This document shows positions 1-64,000 of a stretch of 64,000 bases of DNA, one piece after another. Source of the DNA: Escherichia coli. Lineage in GTDB: Bacteria > Pseudomonadota > Gammaproteobacteria > Enterobacterales > Enterobacteriaceae. A model generated the notes under the pieces. The model had not been told where the DNA came from and did no database searches. It saw only the letters and a list, made by a program, of their open reading frames with translations. The stretch is from assembly GCF_036507355.1 (NCBI RefSeq), contig NZ_AP027877.1. The stretch is one strand, 5' to 3'. The stretch's first letter is position 1; each line of letters opens with the position of its first letter. A program made the position numbers and the translations under genes.

Positions 1-98
<98 letters not shown>

Positions 99-107
99 TC
101 ATGTGAA

Positions 108-130
108 GCGCCCATGAAATTCATGGGCGC
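108..130. terminator. Hairpin between convergent mscS and the 140..1216 ORF
   Basis: gcgcccatga-aat-tcatgggcgc: a 10-bp perfect stem with a 3-nt loop, placed between two convergent stop codons. Confidence 0.6.
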
Positions 131-139
131 ACTACCAAT

Positions 140-1216
140 TTAACGCATTGTTTCATCAAGTATATTGGCAACTTTTTGCATGACTTCCCCGGCATTATCC
201 ACGCCTTCAGTTTTTTGCTGTTCTACCCACTGCGTTTGCTCTTGCTGATAACCAATCGCTTTCTGCCAGGCGTCCAGCTCTGATTTTTTCAAATAGCGAA
301 CCTGTGCACCTTCCTGCTCAAGCGTTTTTACCATGCTGATCAGGTTGTTATCTAATGCCTTGCCCAGCGCTTTCTCGGTTGTAATGGCCGCTCGTTGAAT
401 AGCCTCACGATCTCTGTTATCAAGGTTTTCCCACGTTTGTTTATTCATTACCAACAGATAAACATGACCAAGCCAGAGCGAAGGGGAGAGCAACACATTC
501 GGCGCAGCACGTTCAGCATGGATGTCATATCCGCTATCAAGATTGACCATTAAGCCATCGAGTTGTCCGTCGCGGAGTGCTGTCGTAATTTGCTCATTCC
601 ACGGTAAGGTTACGGTTTTTGCCCCCGTATGAGTTAAATAAGCCCGGTGCCAGAAACTGGCTGTTCGCCAGGTGGTTCCCTGAAGTGCAGTCAATTTATC
701 AATGGGCCTGGTAGAGAAAAAGCCTACCGGGTAGCCAAGGAAAAACTGTAAATTCACGATATTGTTACGCTCAAGTTCAGCGTTAAACTCGGGAATTTCC
801 GCATATACGCGACGAAAGAATTCTACCTGACTGGCTCCATGATCCGGGCCAATAGCAAAGCTCTTGAAGATTTGATGAAGCGGTAATTGTTTCGCTGTGT
901 ATTCCGGTACCACTATACCCATATCAGCTTTGCTACCATCACTTATTGTCGTCAGAGCGTCATAGCTGATGGCGGTTTCACCGTTCCAGTGTGGTTCGAT
1001 TTTCAAACGCCCCTGCGACTCTTTTTCAATTTCTGCAAAAAATATCTCTTTAATTATTTGTGTACGCATTCCCCCGTAGGGTTCATGGTCTGTATAACGA
1101 AGAATTTTTTCAGCGGCAACGTTGTGGGAAGATATCAGAAGTAATCCTGATACCAGAGAAAGTAAAAAGTGTTTGAATGTCATCTCAGTTCCATCTGTAA
1201 TTTTATTGGTCGTCAT
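140..1216 (-). CDS. Periplasmic solute-binding protein, TRAP DctP-like (tentative family call); a start at 1183 is possible
   Basis: 358-aa ORF. The second Met (MTFKHFLLSLVSGLLLISSHNVAA) gives a signal-peptide-like N-terminus. Overall it resembles DctP-type binding proteins. No permease genes lie next to it. Confidence 0.55.
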   Translation of the reverse strand: MTTNKITDGTEMTFKHFLLSLVSGLLLISSHNVAAEKILRYTDHEPYGGMRTQIIKEIFFAEIEKESQGRLKIEPHWNGETAISYDALTTISDGSKADMGIVVPEYTAKQLPLHQIFKSFAIGPDHGASQVEFFRRVYAEIPEFNAELERNNIVNLQFFLGYPVGFFSTRPIDKLTALQGTTWRTASFWHRAYLTHTGAKTVTLPWNEQITTALRDGQLDGLMVNLDSGYDIHAERAAPNVLLSPSLWLGHVYLLVMNKQTWENLDNRDREAIQRAAITTEKALGKALDNNLISMVKTLEQEGAQVRYLKKSELDAWQKAIGYQQEQTQWVEQQKTEGVDNAGEVMQKVANILDETMR

Positions 1217-1237
1217 TAATATTAAAAACCGTGAACT

Positions 1238-2167
1238 TTAACAACTAAAATCGAACTTCATATTTTTAAAGTCCAGCCACGCATTGCCAGTACCAAAATT
1301 ATACCCGCCGAAGTATTCTTCAAATTCAATATAAAAAGGTGACATTCCATCTGATATAGATTGAAATGGAACCATTGAACCACCGAGATGATCGGGTTGA
1401 TGTGCACTATGCCACTGGTGAGTTTCACATTTACTCTTTCCCTCTGCATCTTTAGAAAAATAACGAATGGACTGATATTCCGTATTATTTCTTTCTGTGG
1501 GGCTAATTCCCGCATTAGGATCAAAAGCGCGCGGCTTACATGAAATCGCCAGATTGAAAGCCAGCGACTGCTCAGGAATGGTGCCCATTTTACGGTATAC
1601 AAAATTGCTTTCAGGCGTATCTTTTGGTCTGACGCTTGCCTGAAAATAACTAAACGCACTGCCGGTGGTCATCCATTCTGGTGTATCTTGCTGGTTGCGA
1701 TAGTGATTAGGTATAAGTTCAGGCGGTTCACAAAATGGGCCGTTGAACTCTTGCTGGGTGAGTAAAATCACCGCATAAGAACAACCTAATATATCTTCCA
1801 TCCGAAATAGCCGTGGATGTCGTTGCTTTTCTGCCAGCCAGAAAACATAAAGGTCTGGATCTTCGGGGGGGTTGCAGGACTCGAAACTCTCAAACACATC
1901 CAATATTTCTTCTGTACATGGTGTTCCGCCATCGTTGTGCTCGGGCGCAACAGCAAAGAAAGATAACGCGACAATCTCTGGCCCATAAATCCGATAATCT
2001 TCTGGCAACAATAGGGTAAATCCATGATTCAATGGGAAACCATTATTTGGATCCAGCGGCCACTGTTCGGGCGTTATGCCTGGCGGTAGGCCAAAGCACC
2101 AACCTTGTTGGCGCGGTATATTTTCGCGAATAGGATGGGGCAAGAGGGTAAGATCATAAGCATGCAT
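1238..2167 (-). CDS. Hypothetical protein, possibly DUF1963/YwqG-like
   Basis: 309-aa ORF, tightly spaced with the upstream ORF. The C-terminal HLGGSMVPFQS resembles the YwqG-family H-x-LGG-x-P-x-x-Q motif. The family call is weak. Confidence 0.5.
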   Translation of the reverse strand: MHAYDLTLLPHPIRENIPRQQGWCFGLPPGITPEQWPLDPNNGFPLNHGFTLLLPEDYRIYGPEIVALSFFAVAPEHNDGGTPCTEEILDVFESFESCNPPEDPDLYVFWLAEKQRHPRLFRMEDILGCSYAVILLTQQEFNGPFCEPPELIPNHYRNQQDTPEWMTTGSAFSYFQASVRPKDTPESNFVYRKMGTIPEQSLAFNLAISCKPRAFDPNAGISPTERNNTEYQSIRYFSKDAEGKSKCETHQWHSAHQPDHLGGSMVPFQSISDGMSPFYIEFEEYFGGYNFGTGNAWLDFKNMKFDFSC

Positions 2168-2370
2168 TGTGTGAGTCCTTTATAAAGCGAGGCCGTAATG
2201 GCCGTAGCACGATTCCTGTGAGCGATATTGTTATCCAAAAAATAGCCACGCATCCTGACTGTTCGTTTTTTTATTAATATTATTAATATGCTATTAAAAA
2301 TATCCATTTCCGCTAATGATGCTCACACGCTATAGTCTGCAAATCAGATAATTAGCTCGGAATAAATTAC

Positions 2371-3006
2371 GTGATTTCTTATTACTTTCAAGGCCTTGCG
2401 CTTGGCGCAGCTATGATCCTACCGCTCGGTCCACAAAATGCTTTTGTGATGAATCAGGGCATTCGTCGTCAGTACCACATTATGATTGCCTTACTTTGCG
2501 CTATCAGCGATTTGGTCCTGATTTGCGCCGGGATTTTTGGTGGCAGCGCGTTATTGATGCAGTCGCCGTGGTTGCTGGCGCTGGTCACCTGGGGCGGCGT
2601 AGCCTTCTTGCTCTGGTATGGTTTTGGCGCTTTTAAAACAGCGATGAGCAGTAATATTGAGTTAGCCAGTGCCGAAGTCCTGAAGCAAGGAAGATGGAAA
2701 ATTATCGCCACCATGTTGGCAGTGACCTGGCTGAATCCGCATGTTTACCTGGATACTTTTGTTGTACTGGGCAGCCTTGGTGGGCAGCTTGACGTCGAAC
2801 CAAAACGTTGGTTTGCGCTCGGGACAATTAGCGCCTCTTTCCTGTGGTTCTTTGGTCTGGCTATTCTCGCAGCCTGGCTGGCACCGCGCCTGCGCACGGC
2901 AAAATCACAGCGCATTATCAATCTGGTAGTGGGATGTGTCATGTGGTTTATAGCCTTGCAGCTGGCGAGAGACGGTATTGCTCATGCACAAGCCTTGTTC
3001 AGTTAG
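2371..3006 (+). CDS. argO: Arginine exporter ArgO
   Basis: 211 aa with a GTG start. Near-identical to the remembered K-12 ArgO (..[28 protein letters not shown]..). Confidence 0.95.
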
Positions 3007-3098
3007 GCGCTATCTGATGGAAAAATAAAACAGAGGCGCTAAGCTTGCCTCCAGAGGTCCTGAATTTTGGGCAAGTCAATTAACACGGAGAGACTAAC

Positions 3099-3839
3099 GT
3101 GAAGTTCAAAGTTATCGCCCTGGCGGCATTAATGGGTATTAGCGGGATGGCAGCGCAGGCTAACGAATTGCCGGATGGACCGCATATTGTCACCTCCGGT
3201 ACGGCAAGCGTGGATGCGGTGCCAGACATTGCCACTCTTGCGATTGAAGTCAACGTGGCCGCGAAGGATGCCGCTACTGCCAAGAAACAGGCAGATGAGC
3301 GCGTCGCACAATACATTTCCTTCCTTGAACTCAATCAGATCGCGAAAAAAGATATCAGCTCAGCGAACTTACGCACCCAGCCAGATTATGATTATCAGGA
3401 TGGTAAAAGTATCCTTAAAGGCTACCGCGCTGTGAGAACGGTGGAAGTCACGCTCCGTCAGTTAGACAAACTGAATTCCTTGCTGGATGGCGCGCTGAAG
3501 GCGGGTCTTAACGAAATTCGTTCTGTGTCGCTGGGCGTGGCGCAGCCGGATGCCTATAAAGACAAAGCGCGTAAGGCAGCGATTGATAACGCGATTCATC
3601 AGGCGCAGGAACTGGCGAACGGCTTTCATCGTAAACTGGGGCCGGTATATAGCGTGCGCTACCATGTTTCCAACTATCAGCCCAGCCCAATGGTGCGGAT
3701 GATGAAAGCCGATGCCGCGCCGGTCTCAGCCCAGGAAACTTACGAGCAGGCCGCTATTCAGTTTGATGATCAGGTCGATGTGGTCTTCCAGTTAGAACCT
3801 GTGGATCAACAACCCGCTAAAACACCTGCAGCACAATAA
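3099..3839 (+). CDS. yggE: SIMPL/DUF541 periplasmic oxidative-stress protein YggE
   Basis: 246 aa with a GTG start and a signal peptide (MKFKVIALAALMGISGMAAQA). Matches K-12 YggE. Confidence 0.95.
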   Translation: MKFKVIALAALMGISGMAAQANELPDGPHIVTSGTASVDAVPDIATLAIEVNVAAKDAATAKKQADERVAQYISFLELNQIAKKDISSANLRTQPDYDYQDGKSILKGYRAVRTVEVTLRQLDKLNSLLDGALKAGLNEIRSVSLGVAQPDAYKDKARKAAIDNAIHQAQELANGFHRKLGPVYSVRYHVSNYQPSPMVRMMKADAAPVSAQETYEQAAIQFDDQVDVVFQLEPVDQQPAKTPAAQ

Positions 3840-3845
3840 TACTTG

Positions 3846-3869
3846 TAGCCCGACGTATTCGTCGGGCTA
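3846..3869 (+). terminator. Hairpin after yggE
   Basis: tagcccgac-gtattc-gtcgggcta, a 9-bp stem. No clear T-run follows. Confidence 0.45.
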
Positions 3870-4006
3870 ATGCCTTTACCCGATATTGCCTCCTTTTTCT
3901 GTAATTTTCTGTAAAACCATGACGTAATCACCTATCTTTGCTCGCGGTTTCATCAAGGATAGGCTGACTGAAACGGTTAAGCGGACAAGGATGCGGGGGA
4001 GGGGGG

Positions 4007-4903
4007 ATGGACATTTTTATTTCGAAAAAGATGCGCAATTTCATTTTATTAGCGCAAACCAATAATATTGCCCGGGCGGCAGAAAAAATCCATATGACGG
4101 CTTCGCCATTTGGTAAAAGCATTGCCACGCTGGAAGAACAAATTGGCTATACGCTATTTACCCGCAAAGATAATAATATCAGCCTCAATAAAGCCGGACA
4201 GGAACTGTATCAAAAACTGTTCCCGGTTTATCAACGGCTTTCTGCGATTGATAATGAAATCCATAACTCAGGGCGTCGTTCACGAGAAATTGTGATTGGC
4301 ATAGATAATACTTATCCGACAATTATTTTCGATCAGTTGATTAGTCTCGGAGATAAGTATGAAGGCGTGACCGCCCAGCCAGTTGAGTTCAGCGAAAACG
4401 GCGTTATCGATAATCTTTTTGACCGCCAGTTAGATTTTATTATCTCCCCACAGCATGTATCTGCACGAGTTCAGGAACTGGAAAACCTGACTATCAGTGA
4501 ACTACCACCGCTGCGATTGGGCTTTCTCGTTTCTCGCCGTTATGAAGAGCGTCAAGAGCAAGAGCTGCTTCAGGAGCTGCCCTGGCTACAAATGCGCTTT
4601 CAAAACCGGGCTAACTTCGAAGCAATGATTGATGCGAATATGCGACCTTGTGGGATCAATCCAACCATTATTTATCGTCCCTACAGTTTTATGGCCAAAA
4701 TCAGCGCCGTGGAGCGCGGACATTTTCTGACGGTGATCCCGCATTTTGCCTGGCGACTGGTGAATCCGGCAACGCTGAAATATTTTGATGCGCCGCACAG
4801 GCCGATGTATATGCAGGAATATCTTTATTCAATCAGAAATCATCGTTATACCGCCACGATGCTTCAGCATATTGCTGAAGATCGTGACGGGACAAACCAT
4901 TAA
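4007..4903 (+). CDS. ygfI: LysR-family transcriptional regulator YgfI
   Basis: 298 aa with an N-terminal HTH. Matches K-12 YgfI. Its stop overlaps the scpC stop by 4 nt (ttaa). Confidence 0.9.
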   Translation: MDIFISKKMRNFILLAQTNNIARAAEKIHMTASPFGKSIATLEEQIGYTLFTRKDNNISLNKAGQELYQKLFPVYQRLSAIDNEIHNSGRRSREIVIGIDNTYPTIIFDQLISLGDKYEGVTAQPVEFSENGVIDNLFDRQLDFIISPQHVSARVQELENLTISELPPLRLGFLVSRRYEERQEQELLQELPWLQMRFQNRANFEAMIDANMRPCGINPTIIYRPYSFMAKISAVERGHFLTVIPHFAWRLVNPATLKYFDAPHRPMYMQEYLYSIRNHRYTATMLQHIAEDRDGTNH

Positions 4904-6378
4904 CCCAGCATCGAGCCGGTTGCAATTAAATTACGGTGTAAGTCGAAGACGTGGCTAAGATCGTGGTGAATATGTCCGCCAGGCGCATTTTCCAGATAGC
5001 GATGCAGATAATCCCGATACATAGGATGTGCACAATTATCAATGATCGTGCGGGCGCGTTGAAGCGGGGAAAGACCGCGCAGATCGGCGATCCCTTGTTC
5101 GGTGATGATCACTTTGACGCTGTGTTCGCTGTGATCAACATGGCTGCACATTGGCACGACGGTTGAGATCTTGCCTTCTTTAGCAATCGATGGGGCCATA
5201 AAGATCGACAGATACGCGTTGCGTTCAAAATCACCGCTGCCGCCGATGCCGTTCATCAGATCGACCCCGGCTACGTGCGTTGAGTTGGCATGCCCGTAAA
5301 TATCAAACTCCAGGCCGACGTTCAGAGCGATGACGCCCAGACGACGGATGATTTCCGGGTTATTGGAAATCTCCTGCGGACGCAACACAATGCGGCTGGC
5401 AAAGTAATCCATATTGTCGTAAATCTTGCGCAGGGAATCGGCCGAGATTGTCAGGCTGGAGGCGCTGGCCCCGCTGATTTTGCCGGTTTCCAGTAAATGC
5501 ACCACCGATTCCTGTAGCACTTCCGAATACATCATAAACGGAGGAATTTCCGGGTTTTCCCCCAGACGCGCCATTACCGCATTATTGATATTGCCCACGC
5601 CACTTTGCAGCGGCAGAAATTCCGGCGGAATACGCCCATGCGCCATTTCCTGCAATAAGAACGTGACCACGTTATCGGCAATCTGCTGGCACATGGGATT
5701 TTGCTTATCCAGCATATTACCGGCGTCAGGCAAGTTGGTTTCCACGACGGCGACAATCTTTTTCGGATCGATTTGCACATAGCGGGTACCGACGCGATCC
5801 ATTGCATGGAAGATCGACACGCTATTGCGCCGTGGTGGCGCGCCAGGAATCACAATATCTGCCAGTTCTGCAACGCGCGGATCGTGATAGTGATTGAGTT
5901 CAATGATCACTTTCTTCGCTCGCAGCAGCCAGGTCGGCGCATTACCGATCCCGCTGGTTAACCAGACTCGACCATCTGGTGCCAGTGCCGATGCTTCAAT
6001 GACGGCAACATCAATGTCGCCGAAGAAACCGTAATTGACCATTTGCGCCACTTCGCTCAAATGCAGGTCAACGAAACTCACCGCGCCCTGATTGATCTTT
6101 TTACGTAAACCGGACGATGTTTGATATGGCGCACGCCAGGAAACAGCATCAGCGTCAGAAAGTACATCGTCAGCGGCGGCGCTGATTGACGCACCCGTCA
6201 GCAGGCGAATTTGATACGGCTTTTTAGCCTCATGCTGTTCGTTAGCTCTGCGGGCAATCGCGGTGGGTAGGGCTTTCGGTGAACCCGCTGGGGTAAAGCC
6301 GCTAAATGCCACCATGTCGTTATGCTGGATAATTTCTGCCGCTTCATCGGCGGTCATCCTTGTCCACTGAGTTTCCAT
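4900..6378 (-). CDS. scpC: Propionyl-CoA:succinate CoA transferase
   Basis: 492 aa, matches K-12 ScpC (YgfH). Confidence 0.95.
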   Translation of the reverse strand: METQWTRMTADEAAEIIQHNDMVAFSGFTPAGSPKALPTAIARRANEQHEAKKPYQIRLLTGASISAAADDVLSDADAVSWRAPYQTSSGLRKKINQGAVSFVDLHLSEVAQMVNYGFFGDIDVAVIEASALAPDGRVWLTSGIGNAPTWLLRAKKVIIELNHYHDPRVAELADIVIPGAPPRRNSVSIFHAMDRVGTRYVQIDPKKIVAVVETNLPDAGNMLDKQNPMCQQIADNVVTFLLQEMAHGRIPPEFLPLQSGVGNINNAVMARLGENPEIPPFMMYSEVLQESVVHLLETGKISGASASSLTISADSLRKIYDNMDYFASRIVLRPQEISNNPEIIRRLGVIALNVGLEFDIYGHANSTHVAGVDLMNGIGGSGDFERNAYLSIFMAPSIAKEGKISTVVPMCSHVDHSEHSVKVIITEQGIADLRGLSPLQRARTIIDNCAHPMYRDYLHRYLENAPGGHIHHDLSHVFDLHRNLIATGSMLG

Positions 6379-6401
6379 TTTTACTCCTTCGTTCGCAGGG
6401 A

Positions 6402-7187
6402 TTAATGACCAACGAAATTAGGTTTACGTTTTTCGAGGAAAGCGTTCATCCCTTCCTGGTAATCTTCGCTGTCATAAACCGCGCGGCGCATCCCCTGAAT
6501 ACGTTCAAATTCATCGGAGTTCATGGTGTGTGCTTCGCCCAGTACACGCAGCTCTTCTTTGATAACGGCAATGGCTAACGGCGCTTTCTCAGAGATGTGG
6601 TGCGCCATTTGTAAGGTGAAATCTTCCAGTTCTTCCACTTCCACAACATGGTTGAGGATGCCGACAGCCAGCGCGCGCTGGGCGGTGATTGGCGAAGCGG
6701 TAAAAATCAGCTCTTTGACAATGTGGAAGCCCGCGTCGCGGGTCAGGTTGTGAATGCCGACCAGGTTATACGGGACGCCGAGGTTTACAGGCGTCATTGA
6801 GAAGGTTGAGGTACTGGCGGCGATGATCAGATCGGAACTCATGATCATTTCAAATGCGCCACCCCAAACACTACCTTCCACCATCGAAATGATCGGTTTC
6901 GGGAATTTTTGGATCATGCGGGTGATTTGACGCAATGGATCATCATAGGAGAGCGGATCGCGACCGCCAGACGGCAGTTCGTGAATATCGTGACCTGCGG
7001 AGAAGACTTTGGATCCACTCGGCGCGCGCAAAATGATACAGCGAATTTCCGGCCGGTTGAGATCGCTTAACGCCTGCATAAGATCATCAATAAAGACTTT
7101 ACTTAAGGCATTAAGTTTTCGGCCATAGTTAAACTCAATGACCGCCACTTTGTTGATAGTGGCAACGTTCACATACTGATAAGACAT
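6402..7187 (-). CDS. scpB: Methylmalonyl-CoA decarboxylase (crotonase fold)
   Basis: 261 aa from the internal ATG (MSYQYVNVATINK..), matches K-12 ScpB. The N-terminal extension of the track ORF is rejected. Confidence 0.95.
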   Translation of the reverse strand: MSYQYVNVATINKVAVIEFNYGRKLNALSKVFIDDLMQALSDLNRPEIRCIILRAPSGSKVFSAGHDIHELPSGGRDPLSYDDPLRQITRMIQKFPKPIISMVEGSVWGGAFEMIMSSDLIIAASTSTFSMTPVNLGVPYNLVGIHNLTRDAGFHIVKELIFTASPITAQRALAVGILNHVVEVEELEDFTLQMAHHISEKAPLAIAVIKEELRVLGEAHTMNSDEFERIQGMRRAVYDSEDYQEGMNAFLEKRKPNFVGH

Positions 7188-7197
7188 AACAATTCCT

Positions 7198-8193
7198 TTA
7201 ATCAAAATATTGCGTCTGGATAAATTCACTGAGCTGCCGCAGGCCGGTGCGCGGTGAGAGCGTATTGTTTTTGACCGCTAAAAGCGTCTGGCGGTAATAG
7301 CGATCGAAATCTTCATTCGCGAACAGGTGATTCAGTACTTCTTCTTCGGTCTGCTTACGCAGCCATTCCACCGATTGTTGTTGCCGCACTTGTTGTAAAC
7401 GACCACTGGCAGTTAGCGCGGTTTTGAAGTCGATGATGGCGTGCCAGATCTCATCGATTCCACGTTTTTCCAGTGCGCTACAAGTCAGAACCCGTGGCTG
7501 CCATTCGTCGTATTTACGTCGCAGAATACGCAGGGCACTCTCGTACATATGCCGGGCAATGGCGACATTGGTATGGTTATCGCCATCGTCTTTGTTGATA
7601 ACGATCAGATCAGCCACTTCCATCAGCCCTTTTTTAATGCCCTGCAGATCATCGCCGCCACCGGCAATTTGCAACGAGATAAAACAGTCCACCATGCGGG
7701 CGACTTCCGTTTCCGACTGCCCGACGCCAACCGTTTCGACAATCACTACGTCATAACCCGCCGCTTCGCATAACAGCATTAATTCCCGCGCTCGCTGACT
7801 GGCACCGCCCAGATGACCGGAGGATGGTACCGGGCGAATAAACGCCGTCTCGGCACGCGCCAGGTCATTCATGCGGGTTTTATCCCCGAGAATGCTACCG
7901 CCAGTGACCGGACTGCTGGGATCGACCGCAATAACCGCAACCTTTAATCCATCACGAATCAACAACATGCCAAAAGCTTCAAGAAAGGTACTTTTCCCCG
8001 CGCCGGGTGTGCCGGTAACGCCCAGTCGCAGGGCGTTACCGCAGTACGGCATAATGGCATCAAGCAGTTGCGTACTTAGCGCCTGATGACGCGGGTGACG
8101 GCTTTCCACCAGCGTCATGGCCTGGGCGAGTGTGGCACGCTCACCCTGACGTAAGCGGCGAATACTTTCTGCCAGCGTGGCTTCATTAATCAT
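7198..8193 (-). CDS. argK: MeaB/ArgK-type G3E GTPase, chaperone of the mutase
   Basis: 331 aa with Walker [10 protein letters not shown], matches K-12 ArgK (YgfD). Confidence 0.95.
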
Positions 8194-10330
8194 GATGCTG
8201 GCTTATCAGATTCAGTACGTCGCGCACACTGTCGAGCATAGGTGTACCTGGACCATAAATCGCCGCCACGCCGCGCTCTTGCAGGAAGGCGTAATCCTGC
8301 GGTGGAATGACGCCACCGGCGACTACGCAGATATCTTCGCGTCCCCATTTTTTCAGCGCTTCGACCAGTTCCGGGATCAGCGTTTTATGACCGGCAGCCA
8401 GTGAGGATGCGCCCACTACGTGAACGTCATTTTCTACTGCCAGGCGGGCGATCTCTTCAGGTGTAGAGAACATCGGGCTTAAATCTACGTCGAAACCGAG
8501 ATCGGAATAGGCGCTGGCGATCACTTTCGCGCCGCGATCGTGCCCATCCTGGCCCATTTTGGCGATCAGAATGCGCGGGCGACGACCATTGTCGGCAAGG
8601 AACTGCTCCGTTTGCGCAACAATGGCATCGAACTCGGAGGCCGATTTCTCAGATTGATGATAGCTTTGCGCAATCACGCCGGTAACACACTGGCTTGGCA
8701 CCAGATAACGGTCGAAAGCGGCTTCCAGCGCATCGGAAATTTCACCCAGGGTGGCGCGAACGCGAGCGGCATTAACAGCGGCAGCCAGCAGGTTTTCGTT
8801 ATGCTGGGCGGCGTGAGTCAGGGCGTTCAACGCGGCGGTTACGGCGGCATTATCACGGGTGGCGCGAATGCGTTCCAGCGAAGCAATTTGCTCGTTACGC
8901 ACCATCACGTTGTCGATCTCAAGTACATCGGTTTCGTCTTCGTGATCCAGTTTGTACTTGTTGACACCAACGATGACACGCTTGCCCTGGTCGATCAGCG
9001 ACTGTTCGCGCGCTGAGGCCTCTTCGATCATTCGTTTTGGCAGACCTGCTTCGATCGCTTTCGCCATGCCACCGGCTTCGTCGATCTGTTGGATAATAGC
9101 TCTGGCTTGTTTGACGATTTGATCGGTCAGCGACTCAATGTAATAGGATCCGGCCAGTGGATCGACGGTGCGGCAGAGTTCTGATTCTTCCTGGATGATG
9201 ATCTGGGTGTTGCGGGCAATGCGTGCTGAGAAATCGGTAGGCAAACCAAGCGCTTCGTCAAAGGCGTTGGTATGCAGTGACTGAGTACCGCCCAGCGTCG
9301 CAGCCAGTGCTTCAATGGTGGTGCGGATAACGTTGTTATACGGATCCTGTTCAGTCAGGCTCCAGCCTGAGGTCTGGCAGTGGGTACGCAGCGCCAGTGA
9401 TTTCGGGTCCTGTGCGCCAAATCCACTGACCGCTTCGCTCCATAAATAACGTGCCGCACGCAACATGGCGACGTTCATAAACAGATCCATGCCGATGCCG
9501 AAGAAGAACGACAGGCGAGGAGCGAAGTCATCAATTTTCAGTCCGGCAGAGATTGCTGCTTTGATGTACTCAATCCCATCAGCGAGCGTAAATGCTACCT
9601 GCTGCACGCAGTTGGCACCCGCTTCACCCATGTGGTAACCGCTGATACTGATGGTATTAAATCGCGGCATGTTGCCGGAACACCAGGCGATGATGTCGGC
9701 GATAATGCGCATTGACGGTTTTGGCGGGTAAATATAGGTGTTGCGGCAGAGGTACTCTTTGAGGATATCGTTCTGAATGGTGCCGGTCAGTTTATCAGGT
9801 GTAACACCTTGCTCTTCCGCGGCGACGATATAAAACGCCAGTACTGGTAGCACTGCGCCATTCATGGTCATCGAAACCGACATTTTATCCAGCGGGATCT
9901 GGTCGAACAGGACTTTCATATCTTCCACGGTGTCGATAGCGACGCCCGCTTTGCCGACGTCGCCCGCCACGCGCGGGTTATCGGAGTCGTAGCCTCGGTG
10001 GGTGGCAAGGTCAAACGCAACGGAAAGACCTTTTTGCCCGGCGGCCAGGTTACGGCGATAAAAAGCGTTGGACTCTTTTGCTGTTGAAAAACCAGCATAC
10101 TGACGGATGGTCCACGGTTGGGCGGTATACATAGTGGCACGCGGGCCACGAACGTAGGGCGGCAAACCAGGAAGGGTACCTGTCACCTCCAGATTATCGA
10201 GATCGGCTTCGGTATACAGCGGCTTGATGGCGATCCCTTCCGCGGTTTGCTGAACCAGCGAGTCGACAGTTTTCTCCCGACGGCTCAATTCCTTGTTGGC
10301 AAGCTGTTGCCACTCCTGCACGTTAGACAT
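8186..10330 (-). CDS. scpA: Methylmalonyl-CoA mutase
   Basis: 714 aa from [14 protein letters not shown].., matches K-12 ScpA (Sbm). B12-binding C-terminus (DGHDRGAKV). Confidence 0.95.
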
Positions 10331-10533
10331 TATTTGCTCCGTAAAACGCAATCAAAATGAGGGTATTTGCGCCTACGGTGAGCTTTTTACGTGGGTTTGT
10401 CGCCAGCAAAAAAAATGCATTCAGACGTCGTTTTTTGCCGCCTGAGATTTGTCTATTTTGTGATGTGATTCAAGGAATACAAAAAGAAGTGAGGACAACG
10501 CCTGATATGTGCTATCAGGCATTATTTGATGGA

Positions 10534-11427
10534 TTAATCCTGACGAAGGACTTTGTGACCATAATCGAGTAACGCATCAGTGACTTTACGCATCATGCGG
10601 CTTTCAGGAGCAAAGCGGTGCCAGTAGAGCATCCGTCGTTGAAATAGCCCAGGCGTTAAGTCAATCAGTTTACCGCTGGCCAGCTCTTTCTCGATTTGCA
10701 GGTGCGGGATCATACAGCAGGTGGTGCCCTGGCGAGCAAGTTGTACGAACGCTTCTGAAGAATTAACGATATGGCAGGGCACGCTGCCTGGAGGCAGATC
10801 GAAGTTTTGCTGCAAAAAGGCCTGGTGCATATCGTCAAGATGGTCAAACGCGACCACTGGCGCTTTCAGTAATGCCGAACGCGTTACGCCGTTAGGGAAA
10901 TATTTTTCGGCAAAGGGTTTTGAGCTGACGAACAGATAGTCGAGCGCACCAAGTTTATCGACAAGACAACTCGGCAGCGCCTGATGTTGAATACTCACCG
11001 CGCCGACCACTTCGCCGCGACGCAGACGTTCCTGAGTGCGGGTTTCATCTTCTACCTGCAAGTTGAGGCGGATAGGCGAATCAGCCAACACAGGAGCCAG
11101 TGCAGGAAGCAACCACGTCGCCAGACTGTCGGCGTTGACCGCCAGTGAAAGCAGCAGCGGAGTCGAACCGGTTTGTTCATCGCCCAGCCACTCTTCTTCC
11201 AGCAACTCCACCTGGCGCAGCAGTGCCAGCAGTTTTTGCCCTTGTTCCGTCGGGCGCGGCGGTACGGTACGCACCAACAGCGGCTGCCCGAACATATTTT
11301 CCAGTTGCTTAATGCGCTGTGAGACGGCTGATTGTGTAATGCACAGCTTTTGTGCCGCGCGCTCAAATCCTCGTTCACGTATCACCGCATCCAGTGCCTG
11401 TAATGTTCTGTAGTCCGGGCGTTTCAT
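10534..11427 (-). CDS. argP: LysR-type regulator ArgP (IciA)
   Basis: 297 aa from [21 protein letters not shown].., matches K-12 ArgP. The upstream extension is rejected. Confidence 0.95.
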
Positions 11428-11568
11428 TGCTGTTGTCTGCTCCTGGTAAATGCTTTTTCCTGCACTATGACACAATTTTGTGTCAGGTTGCATATACCGA
11501 AGCCGTCGGCGGGTAACATTTGTATTCGTGGTTAAACGCGCAGCTTAAAAGATCAGGGATTTGCGCTA

Positions 11569-11799
11569 ATGCATTTCGCTCAGCGAGTTCGCGCCCTGGT
11601 TGTGTTGAATGGCGTGGCGTTATTGCCTCAATTTGCCTGTAAACAGGGGCTTGCGAACGGTGAATTGGTGCGCCTGTTTGCACCGTGGAGCCGCATACCC
11701 AGACCATTGTATGCTTTATTTGCGGGGCGAAAGGGGATGCCCGCCATTGCGCGATATTTTATGGATGAGTTAACCACGCGGCTTGCCAACGGGGTCTGA
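11569..11799 (+). pseudogene. yqfE: LysR-family C-terminal fragment
   Basis: 76-aa ORF that looks like only the C-terminal effector-domain tail of a LysR regulator. It sits where K-12 carries the yqfE pseudogene. Confidence 0.7.
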
Positions 11800-11854
11800 A
11801 TCGCTTTTTTTGTATATAATGCGTGTGAAATTTCATACCACAGGCGAAACGATC

Positions 11855-12514
11855 ATGACGCAGGATGAATTGAAAAAAGCAGTAGGATGGGCGGCACTTC
11901 AGTATGTTCAGCCCGGCACCATTGTTGGTGTAGGTACAGGTTCCACCGCCGCACACTTTATTGACGCGCTCGGTACAATGAAAGGCCAGATTGAAGGGGC
12001 CGTTTCCAGTTCAGATGCTTCCACTGAAAAACTGAAAAGCCTCGGCATTCACGTTTTTGATCTCAACGAAGTCGACAGCCTTGGCATCTACGTTGATGGC
12101 GCAGATGAAATCAACGGCCACATGCAAATGATCAAAGGCGGCGGCGCGGCGCTGACCCGTGAAAAAATCATTGCTTCGGTTGCAGAAAAATTTATCTGTA
12201 TTGCAGACGCTTCCAAGCAGGTTGATATTCTGGGTAAATTCCCGCTGCCAGTAGAAGTTATCCCGATGGCACGTAGTGCAGTGGCGCGCCAGCTGGTGAA
12301 ACTGGGCGGTCGTCCGGAATACCGTCAGGGCGTGGTGACCGATAATGGCAACGTGATCCTCGACGTCCACGGCATGGAAATCCTTGACCCGATAGCGATG
12401 GAAAACGCCATAAATGCGATTCCTGGCGTGGTGACTGTTGGCTTGTTTGCTAACCGTGGCGCGGACGTTGCGCTGATTGGCACACCTGACGGTGTCAAAA
12501 CCATTGTGAAATGA
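11855..12514 (+). CDS. rpiA: Ribose-5-phosphate isomerase A
   Basis: 219 aa from [18 protein letters not shown].., matches K-12 RpiA. Confidence 0.95.
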
Positions 12515-12769
12515 TCTGACGGGGGAACCTCCCCCGTTAAAAAAATTCTCTTCATTAAATTTGGTGACATGTGTCACGTTTTTACCTGGCTATTGTCGAT
12601 TGCTCTAAATAAATCCTCTAAACCAGCATATTCATCCAAGAATTACCTTTGCGTGATATTTCCTCAACATCGCGATGCAAACGTTCATATTGCCGCAATA
12701 TTATTTTTTGATATGTTGAAAGGCGGACGCAAATCCGCACACAACATTTCAAAAGACAGGATTGGGTAA

Positions 12770-14002
12770 ATGGCAAAGGTATCGCTGGAGAAAGACAAGA
12801 TTAAGTTTCTGCTGGTAGAAGGCGTGCACCAAAAGGCGCTGGAAAGCCTTCGTGCAGCTGGTTACACCAACATCGAATTTCACAAAGGCGCGCTGGATGA
12901 TGAACAATTAAAAGAATCCATCCGCGATGCCCACTTCATCGGCCTGCGATCCCGTACCCATCTGACTGAAGACGTGATCAACGCCGCAGAAAAGCTGGTC
13001 GCTATTGGCTGTTTCTGTATAGGAACAAACCAGGTTGATCTGGATGCGGCGGCAAAGCGCGGGATCCCGGTATTTAACGCACCGTTCTCAAATACGCGCT
13101 CTGTTGCGGAGCTGGTGATTGGCGAACTGCTGCTGCTATTGCGCGGCGTGCCGGAAGCCAATGCTAAAGCGCACCGTGGCGTGTGGAACAAACTGGCGGC
13201 GGGTTCTTTTGAAGCGCGCGGCAAAAAGCTGGGTATCATCGGCTACGGTCATATTGGTACGCAATTGGGCATTCTGGCTGAATCGCTGGGAATGTATGTT
13301 TACTTTTATGATATTGAAAATAAACTGCCGCTGGGCAACGCCACTCAGGTACAGCATCTTTCTGACCTGCTGAATATGAGCGATGTGGTGAGTCTGCATG
13401 TACCAGAGAATCCGTCCACCAAAAATATGATGGGCGCGAAAGAAATTTCACTAATGAAGCCCGGCTCGCTGCTGATTAATGCTTCGCGCGGTACTGTGGT
13501 GGATATTCCGGCGCTGTGTGATGCGCTGGCGAGCAAACATCTGGCGGGGGCGGCAATCGACGTATTCCCGACGGAACCAGCGACCAATAGCGATCCATTT
13601 ACCTCTCCGCTGTGTGAATTCGACAACGTCCTTCTGACGCCACACATTGGCGGTTCGACTCAGGAAGCGCAGGAGAATATTGGCCTGGAAGTTGCGGGTA
13701 AATTGATCAAGTATTCTGACAATGGCTCAACGCTCTCTGCGGTGAACTTCCCGGAAGTCTCGCTGCCACTGCACGGTGGGCGTCGTCTGATGCACATCCA
13801 CGAAAACCGTCCGGGCGTGCTAACTGCGCTGAACAAAATCTTCGCCGAGCAGGGCGTCAACATCGCCGCGCAATATCTACAAACTTCCGCCCAGATGGGT
13901 TATGTTGTTATTGATATTGAAGCCGACGAAGACGTTGCCGAAAAAGCGCTGCAGGCAATGAAAGCTATTCCGGGTACCATTCGCGCCCGTCTGCTGTACT
14001 AA
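12770..14002 (+). CDS. serA: D-3-phosphoglycerate dehydrogenase
   Basis: 410 aa, matches K-12 SerA. Confidence 0.97.
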   Translation: MAKVSLEKDKIKFLLVEGVHQKALESLRAAGYTNIEFHKGALDDEQLKESIRDAHFIGLRSRTHLTEDVINAAEKLVAIGCFCIGTNQVDLDAAAKRGIPVFNAPFSNTRSVAELVIGELLLLLRGVPEANAKAHRGVWNKLAAGSFEARGKKLGIIGYGHIGTQLGILAESLGMYVYFYDIENKLPLGNATQVQHLSDLLNMSDVVSLHVPENPSTKNMMGAKEISLMKPGSLLINASRGTVVDIPALCDALASKHLAGAAIDVFPTEPATNSDPFTSPLCEFDNVLLTPHIGGSTQEAQENIGLEVAGKLIKYSDNGSTLSAVNFPEVSLPLHGGRRLMHIHENRPGVLTALNKIFAEQGVNIAAQYLQTSAQMGYVVIDIEADEDVAEKALQAMKAIPGTIRARLLY

Positions 14003-14022
14003 TTCCCCTTCTCTGAAAATCA

Positions 14023-14053
14023 ACGGGCAGGTCACTGACTTGCCCGTTTTTTT
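14023..14053 (+). terminator. serA rho-independent terminator
   Basis: acgggca..tgcccgt stem followed by a T7 run. Confidence 0.8.
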
Positions 14054-14180
14054 ATCCCTTCTCCACACCGTTGCGCATTCTACTTTGCGAGTATGCTCCA
14101 GAAAATAAATCAAAGTCAGATCAATGCGTTGTGTTTATTTAATGGGGATTTACGATGGCAGGGCAGCATGGGGCTGTAAC

Positions 14181-14321
14181 GGTAAAGCCCTCACCGAAGC
14201 GAGGGCTTGAAGGAGAAGGGTTATGATGCGACTTGTCATCATACTGATTGTACTGTTACTCATAAGTTTCCCAGCTTATTAACAGTCAGTCTCAGGGGAG
14301 GAGTAATCCTCCCTTACCCTT
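14181..14321 (-). ncRNA. sibC: SibC antitoxin sRNA (type I TA); ends approximate
   Basis: The strand opposite ibsC reads aagggtaagggaggattactcctcccc ... aagccctcgcttcggtgagggcttt. That gives ~141 nt with a 5' hairpin and a terminator hairpin, as remembered for K-12 SibC. Confidence 0.75.
14223..14282 (+). CDS. ibsC: Type I toxin IbsC (19 aa, hydrophobic)
   Basis: SD aaggag, then ATGATG: MMRLVIILIVLLLISFPAY*. Located in the serA-ygfA intergenic region as in K-12. Confidence 0.85.
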   Translation: MMRLVIILIVLLLISFPAY

Positions 14322-14382
14322 ACTCACTAAATTAGGTTAAAGAATCAACGATGTCAATCAGGGCGATGCAGGTGTGTCGCCC

Positions 14383-14931
14383 TTACCACTCCCAGACTTT
14401 CGACGGTGTAACCACCGCAGGAAGAGGGATATCCCACTCTTCAACGGGAAGTTTTTCCACTAACTGACAATCATGCGCATAACCCACCGGTTGCATTTTA
14501 TAGTGCTGCCAGTTTTGTAAAGTCCGATCATAAAAACCACCGCCCATTCCCAGGCGCTGGCCGTACTCATCAAAGGCGACCAGCGGTGTGATCAACACGT
14601 CTAATCGGGAAAGGGGTAGCACGTCACGCACATCCAATTTTGGCTCATGGATCTTCAACCTGTTCATCACCAGTTCGCTTTGCGGATGGTAATTCAGGAA
14701 CAGCAAATTACCGGCACTAAAGGGATGCAAAACTGGAAGATATACGCGCTTACCGGCGCGCCAGAGTTGTTCTATAAGCGGCTGGGTGTCGAGTTCTCCA
14801 TCAAAAGAGAGGAATACAGCGACCGTATGTGCCATCACCACCGGGGGATAAGTCATCATCCGGGTAGCGGCTTGTTGACCCATTTCCTGCTGTTGTTCCG
14901 GCGTTAACGCACGACGACGTTGCCGAATCAT
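14383..14931 (-). CDS. ygfA: 5-formyltetrahydrofolate cyclo-ligase (alternative start at 14985)
   Basis: 182 aa from MIRQRRRALTPEQQQEMGQQ.., matches K-12 YgfA (Fau). The track ORF runs upstream into ssrS, and that part is rejected. Confidence 0.9.
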   Translation of the reverse strand: MIRQRRRALTPEQQQEMGQQAATRMMTYPPVVMAHTVAVFLSFDGELDTQPLIEQLWRAGKRVYLPVLHPFSAGNLLFLNYHPQSELVMNRLKIHEPKLDVRDVLPLSRLDVLITPLVAFDEYGQRLGMGGGFYDRTLQNWQHYKMQPVGYAHDCQLVEKLPVEEWDIPLPAVVTPSKVWEW

Positions 14932-15004
14932 TTTGCGGATTTCTTGTCGGGATAATGTCAGTGAGAGTTCTGGTAGATGCGTCATGGCTGGTGCCAGATA
15001 AGAA

Positions 15005-15189
15005 GGGAATCTCCGAGATGCCGCCGCAGGCTGTAACCCTTGAACCCTTGGTTCAAGGTGAATGTGTCGTCGCAGTTTTAAGGCTTCTCGGACGGACCGA
15101 GCATGCTCACCAACCGCGGAGCGCCACATTCTTGTGGTATGAAATATCGGCTCAGGGGACTGGCCCGCTTGCGAACACCTCAGAGAAAT
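15005..15189 (-). ncRNA. ssrS: 6S RNA
   Basis: The reverse complement reads atttctctgaggtgttcgcaagcgggccagtcccctgagccgatatttcataccacaagaatgtggcgc...ggcatctcggagattccc, the E. coli 6S RNA. Confidence 0.95.
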
Positions 15190-15230
15190 TTTGTCTTCAC
15201 GGTTACTCTACCACAGTAAACCGAAAAGTG

Positions 15231-15626
<396 letters not shown>

Positions 15627-15727
15627 CTATAGCTACCCTGATGAGAAGAGACAAGCCCTTTTCTGGTCCACCAGGGCCCAAAGTGGTAGCATATCATGAA
15701 TATTCCTCCCTTTGACGACGAATGCTT

Positions 15728-16306
15728 ATGTCTATACAGAACGAAATGCCTGGTTACAACGAAATGAACCAGTATCTGAACCAACAAGGGACGGGTCTGA
15801 CCCCTGCTGAGATGCATGGTTTAATCAGTGGGATGATATGTGGCGGTAACGATGACAGCTCATGGCTGCCGCTACTTCACGACCTGACGAACGAAGGCAT
15901 GGCTTTCGGTCATGAGCTGGCACAGGCACTGCGTAAAATGCACTCTGCCACCAGCGATGCCCTGCAGGATGACGGCTTCCTTTTTCAGCTTTATCTGCCT
16001 GATGGCGATGATGTCAGCGTTTTCGATAGGGCTGATGCGCTGGCAGGTTGGGTCAATCACTTCCTGCTTGGTCTTGGCGTTACGCAACCGAAGCTGGACA
16101 AAGTGACCGGAGAAACCGGTGAAGCTATCGACGATCTGCGTAACATCGCGCAGCTGGGCTACGACGAAGACGAAGATCAGGAAGAGCTTGAAATGTCGCT
16201 TGAAGAGATCATCGAATACGTTCGTGTTGCCGCGCTGTTATGCCACGACACCTTTACTCATCCGCAACCGACCGCGCCAGAAGTACAAAAACCGACTCTA
16301 CACTAA
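15728..16306 (+). CDS. ygfB: UPF0149 protein YgfB
   Basis: 192 aa from [17 protein letters not shown].., matches K-12 YgfB. Confidence 0.9.
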
Positions 16307-16331
16307 AAACAAAAAACGTAAGGAGAGTGTT

Positions 16332-17657
16332 ATGAGTGAGATATCCCGGCAAGAGTTTCAGCGTCGCCGTCAGGCCCTGGTGGAGCAAATGCAACCCGGC
16401 AGCGCCGCGCTGATTTTTGCTGCACCAGAAGTAACACGTAGCGCCGACAGCGAATACCCCTATCGTCAGAACAGTGACTTCTGGTACTTCACCGGCTTTA
16501 ACGAACCGGAAGCGGTGCTGGTGCTGATTAAAAGCGATGACACTCATAACCACAGCGTTCTGTTTAACCGCGTTCGCGACCTGACGGCGGAGATCTGGTT
16601 TGGCCGTCGTTTAGGTCAGGATGCCGCGCCAGAGAAACTGGGCGTTGACCGCGCACTGGCATTCAGCGAAATTAATCAGCAACTTTATCAACTACTTAAT
16701 GGTCTGGATGTGGTTTACCACGCCCAGGGCGAATATGCATATGCTGATGAAATCGTGAACAGCGCGCTTGAGAAACTGCGTAAAGGTTCGCGGCAAAATC
16801 TCACCGCGCCGGCAACGATGATCGACTGGCGTCCCATTGTTCATGAAATGCGCCTGTTCAAATCACCAGAAGAGATTGCCGTACTTCGCCGCGCGGGGGA
16901 AATCACCGCCCTGGCGCATACCCGGGCGATGGAAAAATGCCGTCCTGGGATGTTCGAGTACCATCTGGAAGGCGAAATTCACCACGAATTTAACCGCCAC
17001 GGCGCGCGCTATCCTTCCTATAACACCATTGTCGGCAGCGGTGAAAACGGCTGCATTCTGCATTACACCGAAAACGAGTGTGAACTGCGCGACGGCGATC
17101 TGGTGTTGATTGACGCGGGTTGCGAATACAAAGGTTACGCTGGCGATATTACCCGCACCTTCCCGGTCAACGGCAAATTCACTCAGGCTCAGCGTGAAAT
17201 CTACGACATTGTGCTGGAGTCTCTCGAAACTAGCCTGCGCCTGTATCGTCCGGGAACTTCCATTCAGGAAGTCACCGGTGAAGTGGTGCGCATCATGGTT
17301 AGCGGCCTGGTAAAACTCGGCATCCTGAAAGGTGATGTTGATGAACTGATCGCTCAGAACGCCCATCGTCCTTTCTTTATGCATGGCCTTAGCCACTGGT
17401 TAGGACTGGATGTCCATGACGTTGGCGTTTATGGCCAGGATCGCTCGCGCATTCTGGAACCGGGCATGGTACTGACCGTAGAGCCAGGGCTGTATATTGC
17501 GCCGGATGCAGAAGTGCCAGAACAATATCGCGGTATCGGCATTCGTATTGAAGACGACATTGTGATTACCGAAACCGGTAACGAAAACCTCACCGCCAGC
17601 GTGGTGAAAAAGCCGGAAGAAATCGAAGCGTTGATGGCAGCTGCGAGAAAGCAATGA
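16332..17657 (+). CDS. pepP: Xaa-Pro aminopeptidase (aminopeptidase P)
   Basis: 441 aa from MSEISRQEFQRRRQALVEQM.., with SD aggag upstream. The track ORF start at 16119 overlaps ygfB and is rejected. Confidence 0.97.
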   Translation: MSEISRQEFQRRRQALVEQMQPGSAALIFAAPEVTRSADSEYPYRQNSDFWYFTGFNEPEAVLVLIKSDDTHNHSVLFNRVRDLTAEIWFGRRLGQDAAPEKLGVDRALAFSEINQQLYQLLNGLDVVYHAQGEYAYADEIVNSALEKLRKGSRQNLTAPATMIDWRPIVHEMRLFKSPEEIAVLRRAGEITALAHTRAMEKCRPGMFEYHLEGEIHHEFNRHGARYPSYNTIVGSGENGCILHYTENECELRDGDLVLIDAGCEYKGYAGDITRTFPVNGKFTQAQREIYDIVLESLETSLRLYRPGTSIQEVTGEVVRIMVSGLVKLGILKGDVDELIAQNAHRPFFMHGLSHWLGLDVHDVGVYGQDRSRILEPGMVLTVEPGLYIAPDAEVPEQYRGIGIRIEDDIVITETGNENLTASVVKKPEEIEALMAAARKQ

Positions 17658-18832
17658 GCGTAATCATCGTCGGTGGCGGCATGGCGGGCGCGACGCTGGC
17701 GCTGGCTATTTCCCGGTTAAGTCACGGGGCGCTGCCGGTACATTTGATTGAAGCGACCGCGCCAGAGTCACATGCTCATCCGGGCTTTGATGGGCGAGCG
17801 ATTGCGCTGGCGGCGGGTACCTGTCAGCAACTGGCGCGCATTGGCGTCTGGCAATCTCTGGCGGATTGCGCAACCGCCATCACTACCGTGCATGTCAGCG
17901 ATCGTGGTCATGCCGGATTCGTCACCCTCGCCGCAGAAGATTACCAACTGGCGGCGCTGGGGCAGGTTGTCGAATTGCACAATGTCGGGCAACGGCTGTT
18001 TGCATTGCTGCGCAAAGCACCTGGCGTAACGCTGCATTGCCCGGATCGCGTGGCTAACGTTGCCCGTACTCAGAGTCATGTTGAAGTGACGCTGCAGTGT
18101 GGCGAGACGCTGACGGGCCGCGTGCTGGTAGCCGCTGATGGCACCCATTCAGCGTTAGCCACTGTGTGCGGCGTTGACTGGCAGCAGGAGCCTTACGAAC
18201 AACTGGCTGTGATTGCCAACGTTGCGACTTCCGTTGCGCATGAAGGGCGCGCTTTTGAACGCTTTACGCAACATGGCCCGCTGGCGATGTTGCCGATGTC
18301 TGACGGACGCTGTTCGCTGGTCTGGTGTCATCCACTGGAACGGCGCGAAGAGGTGCTGTCGTGGAGCGACGAGAAGTTTTGCCGTGAACTCCAGTCGGCC
18401 TTTGGCTGGCGACTTGGGAAAATTACCCACGCTGGTAAACGCAGTGCTTATCCGCTGGCGTTAACCCACGCCGCCAGATCTATTACCCATCGTACCGTGC
18501 TGGTGGGCAATGCGGCGCAAACCCTGCACCCGATTGCCGGGCAAGGGTTCAACCTCGGTATGCGAGATGTCATGAGTCTTGCGGAAACCCTGACTCAGGC
18601 GCAGGAGCGCGGAGAAGACATGGGTGATTACGGCGTATTGTGTCGTTATCAGCAGCGTCGACAGAGCGATCGCGAAGCAACCATTGGCGTCACGGACAGC
18701 CTTGTACATCTTTTTGCCAACCGTTGGACGCCACTGGTTGTCGGGCGCAACATCGGGCTGATGACGATGGAATTATTCACCCCGGCACGCGATGTGCTGG
18801 CGCAGCGCACCCTCGGTTGGGTGGCGCGTTGA
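17654..18832 (+). CDS. ubiH: 2-octaprenyl-6-methoxyphenol hydroxylase
   Basis: 392 aa with the FAD motif VGGGMAGATLA, matches K-12 UbiH. ATGA overlap with pepP. Confidence 0.97.
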   Translation: MSVIIVGGGMAGATLALAISRLSHGALPVHLIEATAPESHAHPGFDGRAIALAAGTCQQLARIGVWQSLADCATAITTVHVSDRGHAGFVTLAAEDYQLAALGQVVELHNVGQRLFALLRKAPGVTLHCPDRVANVARTQSHVEVTLQCGETLTGRVLVAADGTHSALATVCGVDWQQEPYEQLAVIANVATSVAHEGRAFERFTQHGPLAMLPMSDGRCSLVWCHPLERREEVLSWSDEKFCRELQSAFGWRLGKITHAGKRSAYPLALTHAARSITHRTVLVGNAAQTLHPIAGQGFNLGMRDVMSLAETLTQAQERGEDMGDYGVLCRYQQRRQSDREATIGVTDSLVHLFANRWTPLVVGRNIGLMTMELFTPARDVLAQRTLGWVAR

Positions 18833-18854
18833 AGGCGGTTTTAAGGAATAAACA

Positions 18855-20057
18855 ATGCAAAGTGTTGATGTAGCCATTGTTGGCGGCGGCATGGTGGGGC
18901 TGGCGGTTGCCTGCGGCTTACAGGGGAGCGGCTTACGCGTTGCCGTACTGGAGCAGCGCGTACCGGAACCTCTGGCGGTGGATGCACCACCACAACTGCG
19001 CGTTTCGGCTATCAATGCCGCCAGCGAAAAATTACTCACCCGTCTTGGCGTCTGGCAAGACATTCTCTCTCGTAGGGCCAGTTGCTATCACGGTATGGAA
19101 GTGTGGGACAAAGACAGTTTTGGTCACATTTCGTTTGACGATCAAAGCATGGGCTATAGCCATCTTGGGCATATCGTTGAAAACTCAGTGATTCACTACG
19201 CGCTGTGGAACAAAGCGCAGCAGTCGTCAGATATCACTCTGTTGGCCCCCGCAGAATTACAGCAGGTCGCCTGGGGAGAAAACGAAACCTTCCTGACGCT
19301 GAAAGATGGCAGTATGTTAACGGCGCGTCTGGTGATTGGCGCGGACGGCGCTAATTCCTGGTTGCGCAACAAAGCCGATATTCCGCTGACTTTCTGGGAT
19401 TATCAGCATCACGCGCTGGTAGCGACCATACGCACGGAAGAACCGCATGATGCGGTGGCGCGGCAGGTTTTCCATGGCGAAGGCATTCTGGCCTTTTTAC
19501 CGCTTAGCGATCCGCATCTTTGCTCGATTGTCTGGTCACTGTCGCCAGAGGAAGCGCAGCGGATGCAGCAGGCAAGTGAAGACGAATTTAATCGCGCGTT
19601 AAATATCGCTTTTGATAATCGCCTGGGCTTATGCAAGGTTGAGAGCGAGCGTCAGGTGTTCCCGCTGACGGGGCGTTATGCGCGCCAGTTTGCCGCACAT
19701 CGTCTGGCGCTGGTGGGCGACGCCGCGCATACCATTCACCCACTGGCGGGGCAGGGAGTTAATCTCGGCTTTATGGACGCCGCAGAGCTGATTGCTGAAC
19801 TGAAACGGTTGCATCGTCAGGGTAAAGACATCGGGCAGTACATTTACCTGCGCCGCTATGAACGTAGCCGCAAGCACAGCGCGGCGCTGATGCTGGCTGG
19901 TATGCAGGGATTCCGCGATCTGTTTTCCGGTACCAATCCGGCGAAAAAACTGCTGCGTGATATTGGTTTGAAACTGGCCGACACGCTTCCTGGCGTTAAG
20001 CCACAACTTATCCGTCAGGCAATGGGATTAAACGATTTGCCTGAATGGCTGCGTTAA
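18855..20057 (+). CDS. ubiI: 2-octaprenylphenol hydroxylase UbiI (VisC)
   Basis: 400 aa, matches K-12 VisC/UbiI. Confidence 0.97.
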   Translation: MQSVDVAIVGGGMVGLAVACGLQGSGLRVAVLEQRVPEPLAVDAPPQLRVSAINAASEKLLTRLGVWQDILSRRASCYHGMEVWDKDSFGHISFDDQSMGYSHLGHIVENSVIHYALWNKAQQSSDITLLAPAELQQVAWGENETFLTLKDGSMLTARLVIGADGANSWLRNKADIPLTFWDYQHHALVATIRTEEPHDAVARQVFHGEGILAFLPLSDPHLCSIVWSLSPEEAQRMQQASEDEFNRALNIAFDNRLGLCKVESERQVFPLTGRYARQFAAHRLALVGDAAHTIHPLAGQGVNLGFMDAAELIAELKRLHRQGKDIGQYIYLRRYERSRKHSAALMLAGMQGFRDLFSGTNPAKKLLRDIGLKLADTLPGVKPQLIRQAMGLNDLPEWLR

Positions 20058-20100
20058 AAATTTCTCCTCTGTTGTTTATTTGATACCCATCACACTTTCA

Positions 20101-20128
20101 TCTCCCGGTTTTTTCGCCGGGAGATTTT
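20101..20128 (+). terminator. ubiI rho-independent terminator
   Basis: tctcccggttttttcgccgggaga followed by tttt. Confidence 0.8.
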
Positions 20129-20504
20129 CCTCATTTGAAATAAACTAATTTCACCTCCGTTTTCGCATTATATTTTCTAATGCCATGATTTTTTGATTTA
20201 GTGTTTTTTGACATTTTTTTAGCTCTTAATATTGTCTTATTCAAATTGACTTTCTCATCACATCATCTTTGTATAGAAACTGGTGTATTTTTTGGTTTTT
20301 TATTCTGTCGCGATTTTTGCATTTTTTAACCATAAGCTAATGTGATGATCAATTTTACCTTATGGTTAACAGTCTGTTTCGGTGGTAAGTTCAGGCAAAA
20401 GAGAACGATTGCGTTGGGGACCGGGAGTGGCTCCGATGCTGGGTTTTGTGGTGATAATTTCACCATGAAAAAGTTGTCAGCCCCGCTTATTCAATGAGGA
20501 CAAG
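20129..20504 (+). promoter_or_regulatory. gcvTHP control region (long AT-rich upstream region)
   Basis: ~375 bp of AT-rich, ORF-free DNA upstream of gcvT. In E. coli this operon is known to be controlled by GcvA/GcvR, Lrp, PurR and CRP. I did not map individual sites. Confidence 0.4.
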
Positions 20505-21599
20505 ATGGCACAACAGACTCCTTTGTACGAACAACACACGCTTTGCGGCGCTCGCATGGTGGATTTCCACGGCTGGATGATGCCGCTGCATTACGGTTCG
20601 CAAATCGACGAACATCATGCGGTACGTACCGATGCCGGAATGTTTGATGTGTCGCATATGACCATCGTCGATCTCCGCGGCAGCCGCACCCGGGAGTTTC
20701 TGCGTTATCTGCTGGCGAACGATGTGGCGAAGCTCACCAAAAGCGGCAAAGCCCTTTACTCGGGGATGTTGAATGCCTCTGGCGGTGTGATAGATGATCT
20801 CATCGTCTACTACTTTACTGAAGATTTCTTCCGCCTCGTTGTTAACTCCGCCACCCGCGAAAAAGACCTCTCCTGGATTACCCAACACGCTGAACCTTTC
20901 GGCATCGAAATTACCGTTCGCGATGACCTTTCCATGATTGCCGTGCAAGGGCCGAATGCGCAGGCAAAAGCTGCCACACTGTTTAATGACGCCCAGCGTC
21001 AGGCGGTGGAAGGGATGAAACCGTTCTTTGGCGTGCAGGCGGGGGATCTGTTTATTGCCACCACTGGTTATACCGGTGAAGCGGGCTACGAAATTGCGCT
21101 GCCCAATGAAAAAGCGGCGGATTTCTGGCGCGCGCTGGTGGAAGCGGGCGTTAAGCCATGCGGCCTGGGCGCGCGTGACACGCTGCGTCTGGAAGCTGGC
21201 ATGAATTTGTATAGTCAGGAGATGGACGAAACCATCTCTCCTTTAGCCGCCAATATGGGCTGGACTATCGCCTGGGAACCGGCAGATCGTGACTTTATCG
21301 GTCGTGAAGCTCTGGAAGCGCAGCGTGAACATGGCACAGAAAAACTGGTTGGTCTGGTGATGACCGAAAAAGGCGTGCTGCGTAATGAACTGCCGGTACG
21401 TTTTACCGATGCGCAGGGCAACCAGCATGAAGGCATTATCACCAGCGGGACTTTCTCCCCGACGCTGGGTTACAGCATTGCGCTGGCGCGCGTGCCGGAA
21501 GGTATTGGTGAAACAGCGATTGTGCAAATTCGCAACCGTGAAATGCCGGTTAAAGTGACGAAACCTGTTTTTGTGCGTAACGGCAAAGCCGTCGCGTGA
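20505..21599 (+). CDS. gcvT: Glycine cleavage system T protein (aminomethyltransferase)
   Basis: 364 aa, matches K-12 GcvT. Confidence 0.97.
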
Positions 21600-21622
21600 T
21601 TTACTTTTTTGGAGATTGATTG

Positions 21623-22012
21623 ATGAGCAACGTACCAGCAGAACTGAAATACAGCAAAGAACACGAATGGCTGCGTAAAGAAGCCGACGGCACTTATACC
21701 GTTGGCATCACCGAACACGCTCAGGAGTTGTTGGGCGATATGGTGTTTGTTGACCTGCCGGAAGTGGGCGCGACGGTTAGCGCGGGCGATGACTGCGCGG
21801 TTGCCGAATCGGTAAAAGCGGCGTCAGACATTTATGCGCCAGTAAGCGGTGAAATCGTGGCGGTAAACGACGTACTGAGCGATTCCCCGGAACTGGTGAA
21901 CAGCGAACCGTATGCAGGCGGCTGGATTTTCAAAATCAAAGCCAGCGATGAAAGCGAACTGGAATCACTGCTGGATGCGACCGCATACGAAGCATTGTTA
22001 GAAGACGAGTAA
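21623..22012 (+). CDS. gcvH: Glycine cleavage system H protein (lipoyl carrier)
   Basis: 129 aa from [16 protein letters not shown].., with the lipoyl-lysine context ESVKAAS. Confidence 0.97.
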
Positions 22013-22129
22013 CGGCTTTATTCCTCTTCTGCGGGAGAGGATCAGGGTGAGGAAATTTACGCCTCACCCTCACTCTCTTCGTAAGGAGAGAGGTTCACAA
22101 TTCACTGCACGTTTCAGGAACCATCGCTC

Positions 22130-25003
22130 ATGACACAGACGTTAAGCCAGCTTGAAAATAGCGGCGCTTTTATTGAACGCCATATCGGACCGGACGCCGC
22201 GCAACAGCAAGAAATGCTGAATGCCGTTGGCGCGCAATCGTTAAACGCGCTGACCGGCCAGATTGTACCGAAAGATATTCAGCTTGCGACCCCGCCGCAG
22301 GTTGGCGCACCGGCGACCGAATACGCCGCGCTGGCGGAACTCAAGGCTATTGCCAGTCGCAATAAACGCTTCACGTCTTACATCGGCATGGGTTACACCG
22401 CCGTGCAGTTACCGCCGGTTATCCTGCGTAACATGCTGGAAAATCCGGGCTGGTATACCGCGTATACTCCGTATCAACCTGAAGTCTCGCAGGGCCGCCT
22501 TGAGGCACTGCTCAATTTCCAGCAGGTAACGCTGGATTTAACCGGGCTGGATATGGCCTCTGCTTCTCTTCTTGACGAAGCCACCGCTGCCGCCGAAGCA
22601 ATGGCGATGGCGAAACGCGTCAGCAAACTGAAAAATGCCAACCGCTTCTTCGTGGCTTCCGATGTGCATCCGCAAACGCTGGATGTGGTCCGTACTCGTG
22701 CCGAAACCTTTGGTTTTGAAGTGATTGTCGATGATGCGCAAAAAGTGCTCGACCATCAGGACGTCTTCGGCGTGCTGTTACAGCAGGTTGGCACTACCGG
22801 TGAAATTCACGACTACACTGCGCTTATCAGCGAACTGAAATCACGCAAAATTGTGGTCAGCGTTGCCGCTGATATTATGGCGCTGGTGCTGTTAACTGCG
22901 CCGGGTAAACAGGGCGCGGATATTGTTTTTGGTTCGGCGCAACGCTTTGGCGTACCGATGGGTTACGGTGGCCCACACGCGGCATTCTTTGCGGCGAAAG
23001 ACGAATACAAACGCTCAATGCCAGGCCGTATTATCGGTGTATCGAAAGATGCAGCTGGCAATACCGCGCTGCGCATGGCGATGCAGACTCGCGAGCAACA
23101 TATTCGTCGTGAGAAAGCGAACTCCAACATTTGTACTTCCCAGGTGCTGCTGGCAAACATCGCCAGCCTGTATGCCGTTTATCACGGCCCGATTGGCCTG
23201 AAACGTATCGCTAACCGCATTCACCGTCTGACCGATATCCTGGCGGCAGGCCTGCAACAAAAAGGTCTGAAGCTGCGCCATGCGCACTATTTCGACACTC
23301 TGTGTGTGGAAGTGGCCGACAAGGCGGGCGTACTGGCGCGTGCCGAAGCGGCTGAAATCAACCTGCGTAGCGATATCCTGAACGCGGTTGGGATCACCCT
23401 TGATGAAACCACCACGCGCGAAAACGTGATGCAGCTTTTCAGCGTACTACTGGGGGATAATCACGGGCTGGACATCGACACGCTGGACAAAGACGTGGCT
23501 CACGACAGCCGCTCTATCCAGCCTGCGATGCTGCGCGACGACGAAATCCTCACCCATCCGGTGTTTAATCGCTACCACAGCGAAACCGAAATGATGCGCT
23601 ATATGCACTCGCTGGAGCGTAAAGATCTGGCGCTGAATCAGGCGATGATCCCGCTGGGTTCCTGCACCATGAAACTGAACGCCGCCGCCGAGATGATCCC
23701 AATCACCTGGCCGGAATTTGCCGAACTGCATCCGTTCTGCCCGCCGGAGCAGGCCGAAGGTTATCAGCAGATGATTGCGCAGCTGGCTGACTGGCTGGTG
23801 AAACTGACCGGTTACGACGCCGTTTGTATGCAGCCGAACTCTGGCGCACAGGGCGAATACGCGGGCCTGTTGGCGATTCGTCATTATCATGAAAGCCGCA
23901 ACGAAGGGCATCGCGATATCTGCCTGATCCCGGCTTCTGCGCACGGCACTAACCCTGCTTCTGCACATATGGCAGGAATGCAGGTGGTGGTTGTGGCATG
24001 TGATAAAAACGGCAACATCGATCTGGCTGATCTGCGCGCGAAAGCGGAACAGGCGGGCGATAACCTCTCCTGTATCATGGTGACCTATCCTTCCACCCAC
24101 GGCGTGTATGAAGAAACGATCCGTGAAGTGTGTGAAGTCGTGCATCAGTTCGGCGGTCAGGTTTACCTTGATGGCGCGAACATGAACGCCCAGGTTGGCA
24201 TCACCTCGCCGGGCTTTATTGGTGCGGACGTTTCACACCTTAACCTACATAAAACTTTCTGCATTCCGCACGGCGGTGGTGGGCCGGGTATGGGACCGAT
24301 CGGTGTGAAAGCGCATCTGGCTCCGTTTGTACCGGGTCATAGCGTGGTGCAAATCGAAGGCATGTTAACCCGTCAGGGCGCGGTTTCTGCGGCACCGTTC
24401 GGTAGCGCCTCTATCCTGCCAATCAGCTGGATGTACATCCGCATGATGGGCGCAGAAGGGCTGAAAAAAGCAAGCCAGGTGGCAATCCTCAACGCCAACT
24501 ATATTGCCAGCCGCCTGCAGGATGCCTTCCCGGTGCTGTATACCGGTCGCGACGGTCGCGTGGCGCACGAATGTATTCTCGATATTCGCCCGCTGAAAGA
24601 AGAAACCGGCATCAGCGAGCTGGATATTGCCAAGCGCCTGATCGACTACGGTTTCCACGCGCCGACGATGTCGTTCCCGGTGGCGGGTACGCTGATGGTT
24701 GAACCGACTGAATCTGAAAGCAAAGTGGAACTGGATCGCTTTATCGACGCGATGCTGGCTATCCGCGCAGAAATTGACCAGGTGAAAGCCGGTGTCTGGC
24801 CGCTGGAAGATAACCCGCTGGTGAACGCGCCGCACATTCAGAGCGAACTGGTCGCCGAGTGGGCGCATCCGTACAGCCGTGAAGTTGCGGTATTCCCGGC
24901 AGGCGTGGCAGACAAATACTGGCCGACGGTGAAACGTCTGGATGATGTTTACGGCGACCGTAACCTGTTCTGCTCCTGCGTACCGATTAGCGAATACCAG
25001 TAA
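22130..25003 (+). CDS. gcvP: Glycine dehydrogenase (decarboxylating), P protein
   Basis: 957 aa, matches K-12 GcvP. Confidence 0.97.
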
Positions 25004-25025
25004 TTCACTGATTCGACTATCTTCT

Positions 25026-25047
25026 AAAGGCGCTTCGGCGCCTTTTT
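25026..25047 (+). terminator. gcvP rho-independent terminator
   Basis: aaaggcgc-ttcg-gcgccttt plus a T-run. Confidence 0.8.
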
Positions 25048-25069
25048 AGCTTGTTAATAAAGTGCGCTT

Positions 25070-25158
25070 TGTGTGTCGGATGAAGCGTAAATATAAAATC
25101 CTGGAGTTCAATATATGACAGGAGCGCCAGGCCTGATGAGCGGGGCGCATCAGGCACA
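25070..25158. repeat. REP-like extragenic palindromes
   Basis: gtgtcggatgaagcgt.. and gccaggcctgatgagcggggcgcatcaggc, the REP consensus style. Confidence 0.6.
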
Positions 25159-25166
25159 GCGGGTAA

Positions 25167-26627
<1,461 letters not shown>

Positions 26628-26644
26628 TTACAGGAAATAGTACC

Positions 26645-26956
26645 ATGCAGCCAAACGACATCACTTTTTTTCAACGTTTCCAGGATGACATTCTGGCTGG
26701 GCGTAAAACCATCACCATCCGCGACGAGTCTGAATCGCACTTCAAAACGGGTGATGTGCTTCGTGTCGGGCGTTTTGAAGATGACGGTTATTTTTGCACG
26801 ATTGAAGTCACCGCAACCTCAACCGTAACGCTGGATACGCTGACGGAAAAACATGCAGAGCAGGAAAATATGACCCTGACTGAACTGAAAAAGGTCATTG
26901 CCGACATCTATCCCGGTCAGACACAGTTTTATGTGATTGAATTTAAATGTCTTTAA
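26645..26956 (+). CDS. yqfB: ASCH-domain protein YqfB
   Basis: 103 aa, matches K-12 YqfB. Confidence 0.95.
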
Positions 26957-27116
26957 ATTGAACTCACGCCTGTTAGTTGAAATTTCGCATTTAATTTCAT
27001 GATTTTTAGGAGATTAGTCTCAAATCAGAATTTATTTTAGCTAACAGGTGTTCACTGGAACTATTCTCAGTTACGCTGGAGAGGTATACATGTGCGTGTA
27101 CGTTTCTCCGGAGTAA

Positions 27117-27779
<663 letters not shown>

Positions 27780-27787
27780 TGGGTATG

Positions 27788-27850
27788 CCTTTGTAGGCCT
27801 GATAAGACGCGCCAGCGTCGCATCAGGCGATAAATGCCTGATGCGACACA
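27788..27850. repeat. REP/BIME element
   Basis: gtaggcctgataagacgcgccagcgtcgcatcaggc plus gcctgatgcgacac, an inverted pair of REP units. Confidence 0.7.
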
Positions 27851-27855
27851 GAGAT

Positions 27856-28836
27856 TTACTCTTCGAGCGAATACGGCAGCGGCTCGATATGCAATGTATT
27901 CGCATCGTCACGCACGCGGAAGATGCTGTCCGGTTCCATATCGTTATTCATGACGACCTGTACCACGACCTGACCATCTTCCAGTTTTACCGCAGCCAGC
28001 ACCGTACCGGTGCGACGCCAGTTCTCGCCCATTTTCAGCTCTAAATCTTCACCAGCTTCCGGCAGTCGGCTGGCGCTACCTGCCAGCAACCAGAGCGCAC
28101 GTTTATTGGCACCACGGAATTTTGCTCGCGCCACCATCTCTTGTCCGGTATAACAGCCTTTCTTAAAGCTGATACCGCCCAGCGCCTGGAGATTGGTCGC
28201 CTGTGGGATAAACTGCCCGCTGTTCGCGGCATCAATCACCGGGAAACCCGCTTCAATGTTTAATGCCAGCCACTGTTGGCTATTGTTCAGTTCCGCTTCA
28301 CCGCGCAGTTTATCGGTCAGCATATTGGCAGTAGCTTCATCGGTTACGATCAGGAAACGTTCTGCCGGGTGTTCAAACCATAGCAAAGTGGTCGCGCCTT
28401 CTTTAACTACCTGTTTTTCTCTCGAAGGTAGTTCACTAAAGAGATTGGCCAGTGCGGCGCGCGCCTGAAAACCGGCAACACCAAGCAGCACACGCTCGTC
28501 GTCTGGCGCGATGGTCACTTTAGAGAATACCGCATATTTTTTCAGTTCAGTCAGCTGCGGTTCACGCACGCTGCGCCGTTCAATCCACGCAAAGCCATCG
28601 CCGTCGCGGAACAGACGTAAATTGCTCCACATTTTACCTTTGGCGTCGCAATGGGCGGCGAGCAGGTGCTGATTTTCTGTCATCTGGCTGACATCTGCTG
28701 TCACCTGGCCCTGCATATATTTTTCGCTGTCCGCGCCAGTAATGGTGGCAAGCGCCCAGTCATCAAGCGTCATCAGCGTCAGCGGTAAACGGGCAGAAGC
28801 CGTAGGCTGACGGGGAGGAAAAGGTGTAAAAGCCAT
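27856..28836 (-). CDS. ygfZ: Folate-binding Fe-S cluster repair protein YgfZ
   Basis: 326 aa, matches K-12 YgfZ. Confidence 0.95.
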
Positions 28837-29066
28837 AATAGAGTCCTGAGTTGCTTAACGGCGTATTAATAACTAATGGTAAAAGAGCTATGAGGCAATG
28901 CAAGTGCTTTCACTACGCGATCTGTGCCTTCTGCGAGGCGACTTCCAAAAAAATGAAGCCCTTGAATTGTTGTGAATTAATTTCGCGATCGCGATTGTGT
29001 TTACTGATATTCCCGTAAAAGAAGTCGAAAAACACGTTACAATAGCGGGGTACTGGATTTTCGTGA

Positions 29067-29733
<667 letters not shown>

Positions 29734-29772
29734 AGATGACGGCAAAGCATATGCGCTAAGCCGTCAGTGAGA

Positions 29773-30294
29773 TCAGGCGTAATGCTCTGCCATTTCGTTG
29801 AGGATTTGCTCGCACCAGCTCTGAATACGCTCGTCGCTAAGGTCATACTGGTTAGTTTCATCCAGCGCCAGACCCACGAACAGTTGCCCGTCAGCAATCA
29901 CCGGTTTCGGGCTGGTAAATTCATATCCTTCCGTTGGCCAGTAGCCGACGAACTTCACGCCTTTGGTAGAAAGTTTGTCATGCAGCATCCCTAGCGCATC
30001 GAGGAACCATTCACCGTACCCGAGTTGATCGCCAAGCCCATACAGCGCAACAATTTTACCTTCGAGGTTCAGGTCGTCGAGCTGATCCCAGACGGCTTCC
30101 CAGTCTTCCTGGATTTCGCCAAAATCCCAGGTCGGGATACCCAGAATGAGCACATCGTACTGCTCCATTAATTTCGGGGAGTCGTCCTTGAGGTTATGTA
30201 AGGTCACCAGTTCTGGGCCGATAATATCGCGGATTTTTTCTGCCGCCATTTCGGTGTAACAGGTGCTGGAACCGTAAAAAAGACCCATATTCAT
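29773..30294 (-). CDS. fldB: Flavodoxin 2
   Basis: 173 aa, matches K-12 FldB. Confidence 0.95.
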
Positions 30295-30405
30295 AACGTA
30301 AGCTTCTCGATTCTGCTGTGGCTTTTGCGGCTAGTGTATCAGAATCGCTTTAGTCACGGCACAATAAGGCATAATGGATCAAATGAGTGACCATAAGGGG
30401 CGCAA

Positions 30406-31302
30406 GTGAAACAGGATCTGGCACGCATCGAGCAGTTTCTTGATGCTCTGTGGCTGGAAAAAAATCTGGCTGAAAATACGTTGAACGCTTACCGTCGCGA
30501 TCTGTCAATGATGGTGGAGTGGTTGCATCACCGCGGGTTGACGCTGGCGACGGCGCAAAGTGACGATTTGCAGGCATTACTGGCAGAACGGCTGGAGGGC
30601 GGGTATAAAGCCACCAGCTCAGCGCGTTTGCTGAGTGCAGTGCGCCGATTGTTCCAGTATCTTTATCGCGAAAAGTTTCGTGAAGATGATCCCAGTGCGC
30701 ATCTCGCTTCACCGAAATTGCCCCAGCGTTTGCCAAAAGATTTAAGCGAAGCGCAGGTCGAACGTTTATTACAGGCACCATTAATTGATCAGCCACTGGA
30801 GCTACGCGATAAAGCCATGCTTGAAGTGTTGTATGCTACCGGGCTGCGTGTCTCTGAACTGGTCGGGCTGACAATGAGTGATATCAGCCTGCGTCAGGGC
30901 GTAGTGCGGGTCATTGGTAAAGGCAACAAAGAGCGCCTGGTGCCGTTAGGTGAAGAGGCGGTTTACTGGCTGGAAACCTATCTGGAACATGGGCGTCCGT
31001 GGCTGTTGAATGGTGTGTCAATTGACGTGTTGTTTCCCAGCCAGCGTGCGCAGCAGATGACGCGACAGACCTTCTGGCACCGTATTAAACATTATGCCGT
31101 GCTGGCGGGTATCGACAGCGAAAAGCTGTCACCGCATGTGTTGCGTCACGCTTTTGCCACTCATTTATTAAATCATGGTGCGGATTTACGCGTGGTGCAG
31201 ATGCTACTGGGCCACAGCGATCTTTCCACCACGCAAATTTATACGCATGTCGCTACCGAGCGTCTGCGGCAACTTCATCAACAGCATCACCCGCGGGCGT
31301 GA
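30406..31302 (+). CDS. xerD: Tyrosine recombinase XerD
   Basis: 298 aa with a GTG start, matches K-12 XerD. Confidence 0.97.
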   Translation: MKQDLARIEQFLDALWLEKNLAENTLNAYRRDLSMMVEWLHHRGLTLATAQSDDLQALLAERLEGGYKATSSARLLSAVRRLFQYLYREKFREDDPSAHLASPKLPQRLPKDLSEAQVERLLQAPLIDQPLELRDKAMLEVLYATGLRVSELVGLTMSDISLRQGVVRVIGKGNKERLVPLGEEAVYWLETYLEHGRPWLLNGVSIDVLFPSQRAQQMTRQTFWHRIKHYAVLAGIDSEKLSPHVLRHAFATHLLNHGADLRVVQMLLGHSDLSTTQIYTHVATERLRQLHQQHHPRA

Positions 31303-31326
31303 TGTCTGAAAAGAACGGGAAGATTT

Positions 31327-32037
31327 ATGAAGAAAGGTTTTATGTTGTTTACTTTGTTAGCGGCGTTTTCAGGCTTTGCTCAGGCTGATGACGCGGCAAT
31401 TCAACAAACGTTAGCCAAAATGGGCATCAAAAGCAGCGATATTCAGCCCGCGCCCGTAGCTGGCATGAAGACAGTTCTGACTAACAGCGGTGTGTTGTAC
31501 ATCACCGATGATGGTAAACATATCATTCAGGGGCCAATGTATGACGTTAGCGGCACGGCTCCGGTCAATGTCACCAATAAGATGTTGTTAAAGCAGTTGA
31601 ATGCGCTTGAAAAAGAGATGATCGTTTATAAAGCGCCGCAGGAAAAACACGTCATCACCGTGTTTACTGATATTACCTGTGGTTACTGCCACAAACTGCA
31701 TGAGCAAATGGCAGACTACAACGCGCTGGGGATCACCGTGCGTTATCTTGCTTTCCCGCGCCAGGGGCTGGATAGCGATGCTGAGAAAGAAATGAAAGCT
31801 ATCTGGTGTGCGAAAGACAAAAACAAAGCGTTTGATGATGTGATGGCAGGTAAAAGCGTCGCACCAGCCAGTTGCGACGTGGATATTGCCGACCATTACG
31901 CACTTGGCGTCCAGCTTGGCGTTAGCGGTACTCCGGCAGTTGTGCTGAGCAATGGCACACTTGTTCCGGGTTACCAGCCGCCGAAAGACATGAAAGAATT
32001 CCTCGACGAACACCAAAAAATGACCAGCGGTAAATAA
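31327..32037 (+). CDS. dsbC: Thiol:disulfide interchange protein DsbC
   Basis: 236 aa with a signal peptide and the CGYC active site. Confidence 0.97.
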   Translation: MKKGFMLFTLLAAFSGFAQADDAAIQQTLAKMGIKSSDIQPAPVAGMKTVLTNSGVLYITDDGKHIIQGPMYDVSGTAPVNVTNKMLLKQLNALEKEMIVYKAPQEKHVITVFTDITCGYCHKLHEQMADYNALGITVRYLAFPRQGLDSDAEKEMKAIWCAKDKNKAFDDVMAGKSVAPASCDVDIADHYALGVQLGVSGTPAVVLSNGTLVPGYQPPKDMKEFLDEHQKMTSGK

Positions 32038-32042
32038 TTCGC

Positions 32043-33776
32043 GTGAAACAACAGATACAACTTCGTCGCCGTGAAGTCGATGAAACGGCAGACTTGCCCG
32101 CTGAATTGCCTCCCTTGCTGCGCCGTTTATACGCCAGCCGAGGAGTACGCAGTGCGCAAGAACTGGAACGCAGTGTTAAAGGTATGTTGCCCTGGCAGCA
32201 ACTGAGCGGCGTCGAAAAGGCCGTTGAGATCCTTTACAACGCTTTTCGCGAAGGAACGCGGATTATTGTGGTCGGTGATTTCGACGCTGACGGTGCCACC
32301 AGCACGGCTCTAAGCGTGCTGGCGATGCGCTCGCTTGGTTGCAGCAATATCGACTACCTGGTACCAAACCGTTTCGAAGACGGTTACGGCTTAAGCCCGG
32401 AAGTGGTCGATCAGGCCCATGCCCGTGGCGCGCAGTTAATTGTCACGGTGGATAACGGTATTTCCTCCCATGCGGGGGTTGAGCACGCTCGCTCGTTGGG
32501 CATCCCGGTTATTGTTACCGATCACCATTTGCCGGGCGACACATTACCCGCAGCGGAAGCGATCATTAACCCTAACTTGCGCGACTGTAATTTCCCGTCG
32601 AAATCACTGGCAGGCGTGGGTGTGGCGTTTTATCTGATGCTGGCGCTGCGCACCTTTTTGCGCGATCAGGGCTGGTTTGATGAGCGTAACATCGCAATTC
32701 CTAACCTGGCAGAACTGCTGGATCTGGTCGCGCTGGGGACAGTAGCGGACGTCGTGCCGCTGGACGCTAATAATCGCATTCTGACCTGGCAGGGGATGAG
32801 TCGCATCCGTGCCGGAAAGTGCCGTCCGGGGATTAAAGCGCTGCTGGAAGTGGCAAACCGTGATGCACAAAAACTCGCCGCCAGCGATTTAGGTTTTGCG
32901 CTGGGGCCACGTCTCAATGCTGCCGGGCGACTGGACGATATGTCCGTCGGTGTGGCGCTGTTGTTGTGCGACAACATCGGCGAAGCGCGCGTGCTGGCAA
33001 ATGAACTCGATGCGCTAAACCAGACGCGAAAAGAGATCGAACAAGGAATGCAAATTGAAGCCCTGACCCTGTGCGAGAAACTGGAGCGCAGCCGCGACAC
33101 GCTACCCGGCGGGCTGGCAATGTATCACCCCGAATGGCATCAGGGCGTTGTCGGTATTCTGGCTTCGCGCATCAAAGAGCGTTTTCACCGTCCGGTTATC
33201 GCCTTTGCGCCAGCAGGTGATGGTACGCTGAAAGGTTCAGGTCGCTCCATTCAGGGGCTGCATATGCGTGATGCACTGGAGCGATTAGACACACTCTACC
33301 CTGGCATGATGCTGAAGTTTGGCGGTCATGCGATGGCGGCGGGTTTGTCGCTGGAAGAGGATAAATTCGAACTCTTTCAACAACGGTTTGGCGAACTGGT
33401 TACTGAGTGGCTGGACCCTTCGCTATTGCAAGGCGAAGTGGTGTCAGACGGTCCGTTAAGTCCAGCCGAAATGACCATGGAAGTGGCGCAGCTGCTGCGC
33501 GATGCTGGCCCGTGGGGGCAGATGTTCCCGGAGCCGCTGTTTGACGGTCATTTCCGTCTGCTGCAACAGCGGCTGGTGGGCGAACGTCATTTGAAAGTCA
33601 TGGTCGAACCGGTCGGCGGCGGTCCGCTGCTGGATGGTATTGCTTTTAATGTCGATACCGCCCTCTGGCCGGATAACGGCGTGCGCGAAGTGCAACTGGC
33701 TTACAAGCTCGATATCAACGAGTTTCGCGGCAACCGCAGCCTGCAAATTATCATCGACAATATCTGGCCAATTTAG
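32043..33776 (+). CDS. recJ: Single-stranded-DNA-specific exonuclease RecJ
   Basis: 577 aa with a GTG start and DHH motifs (DFDADGATS, DHH). Confidence 0.97.
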   Translation: MKQQIQLRRREVDETADLPAELPPLLRRLYASRGVRSAQELERSVKGMLPWQQLSGVEKAVEILYNAFREGTRIIVVGDFDADGATSTALSVLAMRSLGCSNIDYLVPNRFEDGYGLSPEVVDQAHARGAQLIVTVDNGISSHAGVEHARSLGIPVIVTDHHLPGDTLPAAEAIINPNLRDCNFPSKSLAGVGVAFYLMLALRTFLRDQGWFDERNIAIPNLAELLDLVALGTVADVVPLDANNRILTWQGMSRIRAGKCRPGIKALLEVANRDAQKLAASDLGFALGPRLNAAGRLDDMSVGVALLLCDNIGEARVLANELDALNQTRKEIEQGMQIEALTLCEKLERSRDTLPGGLAMYHPEWHQGVVGILASRIKERFHRPVIAFAPAGDGTLKGSGRSIQGLHMRDALERLDTLYPGMMLKFGGHAMAAGLSLEEDKFELFQQRFGELVTEWLDPSLLQGEVVSDGPLSPAEMTMEVAQLLRDAGPWGQMFPEPLFDGHFRLLQQRLVGERHLKVMVEPVGGGPLLDGIAFNVDTALWPDNGVREVQLAYKLDINEFRGNRSLQIIIDNIWPI

Positions 33777-33866
33777 CGTCATCTTCTCTATAAAAAAGAG
33801 CGTGGATTGGGTACAATCCCGCTCTTATCACCGCATTTTGACTAGCTCAATAAAAGAAATCAGACC

Positions 33867-34965
33867 ATGTTTGAAATTAATCCGGTAAATAATCGCATTC
33901 AGGACCTCACGGAACGCTCCGACGTTCTTAGGGGGTATCTTTGACTACGACGCCAAGAAAGAGCGTCTGGAAGAAGTAAACGCCGAGCTGGAACAGCCGG
34001 ATGTCTGGAACGAACCCGAACGCGCACAGGCGCTGGGTAAAGAGCGTTCCTCCCTCGAAGCCGTTGTCGACACCCTCGACCAAATGAAACAGGGGCTGGA
34101 AGATGTTTCTGGTCTGCTGGAACTGGCTGTAGAAGCTGACGACGAAGAAACCTTTAACGAAGCCGTTGCTGAACTCGACGCCCTGGAAGAAAAACTGGCG
34201 CAGCTTGAGTTCCGCCGTATGTTCTCTGGCGAATATGACAGCGCCGACTGCTACCTCGATATTCAGGCAGGGTCTGGCGGTACGGAAGCACAGGACTGGG
34301 CGAGCATGCTTGAGCGTATGTATCTGCGCTGGGCAGAATCGCGTGGTTTCAAAACTGAAATCATCGAAGAGTCGGAAGGTGAAGTGGCGGGTATTAAATC
34401 CGTGACTATCAAAATCTCCGGCGATTACGCTTACGGCTGGCTGCGTACAGAAACCGGCGTTCACCGCCTGGTGCGTAAAAGCCCGTTTGACTCCGGCGGT
34501 CGTCGCCACACGTCGTTCAGCTCCGCGTTTGTTTATCCGGAAGTTGATGATGATATTGATATCGAAATCAACCCGGCGGATCTGCGCATTGACGTTTATC
34601 GCGCGTCCGGCGCGGGCGGTCAGCACGTTAACCGTACCGAATCTGCGGTGCGTATTACCCACATCCCGACCGGGATCGTGACCCAGTGCCAGAACGACCG
34701 TTCCCAGCACAAGAACAAAGACCAGGCCATGAAGCAGATGAAAGCGAAGCTTTATGAACTGGAGATGCAGAAGAAAAATGCCGAGAAACAGGCGATGGAA
34801 GATAACAAATCCGACATCGGCTGGGGCAGCCAGATTCGTTCTTATGTCCTTGATGACTCCCGCATTAAAGATCTGCGCACTGGGGTAGAAACCCGCAACA
34901 CGCAGGCCGTGCTGGACGGCAGCCTGGATCAATTTATCGAAGCAAGTTTGAAAGCAGGGTTATGA
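33867..34965 (+). CDS. prfB: Peptide chain release factor 2, made by a programmed +1 frameshift: join(33867..33941,33943..34965)
   Basis: ATG at 33867 gives [25 protein letters not shown], then an in-frame TGA at 33942-33944. The +1 frame continues as [12 protein letters not shown]... to 34965, including the GGQ motif (SGAGGQHVN). Confidence 0.95.
33930..33945 (+). promoter_or_regulatory. prfB autoregulatory +1 frameshift cassette
   Basis: agggggtat ctt tga c: an internal SD-like AGGGGG placed 3 nt before the CUU UGA C slippery/stop site. Confidence 0.9.
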
Positions 34966-34974
34966 GGAACCAAC

Positions 34975-36492
34975 ATGTCTGAACAACACGCACAGGGCGC
35001 TGACGCGGTAGTCGATCTTAACAATGAACTGAAAACGCGTCGTGAGAAGCTGGCGAACCTGCGCGAGCAGGGGATTGCCTTCCCGAACGATTTCCGTCGC
35101 GATCATACCTCTGACCAATTGCACGCAGAATTCGACGGTAAAGAGAACGAAGAACTGGAAGCGCTGAATATCGAAGTCGCCGTTGCTGGCCGCATGATGA
35201 CCCGCCGTATTATGGGTAAAGCGTCTTTCGTTACCCTGCAGGATGTGGGTGGCCGCATTCAGCTGTACGTTGCCCGTGACGATCTGCCGGAAGGCGTTTA
35301 CAACGAGCAGTTCAAAAAATGGGACCTCGGCGACATCCTCGGCGCGAAAGGTAAACTGTTCAAAACCAAAACCGGCGAACTGTCTATCCACTGTACCGAG
35401 CTGCGTCTGCTGACCAAAGCACTGCGTCCGCTGCCGGATAAATTCCACGGCTTGCAGGATCAGGAAGCGCGCTATCGTCAGCGTTATCTGGATCTCATCT
35501 CTAACGATGAATCCCGTAACACCTTTAAAGTGCGCTCGCAGATCCTCTCTGGTATTCGCCAGTTCATGGTGAACCGCGGCTTTATGGAAGTTGAAACGCC
35601 GATGATGCAGGTGATCCCAGGCGGTGCCGCTGCGCGTCCGTTTATCACCCACCATAACGCGCTGGATCTCGACATGTACCTGCGTATCGCGCCGGAACTG
35701 TACCTCAAGCGTCTGGTGGTCGGTGGCTTCGAGCGTGTATTCGAAATCAACCGTAACTTCCGTAACGAAGGTATCTCCGTACGTCATAACCCAGAGTTCA
35801 CCATGATGGAACTCTACATGGCTTACGCAGATTACAAAGATCTGATCGAGCTGACCGAATCGCTGTTCCGTACTCTGGCACAGGATATTCTCGGTAAGAC
35901 GGAAGTGACCTACGGCGACGTGACGCTGGACTTCGGTAAACCGTTCGAAAAACTGACCATGCGAGAAGCGATCAAGAAATATCGCCCGGAAACCGACATG
36001 GCGGATCTGGATAACTTCGACTCTGCGAAAGCGATTGCTGAATCTATCGGTATCCACGTTGAGAAGAGCTGGGGTCTGGGCCGTATCGTTACCGAGATCT
36101 TCGAAGAAGTGGCAGAAGCACATCTGATTCAGCCGACCTTCATTACTGAATATCCGGCAGAAGTTTCTCCGCTGGCGCGTCGTAACGACATTAACCCGGA
36201 AATCACAGACCGCTTTGAGTTCTTCATTGGTGGTCGTGAAATCGGTAACGGCTTTAGCGAGCTGAATGACGCGGAAGATCAGGCGCAGCGCTTCCTGGAT
36301 CAGGTTGCCGCGAAAGATGCAGGTGACGACGAAGCGATGTTCTACGATGAAGATTACGTTACCGCACTGGAACATGGCTTACCGCCGACAGCAGGTCTGG
36401 GGATTGGCATCGACCGTATGGTAATGCTGTTCACCAACAGCCATACCATCCGCGACGTTATTCTGTTCCCGGCGATGCGTCCGGTGAAATAA
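34975..36492 (+). CDS. lysS: Lysyl-tRNA synthetase (constitutive)
   Basis: 505 aa, matches K-12 LysS. Confidence 0.97.
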
Positions 36493-36510
36493 GCATTACG
36501 TTATGCTCAC

Positions 36511-36535
36511 AACCCCGGCAAATGTCGGGGTTTTT
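36511..36535 (+). terminator. lysS terminator, directly abutted by the IS1 end
   Basis: aaccccg-gcaaatgt-cggggttttt. The IS1 inverted repeat starts at the next base. Confidence 0.75.
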
Positions 36536-36550
36536 GGTAATGACTCCAAC

Positions 36551-37054
36551 TTATTGATAGTGTTTTATGTTCAGATAATGCCCGATGACTTTGTCATGCA
36601 GCTCCACCGATTTTGAGAACGACAGCGACTTCCGTCCCAGCCGTGCCAGGTGCTGCCTCAGATTCAGGTTATGCCGCTCAATTCGCTGCGTATATCGCTT
36701 GCTGATTACGTGCAGCTTTCCCTTCAGGCGGGATTCATACAGCGGCCAGCCATCCGTCATCCATATCACCACGTCAAAGGGTGACAGCAGGCTCATAAGA
36801 CGCCCCAGCGTCGCCATCGTGCGTTCACCGAATACGTGCGCAACAACCGTCTTCCGGAGCCTGTCATACGCGTAAAACAGCCAGCGCTGGCGCGATTTAG
36901 CCCCGACATAGCCCCACTGTTCGTCCATTTCCGCGCAGACGATGACGTCACTGCCCGGCTGTATGCGCGAGGTTACCGACTGCGGCCTGAGTTTTTTAAG
37001 TGACGTAAAATCGTGTTGAGGCCAACGCCCATAATGCGGGCTGTTGCCCGGCAT
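36551..37054 (-). CDS. insB: IS1 InsB' frame (transposase InsAB' via -1 frameshift at the A6 run 36992-36997)
   Basis: 167-aa frame overlapping the insA 3' end. The motif ttaaaaaac lies on the IS1 coding strand. Confidence 0.9.
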
Positions 37055-37248
37055 CCAACGCCATTCATGGCCATATCAATGATTTTCTGGTGCGTACCGG
37101 GTTGAGAAGCGGTGTAAGTGAACTGCAGTTGCCATGTTTTACGGCAGTGAGAGCAGAGATAGCGCTGATGTCCGGCGGTGCTTTTGCCGTTACGCACCAC
37201 CCCGTCAGTAGCTGAACAGGAGGGACAGCTGATAGAAACAGAAGCCAC
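36973..37248 (-). CDS. insA: IS1 InsA
   Basis: 91 aa, [43 protein letters not shown]... Confidence 0.95.
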
Positions 37249-37504
37249 TGGAGCACCTCAAAAACACCATCATACACTAAATCAGTAAGTTGGCAGCATC
37301 ACCCGCATCAGGATGGGAAATAGGGTAAAAAAGTAAGGAACTTCGATACCTCTACTACAGTGAATATTTTGCTGATGATACTTCCCTTTGCCAAATGAAA
37401 TTAACCTCTTTCTCTATTACCGCGTTTTTCCAGAAGCAAGAGATTGGGTATCAAGAGGCTGGCTGCTATGATATGGCGTCTTGTTTTTTAAGCGAGGAAA
37501 GATT

Positions 37505-38260
37505 TTGAGTGCGGGACGCCTGAATAAAAAATCTCTGGGTATCGTGATGTTGTTATCGGTTGGACTGCTTTTGGCGGGCTGTTCGGGTAGCAAATCATCC
37601 GATACAGGAACGTATTCCGGCTCCGTTTACACCGTGAAACGGGGGGATACGCTATATCGTATTTCGCGCACCACGGGAACCAGCGTAAAAGAACTGGCGC
37701 GACTGAACGGCATTTCCCCCCCTTACACTATTGAAGTAGGTCAGAAACTAAAACTGGGTGGGGCGAAAAGTAGCAGTAGTACACGTAAATCAACCGCCAA
37801 ATCAACGACTAAAACCGCATCGGTTACACCGTCATCAGCGGTACCGAAATCTTCCTGGCCGCCAGTAGGGCAACGTTGTTGGTTATGGCCAACGACAGGG
37901 AAAGTTATCATGCCGTATTCGACAGCAGATGGCGGCAATAAAGGGATTGATATCTCAGCTCCACGGGGTACACCTATTTACGCCGCGGGTGCAGGAAAGG
38001 TGGTGTATGTGGGCAACCAGCTGCGTGGCTACGGTAATCTCATCATGATTAAACACAGTGAAGATTACATTACGGCTTACGCCCATAATGACACGATGCT
38101 GGTAAATAATGGGCAAAGCGTGAGGGCTGGGCAAAAAATCGCCACCATGGGGAGCACGGATGCGGCATCTGTTCGCCTGCATTTCCAGATTCGTTACCGT
38201 GCAACGGCAATTGATCCGCTACGTTACTTGCCGCCGCAGGGCAGCAAGCCAAAATGCTGA
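37505..38260 (+). CDS. ygeR: LysM/M23 peptidase-family lipoprotein YgeR
   Basis: 251 aa from a TTG start, with SD gagga 7 nt upstream. Lipobox LLAGC, a LysM domain (YTVKRGDTLYRISR) and an M23 domain. Matches K-12 YgeR. Confidence 0.9.
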   Translation: MSAGRLNKKSLGIVMLLSVGLLLAGCSGSKSSDTGTYSGSVYTVKRGDTLYRISRTTGTSVKELARLNGISPPYTIEVGQKLKLGGAKSSSSTRKSTAKSTTKTASVTPSSAVPKSSWPPVGQRCWLWPTTGKVIMPYSTADGGNKGIDISAPRGTPIYAAGAGKVVYVGNQLRGYGNLIMIKHSEDYITAYAHNDTMLVNNGQSVRAGQKIATMGSTDAASVRLHFQIRYRATAIDPLRYLPPQGSKPKC

Positions 38261-38293
38261 TGGCGAATTAATCAGCAGTCAGCAGCGCGGCAC

Positions 38294-38321
38294 TTGCTAA
38301 GGAGAGCGTAAGGTTTATAAT
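38294..38321 (+). promoter_or_regulatory. Putative sigma70 promoter of glyU
   Basis: TTGCTA-N16-TATAAT, with the -10 element ending 17 nt before the mature tRNA 5' end. Confidence 0.5.
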
Positions 38322-38338
38322 GCCTTACGCATCTCGAA

Positions 38339-38412
38339 GCGGGCGTAGTTCAATGGTAGAACGAGAGCTTCCCAAGCTCTATACGAGGGTTCGATTCCCT
38401 TCGCCCGCTCCA
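38339..38412 (+). tRNA. glyU: tRNA-Gly (anticodon CCC)
   Basis: gcgggcgtagttcaatggtagaacgagagcttCCCaagctctatacgagggttcgattcccttcgcccgctcca. 74 nt, cloverleaf-compatible, CCA encoded. Confidence 0.95.
38390..38412 (+). repeat. attL core (glyU 3' end)
   Basis: 23 bp identical to 42585-42607. Confidence 0.85.
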
Positions 38413-38546
38413 TGACCTTTCTTAAAGTACTCCAACCTACTGAATCCTAAGGGATACGGCTTTAAGCCTTCCGCTAGTTTTACTCACTGTAACCAACACT
38501 GTAACTAAATTTGTTGAAATAGTGAGCAGACTTAAGATCTCAGTAC

Positions 38547-40178
38547 ATGCTCAACTCAAAAACCTATCTTTATCAGCGCAATGGCGTCTTTTATATCCGC
38601 CTCAGGATGAAGTCCACAGATCGCCTGACCGTTTCACATCCTTCCCATAGCCGTTATAAAATAGCGTCAGTATCACTACGGACTAAGGATAGACGTACAG
38701 CTATGGCTTACTCACGGCAAATCAAGGCAGCACTTAGGGCAATCCATGCAGACAGACCCAACGCCTCCTATGAGGAAATGAGGGAACACCTGAGGGACAT
38801 CGCAGAGTGGGAGTTGTCTACAGGTCGTTCAGACCTCTTCGAGCCAGATATGAGAGATCTATACCGTGACCAGTATGGGGAAGTGGGAGAGAATCTTGTC
38901 CATGCTCTGGCAAGCGAGCCACTGACTATTGACCAGCATCGCTATATTAATGAGGCTCTTAATGTACTCAAGGCCTGCATGAAGCGCATTGAAGCGGGAG
39001 ATAGCCAGCCACTTATAGATTATATAGATGGATTTGATGCTGCTGCTGGGGCTAATGGCCAAGCCTCTGCAACTCTATCTGTTAGTGCTCCCCAAAAAAC
39101 AAGCATTACTGAAGGCAAACACTGCGTAACCGTTGCTTCTCTCTTTGAGCAGTACGAGCAGGAAAACGCCCAGAACTGGAAGCCAGCAACATTACGAGAA
39201 AACAAAGCTTCTCATGCTGCGTTAATCGAAGTTTTTGATTATCTGGGCCTCAATGCTGACGCCAATGTGTTAGCTCGTGCGGATATGCTTAGGGTTCGGG
39301 ATATCCTCCAGCAATTGCCGAAGAATCGTAAGCAGCGTTTCAAAGATGTTCCGTTGGTTGACCTGCTAGGTCGTGAGGATAAAACCGATTGTCTGGATAT
39401 TGTTACCATCAATAATAAATATCTCATTAAGATGGCGGCTGTTTTCAAGTGGGCCGTGCGTAATGACCTGATTAAAAAGAATATGACAGAAGGGCTAGAG
39501 CTTAAGGTTCCCCAGCGTAAAGCCTCTGAGGCGCGTAATGCTTTCTCTACGGAGCAGGTAGGACAACTACTGGCTGCCGCCCAAGTTTACTCACAGAGAC
39601 CTTCTGGTAAGCCGTATCATTATTATGTTACCGCCTTGGCTGCTATCACTGGGGCGAGACTCAATGAAATAGCCCAACTACAGGTCAAAGACGTCAGGAC
39701 CACTGAGGCGGGAACCGTTTATATTCATATCAATGAAGACGATAGTAGTCTACCCGGTAAGAGCATCAAGAACGCTCATAGTGACCGCTGTGTGCCTCTG
39801 GTCGATGGGGCCTATGGTTTTATATTGGCTGACTTTATGAGGTTGGTTGAGACCCGTAGAGGCGCTGATGGTGATGACGCTATGGTGTTCGATGGTCTTC
39901 GCCTCATGAAGAACGGTTACGGTGAGCAGGTGAGTAAATGGTTTAATCGGACGTTGTTGCCTAAAGTCCTCGCAGACCGTAGCGGCTTAGCGTTTCACTC
40001 GTTTAGACATACAGTTGCGACCCAGTTAAAACAACATGGGGTCGAGTTGGCGTATGCACAGGCGATCATGGGGCATAGTTCAGGGTCTATTACTTACGAC
40101 CGTTATGCTAAAGAGGTTGAGGTTGATAGACTGGTCAATGTGATGGCTGATGTTTATAAGGAGGTTGTGGCCCCTTAA
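38547..40178 (+). CDS. Tyrosine recombinase / integrase (large, 543 aa)
   Basis: The C-terminal catalytic signature is visible: ..GARLNEIAQL.. (R), HSFRHTVATQL (HxxR), GHSSGSITYDRY (H..Y). The N-terminus YLYQRNGVFYIRLR is typical of integrase N-terminal arm-binding domains. Confidence 0.85.
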   Translation: MLNSKTYLYQRNGVFYIRLRMKSTDRLTVSHPSHSRYKIASVSLRTKDRRTAMAYSRQIKAALRAIHADRPNASYEEMREHLRDIAEWELSTGRSDLFEPDMRDLYRDQYGEVGENLVHALASEPLTIDQHRYINEALNVLKACMKRIEAGDSQPLIDYIDGFDAAAGANGQASATLSVSAPQKTSITEGKHCVTVASLFEQYEQENAQNWKPATLRENKASHAALIEVFDYLGLNADANVLARADMLRVRDILQQLPKNRKQRFKDVPLVDLLGREDKTDCLDIVTINNKYLIKMAAVFKWAVRNDLIKKNMTEGLELKVPQRKASEARNAFSTEQVGQLLAAAQVYSQRPSGKPYHYYVTALAAITGARLNEIAQLQVKDVRTTEAGTVYIHINEDDSSLPGKSIKNAHSDRCVPLVDGAYGFILADFMRLVETRRGADGDDAMVFDGLRLMKNGYGEQVSKWFNRTLLPKVLADRSGLAFHSFRHTVATQLKQHGVELAYAQAIMGHSSGSITYDRYAKEVEVDRLVNVMADVYKEVVAP

Positions 40179-40180
40179 GG

Positions 40181-40219
40181 ATGACCATAGGCGATGACCA
40201 TAGGCGATGACCATAGGCG
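40181..40219 (+). repeat. Tandem 13-bp repeat atgaccataggcg x3 (plus a partial fourth)
   Basis: Three perfect head-to-tail copies begin 3 nt after the integrase stop. Each contains the reverse complement of the CTATGGTC motif that recurs at 40239-40291 and 40821-40848. Confidence 0.9.
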
Positions 40220-40330
40220 ATGACACTTGCTACTATTCCTATGGTCCCCTTTGTGGTCCTATGTGGTCCTGTGTGACCCTTTGTGTGGTCATGTTTTGAC
40301 TCATAGTTTTCACTACTTGTCAAGCATATT

Positions 40331-40353
40331 TAATACGACTCACTATAGGGAGA
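40331..40353 (+). promoter_or_regulatory. Phage T7 RNA polymerase class III promoter consensus, 23/23 match
   Basis: TAATACGACTCACTATAGGGAGA is read directly, with an AT-rich -22..-18 region (atatt). Predicted +1 is the G at 40348. It points toward the cargo genes at 41158 and 41845. The sequence match is certain. Its function in vivo is inference. Confidence 0.85.
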
Positions 40354-40585
40354 AGGGACACAAAAAGTTTTCTCTCTCTGTCTCTCTCTATGATGACACT
40401 TGCTACTACTTCAGGTAGCTTTAACTCTAACCGTAACTTATCGCATCCTTTCAGGGGCGGGATGACCAATTACAGACACCAAGCGTTCTACTTAAAATGA
40501 ATGCTTCCTGTGTGCTCTGGGTCAGTCGATAAGTGAATAGCCTTAGACATCATATTAATTATGGTCTCTAACCCCTACAGGGGCT

Positions 40586-40729
40586 TAACTTTAAGTATTA
40601 ACTTATAGTCTACTTAAAGACACAATTAAAGATTAACTTAAAGTATTAAATTATAGATTAATTAAAGACCAATTAAAGAGTAACTTTAAGTATTAACTTA
40701 TAGTCTACTTAAAGACACAATTAAAGATT
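40586..40729 (+). repeat. Three tandem ~47-bp AT-rich iteron-like repeats
   Basis: The 49-bp string taactttaagtattaacttatagtctacttaaagacacaattaaagatt is identical at 40586-40634 and 40681-40729. A degenerate copy (40635-40680) lies between them. All are rich in TTAAAG submotifs. Confidence 0.85.
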
Positions 40730-40922
40730 GACTCTAAGGGAATACCTTAAGAGGTGATGATATTCATAATAATCAATCACCAAACCTATAGGTCTCCTCA
40801 AGGCATTACCCAGAAGCTAACTGTATGGCCCTGTATGGTCCTGTACGCCATTCTTTAGGATGCCATGTAGTTTCGTATGGCCTGATGCCTAGCGTGGCTC
40901 AGAGACCCTCCCAGTAGTAAAT

Positions 40923-40945
40923 CAATACGACTTACTAATAGGAGA
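40923..40945 (+). promoter_or_regulatory. Degenerate T7-like promoter
   Basis: caatacgacttactaataggaga matches the T7 consensus at 18/23 ungapped, or better if a 1-nt insertion near -3 is allowed. It lies 213 nt upstream of the 41158 ORF. Confidence 0.35.
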
Positions 40946-41157
40946 CACACTCCGAACCACTCACCACGTGTCTCTCAAAGTTCCACCTCTCGCGCTTCAC
41001 CATACAGTAGCTCCGCACAGCTACGACACAATCATTCATTCAATCTCAAAGTCATTCTGTTTGCATCCTGTTGTCCTGCTGGTCTCCCTTCGCTTGGGGA
41101 CTTTGAGTGGGCCAGTAGGGGGCGGTTTAGTGTGCATATTTAAAAGGTAACCAAGCA

Positions 41158-41721
41158 ATGAACAATAAACATAAACATGCAGGTCATATTATCACTATTG
41201 AAGGCCACAGCTTTAAGTCTAATGAGTCTGGCATGTGGAATCTTACAGAAATATGGAAAATCCTCGGATTACCTAACAATAAGCTACCCTCTCAGTGGCG
41301 CGGCAAGGTAACAAAGAGGCTCACCGACATGCAAAAAATGCACGTCGAGAAGATTGGTATTGAAAGCATAACCTACGCAGACAAACAGGCTACCCTCAAG
41401 TATGCAGGATGGGTCTCTGAAGATTTCGAGGACATGGTCTATGCAGCCTTTGAGGCTATCCTTGAGATGCCTGAAGTTGCCACGGTCGTTGCTAATAAGA
41501 TGGTCGAACTTGGCTATCACGCTGAAGCTGAGCTATTGGAACGTCATAAGGACGACTATAGAGAAGCTATGCAGACCCTTAAAAAGATTGGTAAACGTGT
41601 TGACGGCAGGAAGCCTGAGCGCATCTACAAGGCCGTACTTAACGGTAATCTGACGAAATTTCAAGGGTTATCCATGATTTCTCGCAGCAGTGTCTGGTAC
41701 GCCCGAACAGTGAATCTATGA
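41158..41721 (+). CDS. KilA-N-like DNA-binding domain protein (tentative)
   Basis: 187 aa. The N-terminal pattern is ..ITIEGHSFKSNESGMWNLTEIWKILGL..P.QW.. followed by ..TYADKQATLKYAGWVSEDFEDMV.. This resembles the KilA-N/Bro-type fold as I remember it. The C-terminal half is helical and basic. Confidence 0.5.
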   Translation: MNNKHKHAGHIITIEGHSFKSNESGMWNLTEIWKILGLPNNKLPSQWRGKVTKRLTDMQKMHVEKIGIESITYADKQATLKYAGWVSEDFEDMVYAAFEAILEMPEVATVVANKMVELGYHAEAELLERHKDDYREAMQTLKKIGKRVDGRKPERIYKAVLNGNLTKFQGLSMISRSSVWYARTVNL

Positions 41722-41844
41722 TGGCTATCGATCACGATAGATGCCAGCGATCAATTTCAGGTTACCGATCGAAACAAACGATCAGCACGATGGTTGCAAT
41801 CGGATATCATATTGACACTTGTCTGACATCCTGAAGGTATCAAT

Positions 41845-42318
41845 ATGTTTGGGCTTTTTAAGAAAAAGGCAAAAGCGGAAAGGTGTTATGATGTAACACG
41901 CATTCAATACGAGCTGGTTGTAATGTCATCTAAGCTGATAAAAAAACAGACCGATATGTTCAAAGTAATAAAAGGGGAGCGAGAGGAGGCTTTAGGAGAC
42001 CCTTTATTATCAGCAGGGTATATAACGCCATGGGTCATTGGATATTGCACTGGTCTCCTGGATGCAGTGACTCAGACGGAGGCTAACAGGATGGCATTTA
42101 CATCAGAAATGCTTGGGCTTCTTTTTGCTGCAGTTTTCGGTGATGATAAGTCTCTTGAGGCCATGGGAACTTATATAGCCTGTAACGAAGCCTCCTCACC
42201 AGACCATGGATTTCATGTTACGTATGAGCTTTATATGTCTGGTCTAGCGAAAGCGTTTAATGAGGTATGTGAGGATAAACCTGCGATAGGACTTCTGAAC
42301 TATTTAATGCAGGATTGA
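41845..42318 (+). CDS. Hypothetical protein (157 aa), no recognisable family
   Basis: Intact ORF on the same strand as the T7 promoter and the 41158 ORF. It is preceded by a GATC-rich spacer. Confidence 0.55.
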   Translation: MFGLFKKKAKAERCYDVTRIQYELVVMSSKLIKKQTDMFKVIKGEREEALGDPLLSAGYITPWVIGYCTGLLDAVTQTEANRMAFTSEMLGLLFAAVFGDDKSLEAMGTYIACNEASSPDHGFHVTYELYMSGLAKAFNEVCEDKPAIGLLNYLMQD

Positions 42319-42584
42319 AAATTTCCCACAAAAATCTCAGTGCCTATCTAACAGTAATAACCCTGCAACATTCCCCCGTATACCTCCAGAAGTTATCCAG
42401 AAGCCGAAGTAGGTATCCTGTCATGTATTTGAATCATCAAAGTTGTTCGTTCTATTCCTCTTTAGGGAATATTACAGCCCTACAGCCTTGACCAGAGATC
42501 ACTTGATGTGTAACCATAACTGTAACCAAAAGGATTCATCATCCTTTAAGAAACAATTGGTTAGTGAGTGATTGTCTTCGATAC

Positions 42585-42607
42585 TTCGATTCCCTTCGCC
42601 CGCTCCA
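42585..42607 (+). repeat. attR of islet 1, and remnant att junction preceding island 2
   Basis: ttcgattcccttcgcccgctcca, identical to the last 23 nt of glyU. Confidence 0.85.
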
Positions 42608-42771
42608 AACTCAAGTCTCCTGAAGTCTACCAAACTCAATTTTTCCTTGATAAATCAGCAGTTATAGCTTTCTATTAGTCTATTGAACTCAATTGTACTC
42701 CCCCAGGGTCAAGCTCAATGTGGGGGTATGGATGGGGGTATAATTGTACCCCCTGCTGAGAGGTACCCCCA

Positions 42772-43998
42772 ATGAAGCTGACTGCTCGTCAGGTTGAAAC
42801 TGCGAAACCCAAAGAGAAGCCCTACAAACTGGCCGATGGTGGTGGGCTTTACCTGCTGGTTAATCCCAACGGTAAAAGATACTGGCGTCTCAAATACCGT
42901 TCGTTAGGTAAAGAGAAGCTGCTCGCTATTGGCGTTTATCCCGATGTTTCTTTAGCTGAGGCCCGAAGTAAGCGTGAGGATGCTAAAAGAACATTAGCGG
43001 CTGGCAACGATCCCTCTCTTGAACGAAAAATTGAGAAACTTAGTCGTCAACAAGACGCTGAAAACTCGTTTGAGGCTATCACACGGGAGTGGTATCAGCG
43101 TCGCTATGACCGCTGGTCTGTCTCCTACCGCGAAGAAATGCTGAGAACCTTTGAGAAAGATGTATTTCCTTATATCGGTCACAGGCCAATCAAAGATATC
43201 AAGCCGATGGAGTTGCTTGCAGTTCTTTCAAAGATAGAAGCACGAGGGGCAACAGAGAAAGTCCGCAAGGTTCGTCAGCGTTGTGGAGAGGTCTGGAAGT
43301 ATGCCGTTGTGACTGGGAGGGCCGAGTACAATCCAGCACCTGATCTAGCCAGCGCCGTGAGTCCTCATGAGAAAGAGCACTATGCTTTTTTAACCCAGGA
43401 TGAATTGCCTGAGTTTCTTCGGACTCTGAACGCCTATGCCGGTAGTGTGCTTGTTAAGATTGCGATGCAATTGCTCATTTTAACAGGAGTAAGGCCAGGG
43501 GAGTTGAGGCAAGCGGAGTGGCAGGAGTTTGATTTTGAGAAAAAGGTTTGGAATGTACCAGCGGAACGTATGAAAATGCGCCGCCCTCATCTTGTTCCAT
43601 TATCAAGCCAGGCAATTGACCTGCTTAATCAACTTAAACCCATAACGGGAGCAGGAGCGTTATTATTCCCAGGACGTAATAATCCTAAGAAACCGATGAG
43701 CGATATGGCATTGACTGTGTTGGTCAGGCGTATCGGCTATGCCGGGCGCGTTACAGGGCATGGATTCCGCCACACGATGAGTACCATTTTGCATGAGCAG
43801 GGATTCAACTCGGCCTGGATTGAGTTACAGCTGGCTCACGTCGATAAGAACTCAATTCGTGGGACGTATAACCATGCTCAATATTTGGAAGGTCGGCGGG
43901 AGATGATGCAGTGGTATGGAGATTTCATCGGTCAAGCAGGCAAATCCGGATCATCGCTAGCTTATGCAGCTATTAGCTTGACTGCTGAATTAGAGTGA
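42772..43998 (+). CDS. P4-family tyrosine integrase
   Basis: 408 aa. The N-terminus MKLTARQVETAKPKEKPYKLADGGGLYLLVNPNGKRYWRLKYR is typical of the DUF4102 arm-binding domain. Catalytic residues: GVRPGELRQ (R), HGFRHTMST (HxxR), IRGTYNHAQY (Y). Confidence 0.9.
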   Translation: MKLTARQVETAKPKEKPYKLADGGGLYLLVNPNGKRYWRLKYRSLGKEKLLAIGVYPDVSLAEARSKREDAKRTLAAGNDPSLERKIEKLSRQQDAENSFEAITREWYQRRYDRWSVSYREEMLRTFEKDVFPYIGHRPIKDIKPMELLAVLSKIEARGATEKVRKVRQRCGEVWKYAVVTGRAEYNPAPDLASAVSPHEKEHYAFLTQDELPEFLRTLNAYAGSVLVKIAMQLLILTGVRPGELRQAEWQEFDFEKKVWNVPAERMKMRRPHLVPLSSQAIDLLNQLKPITGAGALLFPGRNNPKKPMSDMALTVLVRRIGYAGRVTGHGFRHTMSTILHEQGFNSAWIELQLAHVDKNSIRGTYNHAQYLEGRREMMQWYGDFIGQAGKSGSSLAYAAISLTAELE

Positions 43999-44008
43999 GA
44001 AGGGGCAA

Positions 44009-44039
44009 GTTGAGCCTCTTCGCTGAGAAGAGGCTCAAC
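44009..44039 (+). terminator. Hairpin after the integrase
   Basis: gttgagcctcttc-gctga-gaagaggctcaac, a 13-bp stem. A T7 run lies 10 nt downstream. Confidence 0.5.
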
Positions 44040-44195
44040 GTGAACCTATTTTTTTGGGAGTTAATACTTTTTGCAATTTTTTTTTTCGTGCCGTTGGATG
44101 TAAAGATCTGTGGGGGTTAGGGAAGAAAATCATGCTATGTTAGTCTTTGAGGAGTGAGTCAAAATGTTATAACTTTTTCAAAGAGGCGTTACATC

Positions 44196-45131
44196 GTGAA
44201 AGTCGTTTTTAATGTTAATGGTAAAAAAGTTCCGCTCAAATCTCTGCAATATATAAGTAAAGCAAATCAACTCGAAGTTATGCGGAATTGGTTTTTTGAG
44301 AATTTTGAAGATCCCGCGAACTCTTGCCCGTATGAATCCCGTGAAGGCGGGTATGCTTACATTTATGGGGGCCCATACGAAGCAAGTGAAGAGTTGCAAG
44401 CGATGTTTGAAGGACACGTGAAATTTGATTATATCCAAGAATTAGTCAATGAATTACAAGAACAGTGCTATGAATGGTCTGGTAATTCAAATAATATTAA
44501 TGATTGGTACGATGAAGACTTGTATGATGCTGTTACATCTTCTGAACATCCTTTTTCTAAGTTCGTTGAAAGCATTGATGGAATAAAATTGCTGTCTAAA
44601 GGCGAATTTAAAGATAAACAAAAAGATCATCTGCTTAGCATCCTATATATTAATGTCATTACAGCCCTGGAAACACTTTATGTTGAGTTATTTATTAACT
44701 CTATAGATAAAAACGACTCATATCTTGCTGACTTTATAGAAAAAGGTAAGACGGAATTTAAGGTAAATAAAGGAATATTGGCTTTGCCATTCAAAGGAGA
44801 AACTATTGAAAACATGAGGGCGCAATTAATTAAGGTAATTAAAGAGCATTTGATTAGTGCAAGTTGGCATAGTACAAACAAAGTTGTAGGACGTTATAAA
44901 GCTACATTTGATATAAAAGTACATAAAGAGTGGCCAATAGATGTGATCGAAATAGCAACTCAAAAGCGTAATCATTTAGTCCATCGTGGCGGGAAAGATA
45001 AAGAAGGTAATTCGGTAGTGATTACTGAACAGGATTTAGAAATGTTGCTGGATCACGCACAATCTCTTGGAGAAAAATTGTTTGATAGCCTTGAGGTGGC
45101 ATTACAGAAAAAAGATGAGAATGAATTTTGA
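44196..45131 (+). CDS. Candidate HEPN-domain (Rx4H) protein; the track ORF begins at 44154
   Basis: GTG at 44196 is preceded by aagagg at good spacing. The C-terminal region contains ..ATQKRNHLVHRGGKD.. (R-N-x-x-x-H), the hallmark HEPN RNase motif. The N-terminal domain is unassigned. Confidence 0.4.
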   Translation: MKVVFNVNGKKVPLKSLQYISKANQLEVMRNWFFENFEDPANSCPYESREGGYAYIYGGPYEASEELQAMFEGHVKFDYIQELVNELQEQCYEWSGNSNNINDWYDEDLYDAVTSSEHPFSKFVESIDGIKLLSKGEFKDKQKDHLLSILYINVITALETLYVELFINSIDKNDSYLADFIEKGKTEFKVNKGILALPFKGETIENMRAQLIKVIKEHLISASWHSTNKVVGRYKATFDIKVHKEWPIDVIEIATQKRNHLVHRGGKDKEGNSVVITEQDLEMLLDHAQSLGEKLFDSLEVALQKKDENEF

Positions 45132-45206
45132 GTCTCGGGGTAGGTTGATAGTGCTACCGATAACGAGCAAGCAAATGATACTCGGCAGGCAGTGCCTGCC
45201 GGAGGA

Positions 45207-46910
45207 TTACTTTTTACTTCCAAATTGAATGCCGAGAAGTTTATTCTCTGCTTTATCGCCACGTAGAGTAAGAACAATTTTTGATTTCAGTTCTAACATT
45301 TCGATTTCAGATAAAGTTGTTTCCATAGCATTAAAGTTTTCAGTGTTTAAAGATGCTATATATTGCTTTCCGCTTCGTTTTAATGACTGATTGACAAATG
45401 AGAACCATCTTGCGCGAACACCTGGATCTATATCAGCAAAAAGACGGTTATCATGCCATAGCATATCCATGGCATGGTTTTCACCACATGTAAATACTAA
45501 CCAGTCAAAGCATAATATCCTAGCATCATTGATCCCATCCGAATCATCACCCTCGATTTGGATGCTTAGATCATAACGAATTTTGTTGTCACCAGTATTA
45601 ACATCCAAAACTATTCCTGCTGGTACCCTTGGGTACATTATTTCTGCGAGCTCAGCAAAAATTTTATCGTATTCTGAAAGAGGATTTGTAGAAGCATAGT
45701 TTACCGCTAATCTGTCTTGTTCAACTTTTCGTTCTCTTAGATTTTGAGCTTTCTGTTGAAGGTTAATAGAAAAATTTAAATAATCATGTAACCTTTCTTT
45801 TTCTTCTTTAAATTCAGCTAGTTGTCTAGCTATGACTGCGTATTCATCAAATGCTTTCTTGCCTTGCAGGGATTCCAAATATGAATCACGTAATGCTGAA
45901 ATATCCTTAATGTCAATTTTAAGAGATTCAATTTCTAACAAAAGTTTTACTTTATCATTTTCAAGTCTTTTCTTTCTGTTAAAAGATAATGATTTGTGAA
46001 AATTTTCAACTGACTCAAAATGGGCCAATGTTTCTGGCTTGAAAATCTCTTGTAAGCCATTGTACAGTTCAAGAAGCTCTTCTCTTGAAATGTCAGGGTG
46101 TTCTAATAAAGTTTTTTCTATATTATTTACTTTAAATTCAGCTATATTTTTGTTTTTTTCAACTTCTCGTAATTTTATAGTTAAACTGTTTGTTTCATTC
46201 TCAATAGCTCTGTATTGCTCGTGAACTTGAAATGCATTCAGTTCATCCTGCAGTCTTGGGATCTCTCTTTCTAGCCACTCATAGCGTACTTTAGGTTGAG
46301 AGCCTGCTCTAAACATGTCTTTTAGAATATCATCGTCTTGCCAATTTTTTAGCGATTGACTTACTTTATCCAGCTCTTGCTTATTATTTCTTTTAGATAA
46401 TATTAAATTATGATCTATACCGAGAAGAAATGCGGTACGAAGCAATGCTTCAAAGTCTTGCTCCTTTTTTGTCCTAGTTGGACTGATGCAGTCATCTCTG
46501 GTATATCGCGAAAAACGCTTAAATAAAGATCTGAATGATAAATACGGAATGTTATTCTCAAGATTAAATATTCCTATTTTATCTAATAAATCTTTAAATG
46601 CTTTTAAAGATATTGTTTTGTCATTTAATAATAATTTTTTTCCATTGCCCGTTCTAGATATTAAGTACTCAACTCCATTATGAGAAAAAAGTAAAGAGAA
46701 CCACCAATCTGGAACTGCTGAAGTTAATTTTTTATCAGCATTAGCTCCTAAACAATGTTGAATGAGACCGAGAATAAGTGTCTTACCGACTCCGTTACTA
46801 CTGCCTTCTTTTTCTTTAGAGCTATCACCAATGATCAACGTTAGTCCTGTATCATTGAAATGCACTGGATGAAAAGTTGGCTGATCGCAAGTTAAGCGAA
46901 TTAACTTCAT
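45207..46910 (-). CDS. SMC/ABC-type ATPase with coiled-coil insert (LmuB / ABC-3C ATPase-like, DUF2326-like)
   Basis: 567 aa. Walker A is SSNGVGKT. There is a long K/E-rich coiled-coil middle, and the C-terminal block is ..DDSDGINDARILCFDWL... Its start codon abuts the stop of the upstream small ORF (taaATG). Confidence 0.6.
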   Translation of the reverse strand: MKLIRLTCDQPTFHPVHFNDTGLTLIIGDSSKEKEGSSNGVGKTLILGLIQHCLGANADKKLTSAVPDWWFSLLFSHNGVEYLISRTGNGKKLLLNDKTISLKAFKDLLDKIGIFNLENNIPYLSFRSLFKRFSRYTRDDCISPTRTKKEQDFEALLRTAFLLGIDHNLILSKRNNKQELDKVSQSLKNWQDDDILKDMFRAGSQPKVRYEWLEREIPRLQDELNAFQVHEQYRAIENETNSLTIKLREVEKNKNIAEFKVNNIEKTLLEHPDISREELLELYNGLQEIFKPETLAHFESVENFHKSLSFNRKKRLENDKVKLLLEIESLKIDIKDISALRDSYLESLQGKKAFDEYAVIARQLAEFKEEKERLHDYLNFSINLQQKAQNLRERKVEQDRLAVNYASTNPLSEYDKIFAELAEIMYPRVPAGIVLDVNTGDNKIRYDLSIQIEGDDSDGINDARILCFDWLVFTCGENHAMDMLWHDNRLFADIDPGVRARWFSFVNQSLKRSGKQYIASLNTENFNAMETTLSEIEMLELKSKIVLTLRGDKAENKLLGIQFGSKK

Positions 46911-47216
46911 TTAACTTTCCTTATTTTTTAATTTGTCATAATTGCAACAGATTGGCATTATTCTGTTTTCATTATCTAGCGTTATTTGTTTGATGCAAAA
47001 AAGAATGTCTACGGCAAGTATAAATTGTGTAAAAGAGGGCGTGATTATCGTTGATTTATTTTTCCGCTCTATTTTTGTCCATAGTTCTTCTATGGATACC
47101 GGTCCATCAATTAACGAACGGATGTATCCTGCAATCGCAATTAGGGAGTTACTAAACCTAACATGCTTATGTGGCAGAAGCATTGCTTGGATGTTCATAA
47201 GCATCACATGTCTCAA
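46911..47216 (-). CDS. Small middle-component-like protein (LmuC / ABC-3C MC-like); possibly the 3' part of a frameshifted ~148-codon gene
   Basis: 101-aa ORF with a TTG start, translationally coupled to the ATPase. A 62-aa ORF in another frame (47167..47355) fills the gap back to the upstream gene. Confidence 0.4.
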   Translation of the reverse strand: MRHVMLMNIQAMLLPHKHVRFSNSLIAIAGYIRSLIDGPVSIEELWTKIERKNKSTIITPSFTQFILAVDILFCIKQITLDNENRIMPICCNYDKLKNKES

Positions 47217-47390
47217 AATATTTAGCTAAAATTAACTCTGCAGCAAATCGATAACTCGCGACCGCACTTGTGGGAACTTGCGGGGGAAGGAGTTTATCTA
47301 TCATCCAAGTATATCTTAAATCTGCATAATTGTGGTTATCTTCAGTTATCGCCAATTTACTTTTTGCATAAGTATCTCTAACTTCTTGAG

Positions 47391-48173
47391 CTATAGTTTG
47401 TTCAAGACCACAAGACCATTATCAACAGAATCTAAAAATTCATTTATCAAATATAGTTGATAGCTAAAAGATTCCAGCCTGCTTTTTATTGGTTTTGTAA
47501 TACCATTTATTTTTATTTTATCTTCGAAGTCCGGGGCTGTTTCACTTAAAAAATTCATGGGTGAAGAAGATTTTTGTGCTAAAAAAGTCAATACTTCACC
47601 AACAGCTCGAGTATCTGTAAAGTCTAAATTAACCTCAGGAATGAAACCTACAATATCTTGCTTTTCACCCTCGGATAATGACATAAACTTTTGAAGGAGC
47701 TCCATCCCACCCATTGCACCTGCGTGATTAAGACTTTTACTGATTGCAAGTGTATTTAATGAAAGTCCAACAGGTGCTGGAATACCCTTGAAATAATCAT
47801 TCATTACAAAAGTATATTTTGATACTTTCCCCCATTTGGCGACTAATTTATCAAAGTCGCCAATCGATTTATTAACAGCTTCTAGCTCTTTGGTTTGATT
47901 TGAAGGTTTAGGTCCATAAACTTGGAAGTAATGAGCCTCATGAGCAATCCACCCATCATTCCCGCCATCTCCCCAGTTTCCCCAAGGGGAAACAGCTTGA
48001 AAGCCAGGAGTCGCGTATTGCATAACCTTCGAAAAAAGCGCCTGAAAACTGTCTCCCATACATTCATGTACTTTTAACCGAAAGAACTGTCTGTAGAGGT
48101 AATCTTGCTGTGTCGAACTCATTTTCCTCTCATCCATGATGAACACTTTTGATGATAATATCCTCTCATTCAT
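47391..48173 (-). CDS. Putative effector of the three-gene system, with an N-terminal Mrr-like PD-(D/E)xK motif (LmuA-like); start may be M18
   Basis: 260 aa. The GNWGDGGNDGWI motif resembles the GDGGIDG motif of the Mrr catalytic domain. The C-terminal half is helical. It is the first gene of the operon. Confidence 0.4.
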   Translation of the reverse strand: MNERILSSKVFIMDERKMSSTQQDYLYRQFFRLKVHECMGDSFQALFSKVMQYATPGFQAVSPWGNWGDGGNDGWIAHEAHYFQVYGPKPSNQTKELEAVNKSIGDFDKLVAKWGKVSKYTFVMNDYFKGIPAPVGLSLNTLAISKSLNHAGAMGGMELLQKFMSLSEGEKQDIVGFIPEVNLDFTDTRAVGEVLTFLAQKSSSPMNFLSETAPDFEDKIKINGITKPIKSRLESFSYQLYLINEFLDSVDNGLVVLNKL

Positions 48174-48282
48174 TGTTGTAAACCTATGATTAGCAAAATT
48201 GGAGATGCTTTCACTTTAGAGTTGGTATCTAAAGGTTATAAATTATCAAAACAGGTTGTATAGATATCAAATTGAATACGAT

Positions 48283-48310
48283 TTGACATATATGTTAATC
48301 TGATTAGTAT
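48283..48310 (+). promoter_or_regulatory. Putative ars promoter
   Basis: TTGACA-N16-TAGTAT, located ~25 nt upstream of the arsR ATG. Confidence 0.4.
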
Positions 48311-48332
48311 CAGAGAAAAACAGGAGTCCTTA

Positions 48333-48683
48333 ATGTCGCTTATCCCCCTACAACTCTTCAAAAACCTCTCCGATGAAACCCGTTTGGGCATCGTGTTGCT
48401 GCTTAGAGAGATGGGAGAGCTGTGCGTGTGCGACCTTTGCACTGCGCTAGAACAGTCGCAGCCCAAGATCTCCCGTCATCTGGCAATGCTCCGGGAAAGT
48501 GGTCTATTGCTGGATCGTAAACAGGGCAAGTGGGTTCACTACCGCTTATCCCCGCATATTCCTTCCTGGGCCGCTCAGGTGATTGAGCAGGCCTGGTTAA
48601 GCCAACAGGACGATGTGCAGGCCATCGCCCGTAAGCTGGCATCAGCAAACTGCTCTGGTAGCGGTAAGGCTGTTTGTATCTAA
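48333..48683 (+). CDS. arsR: Arsenical resistance operon repressor
   Basis: 116 aa. Contains ELCVCDLC, the As(III)-binding motif. Near-identical to the remembered R773 ArsR. Confidence 0.95.
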   Translation: MSLIPLQLFKNLSDETRLGIVLLLREMGELCVCDLCTALEQSQPKISRHLAMLRESGLLLDRKQGKWVHYRLSPHIPSWAAQVIEQAWLSQQDDVQAIARKLASANCSGSGKAVCI

Positions 48684-48730
48684 AAAATTTGCCTGAACAT
48701 ATATGATTTTTCGAATGCGAGGTGTTCAGA

Positions 48731-49093
48731 ATGAAAAAGTTAACGGTGTTTGACCCGGCAATGTGCTGCAGTACCGGCGTATGTGGCTCAGATGTCGATC
48801 AGGTTCTGGTTGATTTTTCTGCTGATGTGCAGTGGCTGAAAGGACGTGGCGTACAGGTTGAACGTTACAACCTGGCGCAGCAGCCCATGAGCTTTGTTCA
48901 AAATGAGAAAGCGAAAGCATTCCTCGAAGCATCTGGAGCAGAAGGGCTTCCGTTACTGCTGTTGGACGGTGAAACGGTGATGGCAGGGCGATACCCAAAA
49001 CGCGCTGAGCTGGCTCGCTGGTTCGGTATACCGCTGGAGAAGGTAGGTTTAGCTCCCACCAGCTGCTGTGGTGGTAATACTTCCTGTTGCTGA
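48731..49093 (+). CDS. arsD: Arsenic metallochaperone / trans-acting repressor ArsD
   Basis: 120 aa from MKKLTVFDPAMCCSTGVCG.., ending CCGGNTSCC. Confidence 0.95.
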   Translation: MKKLTVFDPAMCCSTGVCGSDVDQVLVDFSADVQWLKGRGVQVERYNLAQQPMSFVQNEKAKAFLEASGAEGLPLLLLDGETVMAGRYPKRAELARWFGIPLEKVGLAPTSCCGGNTSCC

Positions 49094-49110
49094 GTATGTC
49101 AGGAGGACAT

Positions 49111-50862
49111 ATGAAATTCTTACAGAATATCCCGCCTTACCTGTTTTTTACCGGTAAGGGAGGTGTAGGAAAAACTTCTATTTCCTGCGCGACGGCAATC
49201 CGCCTTGCTGAACAGGGTAAGCGGGTTTTGCTGGTCAGTACCGATCCGGCCTCCAATGTCGGCCAGGTATTCGATCAGGCTATCGGTAACACCATTCGCC
49301 CTGTGGCAGCAGTTCCTGAACTTTCCGCTCTGGAAATCGACCCGCAGGAAGCCGCCAAACAATATCGTTCCAGAATCGTTGCTCCTATCAAAGATCTTTT
49401 GCCTGATGACGTTGTTAACAGTATCAGCGAGCAGCTTTCAGGAGCCTGTACCACTGAGATTGCGGCGTTTGATGAGTTCACCGGCTTATTGACAGACGCT
49501 TCCCTGCTGACCCGCTTCGATCACATCATTTTTGATACAGCGCCGACGGGCCACACGATTCGCCTTCTCCAGCTTCCCGGTGCCTGGAGTAACTTCATTG
49601 AGAGTAACCCGGATGGTGCTTCCTGTCTTGGCCCAATGGCCGGACTGGAAAAGCAGCGTGAGCAGTATGCTCATGCGGTAGAGGCGTTATCCGATCCTGA
49701 ACGTACCCGCCTGGTTCTGGTTGCAAGACTGCAAAAATCCACGCTGCAGGAAGTCGCCCGCACCCATGAAGAACTCGCCGCAATTGGCCTGAAAAACCAG
49801 TACCTGGTGATTAATGGTGTGCTGCCTAAAGCCGAAGCTGAACATGACGCCCTGGCCGCTGCGATATGGCAACGTGAACAGGAGGCACTGGCAAATCTTC
49901 CTGCCGGTTTATCCGGGTTGCCGACAGATACCCTATTACTACAGCCAGTCAATATGGTTGGTGTTTCAGCATTGAAGGGACTGCTGGATACCCGTTCTGA
50001 GGCATTACCGCTCCCGGTAACGAACATCCAGTACACGCCTGAAAACATATCGCTCTCTGGCCTGGTCAATGATATCGCCCGCAGTGAACACGGCCTGATT
50101 ATGCTGATGGGCAAAGGTGGCGTGGGTAAAACCACGATGGCTGCTGCCATCGCCGTAAGGCTGGCGGATATGGGATTTGATGTCCATCTCACCACCTCAG
50201 ATCCCGCTGCACATCTCAGTACCACGCTGAACGGTAGCCTTAATAACCTGCAGGTCAGCAGGATTAATCCACACGAAGAAACCGAACGCTATCGCCAGCA
50301 TGTTCTTGAGACGAAGGGTAAAGATCTGGACGAAGCAGGGAAACGGCTACTGGAAGAGGATTTGCGCTCTCCCTGTACTGAAGAAATTGCCGTGTTTCAG
50401 GCCTTTTCCAGGGTGATTCGTGAAGCGGGTAAACGGTTTGTTGTCATAGATACCGCCCCTACCGGACACACGCTGTTGCTGCTGGATGCGACCGGGGCTT
50501 ACCACCGAGAGATTGCCAAAAAAATGGGGAGTAAAGGTCATTTTACTACCCCAATGATGCAGCTTCAGGATCCGGATAGAACCAAAGTTCTGCTTGTTAC
50601 GCTTCCTGAAACCACACCGGTTCTGGAAGTGGCAAACCTGCAGGCTGACCTTGAAAGAGCGGGGATTCATCCGTGGGGCTGGATTATCAATAACAGCCTT
50701 TCCATTGCGGATACGCGTTCTCCGTTGCTTTGCCAGCGCGCCCGGCAGGAACGGCCTCAGATTGAGGCTGTTAAGAATCAGCATGCTGAGCGTATAGCGC
50801 TTGTTCCGGTGCTGGCGTCAGAGCCCGCCGGTATTAAAAAGCTCAGAGAGTTGATGAGTTAA
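49111..50862 (+). CDS. arsA: Arsenite-stimulated ATPase ArsA
   Basis: 583 aa from [23 protein letters not shown], with SD aggagg. Two P-loops (GKGGVGKT x2) and DTAPTGHT x2. Confidence 0.97.
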
Positions 50863-50909
50863 TTTTTTGGCATATACAGGGCGGCAAAGTCGCCCTGTCA
50901 GGAGGTTTT

Positions 50910-52199
50910 ATGTTACTGGCAGGCGCTATTTTTGTCCTGACCATTGTTTTGGTTATCTGGCAACCAAAGGGATTAGGGATCGGCTGGAGTGCAATGCTGG
51001 GCGCGGGACTGGCTCTGATATCAGGCGTTGTGCATGTGGGCGATATTCCGGTGGTGTGGAATATCGTCTGGAACGCGACGGCGACCTTTATTGCCGTAAT
51101 TATTATCAGCCTGCTGCTTGATGAGTCCGGTTTTTTCGAATGGGCAGCGCTGCACGTTTCCCGCTGGGGTAACGGTCGTGGACGTTTGCTCTTTACGTAT
51201 ATCGTTCTGCTCGGTGCGGCGGTGGCGGCACTGTTTGCCAACGATGGTGCGGCACTTATTCTGACGCCGATAGTCATCGCCATGCTGCTGGCATTAGGGT
51301 TCAGCAAAGGCACCACGCTGGCATTCGTCATGGCTGCCGGTTTTATTGCCGATACGGCCAGCCTGCCGCTTATCGTGTCGAACCTGGTGAATATAGTCTC
51401 GGCGGACTTCTTTGGACTGGGCTTCACTGAGTATGCGTCGGTAATGGTGCCGGTGGATATTGCCGCTATTATCGCCACGCTGGTGATGCTGCATCTGTTC
51501 TTCCGCAAAGATATTCCACCGACTTACGACCTGGCTCTCCTGAAAGCACCGGCAAAGGCGATTAAAGATCTGGCAACCTTCAGAACCGGCTGGATAGTTT
51601 TAATTCTTCTGCTGGTTGGGTTCTTTGTCCTCGAGCCGCTCGGTATTCCCGTTAGCGCGATTGCGGCTGTTGGAGCTGTGATCCTGTTTGCTGTAGCTAA
51701 ACGAGGCCATGCCATTAACACCGGCAAAGTGCTGCGCGGTGCGCCATGGCAGATCGTCATCTTCTCATTGGGGATGTACCTGGTGGTCTACGGTCTGCGC
51801 AACGCCGGGCTAACCGAATACCTTTCAGGTGTGCTGAACGTACTGGCGTATAAAGGACTCTGGGCCGCAACGCTGGGTACTGGTTTCCTGACGGCTTTCC
51901 TCTCTTCCATCATGAACAACATGCCTACCGTGCTGGTTGGCGCTCTCTCGATCGATGGAAGCACCGCATCCGGCGTTATTAAAGAGGCGATGATCTACGC
52001 CAACGTGATTGGCTGCGATCTGGGGCCGAAAATTACACCTATTGGTAGCCTGGCAACGCTGCTCTGGCTGCATGTACTTTCACAGAAGAATATGACCATC
52101 ACCTGGGGATACTATTTCCGCACCGGGATCGTCATGACTCTGCCTGTGCTGTTTGTAACGCTGGCCGCGCTGGCGCTACGTCTCTCTTTCACTTTGTAA
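50910..52199 (+). CDS. arsB: Arsenite efflux permease ArsB
   Basis: 429 aa, polytopic, ArsB family. Confidence 0.95.
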
Positions 52200-52211
52200 T
52201 GAGATACTGAT

Positions 52212-52637
52212 ATGAGCAACATCACCATTTATCACAACCCGGCCTGCGGCACGTCGCGTAATACGCTGGAGATGATCCGCAACAGTGGTACTGAACCGAC
52301 CGTAATTCTTTACCTTGAGACTCCACCGTCTCGCGATGAGCTGGTCAAACTCATTGCAGATATGGGCATTTCAGTCCGGGCTTTGCTGCGCAAAAACGTC
52401 GAGCCTTATGAAGAACTGGGGCTTGCAGAAGATAAGTTTACTGACGATCAGTTAATCGGCTATATGCTGCAGCATCCGATCCTGATTAACCGCCCGATTG
52501 TGGTGACACCGTTGGGAACGCGCCTGTGCCGTCCTTCCGAAGTGGTACTGGATATTCTTCCGGATGCGCAAAAAGGCGCATTTGCAAAGGAAGACGGCGA
52601 GAAAGTCGTTGATGAAACAGGTAAACGATTGAAATAA
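52212..52637 (+). CDS. arsC: Arsenate reductase (glutaredoxin-coupled)
   Basis: 141 aa, MSNITIYHNPACGTSRNTLEMIR... Confidence 0.95.
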   Translation: MSNITIYHNPACGTSRNTLEMIRNSGTEPTVILYLETPPSRDELVKLIADMGISVRALLRKNVEPYEELGLAEDKFTDDQLIGYMLQHPILINRPIVVTPLGTRLCRPSEVVLDILPDAQKGAFAKEDGEKVVDETGKRLK

Positions 52638-52642
52638 ATATA

Positions 52643-52662
52643 AAGGGGGCTGATGCCCCCTT
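52643..52662. terminator. Bidirectional hairpin between arsC and the acetyltransferase gene
   Basis: aagggggc-tgat-gccccctt. Confidence 0.5.
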
Positions 52663-52671
52663 ATTCCTGCC

Positions 52672-53208
52672 TCAGAGCATACGATCTGAATCTTCTGGCA
52701 GAGTACTATTCCCTTCACCAAGTTTCATTTGCAGCAAAACCGTGTCAAGCCAGCGGCCATGCTTGAAACCAATGTCCTTTAATGTACCTATTTCAGTAAA
52801 TCCTGCGCGGATATGAAGCGCTACAGAAGCGACGTTAGCGCTGTCACCCACAACAGCAATCATCTGGCGATAGCCTTCGGACTCGGCCCATTTTAATGCA
52901 TGATCGAGCAGTGCTTTTCCGACGCCCTGTCGCTGATAAGCCGAATCAATATATATCGAATTTTCGACCGTATACCGATAGGCATGGCGTTCGCGGTAAC
53001 GGGAAATATAACAGTAGCCGATGACCGTATCGCCATGCAGAGCGACATACCATGGGAATCCTCGAGACTGAATGCTCCTCAGTCGGTTAAGCATTTCCTG
53101 CGTATCCGGAGGTTCGGTTTCGAAGCTACCTGTACCATGCAGAACATGGTGAGCATAGATATTGCGTATCGCGGTAATGTGCTGTTCTTCAGCATTAATA
53201 ATGTGCAT
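52672..53208 (-). CDS. GNAT N-acetyltransferase, phosphinothricin-acetyltransferase (PAT)/ArsN1-like
   Basis: 178 aa. The pattern ..IYAHHVLHGTGSFETEPP.. then ..QRQGVGKALL.. is typical of PAT-family GNATs. Its position next to an ars operon fits ArsN1-type genes. Confidence 0.6.
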   Translation of the reverse strand: MHIINAEEQHITAIRNIYAHHVLHGTGSFETEPPDTQEMLNRLRSIQSRGFPWYVALHGDTVIGYCYISRYRERHAYRYTVENSIYIDSAYQRQGVGKALLDHALKWAESEGYRQMIAVVGDSANVASVALHIRAGFTEIGTLKDIGFKHGRWLDTVLLQMKLGEGNSTLPEDSDRML

Positions 53209-53332
53209 CGTGTTACTCCAGTAATGGTGTTTTACAAACTACCGGAATTCGCGACAGCAGGTTAAGTACTTAAACTTATAACCTGTATAAGCAAAAGTTT
53301 GGCTGCAGTAAATGGGGCCGTAGCCCCATCTA

Positions 53333-53629
53333 TTAGCCTGCCATTTTTGCCAGCAGAGCCGCACCCACTGGTTCTTCGTTCTGCAGTGGCGTTAATGCAA
53401 TACGCTTTGCAAACTGCTCTGCAACGTCATTTATCAGCGGCAGTTCGCGACTGGCTCGGGTTACCAGGAACGGTGAGGACGGTTTCGCAGCAGCCAGACT
53501 GCTATTGATTACCCATGCCCATGGTTCAATTTCAGCCCGACGCAAATCCTGTTGCAGGTTTGCCGCTTCCAGCACCGGTGTCGTTTCGGCAAGCGTCACG
53601 ATAATCACCTTCGTCTTCTCCGGGTCATC
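53333..53629 (-). pseudogene. arsA: 3' fragment of a second, divergent arsA
   Basis: ..DDPEKTKVIIVTLAETTPVLEAANLQQDLRRAEIEPWAWVINSSL.. aligns by eye to the last ~98 aa of the intact ArsA ([45 protein letters not shown]..). Confidence 0.75.
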
Positions 53630-54034
53630 GGCCAGAGACTGCTGGGGACGCCGGTTAAGGTCGGATTCTTCAATCAACCACCGCTCATCTTCAGGTAATG
53701 CCTGCAATGTTTCAGGCAGGCAAATATCCAGCGTTGAGATTGCATCAGTGGATGGATCAGTTAATGGGGCATCATCTTCCAGATCAACGAATTCCCTGGT
53801 GGTGCGGTACTCATCAATCAGCAGATTCCTCGCCGCCCGATACAGCCAGGCTCGCGGATTCTCCATTTCGCAGAAACTGTCTGAATGAGCGCGGGCACGC
53901 AGGAATAGCTCTTGTAGAAGGTCTGCTGCTTTTTCGCTATCACCTGTCTTCTATGTCAGAAAGCGAGAGAGTTCGGCTTCATGTTGCTGCCAGAACACGC
54001 TCATGCAGTTGTTGAATGCCGTTACATCACTCAT
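53630..54034 (-). pseudogene. ECF-type sigma factor gene remnant, with an internal TAG and the 3' end fused in frame to the arsA fragment
   Basis: ATG at 54034: MSDVTAFNNCMSVFWQQHEAELSRFLT*. Reading resumes as ..DLLQELFLRARAHSDSFCEMENPRAWLYRAARNLLIDEYR.. (sigma70 region 2 style), then ..LQALPEDERWLIE.. (start of region 4). Confidence 0.5.
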
Positions 54035-54042
54035 ACCAGCCC

Positions 54043-54586
54043 TCAAATTTTGCTCTGATTAACCCGCCGTGAAAGTTCTTCTGCAGATTCTTTTCGTTCG
54101 CTGTAGCGATCAACGAGATAGGCTGAGTTACCTCGGGTCAGCAGAGTAAATTTCACCAGTTCTTCCATCACATCCACGATTCGGTCGTAATAAGACGACG
54201 GTTTCATTCGTCCATCTTCATCAAATTCCTGCCAGGCTTTTGCCACAGAGGACTGATTCGGGATGGTGATCATCCGCATCCAGCGGCCAAGAATTCGCAT
54301 CTGGTTTACGGCATTGAAAGACTGAGAGCCACCGCAGACCTGCATAACGGCCAGTGTCTTACCCTGCGAAGGGCGAACAGCGCCTTCTGATAACGGTATC
54401 CAATCAATCTGGGCTTTCATGATGCCGGTCATCGCACCATGGCGTTCAGGGGAACACCACACCATCCCTTCGGACCAACGAACCAGCTCGCGCAGTTCCA
54501 TGACTTTAGGATGTGAGTCAGGCGCATCATCAGGAAGAGGCAAGCCTGAGGGATTGAAGATCCGAACCTCTTCGCCCATGGCTGCA
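54043..54586 (-). pseudogene. arsH: arsH (NADPH-dependent FMN reductase), 5'-truncated by the IS
   Basis: ..[62 protein letters not shown].. matches ArsH from about residue 60 onward. The reading frame runs straight into the IS inverted repeat at 54587. Confidence 0.8.
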
Positions 54587-54604
54587 TGAATCGCCACGGA
54601 TAAT

Positions 54605-55417
54605 CTAGACACTTCCGAGCCGTTGATAATACTGGTTTTCATATTCTGTCGGTGACATCTGATCGCTGGAACCATGCCGACGCTTACTGTTATAAAACAT
54701 TTCGATGTAATCAAAAATATCGCTGCGGGCTTCTTCCCGCGTTCCGTAGATCTTTTTCTTTATCCGTTCGCGTTTCAACAACTGGAAAAAGCTTTCTGCA
54801 ACCGCATTATCATGGCAGTTACCGCGACGGCTCATGCTGCCCTCCAGGCCGTGTGATTTCAGGAACGACTGCCACTCATGGCTTGTGTACTGACTGCCCT
54901 GATCCGAATGAACCAGCACCTGTTTTTGGGGATTACGGCGCCATACAGCCATCAGCAGTGCGTTCAGGACAATGTCCTTTGTCATCCGGGATTGCATGGA
55001 CCAGCCGATAATTTTGCGTGAGAACAGATCAACAACCACGGCAAGATACAGCCAGCCTTCGTGGGTCCTGATGTAGGTTATGTCCGTTACCCAACGCTTA
55101 TCCGGAGCATCCGGATTGAACTGTCGCTGGAGCCTGTTGGGCGACACGATACTGGCCTCGCCTTTACGTGCCCGCGGGCTCCGGTATCCGACCTGAGCCT
55201 TTATCCCGACACGTTTCATCAGTCGCCAGACTCTGTTCACTCCGCACTGTTGCCCGCTGTCCCGCAGATCCAGATGGATTTTGCGATAACCATAGACGCA
55301 TCCCGATTCCAGCCAGAACTGTTTAATCTGCCCTGTCAGCCTCAGGTCTGCCTGATGGCGTTGTGAATGCGGCTGCTGAAGCCAGGCGTAAAAACCACTG
55401 GGATGAACATCCAGCAC
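54605..55417 (-). CDS. IS3-family OrfB (DDE transposase core; expressed as an OrfAB fusion)
   Basis: 270-aa frame with DDE-type blocks ([29 protein letters not shown]). Confidence 0.9.
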
Positions 55418-55473
55418 CCGACAGAGCAGGCGAACAGGCCAGCAACAGGTGTTGTCACGGATAAAGGCGTACC

Positions 55474-55758
55474 TCAGTCGGACAGCTTTGCGAAGTACGC
55501 CGCGGCTTTTTTTAATATGTCCCGTTCGTCGGTAACCCGCTTCAGCTCTTTCTGGAGACGGCGGATCTCGGCCTGAGCATCTGACTGTTCTTTATTAGCG
55601 GAAGAATCCGGACCGTACTTCTTTATCCAGGCGTAAAGGCTGTGGGTGGTGATATCGAGACGTGTTGCAACGCTGGCAACAGAATAACCGCGATCAACAA
55701 CCTGTTTGACTGCTTCAATTTTAAACTCTTCGGGATAACGCTTACCGCTCATGGGCAC
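55474..55758 (-). CDS. IS3-family OrfA (HTH)
   Basis: 94 aa, ..KRYPEEFKIEAVKQVVDRGYSVASVATRLDITTHSLYAWIKKY.. LKKAAAYFAK. Confidence 0.9.
   Translation of the reverse strand: MPMSGKRYPEEFKIEAVKQVVDRGYSVASVATRLDITTHSLYAWIKKYGPDSSANKEQSDAQAEIRRLQKELKRVTDERDILKKAAAYFAKLSD
55507..55513 (-). promoter_or_regulatory. Probable -1 programmed frameshift site (A AAA AAG)
   Basis: An A7 run sits on the IS coding strand inside the orfA 3' end (..ATATTAAAAAAAGCCGCGG..), the canonical IS3-family slippery motif. Confidence 0.6.
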
Positions 55759-55812
55759 CTCTCTTTAAGCCATCTTAAATGACTCTGAGGTGTCTGTTAA
55801 ACCCGTGGCGAT

Positions 55813-56790
55813 TCACTCTAATGCTTTTTGAGCAGCAAGTTCAAGTTCACTTTTTCCATGAAGTGCCAAAGACATATGGCATTCCGCTAGAAGGCAATAA
55901 CATTCTGTTTTTAGCGTCTGTATATCACTTTTATTTTGTAATCCATCAAATATAGTCATGGCCCTGTAAATGCTTTCAGGGGTGAACTCGTAAAGTTCTT
56001 TCTTTCCGGCTAACATTTCATCTGATAAATAATGATTCTTATATCCTTGGTCCTGCTTAGCTAATCTTACAGATCGTTCTGGTTTATGTACCGTTTGAAG
56101 GATATTATCTATAATAAATTGTGATGTATTATGTAGTTCATCAACAGGGAGATGATTACTGGCGATGAGGAAAAGGTTTTTAGCGTCGATCAACTCAATG
56201 TATAAAGTGTTCACTGCATTATTCTGGTTTATTCTTCCTGTAACGAAATAATCTGGCTTGAATCTGCTCAAGAATGAATTTTGAGATATGTGGTCATTAC
56301 AAAAATTTGTCGCAGCCATCGGATAGGTATAGAGACCATCGATTTTTTTATTTGAAATGATTTGTACTAATTCCTGATTAAGTATTAATGGATCCAGTGT
56401 ATTCAATGAAGTGGTGAAAGGGAATATAGCTATGGAATAGTCTGAAGTATTATCTTCATTAATTTTAGTTTTGAAAACCTGCCCGCTGAAACGATAACCT
56501 TTCCGGTAGATTGTTTCTATGCAGCGATCATAGCCAATTTTTTCAAAAATGCAGCGCAAAGAATAGATACATCTTGTCAGGGACTCGTCACTAACAATAA
56601 TATTTTTCCATACTGATTCGATGATCATATCTTTCAGTACAACATGACCAGCGGATTCAAGTAATACTATTAATACACCTAACTCTTTCGGTGGAATATA
56701 AACTTGCTCATTTCCTTGAGTAAGAATTCCATCTTCCGTGAGCGTTAATCCCTCAAGAAAATGATATGAGAATTTATTTTCTAAGTCCAT
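55813..56790 (-). pseudogene. ygeH: ETT2 HilA-like regulator YgeH, 3'-truncated by the IS (325 of ~458 codons)
   Basis: [25 protein letters not shown].. with an OmpR/ToxR-type winged helix. The ORF's stop codon TGA (55813-55815) is supplied by the IS terminus. Confidence 0.85.
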
Positions 56791-57123
56791 TAGTTAACCT
56801 CTATGAAAAAATTGGTTTCTTGCATCCTGCATAAGCAATAGAAATTATGGCTATTCATATTTATATGTCATTAACGCTACAGGAGTTTACATTCGACATA
56901 TCTATGGTTGTGTTCACTAATTTATCTTAGGAATTCAGTGATGTAATCTGAAATAGCCTTATTCAATTTTGATAAAGTAAAATGCTCTCTAAAGCATTGA
57001 AAAATAATGATTTATTGTATGCTCTTAACTGTTTTAAGATGCTGATTTAAGAAAAGATAAGAGGTGCTGGTTATAGTGGTTAATGCACTATAACCAGCAA
57101 TTTTAACCAAATGATTGTAATGC

Positions 57124-57615
57124 TTAGTTATTATCTTCTGAATTATCGGTTAAGAGTTCGACATATGCCTGCGCTTTACTCTTAACACTATCATCCTCAC
57201 AATTGTTAATAATATGAAAGAAACATTGCATTGCGTTATCGATATTTTTAGCCCCAATTTGACATTGACCCATACGATAAATAACTGAATAGTCATCATA
57301 TGGCGAGTAATTATAACTTAGCTTGTAAAGGTCATATGCTTGTTGATATTTCTTTTTTGACTGACATACTGATGCAAAACCTTTTAGATATTCATGATTT
57401 TCGAACGCATAAATGCACAATAATTTATAATAAATTTCTGCCTCCGTTATATTACCCTTTTCATGGTAGTCGAATGCATATGCATATATTCTATCAAGGA
57501 TATCAGGAGTCAAACCATGTAGTAATGCCAGATTTTCTCCTTTCGATAATGCGTGTTTTAGTTGATTTGCCCATTCATCACTATTATTGAATATTTCAAT
57601 TGTTTCTGTGTCCAT
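57124..57615 (-). CDS. ygeG: ETT2 class II T3SS chaperone (TPR, SicA/LcrH-like)
   Basis: 163 aa, matches K-12 YgeG. Confidence 0.9.
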   Translation of the reverse strand: MDTETIEIFNNSDEWANQLKHALSKGENLALLHGLTPDILDRIYAYAFDYHEKGNITEAEIYYKLLCIYAFENHEYLKGFASVCQSKKKYQQAYDLYKLSYNYSPYDDYSVIYRMGQCQIGAKNIDNAMQCFFHIINNCEDDSVKSKAQAYVELLTDNSEDNN

Positions 57616-57861
57616 AATATTCCTCTGTGATGTGTCTCGTGATGCTAAATTATTATTGATTGACTCATTAATATTTCTACATTTATCTTTTTTAAATTAT
57701 GAGTTTTAAGCTTGCATTGCTTATGAGTATATTTCTTCATTATTAGTAAAATTACTGTCCACTACAAACTAATTACATTATTAGTTATTTTGATAATATT
57801 CACCTTATTAGTAATCTTAATTACGACATTCCATAAATGCCTTAATGTGCATGACCATGAT

Positions 57862-58266
57862 TCATATTATCAATTTCCATTTTTCGATCAAAATTAAAAA
57901 GGGGATTTTTGCGAAGGGGCGAATGTCGTTTGTTTTTTTTTCTTTATTATGTCTGGTGATGAGGGGGGATAGAACGTCGGTGCATATAGTAGAGAATTTA
58001 TCCAGGTCTAAATTATTCTCTATTTTGGTCAGTTTTATGAGTTCATTTGTAGCCATACTCATTAAATCATCTGTTATCGGAAATTTATATATGCTCATAG
58101 CAGATAATATTGCTTGCTGAATTATTTCTTCAGAAAAATCCGCTATCTTTATTGACAAATCATGTATTTGATATTTTCCTCCAAGAGATTCTTGTTCAAT
58201 ATAATTTAAACCAGACCTCATAGTAATTTTAACTGGATTAACGAATTTTTCTTCATTTTTCTTCAT
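57862..58266 (-). CDS. ygeF: ETT2-associated small protein, ygeF-like
   Basis: 134-aa ORF at the position of K-12 ygeF, in very AT-rich DNA. Confidence 0.55.
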   Translation of the reverse strand: MKKNEEKFVNPVKITMRSGLNYIEQESLGGKYQIHDLSIKIADFSEEIIQQAILSAMSIYKFPITDDLMSMATNELIKLTKIENNLDLDKFSTICTDVLSPLITRHNKEKKTNDIRPFAKIPFLILIEKWKLII

Positions 58267-58771
58267 TTTTCTTATTTTTGTTCTCCTGATCAGGAACTAA
58301 TGGTTGCAGTGGTAGGCTATTATTAATATTTCGTGGCTTCATTTTACATTTCTCTCATTTGATTAGAGCAAAATCCGAACTCGCAGCTTCTGATAATGTC
58401 AAATATCACCTTTTCTCATACTTTATTCTATCAAAAATCGCTCATTTTTACTTTTTTTACCATAATGTTACTTTGTAGCATCGGCAATTTACATAACTTA
58501 CACGTTGTTTTTTATATCCTGAAAAAACAGATAGATAGTGTGCGCACTCGAAATGATATTGGTAACATAAATAGCTTTATTCGTGATAAACATCTCAAAA
58601 GATTTCCTTTATTATATTCGAAATTCATTTGATCAAGGTTATCACCTTATGGAGACGTTACGTAGAATGACTATATTTGTTATCGGCACATTAGGGGTAT
58701 TAATTTTAGTATTGATGGAAGGTGATTATTGAACAGTAACATCGAGTCACGGTAAAAATGTGAGGTATATA

Positions 58772-59197
58772 ATGGATATTGAGTTTTCGCAGATTCATGA
58801 AATGGTCTATATGCATGATATTGTAAATTCGGACTCGAAAAAGAAACCAAGGATTCCGTTAAAAAAATTCCTTAATGCTGAGAAGGTTCTCACGCAAACA
58901 ACATCATGGGCATTAAATTCAAGATATGTGAATGTTAATTCTGTTAATAATGCCAACGTAAAGAGTAAAGTTAAAAACAGTTATATCTCACGATCTGTCA
59001 ATGATGAGTTTAGTTTAACAGATGATGAAATCAATTCTTTTAAAGAAACGTTAGTCCTTTCCTCTATTGATTCACTGAGTAAACTGGTTCTTAATAATCC
59101 TCTTTCTGTATTGTTTACTTCGACTGTACGAAGGAATAATAATCGAGCTAAGATGAATGTAGAGTTCGACTCATGGATTTGCACCAGATGTTGTTGA
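58772..59197 (+). CDS. yqeK: Uncharacterised protein YqeK
   Basis: 141 aa from [16 protein letters not shown]... Position and orientation are as in K-12. Confidence 0.7.
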
Positions 59198-59345
59198 TAC
59201 ATGATATTTTACATTGCAAGGGGATGTCTGAAATGAAAGATGTTGATCAAAACTTTGATGCTTTAGACTGCCATATACTGCAAGCATATTTAATTTTATT
59301 GTTTTATGATTAACGAGGTTCCATCTTTTTGTTATCTATTTTAGT

Positions 59346-59840
59346 TTACCTTGCACAATGCATTATTGCTCTGTTACCAATACTCAAAATAAAAGCATGC
59401 TTACCTTGCTTTAGTATATTATAGCTTACACTTTTTTCTGGAAAGACATAAAAATCAGGAATAAGTTCTGCAAGTCTATCATCATCGACTTGATCCATAA
59501 TCTCAAACTTATTAACTTTCTTTGATGTTAAATGGGCTGTGTCATAGTTTTCAACCCATGTGTATTCAATATTTCGCCGTATTGATTTACTTTCTCTGTT
59601 ACCTTGTTGCCAGGTTCCACTCAACGCAACAGTTCCTGTTTTATTTTTTTGGTTATACATAAAGTCGATAGTAAGATTTGCTCGCCCCTGGTCATTAAAA
59701 ATTACCCAATTTGCAGTGCATGTCTCATTATATATCATTTTTTCTGCAGTGTAAGAATAGACAGTGAAGAGAATAAACCCACTGATAAAAACTAAAATAA
59801 ATAATAAGTTTTTTTTATAATCAATCACGATTAACCTCAC
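59346..59840 (-). CDS. yqeJ: Uncharacterised membrane-anchored protein YqeJ
   Basis: 164-aa ORF with an N-terminal TM segment. Overlaps the yqeI 3' end by 20 nt. Confidence 0.8.
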   Translation of the reverse strand: MRLIVIDYKKNLLFILVFISGFILFTVYSYTAEKMIYNETCTANWVIFNDQGRANLTIDFMYNQKNKTGTVALSGTWQQGNRESKSIRRNIEYTWVENYDTAHLTSKKVNKFEIMDQVDDDRLAELIPDFYVFPEKSVSYNILKQGKHAFILSIGNRAIMHCAR

Positions 59841-60630
59841 GGTAAGACAGGGTTAAACAGCCTGCCACTTCATGTTGGTTATAGTTTTTATTGCATGCCA
59901 TAACAATCATCCCCGGTGAGGATTTTGCAAGAGGGAAGTATAACCACGGATATTTTTTACAGTTAATCCCCGAATCCAATATCCGTGTTTTATATTTATC
60001 GAACTCTTTCAACCCATCAATTGTATCTTCTGTTACATTAAAATGGCAGCCATTAATTTCCGCAACAATCTTGTAATCCTTGAAAAATGGCTTCGGTTGA
60101 TTATTATTCCATAGCCAATATGCAAAATATGCGCCTATGACAAATGCGCTCAACATAATTAGATGACTTTTTATATGTTTGAGGATTTTGTTATTGAAAT
60201 TCTTTGCGCCACCAATGCTCTCTTTGTATCCCGCATTAACTTTTATGGCCGGTGGGGTATTGTGTGTATGTGCGTCTGTTGACGAGTTTATTACATGATT
60301 TTGTATGTTAATGTCATTATGGATCTTGAATCCTCTTCTCGGCACGGTTGCAATAAGTGAGTGGGTAGTATCACCAACAGCGCGAAATCCGCGTCTGATA
60401 ATGGATATGTTCTGATATAACGTGTTAGTTGGCACACGCATACCTTCTTCTTCCCAGACTCTGGTGAAAAAATCTTGTTGTGCAACCACATCAGGAAAAG
60501 CTTCAAGTAGAAGGGATAAACAACGACTGGCTGGCGTTGTCAGAACGACGTTAAGATCGGCGTTATGTACCGATATTAATTTTCGGTGCTCAGGCCAGAA
60601 CTCGATATTATCGTTAATAATCCAGTACAT
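59821..60630 (-). CDS. yqeI: ToxR/CadC-like membrane-anchored transcriptional regulator
   Basis: 269 aa with an N-terminal winged-helix domain (..RVPTNTLYQNISIIRRGF..) and one TM segment. Matches K-12 YqeI. Confidence 0.9.
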   Translation of the reverse strand: MYWIINDNIEFWPEHRKLISVHNADLNVVLTTPASRCLSLLLEAFPDVVAQQDFFTRVWEEEGMRVPTNTLYQNISIIRRGFRAVGDTTHSLIATVPRRGFKIHNDINIQNHVINSSTDAHTHNTPPAIKVNAGYKESIGGAKNFNNKILKHIKSHLIMLSAFVIGAYFAYWLWNNNQPKPFFKDYKIVAEINGCHFNVTEDTIDGLKEFDKYKTRILDSGINCKKYPWLYFPLAKSSPGMIVMACNKNYNQHEVAGCLTLSYREVNRD

Positions 60631-60963
60631 ACGTCAATAAACACTAAATCAATCGAAATGGAAATCACATAGTTTGCTAAGTATATTGGTATTTACGGCA
60701 TAAATATATATTAATTTTATATTTATCATGATGATTGAAATGAGGCTTTAATGGCGCAACGTAAAACTTTATATAAATTAACATGGTTAACATTTATGCC
60801 ACTATTGTTGATAAATTCATATTTCGTAATGCTTCTGAATTTTTCGTGTGATGGTTTTAAATACTATGTTGTTTACTCTTGGGGTTACTGCTTATTTATA
60901 AAATACGGGCATTCCAATAGATGCCCGTATAAGCAGAGTATGATTCTGGCAGATCGTTGAGTA

Positions 60964-61596
60964 TTAATGTTGGACCGAATGTGAACGAATAAATAACTCG
61001 TTTATTTTACCACCCATTCTCTTTTCGATTCGTTGCTTGTACGCGTAGATGCTACGGATATCCATATCCAGAACTTCAGTAATCTGATATGGGTTATAAC
61101 CAGAAACCATATACCCCATTATGGTGAATTCCATCTGAGTTAATGTGTTACCTCTGGTAAATGATAAATAACGACCAATAAATAGTTGTCTGATCTTTTC
61201 ATTGGCAACATCAAGACCATCATCATTATATATGACAGCAGATATTGCAGAGTTGTGCTTTCGCCAGTAGTTAGCTAACGATTGCATATTGCGGTCGCTG
61301 ACTAAAACAATCCCCATGTCAGTACTTGCAAGATAGTCAATCCAGTCTTTTTCAAGGAATAGACGTAAAAAACTTACTGAAAAATCGACAAAAATATATC
61401 CGCTTAATCTCGCATTGTGGTTTTTTGTTAAGATACCTTCCACCACACCACGATTAAAATATGAACTTTCTTCGGGCCACATACAAAAACACGAGTTTGC
61501 GCAATACTGAAAACGCGGTGACTCTTCTGGCATTATTTGGCAATGCATTGAGCAACTATTGCATGTAAGACTTTTATAACGACTACAAAGCCCCAT
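60964..61596 (-). CDS. yqeH: LuxR-type HTH regulator YqeH
   Basis: 210 aa from MGLCSRYKSLTC... C-terminal LuxR/GerE HTH (LTQMEFTIMGYMVSGYNPYQITEVLDMDIRSIYAYKQRI). Confidence 0.85.
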   Translation of the reverse strand: MGLCSRYKSLTCNSCSMHCQIMPEESPRFQYCANSCFCMWPEESSYFNRGVVEGILTKNHNARLSGYIFVDFSVSFLRLFLEKDWIDYLASTDMGIVLVSDRNMQSLANYWRKHNSAISAVIYNDDGLDVANEKIRQLFIGRYLSFTRGNTLTQMEFTIMGYMVSGYNPYQITEVLDMDIRSIYAYKQRIEKRMGGKINELFIRSHSVQH

Positions 61597-62055
61597 GTTA
61601 AGAACCTCCCTATCCGTATATAATTGCATAATTTCATTGGTTATTGATGATGTCAATACACCATGATTTTGTAATGTTGCTGGGAAAAATTGCGATTAAT
61701 CTGTATTTGCTATAATTCTGATTAAGACATTTAAAAATGCATTTCTCGTTATTAAATATGATTATGTTTCACTGATTTAATCTTGCATGGTTGAGAGTGG
61801 TCCAGATAACTATCTCATGGTATGAGAATATCTATATCGCAAATTGTTTTTGAATGACCAGAAGATATCTTGCGAATCTAAGTTATGCATCTTAAATAGT
61901 CTTATTTAAGATGTTCAGATCTCTTTGTGTGTTTAACTAACTGATAATTCTAGGATATGATGAGAGAAGTGATAGGGCGGAATAATAACAAATGAACATT
62001 ATGAAAAATGGAATGGTTCAAAATTGTAGTAATTTTGAACCATTCACAATGGATA

Positions 62056-63285
62056 TTAGCTAAAGAACATTACCGATACGCACAGAATACCCACGATCAG
62101 CGTAATCAGATTTCCGATGGAACGCCAGGGTTTAAGCGCCGGGATGAGATACGTTGACAGCGTAGGCATGATGAAAAGTATCATGGCAATGAGTGGGCCG
62201 CTGATCGCATAAATCATCGAAATCGCGTTCGGGTTAATGCAACAAACAATGAAGGTGATCAGCGATACCAACATAATTGATAGTGCGCGGTTAAATGCAC
62301 GACTTTTCTTTACACCAACCTGCTGTAATGTTGTTTTGACGACCTCTGTGGCACCTTCAATAACGCCAAAGTACGTACCCAGGAATGATTTCGACATGGC
62401 AACTACTGCGACAATAATCCCGGAAATTGACAACCATGCTGGGGCGTTCGGCAGCATAGAAAGCGCCGATAAAATGGTGACCCCTTCTTCTTTAGCCGCT
62501 TCAATATACGAAGGTGGAATAGAAAGCAGGCAGCTAAAGACAAAGAACAGTACACTTATGCAGATGATGAGATAAGCGACTTTCATAATTTTTTTGCATT
62601 TATCCATAGCGTGTTCGCCATATTTTTCACGTCTGTCTATGGCAAACGTAGAAATAATGGGCGTATGGCTAAAGGCGAAAACCATCACGGGAATCGATAT
62701 CCATATCTGGTGAAGGGTATTCTGATTGAACTCTACCTGGGTTGTTAATAGATCAGGTTGCCAACTACCGACAAGGTAAATGGAAAGAAATAAGAAATAG
62801 GCAATCAATGGGAATACCAAAAATCCCATTACCCGAATAGTGGCATGACGTCCCATCAGAAAAATGAGATTCAGAATTAATACAACACCCAGACTCACCA
62901 ACATACGGATGCGAAGATCAATAACCATATGCTTTGCCAGCTGTTCCGTAAGTGAGTTGGTAATTGCCACTGCATATATCAACACGACGACAAAAAAGGC
63001 GATGAAGTACAGCGTGGTAATCAGATTACCTATCTTCTTGCCATAGTAGTGTGTTACTGCGCCCGTTATCCCTTCACCTGCTGATGTTTTCGATGAGAGG
63101 ATGAACTGACATAAGGCTTTATGTGGCCAGTATGTTAAAGGCCAGGCGACCAGAGCAGTAATAAACAGGACCACAGCCCCTGCCGAACCTAACTGAATAG
63201 GAAGGAAGAGCGTGCCTGCACCAACGGCTGTGCCGTAGAGCGCGAAACTCCACAGAGTTTCTTCTTTTGACCAAATATTAGACAT
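62056..63285 (-). CDS. yqeG: HAAAP-family (serine/threonine transporter-like) permease
   Basis: 409 aa, polytopic, matches K-12 YqeG. Confidence 0.95.
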   Translation of the reverse strand: MSNIWSKEETLWSFALYGTAVGAGTLFLPIQLGSAGAVVLFITALVAWPLTYWPHKALCQFILSSKTSAGEGITGAVTHYYGKKIGNLITTLYFIAFFVVVLIYAVAITNSLTEQLAKHMVIDLRIRMLVSLGVVLILNLIFLMGRHATIRVMGFLVFPLIAYFLFLSIYLVGSWQPDLLTTQVEFNQNTLHQIWISIPVMVFAFSHTPIISTFAIDRREKYGEHAMDKCKKIMKVAYLIICISVLFFVFSCLLSIPPSYIEAAKEEGVTILSALSMLPNAPAWLSISGIIVAVVAMSKSFLGTYFGVIEGATEVVKTTLQQVGVKKSRAFNRALSIMLVSLITFIVCCINPNAISMIYAISGPLIAMILFIMPTLSTYLIPALKPWRSIGNLITLIVGILCVSVMFFS

Positions 63286-63539
63286 TATCTGAACGTATCA
63301 TCTACAAATTAAACAAAATAGAGGGCAATTTACCATAAACCAGGTTAAGTATGGGAGATTAACGCCCTATCTACCCCTCTATTGGTGGGTTAGTGGTTGC
63401 AAACCTTACGTGCCAGTTATGTCTCTGACTGCTGGTCAGGCGTATTTCCTTTGTGATAAAAATCACTTTTTTTAAACAATTAAGATAACTGTAATTAACA
63501 ATCATTTACTATTGCACTGTTAATTGGTGCGAGGTTGTG

Positions 63540-64000
63540 ATGAAAGACGTTGTGATTGTCGGGGCGTTACGGACACCTATCGGCTGCTTTCGTGGTGCGT
63601 TAGCGGGTCATTCCGCCATGGAACTTGGTAGTCTGGTCGTGAAAGCGTTAATAGAACGTACCGGCGTGCCTGCATATGCGGTGGATGAAGTGATTCTTGG
63701 CCAGGTGTTGACTGCAGGGGCAGGGCAGAATCCGGCAAGGCAATCGGCTATTAAAGGTGGCCTTCCTAATAGCGTTTCTGCAATCACGATTAATGACGTT
63801 TGCGGTTCCGGGCTTAAAGCACTGCATCTGGCTACTCAGGCGATACAGTGTGGCGAGGCTGATATTGTCATCGCCGGTGGCCAGGAAAACATGAGCCGCG
63901 CACCACATGTTCTGACTGATAGCCGCACCGGTGCACAGCTTGGCAATAGCCAGTTGGTTGACAGTCTTGTGCATGATGGGTTGTGGGATGCCTTCAATGA
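63540..64000 (+). CDS. yqeF: Acetyl-CoA acetyltransferase (thiolase), 5' part; runs off the window
   Basis: ATG at 63540: MKDVVIVGALRTPIGCFRGALAGHSAMELG..NDVCGSGLKAL.. (active-site Cys). Open to the window end. Not in the ORF track because no stop is reached. Confidence 0.95.
   Translation, partial: MKDVVIVGALRTPIGCFRGALAGHSAMELGSLVVKALIERTGVPAYAVDEVILGQVLTAGAGQNPARQSAIKGGLPNSVSAITINDVCGSGLKALHLATQAIQCGEADIVIAGGQENMSRAPHVLTDSRTGAQLGNSQLVDSLVHDGLWDAFN

Follow-up and report, generated by a model that had tools for sequence, protein, structure and literature searches.

In a 64,000-nucleotide stretch of the Escherichia coli chromosome, referred to here as the window, a 4.2-kb island integrated at tRNA-Gly(ccc) carries two phage-type promoter sequences in the same orientation ahead of its cargo genes. 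The first, P1, is a perfect T7 class III promoter. The second, P2, is from its sequence probably a genuine but crippled promoter copy that occupies the slot of a downstream promoter, with P1 doing the work. Taken alone, P2 is a familiar type of promoter in mutated form and probably contributes little. Together with P1 and the intact arrays of relatives, it marks a widespread family of islands with cargo under promoters of virulent T7-like phages, and this family is a more interesting result than P2 itself.

The features of the island are collected in Table 1. Its genes are all on the + strand, and no third copy of the 23-mer that forms attL and attR occurs in the window. A further 12-bp repeat, CACTGTAAC(C/T)AA, is found at 42518-42529 adjoining attR, and the 12-bp repeats are likely arm-type integrase sites flanking the core. 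The integrase, whose relatives are annotated as "site-specific integrase", is separated from the KilA-N-like gene by about 980 bp of non-coding DNA comprising, in this order, 13-bp repeats, 10-bp repeats, P1, CB1 and CB2, the AT-rich repeats, the inverted repeat, a second set of 10-bp repeats, P2 and a conserved leader. An Rfam search returned tRNA only. The entire 981-bp non-coding region had no BLAST match among 50,697 phage records and is thus not a piece of a known phage. CB1 recurs as an exact 25-mer in islands of E. coli, Klebsiella and Rouxiella. The inverted repeat is common to the window lineage and L005/L013 (related loci are given by L numbers), which also have a downstream promoter; an apparent similarity of this repeat to T7 39277-39365 (34 bits) was rejected as being within the shuffle range.

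Table 1. Features of the tRNA-Gly(ccc) island in window coordinates.
Feature	Coordinates	Strand	Evidence and remarks
tRNA-Gly(ccc), integration target	38339-38412	+	ARAGORN, Rfam tRNA
attL	38390-38412	+	3´ 23 nt of the tRNA; direct repeat D4, exact-match search
12-bp repeats CACTGTAAC(C/T)AA, two in tandem	38485-38508	+	Repeat family D5
Tyrosine integrase, 543 aa, long N-terminal region	38547-40178	+	Pfam Phage_integrase 2.2e-18; PHROG 1 integrase 2.6e-42
Three exact tandem 13-bp units GATGACCATAGGC	40180-40224	+	Repeat family D3
10-bp repeats, core TGTGGTCC, upstream of P1	40239-40282	+	Repeat family D2, alignment; copy number strain-variable
P1, perfect T7 class III consensus (23/23)	40331-40353	+	Predicted start G 40348
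CB1	40440-40464	+	Conserved non-coding block downstream of P1
CB2	40520-40541	+	Conserved non-coding block downstream of P1
AT-rich 48-bp repeats (three), rich in (A/C)TTAAAG	40586-40738	+	Repeat family D1
Imperfect inverted repeat AGAGGTGATGATATT...AATCAATCACC	40750-40782	+	
Second set of 10-bp repeats CTGTATGGCCCTGTATGGTCCTGT, about 80 bp upstream of P2	40821-40844	+	Repeat family D2
P2, CAATACGACTTACTAATAGGAGA followed by CACAC	40923-40945	+	Equals CAATACGACTTACTAAT + AGGAGA
Conserved structured leader (HP)	41059-41139	+	Directly upstream of the ribosome-binding site of cargo gene 1
Cargo gene 1, KilA-N-like DNA-binding protein, 187 aa	41158-41721	+	PHROG 129 "transcriptional regulator" 7.8e-10
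Cargo gene 2 (ORF2), 157 aa	41845-42318	+	25 homologues, restricted to Enterobacterales
attR	42585-42607	+	Exact 23-bp copy of the tRNA 3´ end

The repeats beside the two promoters vary among strains. The copy number of the 10-bp set ahead of P2 differs in L003, L004 and L056. TGGTC, a recognition site of the T7 gene 4 primase, is the conserved core of the tandem repeats beside both promoters (40180-40300 and 40821-40844). Near P1 there are three copies on the - strand and four on the + strand, and P2 is preceded by one; the numbers vary among strains. An exact 17-bp direct repeat, GATGACACTTGCTACTA, flanks the P1 module in the window (40219-40235 and 40392-40408), and in strain MARGA_3 this module is duplicated (L003 3228 and 3346), so that promoter modules may be gained and lost like cassettes. 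Following attR, a second, unrelated island lies in tandem at the regenerated tRNA end (42608-48300), with a P4-type integrase (42772-43998), a HEPN/RES-NTD1-like protein (44154-45131) and DUF2326/ABC-three-component proteins on the - strand. The G+C content is 32-36% at 44000-48000 and 56000-62000, compared with about 50% in the rest of the window.

That P2 has not arisen by chance follows from its agreement with the T7 consensus TAATACGACTCACTATAGGGAGA, its matrix scores and its similarity to P1. The ungapped agreement of 18/23 reported in an earlier note on this DNA was confirmed in the sequence, with mismatches at -17, -7, -2, -1 and +1. A match of at least 18/23 has a probability of 1.3e-7 per position, corresponding to a chance expectation of 0.016 for both strands of the whole window and of 1e-4 for one strand of the 830-bp intergenic stretch. 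Scored with a matrix from 17 T7 promoters, P2 reaches 24.7 bits, where natural T7 promoters have 26.0-39.2 bits and the next best site in the 64 kb has 4.0 bits. With a matrix from BA14 promoters it scores 27.3 bits, inside the range of the natural BA14 promoters, and the next best background site scores 13.5. A repeat finder returned P1 and P2 as a 22-nt direct repeat (82%) on the same strand, 592 bp apart and with P1 upstream. P1 is the only site in the window within three mismatches of the T7 consensus (0 in 100 shuffles) and is identical to T7 phi6.5, phi9, phi10, phi13, phi17 and phiOR over -17 to +6. The argument that two co-oriented promoters are no coincidence therefore stands: P2 is far beyond expectation and on the same strand as a perfect P1. 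P2 lies outside all ORFs of at least 40 aa, 141 bp past the inverted repeat and 114 bp ahead of the leader, and a sigma-70 scan found no host-type promoter near it. Its predicted start, if any, is A 40940 or G 40941.

The closest counterparts of P2 are promoters of Berlinvirus, represented by BA14. Ungapped, P2 matches BA14 phi1.1 (CAATACGACTCACTAAT + GGGAAA) and phi9 (TAATACGACTCACTAAT + GGGAGA) at 20/23 each; the latter form, with T at -1, is that of the promoters of BA14, Kvp1, 285P, FE44 and Berlin-type phages. From -16 to -8, P2 reads AATACGACT, identical to the T7 consensus and covering the specificity region CGACT (-12 to -8), and BA14 promoters share with P2 both this segment and the TAAT at -4 to -1. 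The latter is the melting segment, AT-rich as the promoter class demands (TATA, TAAA, TATT or TAAT). TAAT is found in BA14 phi1.1, 1.3, 2.5, 4.3, 4.7 and 9 and in many T7-like phages, and T at -1 is general among BA14 promoters and present in many T7-like phages. A sister island carries CAATACGACTCGCTAATGGGAGA, so that the TAAT form exists inside the island family as well. The C at -17 recurs in T7 phi1.1A and phi4c and in BA14 phi1.1, phi13 and phi17. P2 differs from the Berlinvirus promoters in its A at +1 and in its T at -7, a base found at this position in none of the BA14 or T7 promoters, and these promoters belong to phage genomes, whereas P2 sits in a bacterial island.

Among T7 promoters, the best BLAST match of P2 in phages is phi1.1A at 85.7%, with none closer. 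T7 phi4.3 shares the downstream sequence GGAGACACAC with P2 and aligns at 25/27 with a one-base gap. The earlier note likened P2 to phi1.6 with one substitution and an extra base near -3. This was mistaken, since GGAGACACAC follows phi4.3, the closer of the two, whereas phi1.6 continues GGAGACACTA, and the match to phi4.3 requires two substitutions (-17 and -7) in addition to the insertion. A T7-type polymerase sets the start of transcription by the distance from its binding region, and the gapped alignment displaces this start. The extra base is also unneeded, because TAAT at -4 to -1 is normal in BA14, Kvp1, 285P and Berlin-type promoters. As to the first transcribed nucleotide, T7 phi2.5 and phiOL begin with A, like P2 (A at +1, then GGAGA); the sequence AGGAGAGACA of phiOL is close to AGGAGACACA of P2, and the combination of T at -1 with A at +1 occurs naturally in phi2.5. 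P2 is an evolutionary relative of the T7-group promoters, and the description that fits it best is that of a Berlinvirus-type promoter altered by -7 C>T and +1 G>A.

The main support for P2 being a promoter relative rather than a coincidence comes from its position in a family of islands. The non-coding or inter-promoter region finds matches in about 350 of 5,426 complete E. coli genomes, and relatives of the integrase were found in Klebsiella, Citrobacter, Pectobacterium, Buttiauxella, Shimwellia, Enterobacter, Rouxiella, Serratia and Shigella. In 16 of the 18 complete islands examined, the integrase is followed by phage-type promoters on the + strand; of the other two, L012 has a near-consensus T7-like TAATACGACTCACTAAG + GGGAGA, and in L030 the copies are all eroded. 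The promoters have CACTATAGGGAGA-like cores and differing segments at -17 to -8, and the 10-nt core has a density of 0.95 per kb in the post-integrase zone vs 0.02 per kb elsewhere. Their types match T7, K11 (AATTAGGGCACACTATAGGGAGA), KP32-like Przondovirus (about 12 matches per phage genome) and K1F-like phages such as Dev2 and SFPH2. Some upstream promoters are eroded or variant (L030 3337 and 3447; L026 3445; L025 3552) and read TAATACGACTCAGTATGGGGAGA, CAATACGACTCGCTAATGGGAGA, TAATACGACTCGCTAAAGGGATA and ...CACTATAGAGAGA. The -6G and -5G changes in such variants are tolerated forms, the former retaining about 28% (Komura data, PMC5937735) and the latter being the natural form of T7 phi1.3.

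Upstream, the promoters are clustered; most lineages also have a downstream cluster, placed 150-450 bp before the conserved leader. In Klebsiella pneumoniae ATCC 13883 and E. coli ESY001, for instance, K11 + T7 + K11 make up the upstream cluster and a KP32-type promoter lies downstream, and such differences in polymerase specificity between downstream and upstream promoters (e.g. KP32-type after K11/T7) are seen in some of the related islands. P2 has the position of the downstream cluster, being on the + strand, between the AT-rich and inverted repeat region and the leader, and ahead of the first cargo gene. Equivalent downstream promoters are found in L005/L013, L016-L019 and L022; L014 and L020/L021 also have them, in the absence of the shared leader or inverted repeat. 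Those of L016 and L018 are intact although they duplicate upstream specificities, which indicates that the position is normally functional and that P2 may retain function.

The lesions of P2 can be read directly from its sequence. The invariant core CACTA (-7 to -3) reads TACTA in P2. The C at -7 is present in all annotated promoters of T7 (17/17) and BA14 (16/16) and in every other promoter type of the island family (K11, KP32-type and K1F-type). Among the differences of P2, T at -7 is the one for which natural variation offers no counterpart. In structures of the T7 polymerase-promoter complex, R746 reads the -7 base pair. This residue, together with N748, R756 and Q758 of the T7 specificity loop, is kept in the BA14 polymerase, and the Berlinvirus enzyme is for this reason not expected to rescue P2. 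The effects of the individual substitutions have been measured in a screen of T7 promoter variants with a wild-type score of 169 ± 19 (Komura et al., 2018; PMC5937735, S2 file). In the same data file, -7T scores 0.907 (0.54% of wild type) and -7A 0.054 (0.03%), while -1T scores 73 (43%), +1A 68 (40%), -17C 149 (88%) and -2A 161 and 138 (about 88%). By our own estimate, the product of the five single-variant effects for P2 is about 0.07% of consensus, a multiplication that ignores epistasis and uses single-barcode values obtained in vitro with T7 polymerase only. With -7 C>T and +1 G>A striking positions of recognition and initiation, P2 is expected to be very weak or dead for T7-type polymerases, at a predicted level of roughly 0.1% of consensus. 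The earlier suspicion that P2 is degenerate and possibly inactive is supported, but the -7 C>T change, counted there as an ordinary substitution, is the disabling one.

The lesions are shared by the copies found. All 56 copies of P2, from 51 E. coli genomes and five metagenome contigs, have -7T and +1A; the contigs came from a metagenome scan in which -7 and -2 to +1 were left free, and no intact ancestor was found. The sole point difference among the 51 E. coli copies is in NCTC10973 and falls inside P2, at +2 (G>T). Furthermore, the upstream half of P2 (-19 to -10) is a 10-bp unit, AATCAATACG, that occurs in one, two, three or four tandem copies depending on the strain (variants in L003 3900-3945, L004, L056 2470-2525 and L059-L061). 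Such a substitution at +2 and slippage of 10 bp are as expected for a relaxed site. The surrounding 400-bp segment is nearly invariant among close relatives, so that the constancy of P2 says little about selection.

The main alternative, which we consider unlikely, is that P2 is deliberately attenuated yet functional, so that upon infection the KilA-N-like gene and ORF2 would be expressed at a low level without the help of P1. The reason for attenuation could be that the products are harmful at high dose, or that P1 transcripts are processed or used otherwise, e.g. for priming replication. In an infected cell with abundant polymerase, a promoter of 0.1-0.5% strength could matter for a toxic product. 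This possibility draws on the rule of intact downstream promoters in the family, on the invariance of the 56 copies, on a score within the BA14 range and on the succession of P1 and an origin-like AT-rich region. It also draws on a candidate stem at the 5´ end of an RNA initiated at P2 (40941-40975, + strand; 8 bp, GGAGACAC / GUGUCUCU), with a predicted RNAfold energy of -10.4 kcal/mol (z = -1.95; 6/200 shuffles equally good), which as a folding prediction lends weak support to initiation at this site. It is at odds with the activity left by -7T alone and the absence of this base from natural T7 and BA14 promoters. Sister islands, moreover, manage without a proximal promoter, no terminator is seen between P1 and P2, and the single polymorphism strikes +2.

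Specificity for a different polymerase, as raised in the earlier note, fares considerably worse. We consider it very unlikely that P2 serves an unsampled T7-like phage whose polymerase accepts or prefers T at -7. The family does collect promoters of varied specificities, but the region from -16 to -8 of P2 is identical to T7, such that only -7 would differ, and the C at this position is common to T7, BA14, K11, KP32-type and K1F-type promoters, with R746 kept in the BA14 polymerase. No phage with repeated -7T promoters of the P2 kind was found in INPHARED or IMG/VR, and IMG/VR scans for ACGACTTACTAATAGG and GACTTACTATAGGGAGA gave only five and three single hits, respectively, on unrelated contigs. 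Finally, that P2 lacks promoter ancestry or acts as DNA only, be it as a recombination partner of P1 in promoter-cassette exchange or as a polymerase decoy, is highly improbable: the 22-nt repeat shared with P1 could support recombination, and the P1 module, which occurs twice in L003, has direct repeats on both sides, but the chance expectation is 1e-4, position and orientation match the intact promoters of relatives, and -7T should weaken binding by the polymerase too.

With P2 as a crippled copy in the downstream slot and P1 as the working promoter, the following scheme can be proposed. The non-coding region and the cargo of the island would be controlled by promoters that the single-subunit RNA polymerases of T7-like phages recognise, and transcription would therefore be switched on only after infection by such a phage. 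The KilA-N-like gene and ORF2 would be transcribed mainly by read-through from P1 at 40331, to which P2 would add a trickle at most. Polymerase-dependent induction, read-through from P1 and the size of the residual P2 activity are inferred here, while the sequence relationships, the positional homology and the lesions with the measured effects of the single mutants are shown. No terminator-like hairpin was found on the + strand between P1 and the cargo, and the class II pause signal ATCTGTT is absent from the + strand downstream of P1 within the island. Three related islands (L026, L027 and L028) have the same leader and two upstream promoters but no proximal one, which implies that read-through from the upstream cluster is the ordinary route to the cargo and that P2 is dispensable in principle. 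L026 and L027 also share the KilA-N-type gene.

As to the cargo itself, the product of gene 1 has a Pfam KilA-N match that falls below the cutoff (9.5e-4), and RefSeq calls close homologues KilA-N domain-containing. ORF2 has no hit in Pfam, PHROG, PADLOC or NCBIfam, and its AlphaFold2 model (pLDDT 45.8) is unusable. The leader in front of the cargo is an irregular hairpin of about 85 nt that is found also at L005 3785-3875, L016 9225-9305 and in other relatives. It contains a 16-mer, CCTGCTGGTCTCCCTT, that is exact in at least six genera, and RNAalifold predicts 26 pairs, seven of them with compensatory changes. The leader has no counterpart in Rfam and may serve as an RNase III site, such as T7 mRNAs contain, or in the control of translation. 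The leader region alone (41049-41136) has matches of about 83% in many E. coli genomes without the remaining non-coding region, including O157- and O111-type strains, a sign that further islands or remnants bearing this leader may exist at the locus.

The stretch downstream of P1 may have an additional role. In T7, a replication origin consists of a T7 promoter followed by an AT-rich region, with phi1.1A/B as the primary and phiOL as a secondary origin. The island has the same arrangement in P1 and its AT-rich repeats, the best matches of which are exactly those AT-rich regions in T7 (408-498, after phiOL, and 5927-6017, after phi1.1B) and BA14 (406-465, after phiOL). With about 70% over 60-100 nt, the similarity is modest; the top local alignment scores 42.5 bits, compared with a mean of 25.4 and a maximum of 38.3 in 200 dinucleotide shuffles. 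By analogy, P1 and the AT-rich repeats may be a candidate T7-type origin, such that the phage replication machinery may copy the island. P2 differs in being located beyond the AT-rich region and pointing away from it.

A broader reading can be offered tentatively, and we regard it as possible rather than probable: the islands may be mobile elements that parasitise or defend against virulent T7-like phages and detect them through interchangeable arrays of promoters for the polymerases of these phages (T7, Berlinvirus, K11, KP32 and K1F types), with P1 and the AT-rich region as an amplifying origin and P2, on account of its -7T, as a very weak promoter tuned to set the cargo dose and not debris. 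If true, this would amount to sensing of infection by promoter mimicry, and the promoter types would record the phage genera met by each host lineage. In the literature searched, we found no description of phage-polymerase promoter arrays in tRNA-Gly islands.

A link to a known system is that some family members carry the characterised anti-T7 gene RAZR. In many relatives, a DUF4145 gene overlaps the stop codon of the integrase upstream of the promoter array. That of L005 (L005 2155-2787), the only one tested, is PD-T7-4 by PADLOC (8e-99), and RAZR/PD-T7-4 (zinc-finger + DUF4145/HEPN) is listed in L005, L027, L028, L030 and L016 (7602-8255). PD-T7-4, now called RAZR, acts against T7 as an RNase, with phage portal proteins as its trigger (Vassallo, 2022, PMC9519451; Nature 2026, PMC13017515), and the text of these reports, as searched, makes no mention of integrase-linked promoter arrays. 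Relatives thus carry the gene right after the same type of integrase, whereas the island in the window is without RAZR: it has no ORF between the integrase and P1, and PADLOC gave no PD-T7-4 hit among its ORFs.

The island also invites comparison with phage satellites (P4, PICI, PLE and PICMI). Like these, it is a small island of co-oriented genes with an integrase at a tRNA gene (543 aa, exact 23-bp attL and attR, 4.2 kb), it has anti-phage cargo in relatives, and its expression appears from the promoter sequences to be tied to infection by a specific group of phages. The terminal repeats and concatemer junctions of T7 and BA14, the two phages compared, did not align to the island, and packaging mimicry is accordingly unsupported. 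Relatives of the integrase in IMG/VR were rejected as evidence of packaging, being provirus predictions from isolate genomes and not virion DNA. In contrast to the satellites, the island is without capsid, terminase or primase genes and would sense its helper by means of promoters for the polymerase of the helper rather than through a repressor-antirepressor pair. On these comparisons of sequence and organization, it may be a satellite, an infection-triggered defence island, or both.

Follow-up and report, generated by a model that had tools for sequence, protein, structure and literature searches.

A compact tRNA-Gly island of Escherichia coli that looks like a minimal satellite of T7-type phages

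The window analysed here, a stretch of 64,000 nucleotides of Escherichia coli DNA, contains a 4,195-bp island (38413-42607) that is inserted at a tRNA-Gly(CCC) gene and bordered on each side by a 23-nt direct repeat. The tRNA gene, as called by ARAGORN, lies at 38339-38412 (+ strand), and its 3' end (38390-38412) constitutes the attL core, of which the attR core (42585-42607, +) is an exact 23-nt duplicate. Inside the left border are two CACTGTAAC(C/T)AA repeats (38485-38508, +) with a third copy at 42518-42529, and we infer that this repeat family provides candidate arm-type sites for the integrase. Both the att repeats and the arm-type repeats are intact in the window's island. A tyrosine integrase of 543 aa follows (38547-40178, +; PF00589 at 2.2e-18, PHROG 1 at 2.6e-42) and, being encoded upstream of the phage promoters described below, is, as long as the island stays integrated, not covered by the unit that the phage polymerase transcribes. 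The remaining coding content consists of gene A (187 aa, ATG start; 41158-41721, +) and gene B (157 aa, ATG start; 41845-42318, +), without a full set of virion or replication genes. RefSeq annotates near-identical copies as an integrase and two hypothetical proteins, in agreement with the original prediction that A and B are the only intact genes besides the integrase; strains with such a near-identical island include NCTC10973, AW1.7, D72 and SBF22. Pairwise Nei-Gojobori comparisons with homologues from E. coli, Yersinia, Pectobacterium, Morganella and metagenomes gave dN/dS values of 0.08-0.19 for A and 0.07-0.18 for B, identifying both as real genes under purifying selection (0.07-0.19 overall). 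No DNA match to 40179-42606 was found among 50,697 phage records at E <= 1e-5, a threshold that misses short or diverged phage-like elements, which surfaced only in targeted local alignments, and an Rfam scan of 40100-42700 returned chance-level matches only. Repeats within the island include GACCATAGG and TATGGTC, and a P4-type integrase past attR (42772-43998) is part of a separate neighbouring island.

Two phage-type promoters lie between the integrase and gene A. The first, P1 (TAATACGACTCACTATAGGGAGA; 40331-40353, +, with +1 at 40348), is a perfect T7 class III consensus with 0 mismatches over 23 nt, for which 0 matches are expected in shuffles, and is the same as the T7 promoters phi6.5, phi9, phi10, phi13, phi17 and phiOR. 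The second, P2 (CAATACGACTTACTAATAGGAGA; 40923-40945, +), is a degenerate T7-type promoter with 5 mismatches situated 592 nt past P1, and the Pectobacterium and Citrobacter islands likewise have two promoters at a similar distance from each other. Over 28 loci (354 kb), the + strand holds 29 phage-promoter matches and the - strand 0, with 0.2 expected from shuffles. Promoter type tracks the host, being T7-type in E. coli and Yersinia and gh-1-type (TAAAAACCCTCACTA) in Pseudomonas, and in one common E. coli island variant perfect promoters of the T7 and K11 types form a tandem array. P1 and P2 run in the same direction as A and B, as had been claimed, and the companion claim that neither gene has a strong host promoter also held, as a sigma-70 scan found none before A or B and fewer sites than in shuffles. 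At the level of sequence, the view that A and B are the output of phage RNA polymerase transcription is supported as predicted expression.

Several noncoding elements accompany these promoters. Directly after the integrase, the stretch 40180-40282 (+) holds GATGACCATAGGC three times and then CCTATGGTC / TGTGGTCC repeats, and one more copy lies at 40821-40844. These repeats are similar to the CCTATGG repeats that immediately precede the terminal repeat at the right ends of T7 and the T3-like phage LL2, and are enriched in T7 primase pentamers (9 on the + strand and 15 on the - strand, versus ~2.7 expected). In relatives this position holds the RAZR / PD-T7-4 gene, and the slot is empty in the window's island. 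Just past the promoter, a noncoding block (40429-40541, +) that matches no Rfam family is nearly invariant between E. coli and Yersinia in an eight-island alignment. Beyond it lies an AT-rich block (40586-40738, +; 24% GC) of three ~48-nt repeats resembling the sequence past T7 phi1.1A/B and phiOL. When the whole T7 genome was scanned on both strands, the best matches to this block fell at ~5951-6017, after phi1.1A/B, and in windows at ~nt 200-700 spanning phiOL, with scores of 50 and 49 against 21.5 +/- 3.5 (max 38) in shuffles. We take the T7 regions just past phi1.1A/B and phiOL to be replication origins. Finally, gene A is preceded by a conserved 5' leader (41040-41157, +). Within it a structure is predicted at ~41061-41137, its 3' arm reaching up to the ribosome-binding site. 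In alignments the leader is conserved from E. coli to Pseudomonas, also where an unrelated gene replaces A, and RNAalifold found both-sided changes in 7/13 pairs, with 89.9% of cells paired versus 81% in shuffles (0/500 reach 89.9%) and 22-56% in slid controls.

The 3' end of the island carries a sequence resembling the concatemer junction of T7-group phages (42315-42387, +), which begins at the stop codon of B and consists of ~33 nt of unique right end and, behind them, the first part of the terminal repeat (TCTAACAGT...). It is identical to T7 39745-39785 at 34/41 positions, with the T7 terminal repeat starting at 39778, and its score of 47 compares with 18.2 +/- 2.4 (max 30) in shuffles; the match to the T3-like phage LL2 extends over 68 nt. 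All 117 phage records matching the junction copy are T7-group genomes of ~38-40 kb, and wherever their genome ends are annotated the match falls in the terminal repeat. Every Enterobacterales island tested has the element at its 3' end, in + orientation, and nine Pseudomonas islands carry the gh-1 version of the junction instead, with scores of 43-67. These similarities suggest that the island bears a putative packaging signal for T7/T3-type helpers. Of the terminal repeat, only the left boundary is clearly copied; a by-eye likeness to the right boundary near P1 was a match without significance. Together, promoters, AT-rich block and junction appear to represent three T7-group cis elements copied in the island, all on the + strand. 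The junction copy and the origin-like block were absent from the original prediction and are the decisive additions to it.

Gene A encodes a divergent KilA-N DNA-binding protein (predicted binding), with the KilA-N domain at approximately residues 10-105 and a conserved helical C-terminal part. Its own match to the Pfam KilA-N model (PF04383; E 9.5e-4, 19.4 bits) falls below the gathering score of 23.8, but the model matches 15 of the 27 A-family members (best 2.4e-6), a precomputed PF04383 match exists in seven A homologues, A matches PHROG 129 at 7.8e-10, and its N-terminal domain conforms to the KilA-N / APSES fold. The KilA-N likeness noted from the sequence at the outset is thereby borne out. 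A structure check proposed alongside that observation, a Foldseek comparison of the A model with the PDB, gave nothing below E 0.1. The closest phage homologues of A reach at most ~32% identity over the N-terminal domain only, a search of IMG/VR with the A profile found no homologue, and the C-terminal part has no relatives beyond the island family. From E. coli to Pseudomonas the DNA-binding domain is conserved and the C-terminal tail occurs in at least three variants. PADLOC defence models gave nothing convincing for A, a partial match to PD-T4-2_B (residues 50-118, 1.3e-4) being taken as uninformative; the PD-T4-2 system itself consists of DUF262 and HEPN components.

As a query, A retrieved 20 of 21 related loci from other genera, and the slot it occupies always lies behind phage-type promoters and the conserved leader. 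The occupant is in every case a DNA-binding protein of the KilA-N / Rha / Ant ('Bro network') kind, most commonly A. A C-terminal effector domain common to all A-slot proteins was considered and rejected, being shared by the Rha and Ant-like occupants only and not by A. The constancy of this context argues that A is not cargo, so the description of both genes as islet cargo stands for B, which is variable and replaceable, and fails for A.

Gene B encodes an all-helical orphan with the conserved motif ITPWVIGY..G.LD and a structure model of pLDDT 49. It has no match in Pfam, PHROG, NCBIfam or PADLOC, and a profile search of 1.84 billion representative proteins returned 15 relatives, none annotated, consistent with the earlier statement that it belongs to no recognisable family. 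Upstream of it lies a conserved element (41736-41786, +; GATAG...CGATCAAT-N11-CGATCGAAACAAACGATC) containing three GATC sites and a CGATCG palindrome; in eight aligned B loci this element stays with B, also behind a different upstream gene. B is missing from the A-only E. coli islands L023 and L024, and in many relatives its place is taken by a DUF6971 protein and a 330-aa protein; B is an optional accessory cargo of this 3' slot. The 330-aa protein has no match in PDB sequences, Pfam, PHROGs or phage tblastn searches and no similarity to T7 gp10 by hhalign, and 2/9 members carry a Big_2 Ig-like domain at the end.

At least 28 loci from two orders share the compact architecture. The integrase of the family occurs in 384 of 5426 complete E. 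coli genomes (~7%), and the family is also present in Yersinia, Citrobacter, Pectobacterium, Pantoea and many Pseudomonas, inserted at tRNA-Gly in the Enterobacterales and at other sites in Pseudomonas. A is the sole gene downstream of the promoters in L023 and L024, L023 consisting of the integrase and A only, and integrases that are 82-90% identical at the DNA level accompany A-slot proteins with unrelated DNA-binding domains. Several observations bear on mobility. In metagenome contigs an identical attR is joined to five different downstream flanks, and dS relative to the Yersinia copy is only 0.195 for A, versus 0.88 for B. No attP junction pattern was found in IMG/VR and JGI metagenomes, data that are not lysates of infected carriers, and a control pattern retrieved 12 contigs there, all 12 in the integrated form. 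The known defence gene of the family is RAZR / PD-T7-4, not A or B; it lies between the integrase and the phage promoters in relatives (the L024 copy matches its PADLOC model at 2e-100) and is absent from the window.

Based on this organisation, the island looks like a previously undescribed minimal satellite of T7-type phages. We consider it somewhat more probable than not (roughly 55%) that A and B are the helper-polymerase-driven genes of such a T7-group satellite, on paper a 'natural T7 phagemid'. The original prediction had left open whether the islet was a defence or interference module or a satellite, and the new evidence favours the satellite option; that prediction is thus partly upheld, in its phage-polymerase output and its satellite option, and set aside where it treated A as cargo. 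The order of elements along the + strand is tRNA-Gly/attL, host-transcribed integrase, P1, AT-rich repeats, P2, leader, A, B, junction (pac) and attR. Upon infection by a T7-group phage, the helper polymerase would fire P1 and P2, leading to production of A and B, and transcription from these promoters could also supply the primers with which the helper replisome starts replication at the AT-rich block. Excised through its own integrase, the island would multiply into concatemers, which the helper terminase would cut and package at the junction copy; nine copies amount to 37.8 kb, inside the 85-103% packaging range of T7. A would act as the helper-induced switch protein of the satellite, and B as accessory cargo expressed in A's burst. 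The most economical guess is that A directs or licenses integrase-mediated excision and activation, because it is the sole post-promoter gene in L023 and L024 and because, of the functions needed in trans, excision directionality is the only one that a helper would not obviously provide. The main alternative to this role is that A interferes directly with the helper.

The satellite reading is favoured by the presence of all the cis elements, co-oriented and far beyond chance, by the recurrence of the architecture from Enterobacterales to Pseudomonas with promoter and junction type switched to that of the local T7-like phage, and by the signs of mobility in the intact att and arm repeats, varied attR flanks and low dS of A versus Yersinia. 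There is also experimental precedent for its cis logic, as plasmids bearing a T7 origin, pac and terminal repeat are replicated by T7, packaged as multimers and transduced, according to PMC13236587, citing Chung & Hinkle 1990, and the roles of pacB and pacC and the 85-103% T7 packaging window have been described (PMC9860248). Several findings count against it, including the absence of attP from the IMG/VR and JGI data, where all control contigs were integrated, and the absence of an A homologue from IMG/VR. RAZR / PD-T7-4 is an abortive-infection RNase triggered by the T7 and T3 portal proteins (PMC13017515), and its presence in many relatives would put an end to exactly those infections on which a T7 satellite depends. 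The insignificant match at the right boundary of the terminal repeat likewise weighs against a satellite. With respect to the proposed role of A, we know of no KilA-N protein that acts as a recombination directionality factor, and the occurrence of unrelated A-slot domains beside 82-90% identical integrases is hard to square with a factor obliged to match the att arms. Since T7 phagemids do without any protein encoded on the plasmid, mobilisation, moreover, may not depend on A.

Much the same elements could belong to a non-transferring defence 'promoter trap', the main reading of the original prediction, in which T7 RNA polymerase is sensed through the promoters, A and/or B are toxic or anti-phage, and the origin and junction are decoys for replisome and terminase. 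The predicted expression of A and B from phage promoters fits such a device, as do the failure to detect a circular form in IMG/VR and JGI metagenomes and the HEPN-like appearance of other slot occupants, and KilA takes its name from a host-killing P1 protein. In addition, RAZR / PD-T7-4, a validated system against T7, is native to this island family (PMC9519451; PMC13017515). However, apart from the partial PD-T4-2_B match of A (1.3e-4), which is not convincing, no PADLOC model recognises A or B; the integrase, att sites and arm repeats are conserved though a decoy would need none of them, and a decoy would have no need to follow the local phage in promoter type as well as in junction type. 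An island can in any case combine defence with satellite behaviour, as PLE does, and we regard a purely defensive island as unlikely, though the strongest of the rivals.

A second rival retains the satellite and casts A and B as hijack or interference factors, with A binding helper DNA or protein to bias expression or packaging towards the island. Excision would then depend on the integrase alone or on a helper-encoded factor, by analogy with PexA for PLE, and A would be comparable to CapR or the PICI redirection proteins. A conserved DNA-binding domain with at least three variant C-terminal tails fits adaptation to differing helper partners, CapR offers a precedent for a satellite DNA-binding protein acting on its helper (PMC8096241), and Bro-network proteins classically bind other proteins in the manner of anti-repressors (PHROG names; PMC10111431). 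Yet there is no identifiable target, A stays conserved while helper promoter sequences differ, and otherwise similar islands swap A for unrelated DNA-binding domains, leaving this role for A doubtful and a little less credible than the promoter trap. Least plausible is a decayed integrated T7-like temperate phage, whose leftovers would be the cis elements and whose surviving accessory genes, without joint function, would be A and B. T7-like phages with integrases do exist. LUZ100 has temperate features (PMC10134795), and the promoters, origin-like block and junction are all of phage type. However, the T7-group genes are all gone, phage DNA similarity is limited to short cis elements, and the only phage protein matches of A are distant KilA-N proteins; together with the compact architecture in at least 28 loci of two orders, purifying selection on A and B, and promoters that are perfect and not decaying, this makes such an origin very improbable.

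Among the described satellites close in kind to the satellite proposed here is PICMI of the Vibrionaceae, likewise a very small integrative satellite of virulent phages (~6 kb) without capsid-remodelling genes (PMC10803314). PICMI fills a full-size helper capsid with ~8-copy concatemers, comparable by analogy to those proposed for the island, and may carry defence cargo (PMC10803314). In contrast, its core comprises int, alpA and a primase and lies next to fis, whereas the island has no AlpA or primase domain and is inserted at tRNA-Gly; and mimicry of helper promoters or pac has not been reported for PICMI, whose authors found no pac/cos site (PMC10803314), whereas the island appears to copy promoter, origin-like block and junction. 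The integrase, A and B contain none of the domains of PICI, cfPICI and P4-like hallmark genes (a repressor with alpA, pri-rep, terS/ppi/rpp, capsid module), nor those of P4 alpha, sid, psu or delta. PLE of Vibrio cholerae resembles the proposed satellite in being silent until a virulent helper, ICP1, infects (PMC7145576, PMC8096241, PMC6002521), in requiring helper replication and virion proteins, in deploying a small DNA-binding protein, CapR, during infection, and in protecting the host population. It differs in its size (~18 kb, many genes), its large serine recombinase and own replication initiator, and its excision and activation by the helper protein PexA, not by helper-polymerase promoters.

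Engineered T7 phagemids, or transducing plasmids (Chung & Hinkle 1990, as cited in PMC13236587 and PMC9860248), combine a promoter-type origin with a pac/concatemer junction and terminal-repeat start, and are packaged as multimers of about one genome length, a property that the island would share on the strength of its sequence alone. These phagemids are laboratory-made from exact T7 fragments and kept up by a plasmid origin, whereas the island is natural and chromosomal, has diverged copies (34/41 at the junction), and carries an integrase and two genes predicted to be polymerase-driven. By profile and fold, the N-terminal domain of A belongs with the KilA-N / Bro network (PF04383; PMC10111431), and the swapping of KilA-N, Rha and Ant-like modules in the A slot is typical of that network. 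A differs in its sub-gathering score and in a C-terminal part without relatives outside the island family. To our knowledge, no member of the KilA-N / Bro family has been described as expressed from the promoter of a virulent helper's single-subunit polymerase. The RAZR / PD-T7-4 locus belongs to the same island family, RAZR having been reported in 2022 to be one that 'often overlaps an integrase gene' (PMC9519451), although the window's island lacks it. A term search of PMC9519451 and PMC13017515 found no mention of promoters, KilA-N or a satellite, and literature searches for a T7-group satellite or T7-promoter island found nothing relevant.

We lean, a little beyond even odds, towards a widespread and unrecognised family of T7-group satellites that share copied promoters, origin and junction, a switch protein in the A slot, and either B or the DUF6971 and 330-aa pair in the 3' slot. 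Some members would carry promoter arrays for two helper types, and the DUF6971 and 330-aa pair may represent satellite-encoded virion proteins. The gene set would be minimal, as two E. coli islands lack B and one of these comprises an integrase and a single DNA-binding protein. The family would also provide a genomic setting for RAZR / PD-T7-4, along with the puzzle of an island that depends on T7-type infections and yet aborts them. In practical terms, carrier strains could be a source of contaminating transducing particles in preparations of T7-type phages, and natural variants of pac and origin could provide orthogonal parts for phagemids. Probably no virulent phage has been studied more thoroughly than T7, which is also a workhorse of biotechnology. 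If the satellite reading is true, satellite biology would extend to the T7 group (Studiervirinae) and would include a new activation principle, in which, in contrast to the protein-protein derepression that activates other satellites, helper promoters are copied and the helper's private RNA polymerase transcribes the parasite.

The genes A (41158-41721, + strand, 187 aa) and B (41845-42318, + strand, 157 aa) are part of a 4,195-bp island integrated at tRNA-Gly(CCC) and bounded by a 23-nt att direct repeat (38390-38412 and 42585-42607), for which RefSeq annotates, on near-identical copies, an integrase and two hypothetical proteins. The original prediction of two open reading frames was confirmed, as dN/dS relative to copies in other E. 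coli, Yersinia, Pectobacterium, Morganella and metagenomes (0.08–0.19 for A, 0.07–0.18 for B) shows purifying selection on both. The KilA-N-like character proposed for A was also borne out: A is a divergent KilA-N protein, matching the Pfam model under the gathering score (E = 9.5e-4), with matches to the same model in 15 of 27 A-family members (best 2.4e-6) and a match of A to PHROG 129 (7.8e-10). Phage relatives cover its N-terminal domain alone (~30% identity), while the family spans 94 clusters in Enterobacterales and Pseudomonas; a Foldseek search of the A model against the PDB was uninformative. B, described earlier as lacking a recognisable family, had no match in Pfam, PHROGs, NCBIfam or PADLOC. 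A search of 1.84 billion representative proteins gave it only 15 relatives, which have the motif ITPWV[IV]GY..G.LD in common, and its predicted structure is all-helical at low confidence (pLDDT 49). No sigma-70-like promoter or intrinsic terminator was found in front of A or B, in line with the reported lack of an obvious strong host promoter.

Three kinds of T7-group phage cis element have copies in the island, every one on the + strand: promoters, an AT-rich block and a concatemer junction. The promoter P1 (40331-40353) is the exact 23-nt T7 class III consensus, identical to six T7 promoters (chance expectation nil), and P2 (40923-40945), 592 nt downstream, is a 5-mismatch T7 copy; both share the strand of A and B, as had been noted. 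Scanning 28 loci (354 kb) for known single-subunit-polymerase promoters with up to 5 mismatches gave 29 matches on A's strand and 0 on the opposite strand, versus 0.2 in shuffles. Promoter type varied with host, being T7-type in E. coli and Yersinia and of the phage gh-1 type (TAAAAACCCTCACTA...) in Pseudomonas. A common E. coli variant (L048, from AR_0014, NZ_CP024859.1), whose integrase type is ~82% identical to that of the window and is the one found in ~285 of the 384 E. coli genomes with the integrase family, carries a tandem array (8386-8941, between the abortive-infection gene RAZR and the position of A) of a K11-type promoter with 1 mismatch, a perfect T7, a perfect K11 and a K11-like promoter, suggesting that a single island may be able to answer two different helper polymerases. 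On a metagenome contig with an A homologue 89% identical, the promoter (~1443) has a different specificity region, ATTAACCCATCACTATAGGGAGA, which suggests that promoters may be swapped to suit different helpers while A stays unchanged. A perfect 17-nt direct repeat, GATGACACTTGCTACTA (40219-40235 and 40392-40408), flanks a 173-bp unit comprising TGGTC repeats and P1. One relative (L023) has the promoter unit in tandem duplicate, so the unit appears liable to duplication.

The AT-rich block is a triple repeat (40586-40738, + strand, 24% GC). When the whole T7 genome was scanned on both strands, with promoter positions taken from the T7 record, its best site was ~5951-6017, directly 3' of phi1.1A and phi1.1B, and the other top site comprised windows at ~nt 200-700 spanning phiOL (scores 50 and 49; shuffles 21.5 ± 3.5, maximum 38). 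These two regions are the primary and a secondary T7 replication origin, each made up of a T7 promoter with an AT-rich stretch behind it. T7 primase pentamers occur 9 and 15 times per strand in 40179-41157 against ~2.7 expected, with short repeats contributing part of this excess.

The third element starts at the B stop codon, where 42315-42355 (+ strand) aligns to T7 39745-39785 with 34 of 41 positions identical (score 47; shuffles 18.2 ± 2.4, maximum 30). As the T7 terminal repeat starts at 39778, the match comprises the 33 nt of unique right-end sequence next to the repeat and the first repeat bases, and the matched stretch is therefore the concatemer junction, the cut site of the mature left end. 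The match extends to 68 nt in the T3-like phage LL2; all 117 phage records matching this stretch are T7-group genomes of ~38–40 kb, and the match falls in the terminal repeat wherever genome ends are annotated. All Enterobacterales islands examined have the junction copy at their 3' end on the + strand, while nine Pseudomonas islands have a gh-1 junction in its place (scores 43–67), made up of 35 nt left of the gh-1 repeat and as much as 50 nt of repeat sequence. Of the two terminal-repeat boundaries, only the left one is clearly copied.

Using the A family as probe, related loci were recovered from other genera (21 loci) and from further E. coli, Yersinia and metagenomes. Their order is integrase, an integrase-proximal slot, phage promoters, leader, A slot, 3' slot, junction copy and attR. 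The integrase-proximal slot often holds the validated anti-T7 gene RAZR / PD-T7-4 (PADLOC 2e-100), and elsewhere an unknown 201-aa protein or HEPN-like or Bro-N proteins. It is empty in the window, where three 13-bp GATGACCATAGGC repeats (40180-40224) occupy the position taken by RAZR / PD-T7-4 directly 3' of the integrase in L024 (4761-5390); the family thus exists both with and without this gene. The ~110-nt leader (41040-41157, + strand; predicted structure ~41061-41137), identified by alignment, is kept from E. coli to Pseudomonas, also where Rha or Ant-like genes replace A. In its predicted structure, 7 of 13 pairs show changes on both sides and 89.9% of cells are paired (81% in shuffles, 22–56% in slid controls), and one end of a long-range helix with covariation adjoins the ribosome-binding site. 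The leader had no Rfam match, and may serve to control the processing or the translation of phage-polymerase transcripts.

A KilA-N protein fills the A slot in most loci, but L049 has Rha there, L048 a weak Rha-like protein and L025 an Ant-like one. A C-terminal domain common to the Rha and Ant-like occupants is missing from A. The 3' slot holds B in Enterobacterales, and in Pseudomonas, Citrobacter, Pectobacterium and some E. coli a DUF6971 protein (~130–165 aa, with a charged helical tail) followed by an unknown protein of 330 aa (~330–420 aa across members), as in L008 (8147-9609), L048 (10325-11957), L001 (8291-9985) and L002 (7870-9425). The larger protein had no match in Pfam, PHROGs, the PDB, phage tblastn or T7 gp10 searches; 2 of 9 members end in a Big_2 Ig-like domain, which is typical of virion surface proteins, and the pair may be a satellite-encoded scaffold and capsid. 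An element with three GATC sites and a CGATCG palindrome (41736-41786; GATAG...CGATCAAT-N11-CGATCGAAACAAACGATC) lies upstream of every B homologue whatever gene precedes it, so B seems to move as a cassette with its own control element. Islands without B exist (L023, with integrase and A only; L024, with integrase, RAZR and A). The view of both genes as cargo therefore holds for B only, A being what usually fills a conserved core slot. The overall interpretation originally offered is supported in part.

Between the window and the Yersinia enterocolitica island (L027), dS is only 0.195 for A (5313-5876 in L027) and 0.88 for the adjacent B, which indicates that the A segment was recently exchanged between genera and that the island is a mosaic. 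Of 5426 complete E. coli genomes, 384 have the integrase type, 83 have A and 55 have B. A second island (42608-47216, GC down to 31–38%) lies in tandem at the duplicated att site and encodes a P4-type integrase (42772-43998), a protein with a HEPN/RES N-terminal domain (44154-45131) and a DUF2326 protein (45207-46910, − strand) matching the candidate defence model PDC-M68B (7.7e-73). Just upstream of this hotspot for integration at tRNA-Gly, an IS1 (36551-37248; InsA and InsB on the − strand) sits between lysS and an actS (ygeR)-like lipoprotein gene.

Promoter and junction are two independent helper elements. Their joint switching with the phage type of the host is hard to account for unless selection has favoured being read and processed by those phages. 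According to PMC13236587, citing Chung & Hinkle 1990, a plasmid bearing a T7 origin, pac site and terminal repeat is replicated by T7, packaged as multimers and transduced; the roles of pacB and pacC and a packaging window of 85–103% are given in PMC9860248. The elements, their orientation, significance and co-variation with phage type are established at sequence level and, as they match this recipe, we read the island as a natural, integrase-maintained equivalent of such plasmids, a putative minimal satellite of T7-group phages. On infection, the helper polymerase would fire P1 and P2, expressing A and B and priming replication; the island would excise and form concatemers, nine copies (37.8 kb) falling within the packaging window, and packaging by the helper terminase would start at the junction copy. 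On entry into a new cell, the first gene behind the incoming end would be that of the integrase. All 12 metagenome contigs were of the integrated form, with no attP junction in IMG/VR or JGI metagenomes.

A would act as a helper-induced DNA-binding switch, with B an accessory protein of the same burst. That A licenses integrase-mediated excision is the most economical reading, as in islands of integrase plus A this is the sole trans function not obviously supplied by the helper. The main alternative is that A interferes with the helper; the A slot tolerates unrelated DNA-binding domains, which counts against an excision role, and we know of no KilA-N protein acting as an excision factor. RAZR, described in PMC13017515 as an RNase that aborts infection in response to the portal proteins of T7 and T3, is present in many relatives and so conflicts with dependence on T7/T3-type phages, unless RAZR is evaded by the actual helpers or the main role of the island is PLE-like defence.

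As a putative T7-group satellite, the island comes closest in concept to PICMI, minimal satellites of virulent phages with concatemer packaging (PMC10803314), but is not one, as the defining genes and insertion site of PICMI are absent; the hallmark genes of PICI, cfPICI and P4 are likewise missing. PLE, a lytic-phage satellite with a DNA-binding effector, is a functional analogue, and RAZR / PD-T7-4 is native to the same island family, though not in the window's island. The RAZR papers went no further than to note that the PD-T7-4 gene "often overlaps an integrase gene" (PMC9519451). A term search of this paper and of PMC13017515 turned up neither KilA-N nor an island promoter, and in the latter, from 2026, no satellite either. 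No T7-group satellite appeared in the literature searched, and a 2024 satellite review lists none. Phage satellites as such are known; what we class as new is the helper group and the activation route by promoter mimicry, and its importance lies in the status of T7, the minimalism of the element and its frequency.

Follow-up and report, generated by a model that had tools for sequence, protein, structure and literature searches.

A stand-alone NTD1-HEPN gene in an Escherichia coli defence island: a candidate self-sufficient RNase of the abortive-infection type

The gene of interest was found in a window (i.e., the whole stretch of DNA that was analysed) of 64,000 nucleotides from Escherichia coli (GCF_036507355.1, NZ_AP027877.1). 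It encodes a 311-amino-acid protein with two domains: an N-terminal HEPN/RES-NTD1 domain (NTD1) and a C-terminal half that is very probably a HEPN domain with an intact catalytic motif. The gene is under purifying selection, is carried by mobile elements, and has no conserved partner gene. We consider it reasonably probable that the protein is a self-sufficient, infection-activated RNase, serving an abortive-infection type of defence with NTD1 as its regulator or sensor. The gene belongs to a family that has already been catalogued and predicted to be Abi-like; in the window, it is ordinary defence-island cargo.

A maintained protein-coding gene

The NTD1-HEPN open reading frame (ORF) runs uninterrupted from a GTG start codon to a TGA stop codon (Table 1). 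It confirms an initial annotation of the window, in which a ~310-amino-acid protein with an RNxxxH motif had been placed beside an integrase; the motif reads R258-N-H-L-V-H263. The GTG start at position 44196 is the same as that in the RefSeq PGAP gene model in E. coli relatives—where near-identical genes carry the label "hypothetical protein"—and is the position with which the first methionine of homologues aligns. A longer version beginning with the GTG at position 44154 was rejected, given that it is without usable Shine-Dalgarno spacing.

Pairwise comparison of the gene with relatives at 98%, 91%, and 79% DNA identity gave dN/dS ratios of 0.24, 0.08, and 0.10, respectively, and zero internal stop codons in each case. 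The gene is a maintained protein-coding gene under purifying selection. Its product matches phrog_17908, a protein group of "unknown function" (E = 2.7e-153).

The window homology of two unrelated loci (L089 and L091) starts at positions 44126 and 44134, respectively, and stops at the stop codon of the gene. A promoter scan of the + strand revealed no consensus sigma-70 promoter upstream of the gene. Hairpins are found on either side. The hairpin on the integrase side was not called by the terminator scan because its T-run is distant; it would possibly part the integrase and HEPN transcripts. The hairpin on the other side was called by the scan, and consists of eight base pairs, seven of which are GC.

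Table 1. Position of the NTD1-HEPN gene, its domains and its surroundings in the 64,000-nucleotide window.
Feature	Position	Strand	Basis or remark
P4-type tyrosine integrase of the carrier island (context)	42772–43998	+	Pfam Arm-DNA-bind_3, Phage_int_M, Phage_integrase
10-bp hairpin 3' of the integrase stop codon, possible terminator	44012–44036	+	Read from sequence
Upstream leader/promoter region moving with the gene	44126–44195	+	Homology of L089 and L091
Shine-Dalgarno-like AAGAGG	44181–44186	+	9 nt 5' of the GTG; read from sequence
Coding sequence, 311-amino-acid NTD1-HEPN protein	44196–45131	+	ORF, RefSeq gene model, 117 homologues, dN/dS, PHROG
N-terminal domain HEPN/RES-NTD1 (PF18870), residues 1–100	44196–44495	+	Best-conserved part
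C-terminal HEPN domain, residues ~139–305	44610–45110	+	Helical bundle with invariant E159, W224-H225, R258, H263
Predicted catalytic motif R258-N-H-L-V-H263 (Rx4H), then R264-G-G266-K	44967–44984	+	Sequence, column counts, model
GC-rich terminator-like hairpin between the convergent HEPN and DUF2326 genes	45183–45201		Terminator scan
Convergent ABC-3C/Lamassu-like operon (context): DUF2326 ABC ATPase, MC6, third component	45207–48173	-	Pfam DUF2326, MC6; PADLOC

The C-terminal half is very probably a HEPN domain

The peptide IATQKRNHLVHRGGKDKEG is present in the ORF, with R258 encoded by positions 44967–44969 and H263 by positions 44982–44984. By itself, the Rx4H motif is weak evidence and within chance: counted in the window's stop-free segments of at least 100 amino acids, the rates per 311 amino acids are 0.68 for Rx4H, 0.15 for R[NDH]x3H, and 0.034 for RNx3H. 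The significance of the motif comes from its conservation across relatives. Across 42 aligned relatives, the most distant of which share 27% identity, H263 and G266 are present in 42/42, and R258 and R264 in 41/42 sequences, with the motif running on as H-R-x-G-[KR]. The residue following R258 is N or H in 41 of the 42, i.e., the polar residue expected of the HEPN superfamily. E159 and the pair W224-H225 are likewise invariant.

Searches with sequence profiles gave a divided outcome. A large protein collection contains 117 homologues; the distant ones share 29–40% identity with the window protein at 67–95% coverage (E = 1e-26 to 1e-50), and bear precomputed assignments to PF18735 (RiboL-PSP-HEPN), PF18870, or both. 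One of them is named "RiboL-PSP-HEPN domain-containing protein" at source. In the comparison with Pfam that the initial annotation had proposed, the window protein itself matches none of the HEPN models even at E-values of up to 10; individual scans matched PF18735 in 23 of 42 full-length relatives (E ≤0.01; best 7.1e-11). NCBIfam and PADLOC scans of the window protein yielded no match and no defence model. The alignment contains an additional segment of ~20 residues (VNKGILALPFKGETIENMRAQ) inside the HEPN domain of the enterobacterial and Aeromonas clade (residues ~190–212, window positions ~44763–44831), and the distant relatives are without it. This insert may be one reason for the window protein missing the Pfam HEPN model.

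The predicted structure of the C-terminal half is a four-helix, up-down bundle that resembles solved HEPN domains. The comparison scores with solved structures are as follows: TT1696 (1ufb; 11.7), YutE (1ylm; 11.0), a HEPN toxin (8xdj; 10.9), the HEPN domain of Sacsin (3o10; 10.9), SO_3166 (5yep; 10.8), and AF0298 (2hsb; 10.8), followed by Csm6 (6tug; 8.9), Csx1 (8y7f; 8.8), LsoA (5hy3; 8.4), and Las1 (7y18; 7.5). In the model, R258-H263 closes helix 248–263 (helix 3), which is followed by a loop or hairpin and a last helix (278–305); E159 sits in a long helix (140–170). The end of helix 3 is the canonical HEPN position of the Rx4-6H motif (Anantharaman et al.; PMC3710099). A Foldseek search of the PDB returned nothing at E ≤1e-3, and PDB sequence searches with the protein and the family profile returned spurious matches only (eL20 and TSR3), which were discarded. 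The HEPN call, tentative when first made, has gained support from the PF18735 matches of the relatives, the conserved motif residues, and the position of the motif at the end of helix 3; structure prediction, named earlier as a further check, likewise gave a HEPN-like bundle. We regard the assignment of the C-terminal half to HEPN, with its catalytic motif intact, as highly probable.

NTD1 is the best-conserved part of the protein

The N-terminal ~200 amino acids had been left unassigned, which is correct only in part: residues 27–92 match PF18870 (HEPN_RES_NTD1) with an E-value of 4.5e-5 and 24.2 bits, slightly short of the 27.4-bit cut-off. Other NTD1 proteins pass that cut-off (P0114, 29.0 bits; P0115, 28.7 bits; L132, 29.3 bits), and individual scans matched PF18870 in 39 of 42 relatives at E ≤0.01. 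With respect to the Pfam pair PF18870 and PF18735, then, the window protein lies under both curated cut-offs.

NTD1 is characterized by the motif WFxxNFEDPxxxxPYESREGGYxYIYGGPYxAxEEL. Identity to distant relatives across phyla is 55% in NTD1 vs 28% in the HEPN part, and 26 of the 40 positions conserved at ≥90% fall within residues 1–100. No solved structural counterpart of the NTD1 fold was found. It is unusual for a domain recognizing fast-evolving phage proteins to be so much better conserved than its effector; such conservation suits recognition of a conserved cue better than that of a variable phage protein.

NTD1 has been reported in fusion with RES, HEPN, and occasionally ABC ATPase domains (PMC3710099), and we found it joined to a PIN_8 nuclease in P0115. 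Judging from these sequences, NTD1 appears to be a portable module carried by various toxin domains. Several proteins of IMG/VR contigs (L132, L133, L134, L136, L137, L138, L141, and L143) combine NTD1 with a different C-terminal module, one that has no Pfam assignment. Conserved in this module is a G[IM]GHNxPPE motif; its C-terminus is a hydrophobic stretch, often ending in PF, and the module may be a membrane-active effector on NTD1.

The gene stands alone among its neighbours

A scan of one genome per species identified 363 stretches encoding relatives, spread over many phyla; the best 80 of these 363 were examined. When the ORFs called in these loci were grouped by BLASTP, the HEPN family itself was present in 82 loci, and the next families were integrases, in 8 and 4 loci. 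The direct neighbours of the HEPN gene are variable, be it in size, distance, or orientation. No Pfam family is seen more than three times in the 112 flanking proteins, and neither MNT nor any other nucleotidyltransferase is among the recurrent families. Beside the HEPN gene, Tandem Repeats Finder detected no tandem repeats at a minimum score of 30, and Rfam RNA searches gave only matches far under the gathering scores. The 197-bp upstream gap contains only short, unconserved ORFs. On these negative small-ORF, tandem-repeat, and Rfam searches, a hidden antitoxin was rejected. Homology to loci from Yersinia, Aeromonas, and three IMG/VR contigs comprises the gene and no more than 70 bp of upstream sequence, so that the gene behaves like a cassette of its own. 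The reading of the gene as a single-gene system, put forward by the initial annotation, agrees with the lack of a conserved neighbour across ~80 species-level loci.

The gene is not part of a HEPN-MNT type VII toxin-antitoxin pair, its neighbours being an integrase and a convergent ABC ATPase. Nor is it of the type III or AbiF-like kind with an RNA antitoxin: the searches above detected neither a repeat array nor a structured RNA beside it.

As had been remarked, the gene is AT-rich; GC content is 0.31–0.39 over positions 44000–48200 vs ~0.5 in the flanks. The adjacent operon, previously described as Lamassu-like, is indeed present, but is an ABC-3C operon with MC6 and DUF2326: its best PADLOC match is PDC-M68B (7.7e-73), and the matches to LmuB (1.5e-4) and LmuA (5e-3) are both weak. 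The HEPN gene is not an effector component of this system, from which it is set apart by its opposite strand, the hairpin in between, and an association seen in one island lineage only. A functional link between the two was rejected on strand, terminator, missing co-occurrence elsewhere, and frameshift. The latter concerns the third ABC-3C gene (47167–48173, - strand), which contains an 8-bp tandem duplication (TGGTCTTG TGGTCTTG) at ~47411–47418. Judged against the intact, 315-amino-acid gene of E. coli NZ_OZ197100, the duplication causes a frameshift, and the ORF ends after 260 amino acids. Because of this frameshift, the ABC-3C system is probably inactive in this strain.

Carriage by islands, plasmids, and prophages

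The window allele has a sporadic distribution, occurring in 6 of 5,426 complete E. coli genomes. In each case, a P4-type integrase, at tRNA-Gly or tRNA-Thr, precedes it and the ABC-3C operon lies on its other side. Beyond this operon is an ars operon, which two annotated loci have in intact form and a third in disrupted form. The island backbone of the closest relative is CP4-like (YfjJ, GTPase, DUF932, antirestriction, RadC, YeeU/CbtA). Relatives are also found on 28 plasmids, 15 of which are conjugative, and in 76 IMG/VR loci, at most three genes from terminase, portal, head protease, integrase, or replication genes. The integrase-HEPN-ABC-3C block is common to the window and one IMG/VR contig only. 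Nearby D5/P4-alpha-like genes raised the possibility that the relatives occupy the P4-satellite hotspot; this placement could not be substantiated, the hotspot having been published as located between psu and int.

Of 1.84 billion cluster representatives searched with a profile, 3,553 matched at E ≤1e-3, 802 of them at E ≤1e-30. Nearly all of the 3,553 are 280–320 amino acids long and align over their full length. Flanking genes elsewhere show many single defence matches in PADLOC, including restriction-modification components, PDC-S05, PD-T7-5, LmuA, SoFic, and capP. Together with the integrase and the ABC-3C operon, these matches uphold the defence-island context that was initially proposed. 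In Yersinia alsatica (L004, 5338–6699), and also in L089, a 453-amino-acid ApeA_NTD1 protein (E = 2.2e-8) lies directly upstream on the opposite strand. Two different solo HEPN proteins hence adjoin at these loci, ApeA being another HEPN-type defence family.

A 71%-identical paralogue (WP_014639476, 320 amino acids) is carried by a lambdoid prophage in 209 of the 5,426 E. coli genomes, including UTI89; it sits between the prophage replication genes and hokD. A co-oriented gene of 333 amino acids (phrog_16994) begins 15 bp 3' of the paralogue, and its product has a weak C-terminal GNAT match (E = 9e-4). The pair is seen in the UTI89 prophage (L084, 6001–7980; L086, 7001–8980), and the same 333-amino-acid gene lies 3' of the HEPN gene in Serratia grimesii (L007). 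The paralogue and the 333-amino-acid gene may be a two-gene variant of the system.

Comparison with described systems

The combination of HEPN/RES-NTD1 with HEPN was described in silico in 2013 (Anantharaman et al., Biol Direct 8:15; PMC3710099), with KPK_1764 of Klebsiella pneumoniae 342 as an example. According to the proposal of the same authors, such N-terminal domains act as sensor or antitoxin, binding viral components and holding in check a suicide nuclease at the C-terminus, in this case the HEPN RNase. The window protein shares the ~100-amino-acid NTD1, the C-terminal HEPN domain with Rx4H, the length of ~300 amino acids, and the solo occurrence in conflict loci. It differs in its assignment—the fused HEPN was put in the MAE_18760/MAE_28990 group in 2013, whereas the Pfam matches of the relatives here are RiboL-PSP-HEPN—and in the ~20-amino-acid insert of the enterobacterial clade (residues ~190–212). 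One plasmid relative carries the PGAP name "HEPN-associated N-terminal domain-containing protein". No experimental paper on any NTD1-HEPN protein was found in the literature searched.

A validated counterpart with respect to NTD1 is aRES (Osterman et al., bioRxiv 10.64898/2026.01.28.702374), a stand-alone defence protein that consists of PF18870 and RES and causes growth arrest. Both proteins have two domains and the same N-terminal Pfam family, and aRES likewise occurs in defence islands without operon partners. The effectors differ: that of aRES is a RES NAD+ phosphorylase, whereas the window protein has a HEPN domain and no RES match in Pfam. A search of the protein collection with an NTD-only profile gave at least 120 matches; those listed were all of ≤175 amino acids, with no NTD1-RES protein among them. 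Since tblastn of an NTD against plasmids gave no RES-annotated gene, the link to aRES is via the shared Pfam family only. By sequence, the window protein would be aRES-like in layout and not an aRES member, with the NTD1 half alone in common.

Other likenesses concern the HEPN half. HepS (Sargen et al., Nature 2026; PMC13043305) brings about abortive infection as a solo HEPN protein, and has neither a partner nor an inhibitor gene. Its default state is inactive; once a phage tail-tip protein has opened the active site allosterically, HepS cuts tRNA anticodon loops (PMC13043305). Its gene lies in a prophage, in an accessory slot behind the replication genes, which is the kind of slot also taken by the 71% paralogue in UTI89. 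No homology was detected between the window protein and HepS, which is of <250 amino acids with a solo HEPN domain and R100-H105. DARNA (PD-T7-3) and ApeA each join a HEPN RNase and a non-catalytic sensing domain in one polypeptide, and bring about abortive infection by tRNA anticodon cleavage. Unlike the window protein, DARNA has its HEPN domain at the N-terminus, a Pds5-like C-terminal domain, a dodecameric form, and an ssDNA trigger, while ApeA carries ApeA-NTD1. PADLOC models, including those of the PD-T systems, did not match the window protein, and homology of its HEPN half to HepS, DARNA, or ApeA was undetected in PADLOC and PDB sequence searches. HepS, DARNA, and ApeA are analogues and not family members. 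Finally, HEPN-MNT (HepT/MntA) requires an adjacent MNT antitoxin and has a minimal HEPN of ~130 amino acids, whereas the window protein has no MNT neighbour and has the additional NTD1. The 2013 proposal of a suicide nuclease has become more credible because of the results on aRES, HepS, and DARNA/ApeA.

Proposed function and alternatives

HEPN domains usually dimerize; the Rx4H motifs of both partners then make up a single RNase site, which is metal-independent and leaves products with 2',3'-cyclic phosphate ends. By extension, the C-terminal HEPN domain of the window protein would be the effector RNase, and its dimerization would bring two Rx4H motifs into one site. By analogy with the solo HEPN defence proteins that have been studied, the most probable substrates would be tRNA anticodon loops or mRNA; tRNA anticodon loops in particular are a possible, if somewhat doubtful, choice. 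In uninfected cells, NTD1 would hold the nuclease in check, and would free it on an infection cue. The ensuing RNA cleavage would arrest translation and growth, so that the phage could not multiply. With its own upstream region and terminator-like hairpins, the gene would move among islands, plasmids, and prophages as a one-gene cassette.

Several other functions can be envisaged. Without any role in phage defence, the protein might instead serve the competition or maintenance of mobile elements, process RNA, or bind nucleotides; the HEPN site might then serve regulated RNA turnover of the element itself. In keeping with this, the unusual conservation of NTD1 would suit binding of a conserved cellular ligand, and some HEPN domains are non-catalytic binders (PMC3710099). 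However, the catalytic R and H are retained across phyla, the patchy distribution is tied to mobile elements, the neighbours are enriched for defence genes, and the same NTD1 on a RES domain (aRES) confers phage defence; we hold a non-defence role to be quite unlikely. It is very unlikely that the protein is the toxin of a toxin-antitoxin pair, stabilizing the island rather than defending against phage. Candidates for the missed antitoxin are a small protein, an MNT-type nucleotidyltransferase, or an RNA as in AbiF and type III systems, yet no adjacent family recurs in the ~80 species-level loci (where the flanks differ in size and orientation), the recurrent Pfam families of the 112 flanking genes include no nucleotidyltransferase, tandem repeats are absent, there is no Rfam match of note, the short ORFs of the 197-bp upstream gap are unconserved, and homology across contexts ends at the gene borders.

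The ABC-3C operon offers another alternative, in which the HEPN protein would serve the ABC-3C/Lamassu-like system as an accessory or alternative effector, functional solely in combination with the ABC ATPase of that system. In its favour, the integrase-HEPN-ABC-3C block stays together in all six E. coli genomes with the allele (6/6) and in one IMG/VR contig. Against this, the genes are convergent with a hairpin in between; ABC-3C clusters are found only in the closely related E. coli loci L001–L003, among 83 loci; relatives in Yersinia, Aeromonas, Serratia, and other phyla are without ABC-3C, as is the prophage of the 71% paralogue; and in the window, the third ABC-3C gene is frameshifted while the HEPN ORF is intact. 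A dependence on ABC-3C is, we believe, extremely unlikely.

An infection-activated RNase regulated by NTD1 is the reading that we prefer, and it would matter beyond the window. The demonstration that solo HEPN proteins (HepS, DARNA, ApeA) and aRES are defence systems complete in themselves is recent. The NTD1-HEPN family is large, comprising 3,553 clusters at 50% identity in many phyla, plasmids, and prophages; with the prophage paralogue included, it is present in ~4% of complete E. coli genomes. Should the protein turn out to defend, thousands of "hypothetical proteins" would gain an annotation from a single addition, and a second effector on the same sensor domain would provide an ideal pair for working out what NTD1 detects.

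A broader idea, which we put forward tentatively and consider rather unlikely, is that NTD1 is a portable sensor of a conserved, phage-independent cue rather than of a variable phage protein—candidates are a nucleic-acid species, a small molecule, or an infection-altered host factor—and drives at least four unrelated killing modules: (i) the HEPN RNase, (ii) the RES NADase of aRES, (iii) the PIN_8 nuclease, and (iv) the GHNxPPE/hydrophobic-tail module. Should this be true, an aRES-like superfamily would have the window protein as its RNase arm, and the extreme conservation and orphan fold of NTD1 would reflect a new sensing mechanism.

Two elements in tandem at tRNA-Gly

Two elements lie in tandem at tRNA-Gly(ccc) (window positions 38339–42607; tRNA at 38339–38412). 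A 25-nt copy of the 3' end of the tRNA, with two mismatches, is found at 42583–42607. The tRNA and its copy bracket an element of ~4.2 kb with a 543-amino-acid integrase and a KilA-N-like gene (41158–41721), the latter showing a weak PADLOC match to PD-T4-2_B (E = 1.3e-4). The HEPN-bearing island begins past the second att copy (42583–42607). The closest E. coli relative, NZ_OZ197100 (L164, 4309–6577), encodes a 544-amino-acid site-specific integrase that resembles the 543-amino-acid integrase of the window and has a DUF4145 protein as its partner. This pair is located away from the tRNA, at the opposite end of the island; DUF4145 is listed as a HEPN family by Anantharaman et al. (PMC3710099).

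Follow-up and report, generated by a model that had tools for sequence, protein, structure and literature searches.

The minus strand of the stretch of DNA that we analysed (the window, 64,000 nucleotides of Escherichia coli contig NZ_AP027877.1) carries three consecutive genes that a preliminary description had read as an ABC-3C operon encoding a nuclease-like effector, a small middle protein and an ABC ATPase. The ORF listing bears out the three frames (47391..48173, 260 aa; 46911..47216, 101 aa from a TTG start; 45207..46910, 567 aa), their order and the taaATG junction, at which the TAA of the middle gene (46913..46911) directly adjoins the ATG of the ATPase gene (46910..46908). The operon is not intact, however, as the effector gene is frameshifted, a lesion that the earlier reading had missed. 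The features of the locus are:

48242..48270, minus strand: putative promoter preceding the effector gene, within the spacer between it and the divergent arsR (consensus scan, 10/12; weak)
47391..48122, minus strand: effector ORF cut short by the frameshift, of 243 aa if begun at the conserved start and 260 aa from the upstream ATG at 48173
Within 47391..48122, minus strand: head of restriction-endonuclease fold containing GDGGNDGW, plus no more than the first half of CTD10 (model and profiles)
47403..47418, minus strand: 8-bp tandem duplication, TGGTCTTG followed by TGGTCTTG (alignment to loci L001 and L002, the sequence itself and eight single-copy loci)
47167..47402, minus strand: out-of-frame remainder of the effector gene, holding the C-terminal half of CTD10 with the invariant KYFETCDAYEHP motif
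46911..47183, minus strand: ABC-3C middle component MC6, 90 aa from the PGAP start (other starts at 47198, 47204 and 47216)
45207..46910, minus strand: DUF2326/YydD-type, Rad50/SMC/LmuB-like ABC ATPase with a short coiled-coil insert, gene intact
45183..45201, minus strand: G+C-rich terminator-like hairpin just 3′ of the ATPase stop (8-pair stem, seven of the pairs G-C, with a T-rich tail after it)

The promoter assignment is tentative, since promoter-like sites in the region are no more numerous than expected from shuffled sequence. The locus has a GC content of 33-37%, against ~50% in the flanks, and its mobile context is marked by att sequences that repeat the tRNA end and by an integrase of the P4 type; the module is cargo of an integrase-bearing arsenic-resistance island that has inserted at tRNA-Gly(CCC) in E. 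coli. The window contains only two copies of the tRNA-end repeat, and these did not locate the island's right end.

In orthologues across genera the effector starts at the ATG corresponding to 48122, which is M18 of the 260-aa ORF, and the intact, conserved gene, which specifies a 315-aa protein, overlaps with the middle gene. The effector belongs to a sequence cluster of 364 members, and an example of the intact operon lies at NZ_OZ197100 37479..40383. The 260-aa protein described previously is thus present as an ORF but is a frameshift fragment of this longer gene. Compared with eight near-identical enterobacterial loci, each with a single TGGTCTTG, the window has an extra 8 bp, and the 62-aa ORF at 47167..47355 is the displaced effector C-terminus, identical to that of the intact protein P0242. 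Apart from the duplication the gene does not differ from its intact orthologue in L001, suggesting that the duplication arose recently. Because of the frameshift, CTD10 (cut-off 28.1 bits) scores only 15.1 bits on the window ORF, over profile positions 2-63 of 134, as against 38.4 bits over positions 2-134 of 134 in P0242. The last 72 residues, which form the most conserved half of CTD10, are lost, and with them the family-invariant Y266, R284, W287, A309, F317, E318, C320, D321, Y323 and P326. Furthermore, translation of the frameshifted effector stops ~200 nt short of the middle gene, so that the normal overlap between effector stop and MC6 start is lost.

In Lamassu the CTD docks LmuA on LmuB/LmuC, mutants in a CTD patch lose defence and active tetramers are held mainly via their CTDs (bioRxiv 10.1101/2025.04.02.646746). 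As effector docking and the tetramerisation that activates it both depend on the equivalent domain in these solved complexes, the effector copy in the window is, by analogy, probably dead, and the module in the window is most likely a recently inactivated remnant. The truncated 243-aa product (WP_338388096.1) has its exact match on a single E. coli contig only, and an allele known from one contig could reflect an assembly or sequencing artefact behind which the strain keeps a functional module; a base-calling error would nevertheless not typically produce an exact tandem duplication of 8 bp away from any homopolymer. The truncated protein might alternatively still work alongside MC6 and the ATPase, both of which are intact, the latter retaining its own AAGGA ribosome-binding site, but such a protein would have to do so with ten family-invariant residues gone and with a CTD10 score below the cut-off. 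The same module has, moreover, been broken independently in other strains, by IS903B in the ATPase, by ISSen4 in the effector and by further frameshift alleles, so decay of the module is common. We therefore regard a functional module in this strain as improbable and favour its recent inactivation.

The other two genes place the module firmly. The middle protein matches MC6 (PF20293) at 59.5 bits (3.2e-16; cut-off 27.2), and its exact sequence is already annotated as middle component 6. The ATPase matches DUF2326 at 102.9 bits, above the Pfam curated cut-off, and the motifs ascribed to it earlier hold: a GSSNGVGKT Walker A, helices from about 152 to 425 in the model and a C-terminal ABC block, here comprising SDGIN (457-461) and LWHDN (484-488). 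The Walker A, signature and Walker B motifs are invariant, with a Walker B that reads DN, not DE; P272, D273, L279, L282, Y283, G285 and F290, at the conserved apex of the coiled coil, are likewise invariant. The same three genes, in the same order and with overlapping or abutting frames, occur on a Halomonas conjugative element, on the Geobacter metallireducens chromosome and on a Pectobacterium island, with different neighbours in each; an adjoining HEPN-like gene is absent beside the module in all three and was ruled out as a fourth component. The DUF2326 match, the invariant motifs, the coiled-coil model and the retention of the operon in distant taxa together identify an ABC ATPase with a coiled-coil insert, encoded within the operon in a conserved order. 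The best matches to its predicted fold are LmuB and Rad50, and it is LmuB-like in both fold and size. Searches of PDB chains with the MC6 sequence, the single ATPase sequence, a 25-member ATPase family profile and a 41-member effector profile returned nothing meaningful, the ATPase profile finding no solved LmuB, so that the relationship to LmuB and LmuA is to be read as one of predicted folds only.

An ATPase of this type might in principle be a housekeeping Rad50/SbcC/RecN-type protein of repair or chromosome maintenance with unrelated neighbours, a reading against which the preliminary description had proposed a check. There is no Mre11/SbcD partner; the gene belongs to a mobile island of low GC content that only 6 of 5426 complete E. 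coli genomes carry, and MC6 and a CTD10 protein invariably accompany it; RecN (14.0) and RecF (13.8) score far below LmuB in the fold comparison; and NCBIfam yields no housekeeping equivalog, its search giving no useful family and a sole match to TrlF (E=0.007) far below that family's cut-off. On the evidence of partner, island, linkage, fold score and NCBIfam we reject a housekeeping SMC, RecN or RecF role, which we consider scarcely credible. An identical ATPase is listed in 386 index blocks of the collection and on 181 contigs, and this lineage is common on enterobacterial islands.

With MC6 and DUF2326 above their Pfam cut-offs here, and CTD10 likewise in the intact orthologue, the ABC-3C architecture claimed for the locus is borne out, and the combination of MC6, a DUF2326/YydD ATPase and, in intact orthologues, CTD10 makes it an ABC-3C module and thereby a member of the Lamassu superfamily, within which ABC-3C has been placed (PMC10586767). 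The earlier equation with Lamassu stands in the literature and at the level of fold, where the effector model resembles LmuA, but the canonical Lamassu profiles are only marginal. The family was also rightly called known, as RefSeq already names the orthologues ABC-three component system proteins. We thus conclude, with considerable confidence, that the locus is a candidate anti-phage module of the CTD10/MC6/DUF2326(YydD) lineage of ABC-3C, carried as low-GC cargo on an arsenic island and most likely recently inactivated.

The head of the effector is less readily assigned. The GDGGNDG motif was correctly reported and lies at residues 68-74 of the 260-aa ORF, and, as had also been remarked, no (E/Q)xK follows it, YFQVYG standing there instead. 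In the effector model (pLDDT 83.8) the head has a restriction-endonuclease core fold and the CTD consists of seven helices; the model matches N.BspD6I (9.3), FokI (8.7), AF1548 (8.6) and LmuA (7.2 and 6.7). The description of a nuclease-like, Mrr-like effector is therefore supported by the modelled fold but not by the catalytic D...(D/E/Q)xK signature, of which the effector has D73 and Q84 but carries Y86 in the lysine position. Unlike Mrr/FokI-type PD-(D/E)xK domains, the family has Tyr, Phe or His at this position across 41 orthologues and 25 distant relatives, and no Pfam nuclease family matches the effector even at E<=10. The head, recognised by its GDxxNDG loop and a QxY on strand 3, is absent from Pfam; a profile search with it found 1392 cluster representatives, and it is common to ABC-3C, NACHT STAND NTPase and TPR-PIN conflict proteins.

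From the modelled fold we infer that the head may act as a nuclease. The uniform replacement of the lysine in every family member examined, a Gln in place of the first-helix acidic residue in the effector's clade and the separate PIN nuclease domain of some larger head-bearing proteins would suit a restriction-endonuclease fold that binds DNA, acts as a sensor or performs a different chemistry, in which case the toxic output would not be DNA cleavage. The domain nevertheless holds the N-terminal effector position in all three conflict architectures, and the GDxxNDG loop, Q84, K102, D106, N125 and D126, all invariant in the family alignment, fit an active site whose lysine has migrated onto the following helix, as it has in some other PD-(D/E)xK enzymes. 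A non-nuclease head seems unlikely to us, and a putative nuclease remains our preferred assignment. More speculatively still, the lysine-less head may represent an effector domain not yet characterised, whose active site is non-canonical or whose activity is other than that of a nuclease, and, separately, the repeated independent knock-outs of the module among Enterobacteriaceae may be due to a genuine cost of autoimmunity and not to neutral decay.

We propose a working model for the intact module that is drawn throughout by analogy with the solved Lamassu complexes. Two copies of the Rad50/LmuB-like ATPase would form a dimer that, with MC6, keeps one effector monomer inactive by way of the monomer's helical CTD10. 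This complex would sense aberrant phage or plasmid DNA, such as DNA ends or replication intermediates, after which slow ATP turnover would free the effector. Once free, the effector would oligomerise via its CTD, allowing the restriction-endonuclease-fold head to damage DNA, and the infected cell would die, aborting the infection. What this model says of stoichiometry, of the trigger by DNA sensing and of the mode of release is transferred from a different Lamassu lineage and would apply here only in so far as the analogy holds.

The practical value of the finding is one of annotation. The strain should not be scored as having a working Lamassu/ABC-3C system, its effector being a pseudogene, which tools working on ORFs or HMMs may overlook or call wrongly. 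An intact orthologue would be a fair candidate with which to ask if the sequestration and release described for Lamassu extend to this lineage, and if DNA can be cleaved by a restriction-endonuclease head that has no lysine.

Among known systems, type II Lamassu (LmuA-LmuC-LmuB, DdmABC of Vibrio cholerae and Lamassu-Mrr of E. coli SE15) shares the gene order of the locus, in which an effector with a helical CTD comes first, then a small middle protein and last an SMC/Rad50-like ABC ATPase that has a short coiled coil and is ~560-650 aa long. By structure the ATPase matches LmuB best and the effector model matches LmuA among others, and solved LmuA chains are themselves labelled ABC-3C C-terminal-domain proteins. 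The Walker B of short Lamassu is likewise non-canonical, hhhhD[Q/S/T/E] against hhhhDN in the ATPase of the locus. The two differ, however, in that the solved LmuB chains matched are DUF3732 and the ATPase of the locus is DUF2326/YydD, and in that lactococcal Lamassu has an AAA_23 ATPase, with PF20276 and PF20289 where the locus has CTD10 and MC6. The middle protein of the locus is small (~90 aa), and LmuA needs its catalytic lysine K57, whereas the effector head of the locus is without one. No defence phenotype has been reported for the CTD10/MC6/DUF2326 lineage, and the searchable literature yielded no functional study of it under DUF2326, PDC-M68, yydD or yydB.

The PADLOC profile search suggested previously was only in part favourable to Lamassu. 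The lineage is barely detected by the canonical LmuA/B/C profiles: LmuB matches the ATPase over residues 38-98 only (E=1.5e-4, 18.5 bits), too little to assign it to LmuB by sequence; LmuA matches the effector head at E=0.005; and no PADLOC profile of any kind, LmuC included, matches the middle protein at E<=10. PDC-M68B, by contrast, matches the ATPase end to end (residues 3-563 of 567; 7.7e-73, 244 bits). PDC-M68 is a computational candidate system, not a validated one, and its PDC-M68A profile gives no match to the window effector ORF and only a weak one (E=0.0023), on the CTD, to the intact effector, the head domain being different.

A further relative is YydB-YydC-YydD of Bacillus subtilis, in which YydD is the namesake of DUF2326; many of the ATPase homologues are labelled YydD by JGI. 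The top Foldseek match of the effector model is chain B of 9a6c, an integrative crosslinking-MS model of YydD-YydB (prob 0.99), which indicates that binding of an effector by its DUF2326 ATPase does occur. YydB is longer than the effector (481 aa in 9a6c_B, of which 165 columns align) and its head is presumably a metallophosphoesterase and not a restriction-endonuclease fold, and we tentatively read the region shared by the two proteins as C-terminal. A last comparison is with ABC-3C as catalogued in Pfam, where the families MC1-8 and CTD1-14 reportedly go back to Krishnan et al. 2020. The locus is a direct member, with MC6 and, in the intact orthologue, CTD10 above the curated cut-offs in a three-gene operon with an ABC ATPase, and shows no difference at the level of the family, although the CTD10 gene of the window is frameshifted. 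This three-gene kind of ABC-3C is already catalogued, and the module is an ordinary example of it.

The locus is a catalogued, RefSeq-annotated ABC-three-component (ABC-3C) module of predicted function; the copy carried here has an effector gene that is a pseudogene. The three ORFs stand on the minus strand within 45207..48173, in the order first described:

47391..48173, minus strand, effector ORF as read, 260 aa
46911..47216, minus strand, middle gene, 101 aa from TTG or 90 aa from the PGAP ATG at 47183
45207..46910, minus strand, ATPase, 567 aa

The features noted in the preliminary description are present: the Mrr-like GDGGNDG in the first ORF, followed by YFQVYG; in the ATPase, a Walker A motif (GSSNGVGKT), an extended helical insertion and, towards the C-terminus, an ABC block; and the middle-gene TAA (46913..46911) directly adjoining the ATPase ATG. 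GC content is 33-37% across the locus region against ~50% in its surroundings. Assignment to ABC-3C is correct, as the middle protein matches Pfam MC6 (59.5 bits, cut-off 27.2), the ATPase matches Pfam DUF2326 (102.9 bits), and an intact effector orthologue matches the Pfam C-terminal domain CTD10 (38.4 bits, cut-off 28.1, positions 2-134), for which the window fragment scores 15.1 bits over profile positions 2-63 of 134. The ATPase also matches PDC-M68B, of a PADLOC candidate system, end to end (7.7e-73), and the PDC-M68A match is confined to the effector C-terminal domain (E=0.0023). The Lamassu half of the claim fared less well at the profile level, with marginal matches of PADLOC LmuB to the P-loop region only (1.5e-4) and of LmuA to the effector (0.005), and none of the middle protein to any PADLOC profile, LmuC included; ABC-3C has been placed inside the Lamassu superfamily (PMC10586767). 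Homologues of the effector (~315 aa, CTD10 in all) and of the ATPase (~567 aa, often named YydD/DUF2326) are widespread in Proteobacteria. Since gene order and overlapping or abutting frames are kept in a Halomonas conjugative element, Geobacter metallireducens and a Pectobacterium island, while the neighbours differ in each, we define the module, by sequence comparison, as the effector, MC6 and ATPase genes only. A HEPN-like gene was considered as a further component and rejected; it is separate, convergent cargo that adjoins the module in enterobacteria.

The 260-aa ORF exists, but it is a frameshift fragment of a 315-aa gene rather than a complete protein. By megablast the locus segment occurs in 6 of 5426 complete E. 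coli genomes at 95-99.7% identity, and in those records the intact effector gene, named "ABC-three component system protein", measures 948 nt (315 aa) and shares 17 nt with the middle gene. Alignment places eight extra bases in the window gene, an exact tandem duplication of TGGTCTTG at 47403..47418; each of the eight related enterobacterial loci compared has these bases once. The shifted frame runs to a stop at 47393..47391, and the displaced C-terminus is kept out of frame as a 62-aa ORF (47167..47355) whose sequence is exactly that of the intact protein's final residues. Counted from the conserved start (48122), the truncated product is 243 aa, and appears in the protein collection as WP_338388096.1, from a single 4.64-Mb E. 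coli contig, inside a 364-member cluster. Outside the duplication the gene is identical to that of its closest intact relative, and therefore the event looks recent. Missing from the allele is the half of CTD10 that is most conserved, with Y266, R284, W287 and the KYFETCDAYEHP motif; by analogy, the allele's product should therefore be unable to dock or to oligomerise. The stop now lies ~200 nt short of the middle gene, and whatever coupling the usual overlap may have given is gone. The window copy of the module is most likely dead.

Disruption recurs elsewhere. Among the six genomes, one has IS903B within the ATPase gene (NZ_LR890349, locus positions 1508..4277) and another ISSen4 within the effector gene (NZ_CM176349, 3475..5647), and cluster members P0243, P0248 and P0250 have differing frameshifted effector ends. 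Such repeated decay is consistent with a cost to fitness as well as with neutral loss. Effector alleles frameshifted or N-terminally replaced are of several kinds (P0243, P0247, P0248, P0250), two disrupted ones breaking at a C5 run encoding LLPP.

In the effector model (pLDDT 83.8) an alpha/beta head (residues 18 to ~175) is followed by a C-terminal domain of seven helices; the best Foldseek match is the YydD-YydB integrative model 9a6c_B (probability 0.99). Invariant in the head across 41 orthologues are G68, D69, G70, G71, N72, D73, G74 and W75, together with Y82, Q84, G87, K102, D106, N125 and D126. Placed on the strands of the model, D73 falls at the "PD" position and Q84-x-Y86 at the "(D/E/Q)xK" position, with Tyr, Phe or His in every case where the lysine would be; this lysine-less restriction-endonuclease-like head is not covered by any Pfam family. 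A head profile found 1392 proteins among 1.84 billion representatives, most of them ABC-3C effectors of ~310 aa, and the same head is N-terminal in NACHT STAND NTPases and in TPR proteins with a PIN-TPR-GreABC domain, QxY/F being kept in all these architectures. It is thus a domain that recurs in the effector position of conflict systems and whose active site is non-canonical; nuclease activity is plausible. Examples are P0370 and P0356 (NACHT) and P0399 and P0412 (TPR plus PIN-TPR-GreABC); the TPR proteins are ~1270 aa, some carrying a PIN domain, and P0373, P0417 and P0430 are further head proteins listed.

The surroundings hold the following features:

38339..38412, tRNA-Gly(CCC) gene
42583..42607, repeat of the tRNA-Gly(CCC) 3' end, 4.2 kb downstream, 19/19 core bases identical
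44154..45131, plus strand, HEPN-like gene (PGAP start ~44196), 311-325 aa, between integrase and ABC-3C ATPase, convergent

The repeated tRNA 3' end indicates two islands integrated in tandem; no third repeat marking the right end of the second was found within the window. The first (38413..42607) holds a 543-aa integrase and a KilA-N-like protein. The second runs from a P4-type integrase (42772..43998) through the HEPN-like gene, the ABC-3C module and arsRDABC to a GNAT gene, ars remnants and an IS3-family transposase. The HEPN-like protein matches HEPN_RES_NTD1 below threshold (5e-5, 24.1 bits, cut-off 27.4), bears an RNHLVH (Rx4H) motif near its C-terminus, and may act on its own as a HEPN-type defence protein or toxin; its gene accompanies the enterobacterial island but does not accompany the module in distant taxa. 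The same slot in Pectobacterium versatile (CP173610, 6814..9206) holds two genes (370 and 426 aa) without Pfam matches, between module and island integrase, and may be a variable defence-cargo position. The stretch 53333..55417 probably represents the island's right-hand part in scrambled form. It retains remains of a second ars cluster, namely a C-terminal piece of ArsA and an ArsH-like FMN reductase, the latter overlapped by an IS3-family transposase ORF (54605..55417). Beyond lies a low-GC block (55813..63285, 31-36% GC) with two Trans_reg_C regulators, a TPR_3 chaperone-like protein, a LuxR-type protein and an amino-acid permease, which we take to resemble the ETT2 (yge/yqe) remnant adjoining glyU in E. 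coli.

In the ATPase model (pLDDT 82.8) N- and C-terminal half-heads are linked by helices at residues 152-425. The fold matches V. cholerae LmuB (9uxl_A, 22.6), Rad50 (9q9h_A, 22.2), SMC5 (21.5) and Salmonella LmuB (9hqu_A, 21.4), against RecN at 14.0 and RecF at 13.8; a housekeeping SMC/RecN/RecF role was considered and rejected. GxxxxGKT, the SDGIN signature and LWHDN are invariant in the family, the last placing Asn rather than Glu after Walker B; the LmuB proteins of short Lamassu similarly carry hhhhD[Q/S/T/E], and their ATP hydrolysis is slow (10.1101/2025.04.02.646746). The coiled-coil break near residues 270-297 is highly conserved and, by analogy, may be the apex used for docking. 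Lamassu defence is abortive and depends on all three genes (10.1101/2022.05.11.491447); the LmuA C-terminal domain and LmuC rest on the apex of the LmuB coiled coil, the system senses DNA ends, and freed LmuA tetramerises, mainly through its C-terminal domains, becoming active (10.1101/2025.04.02.646746). Carried over from that other lineage, the intact module would have its ATPase and MC6 protein hold the effector back, by way of CTD10, until aberrant DNA is detected.
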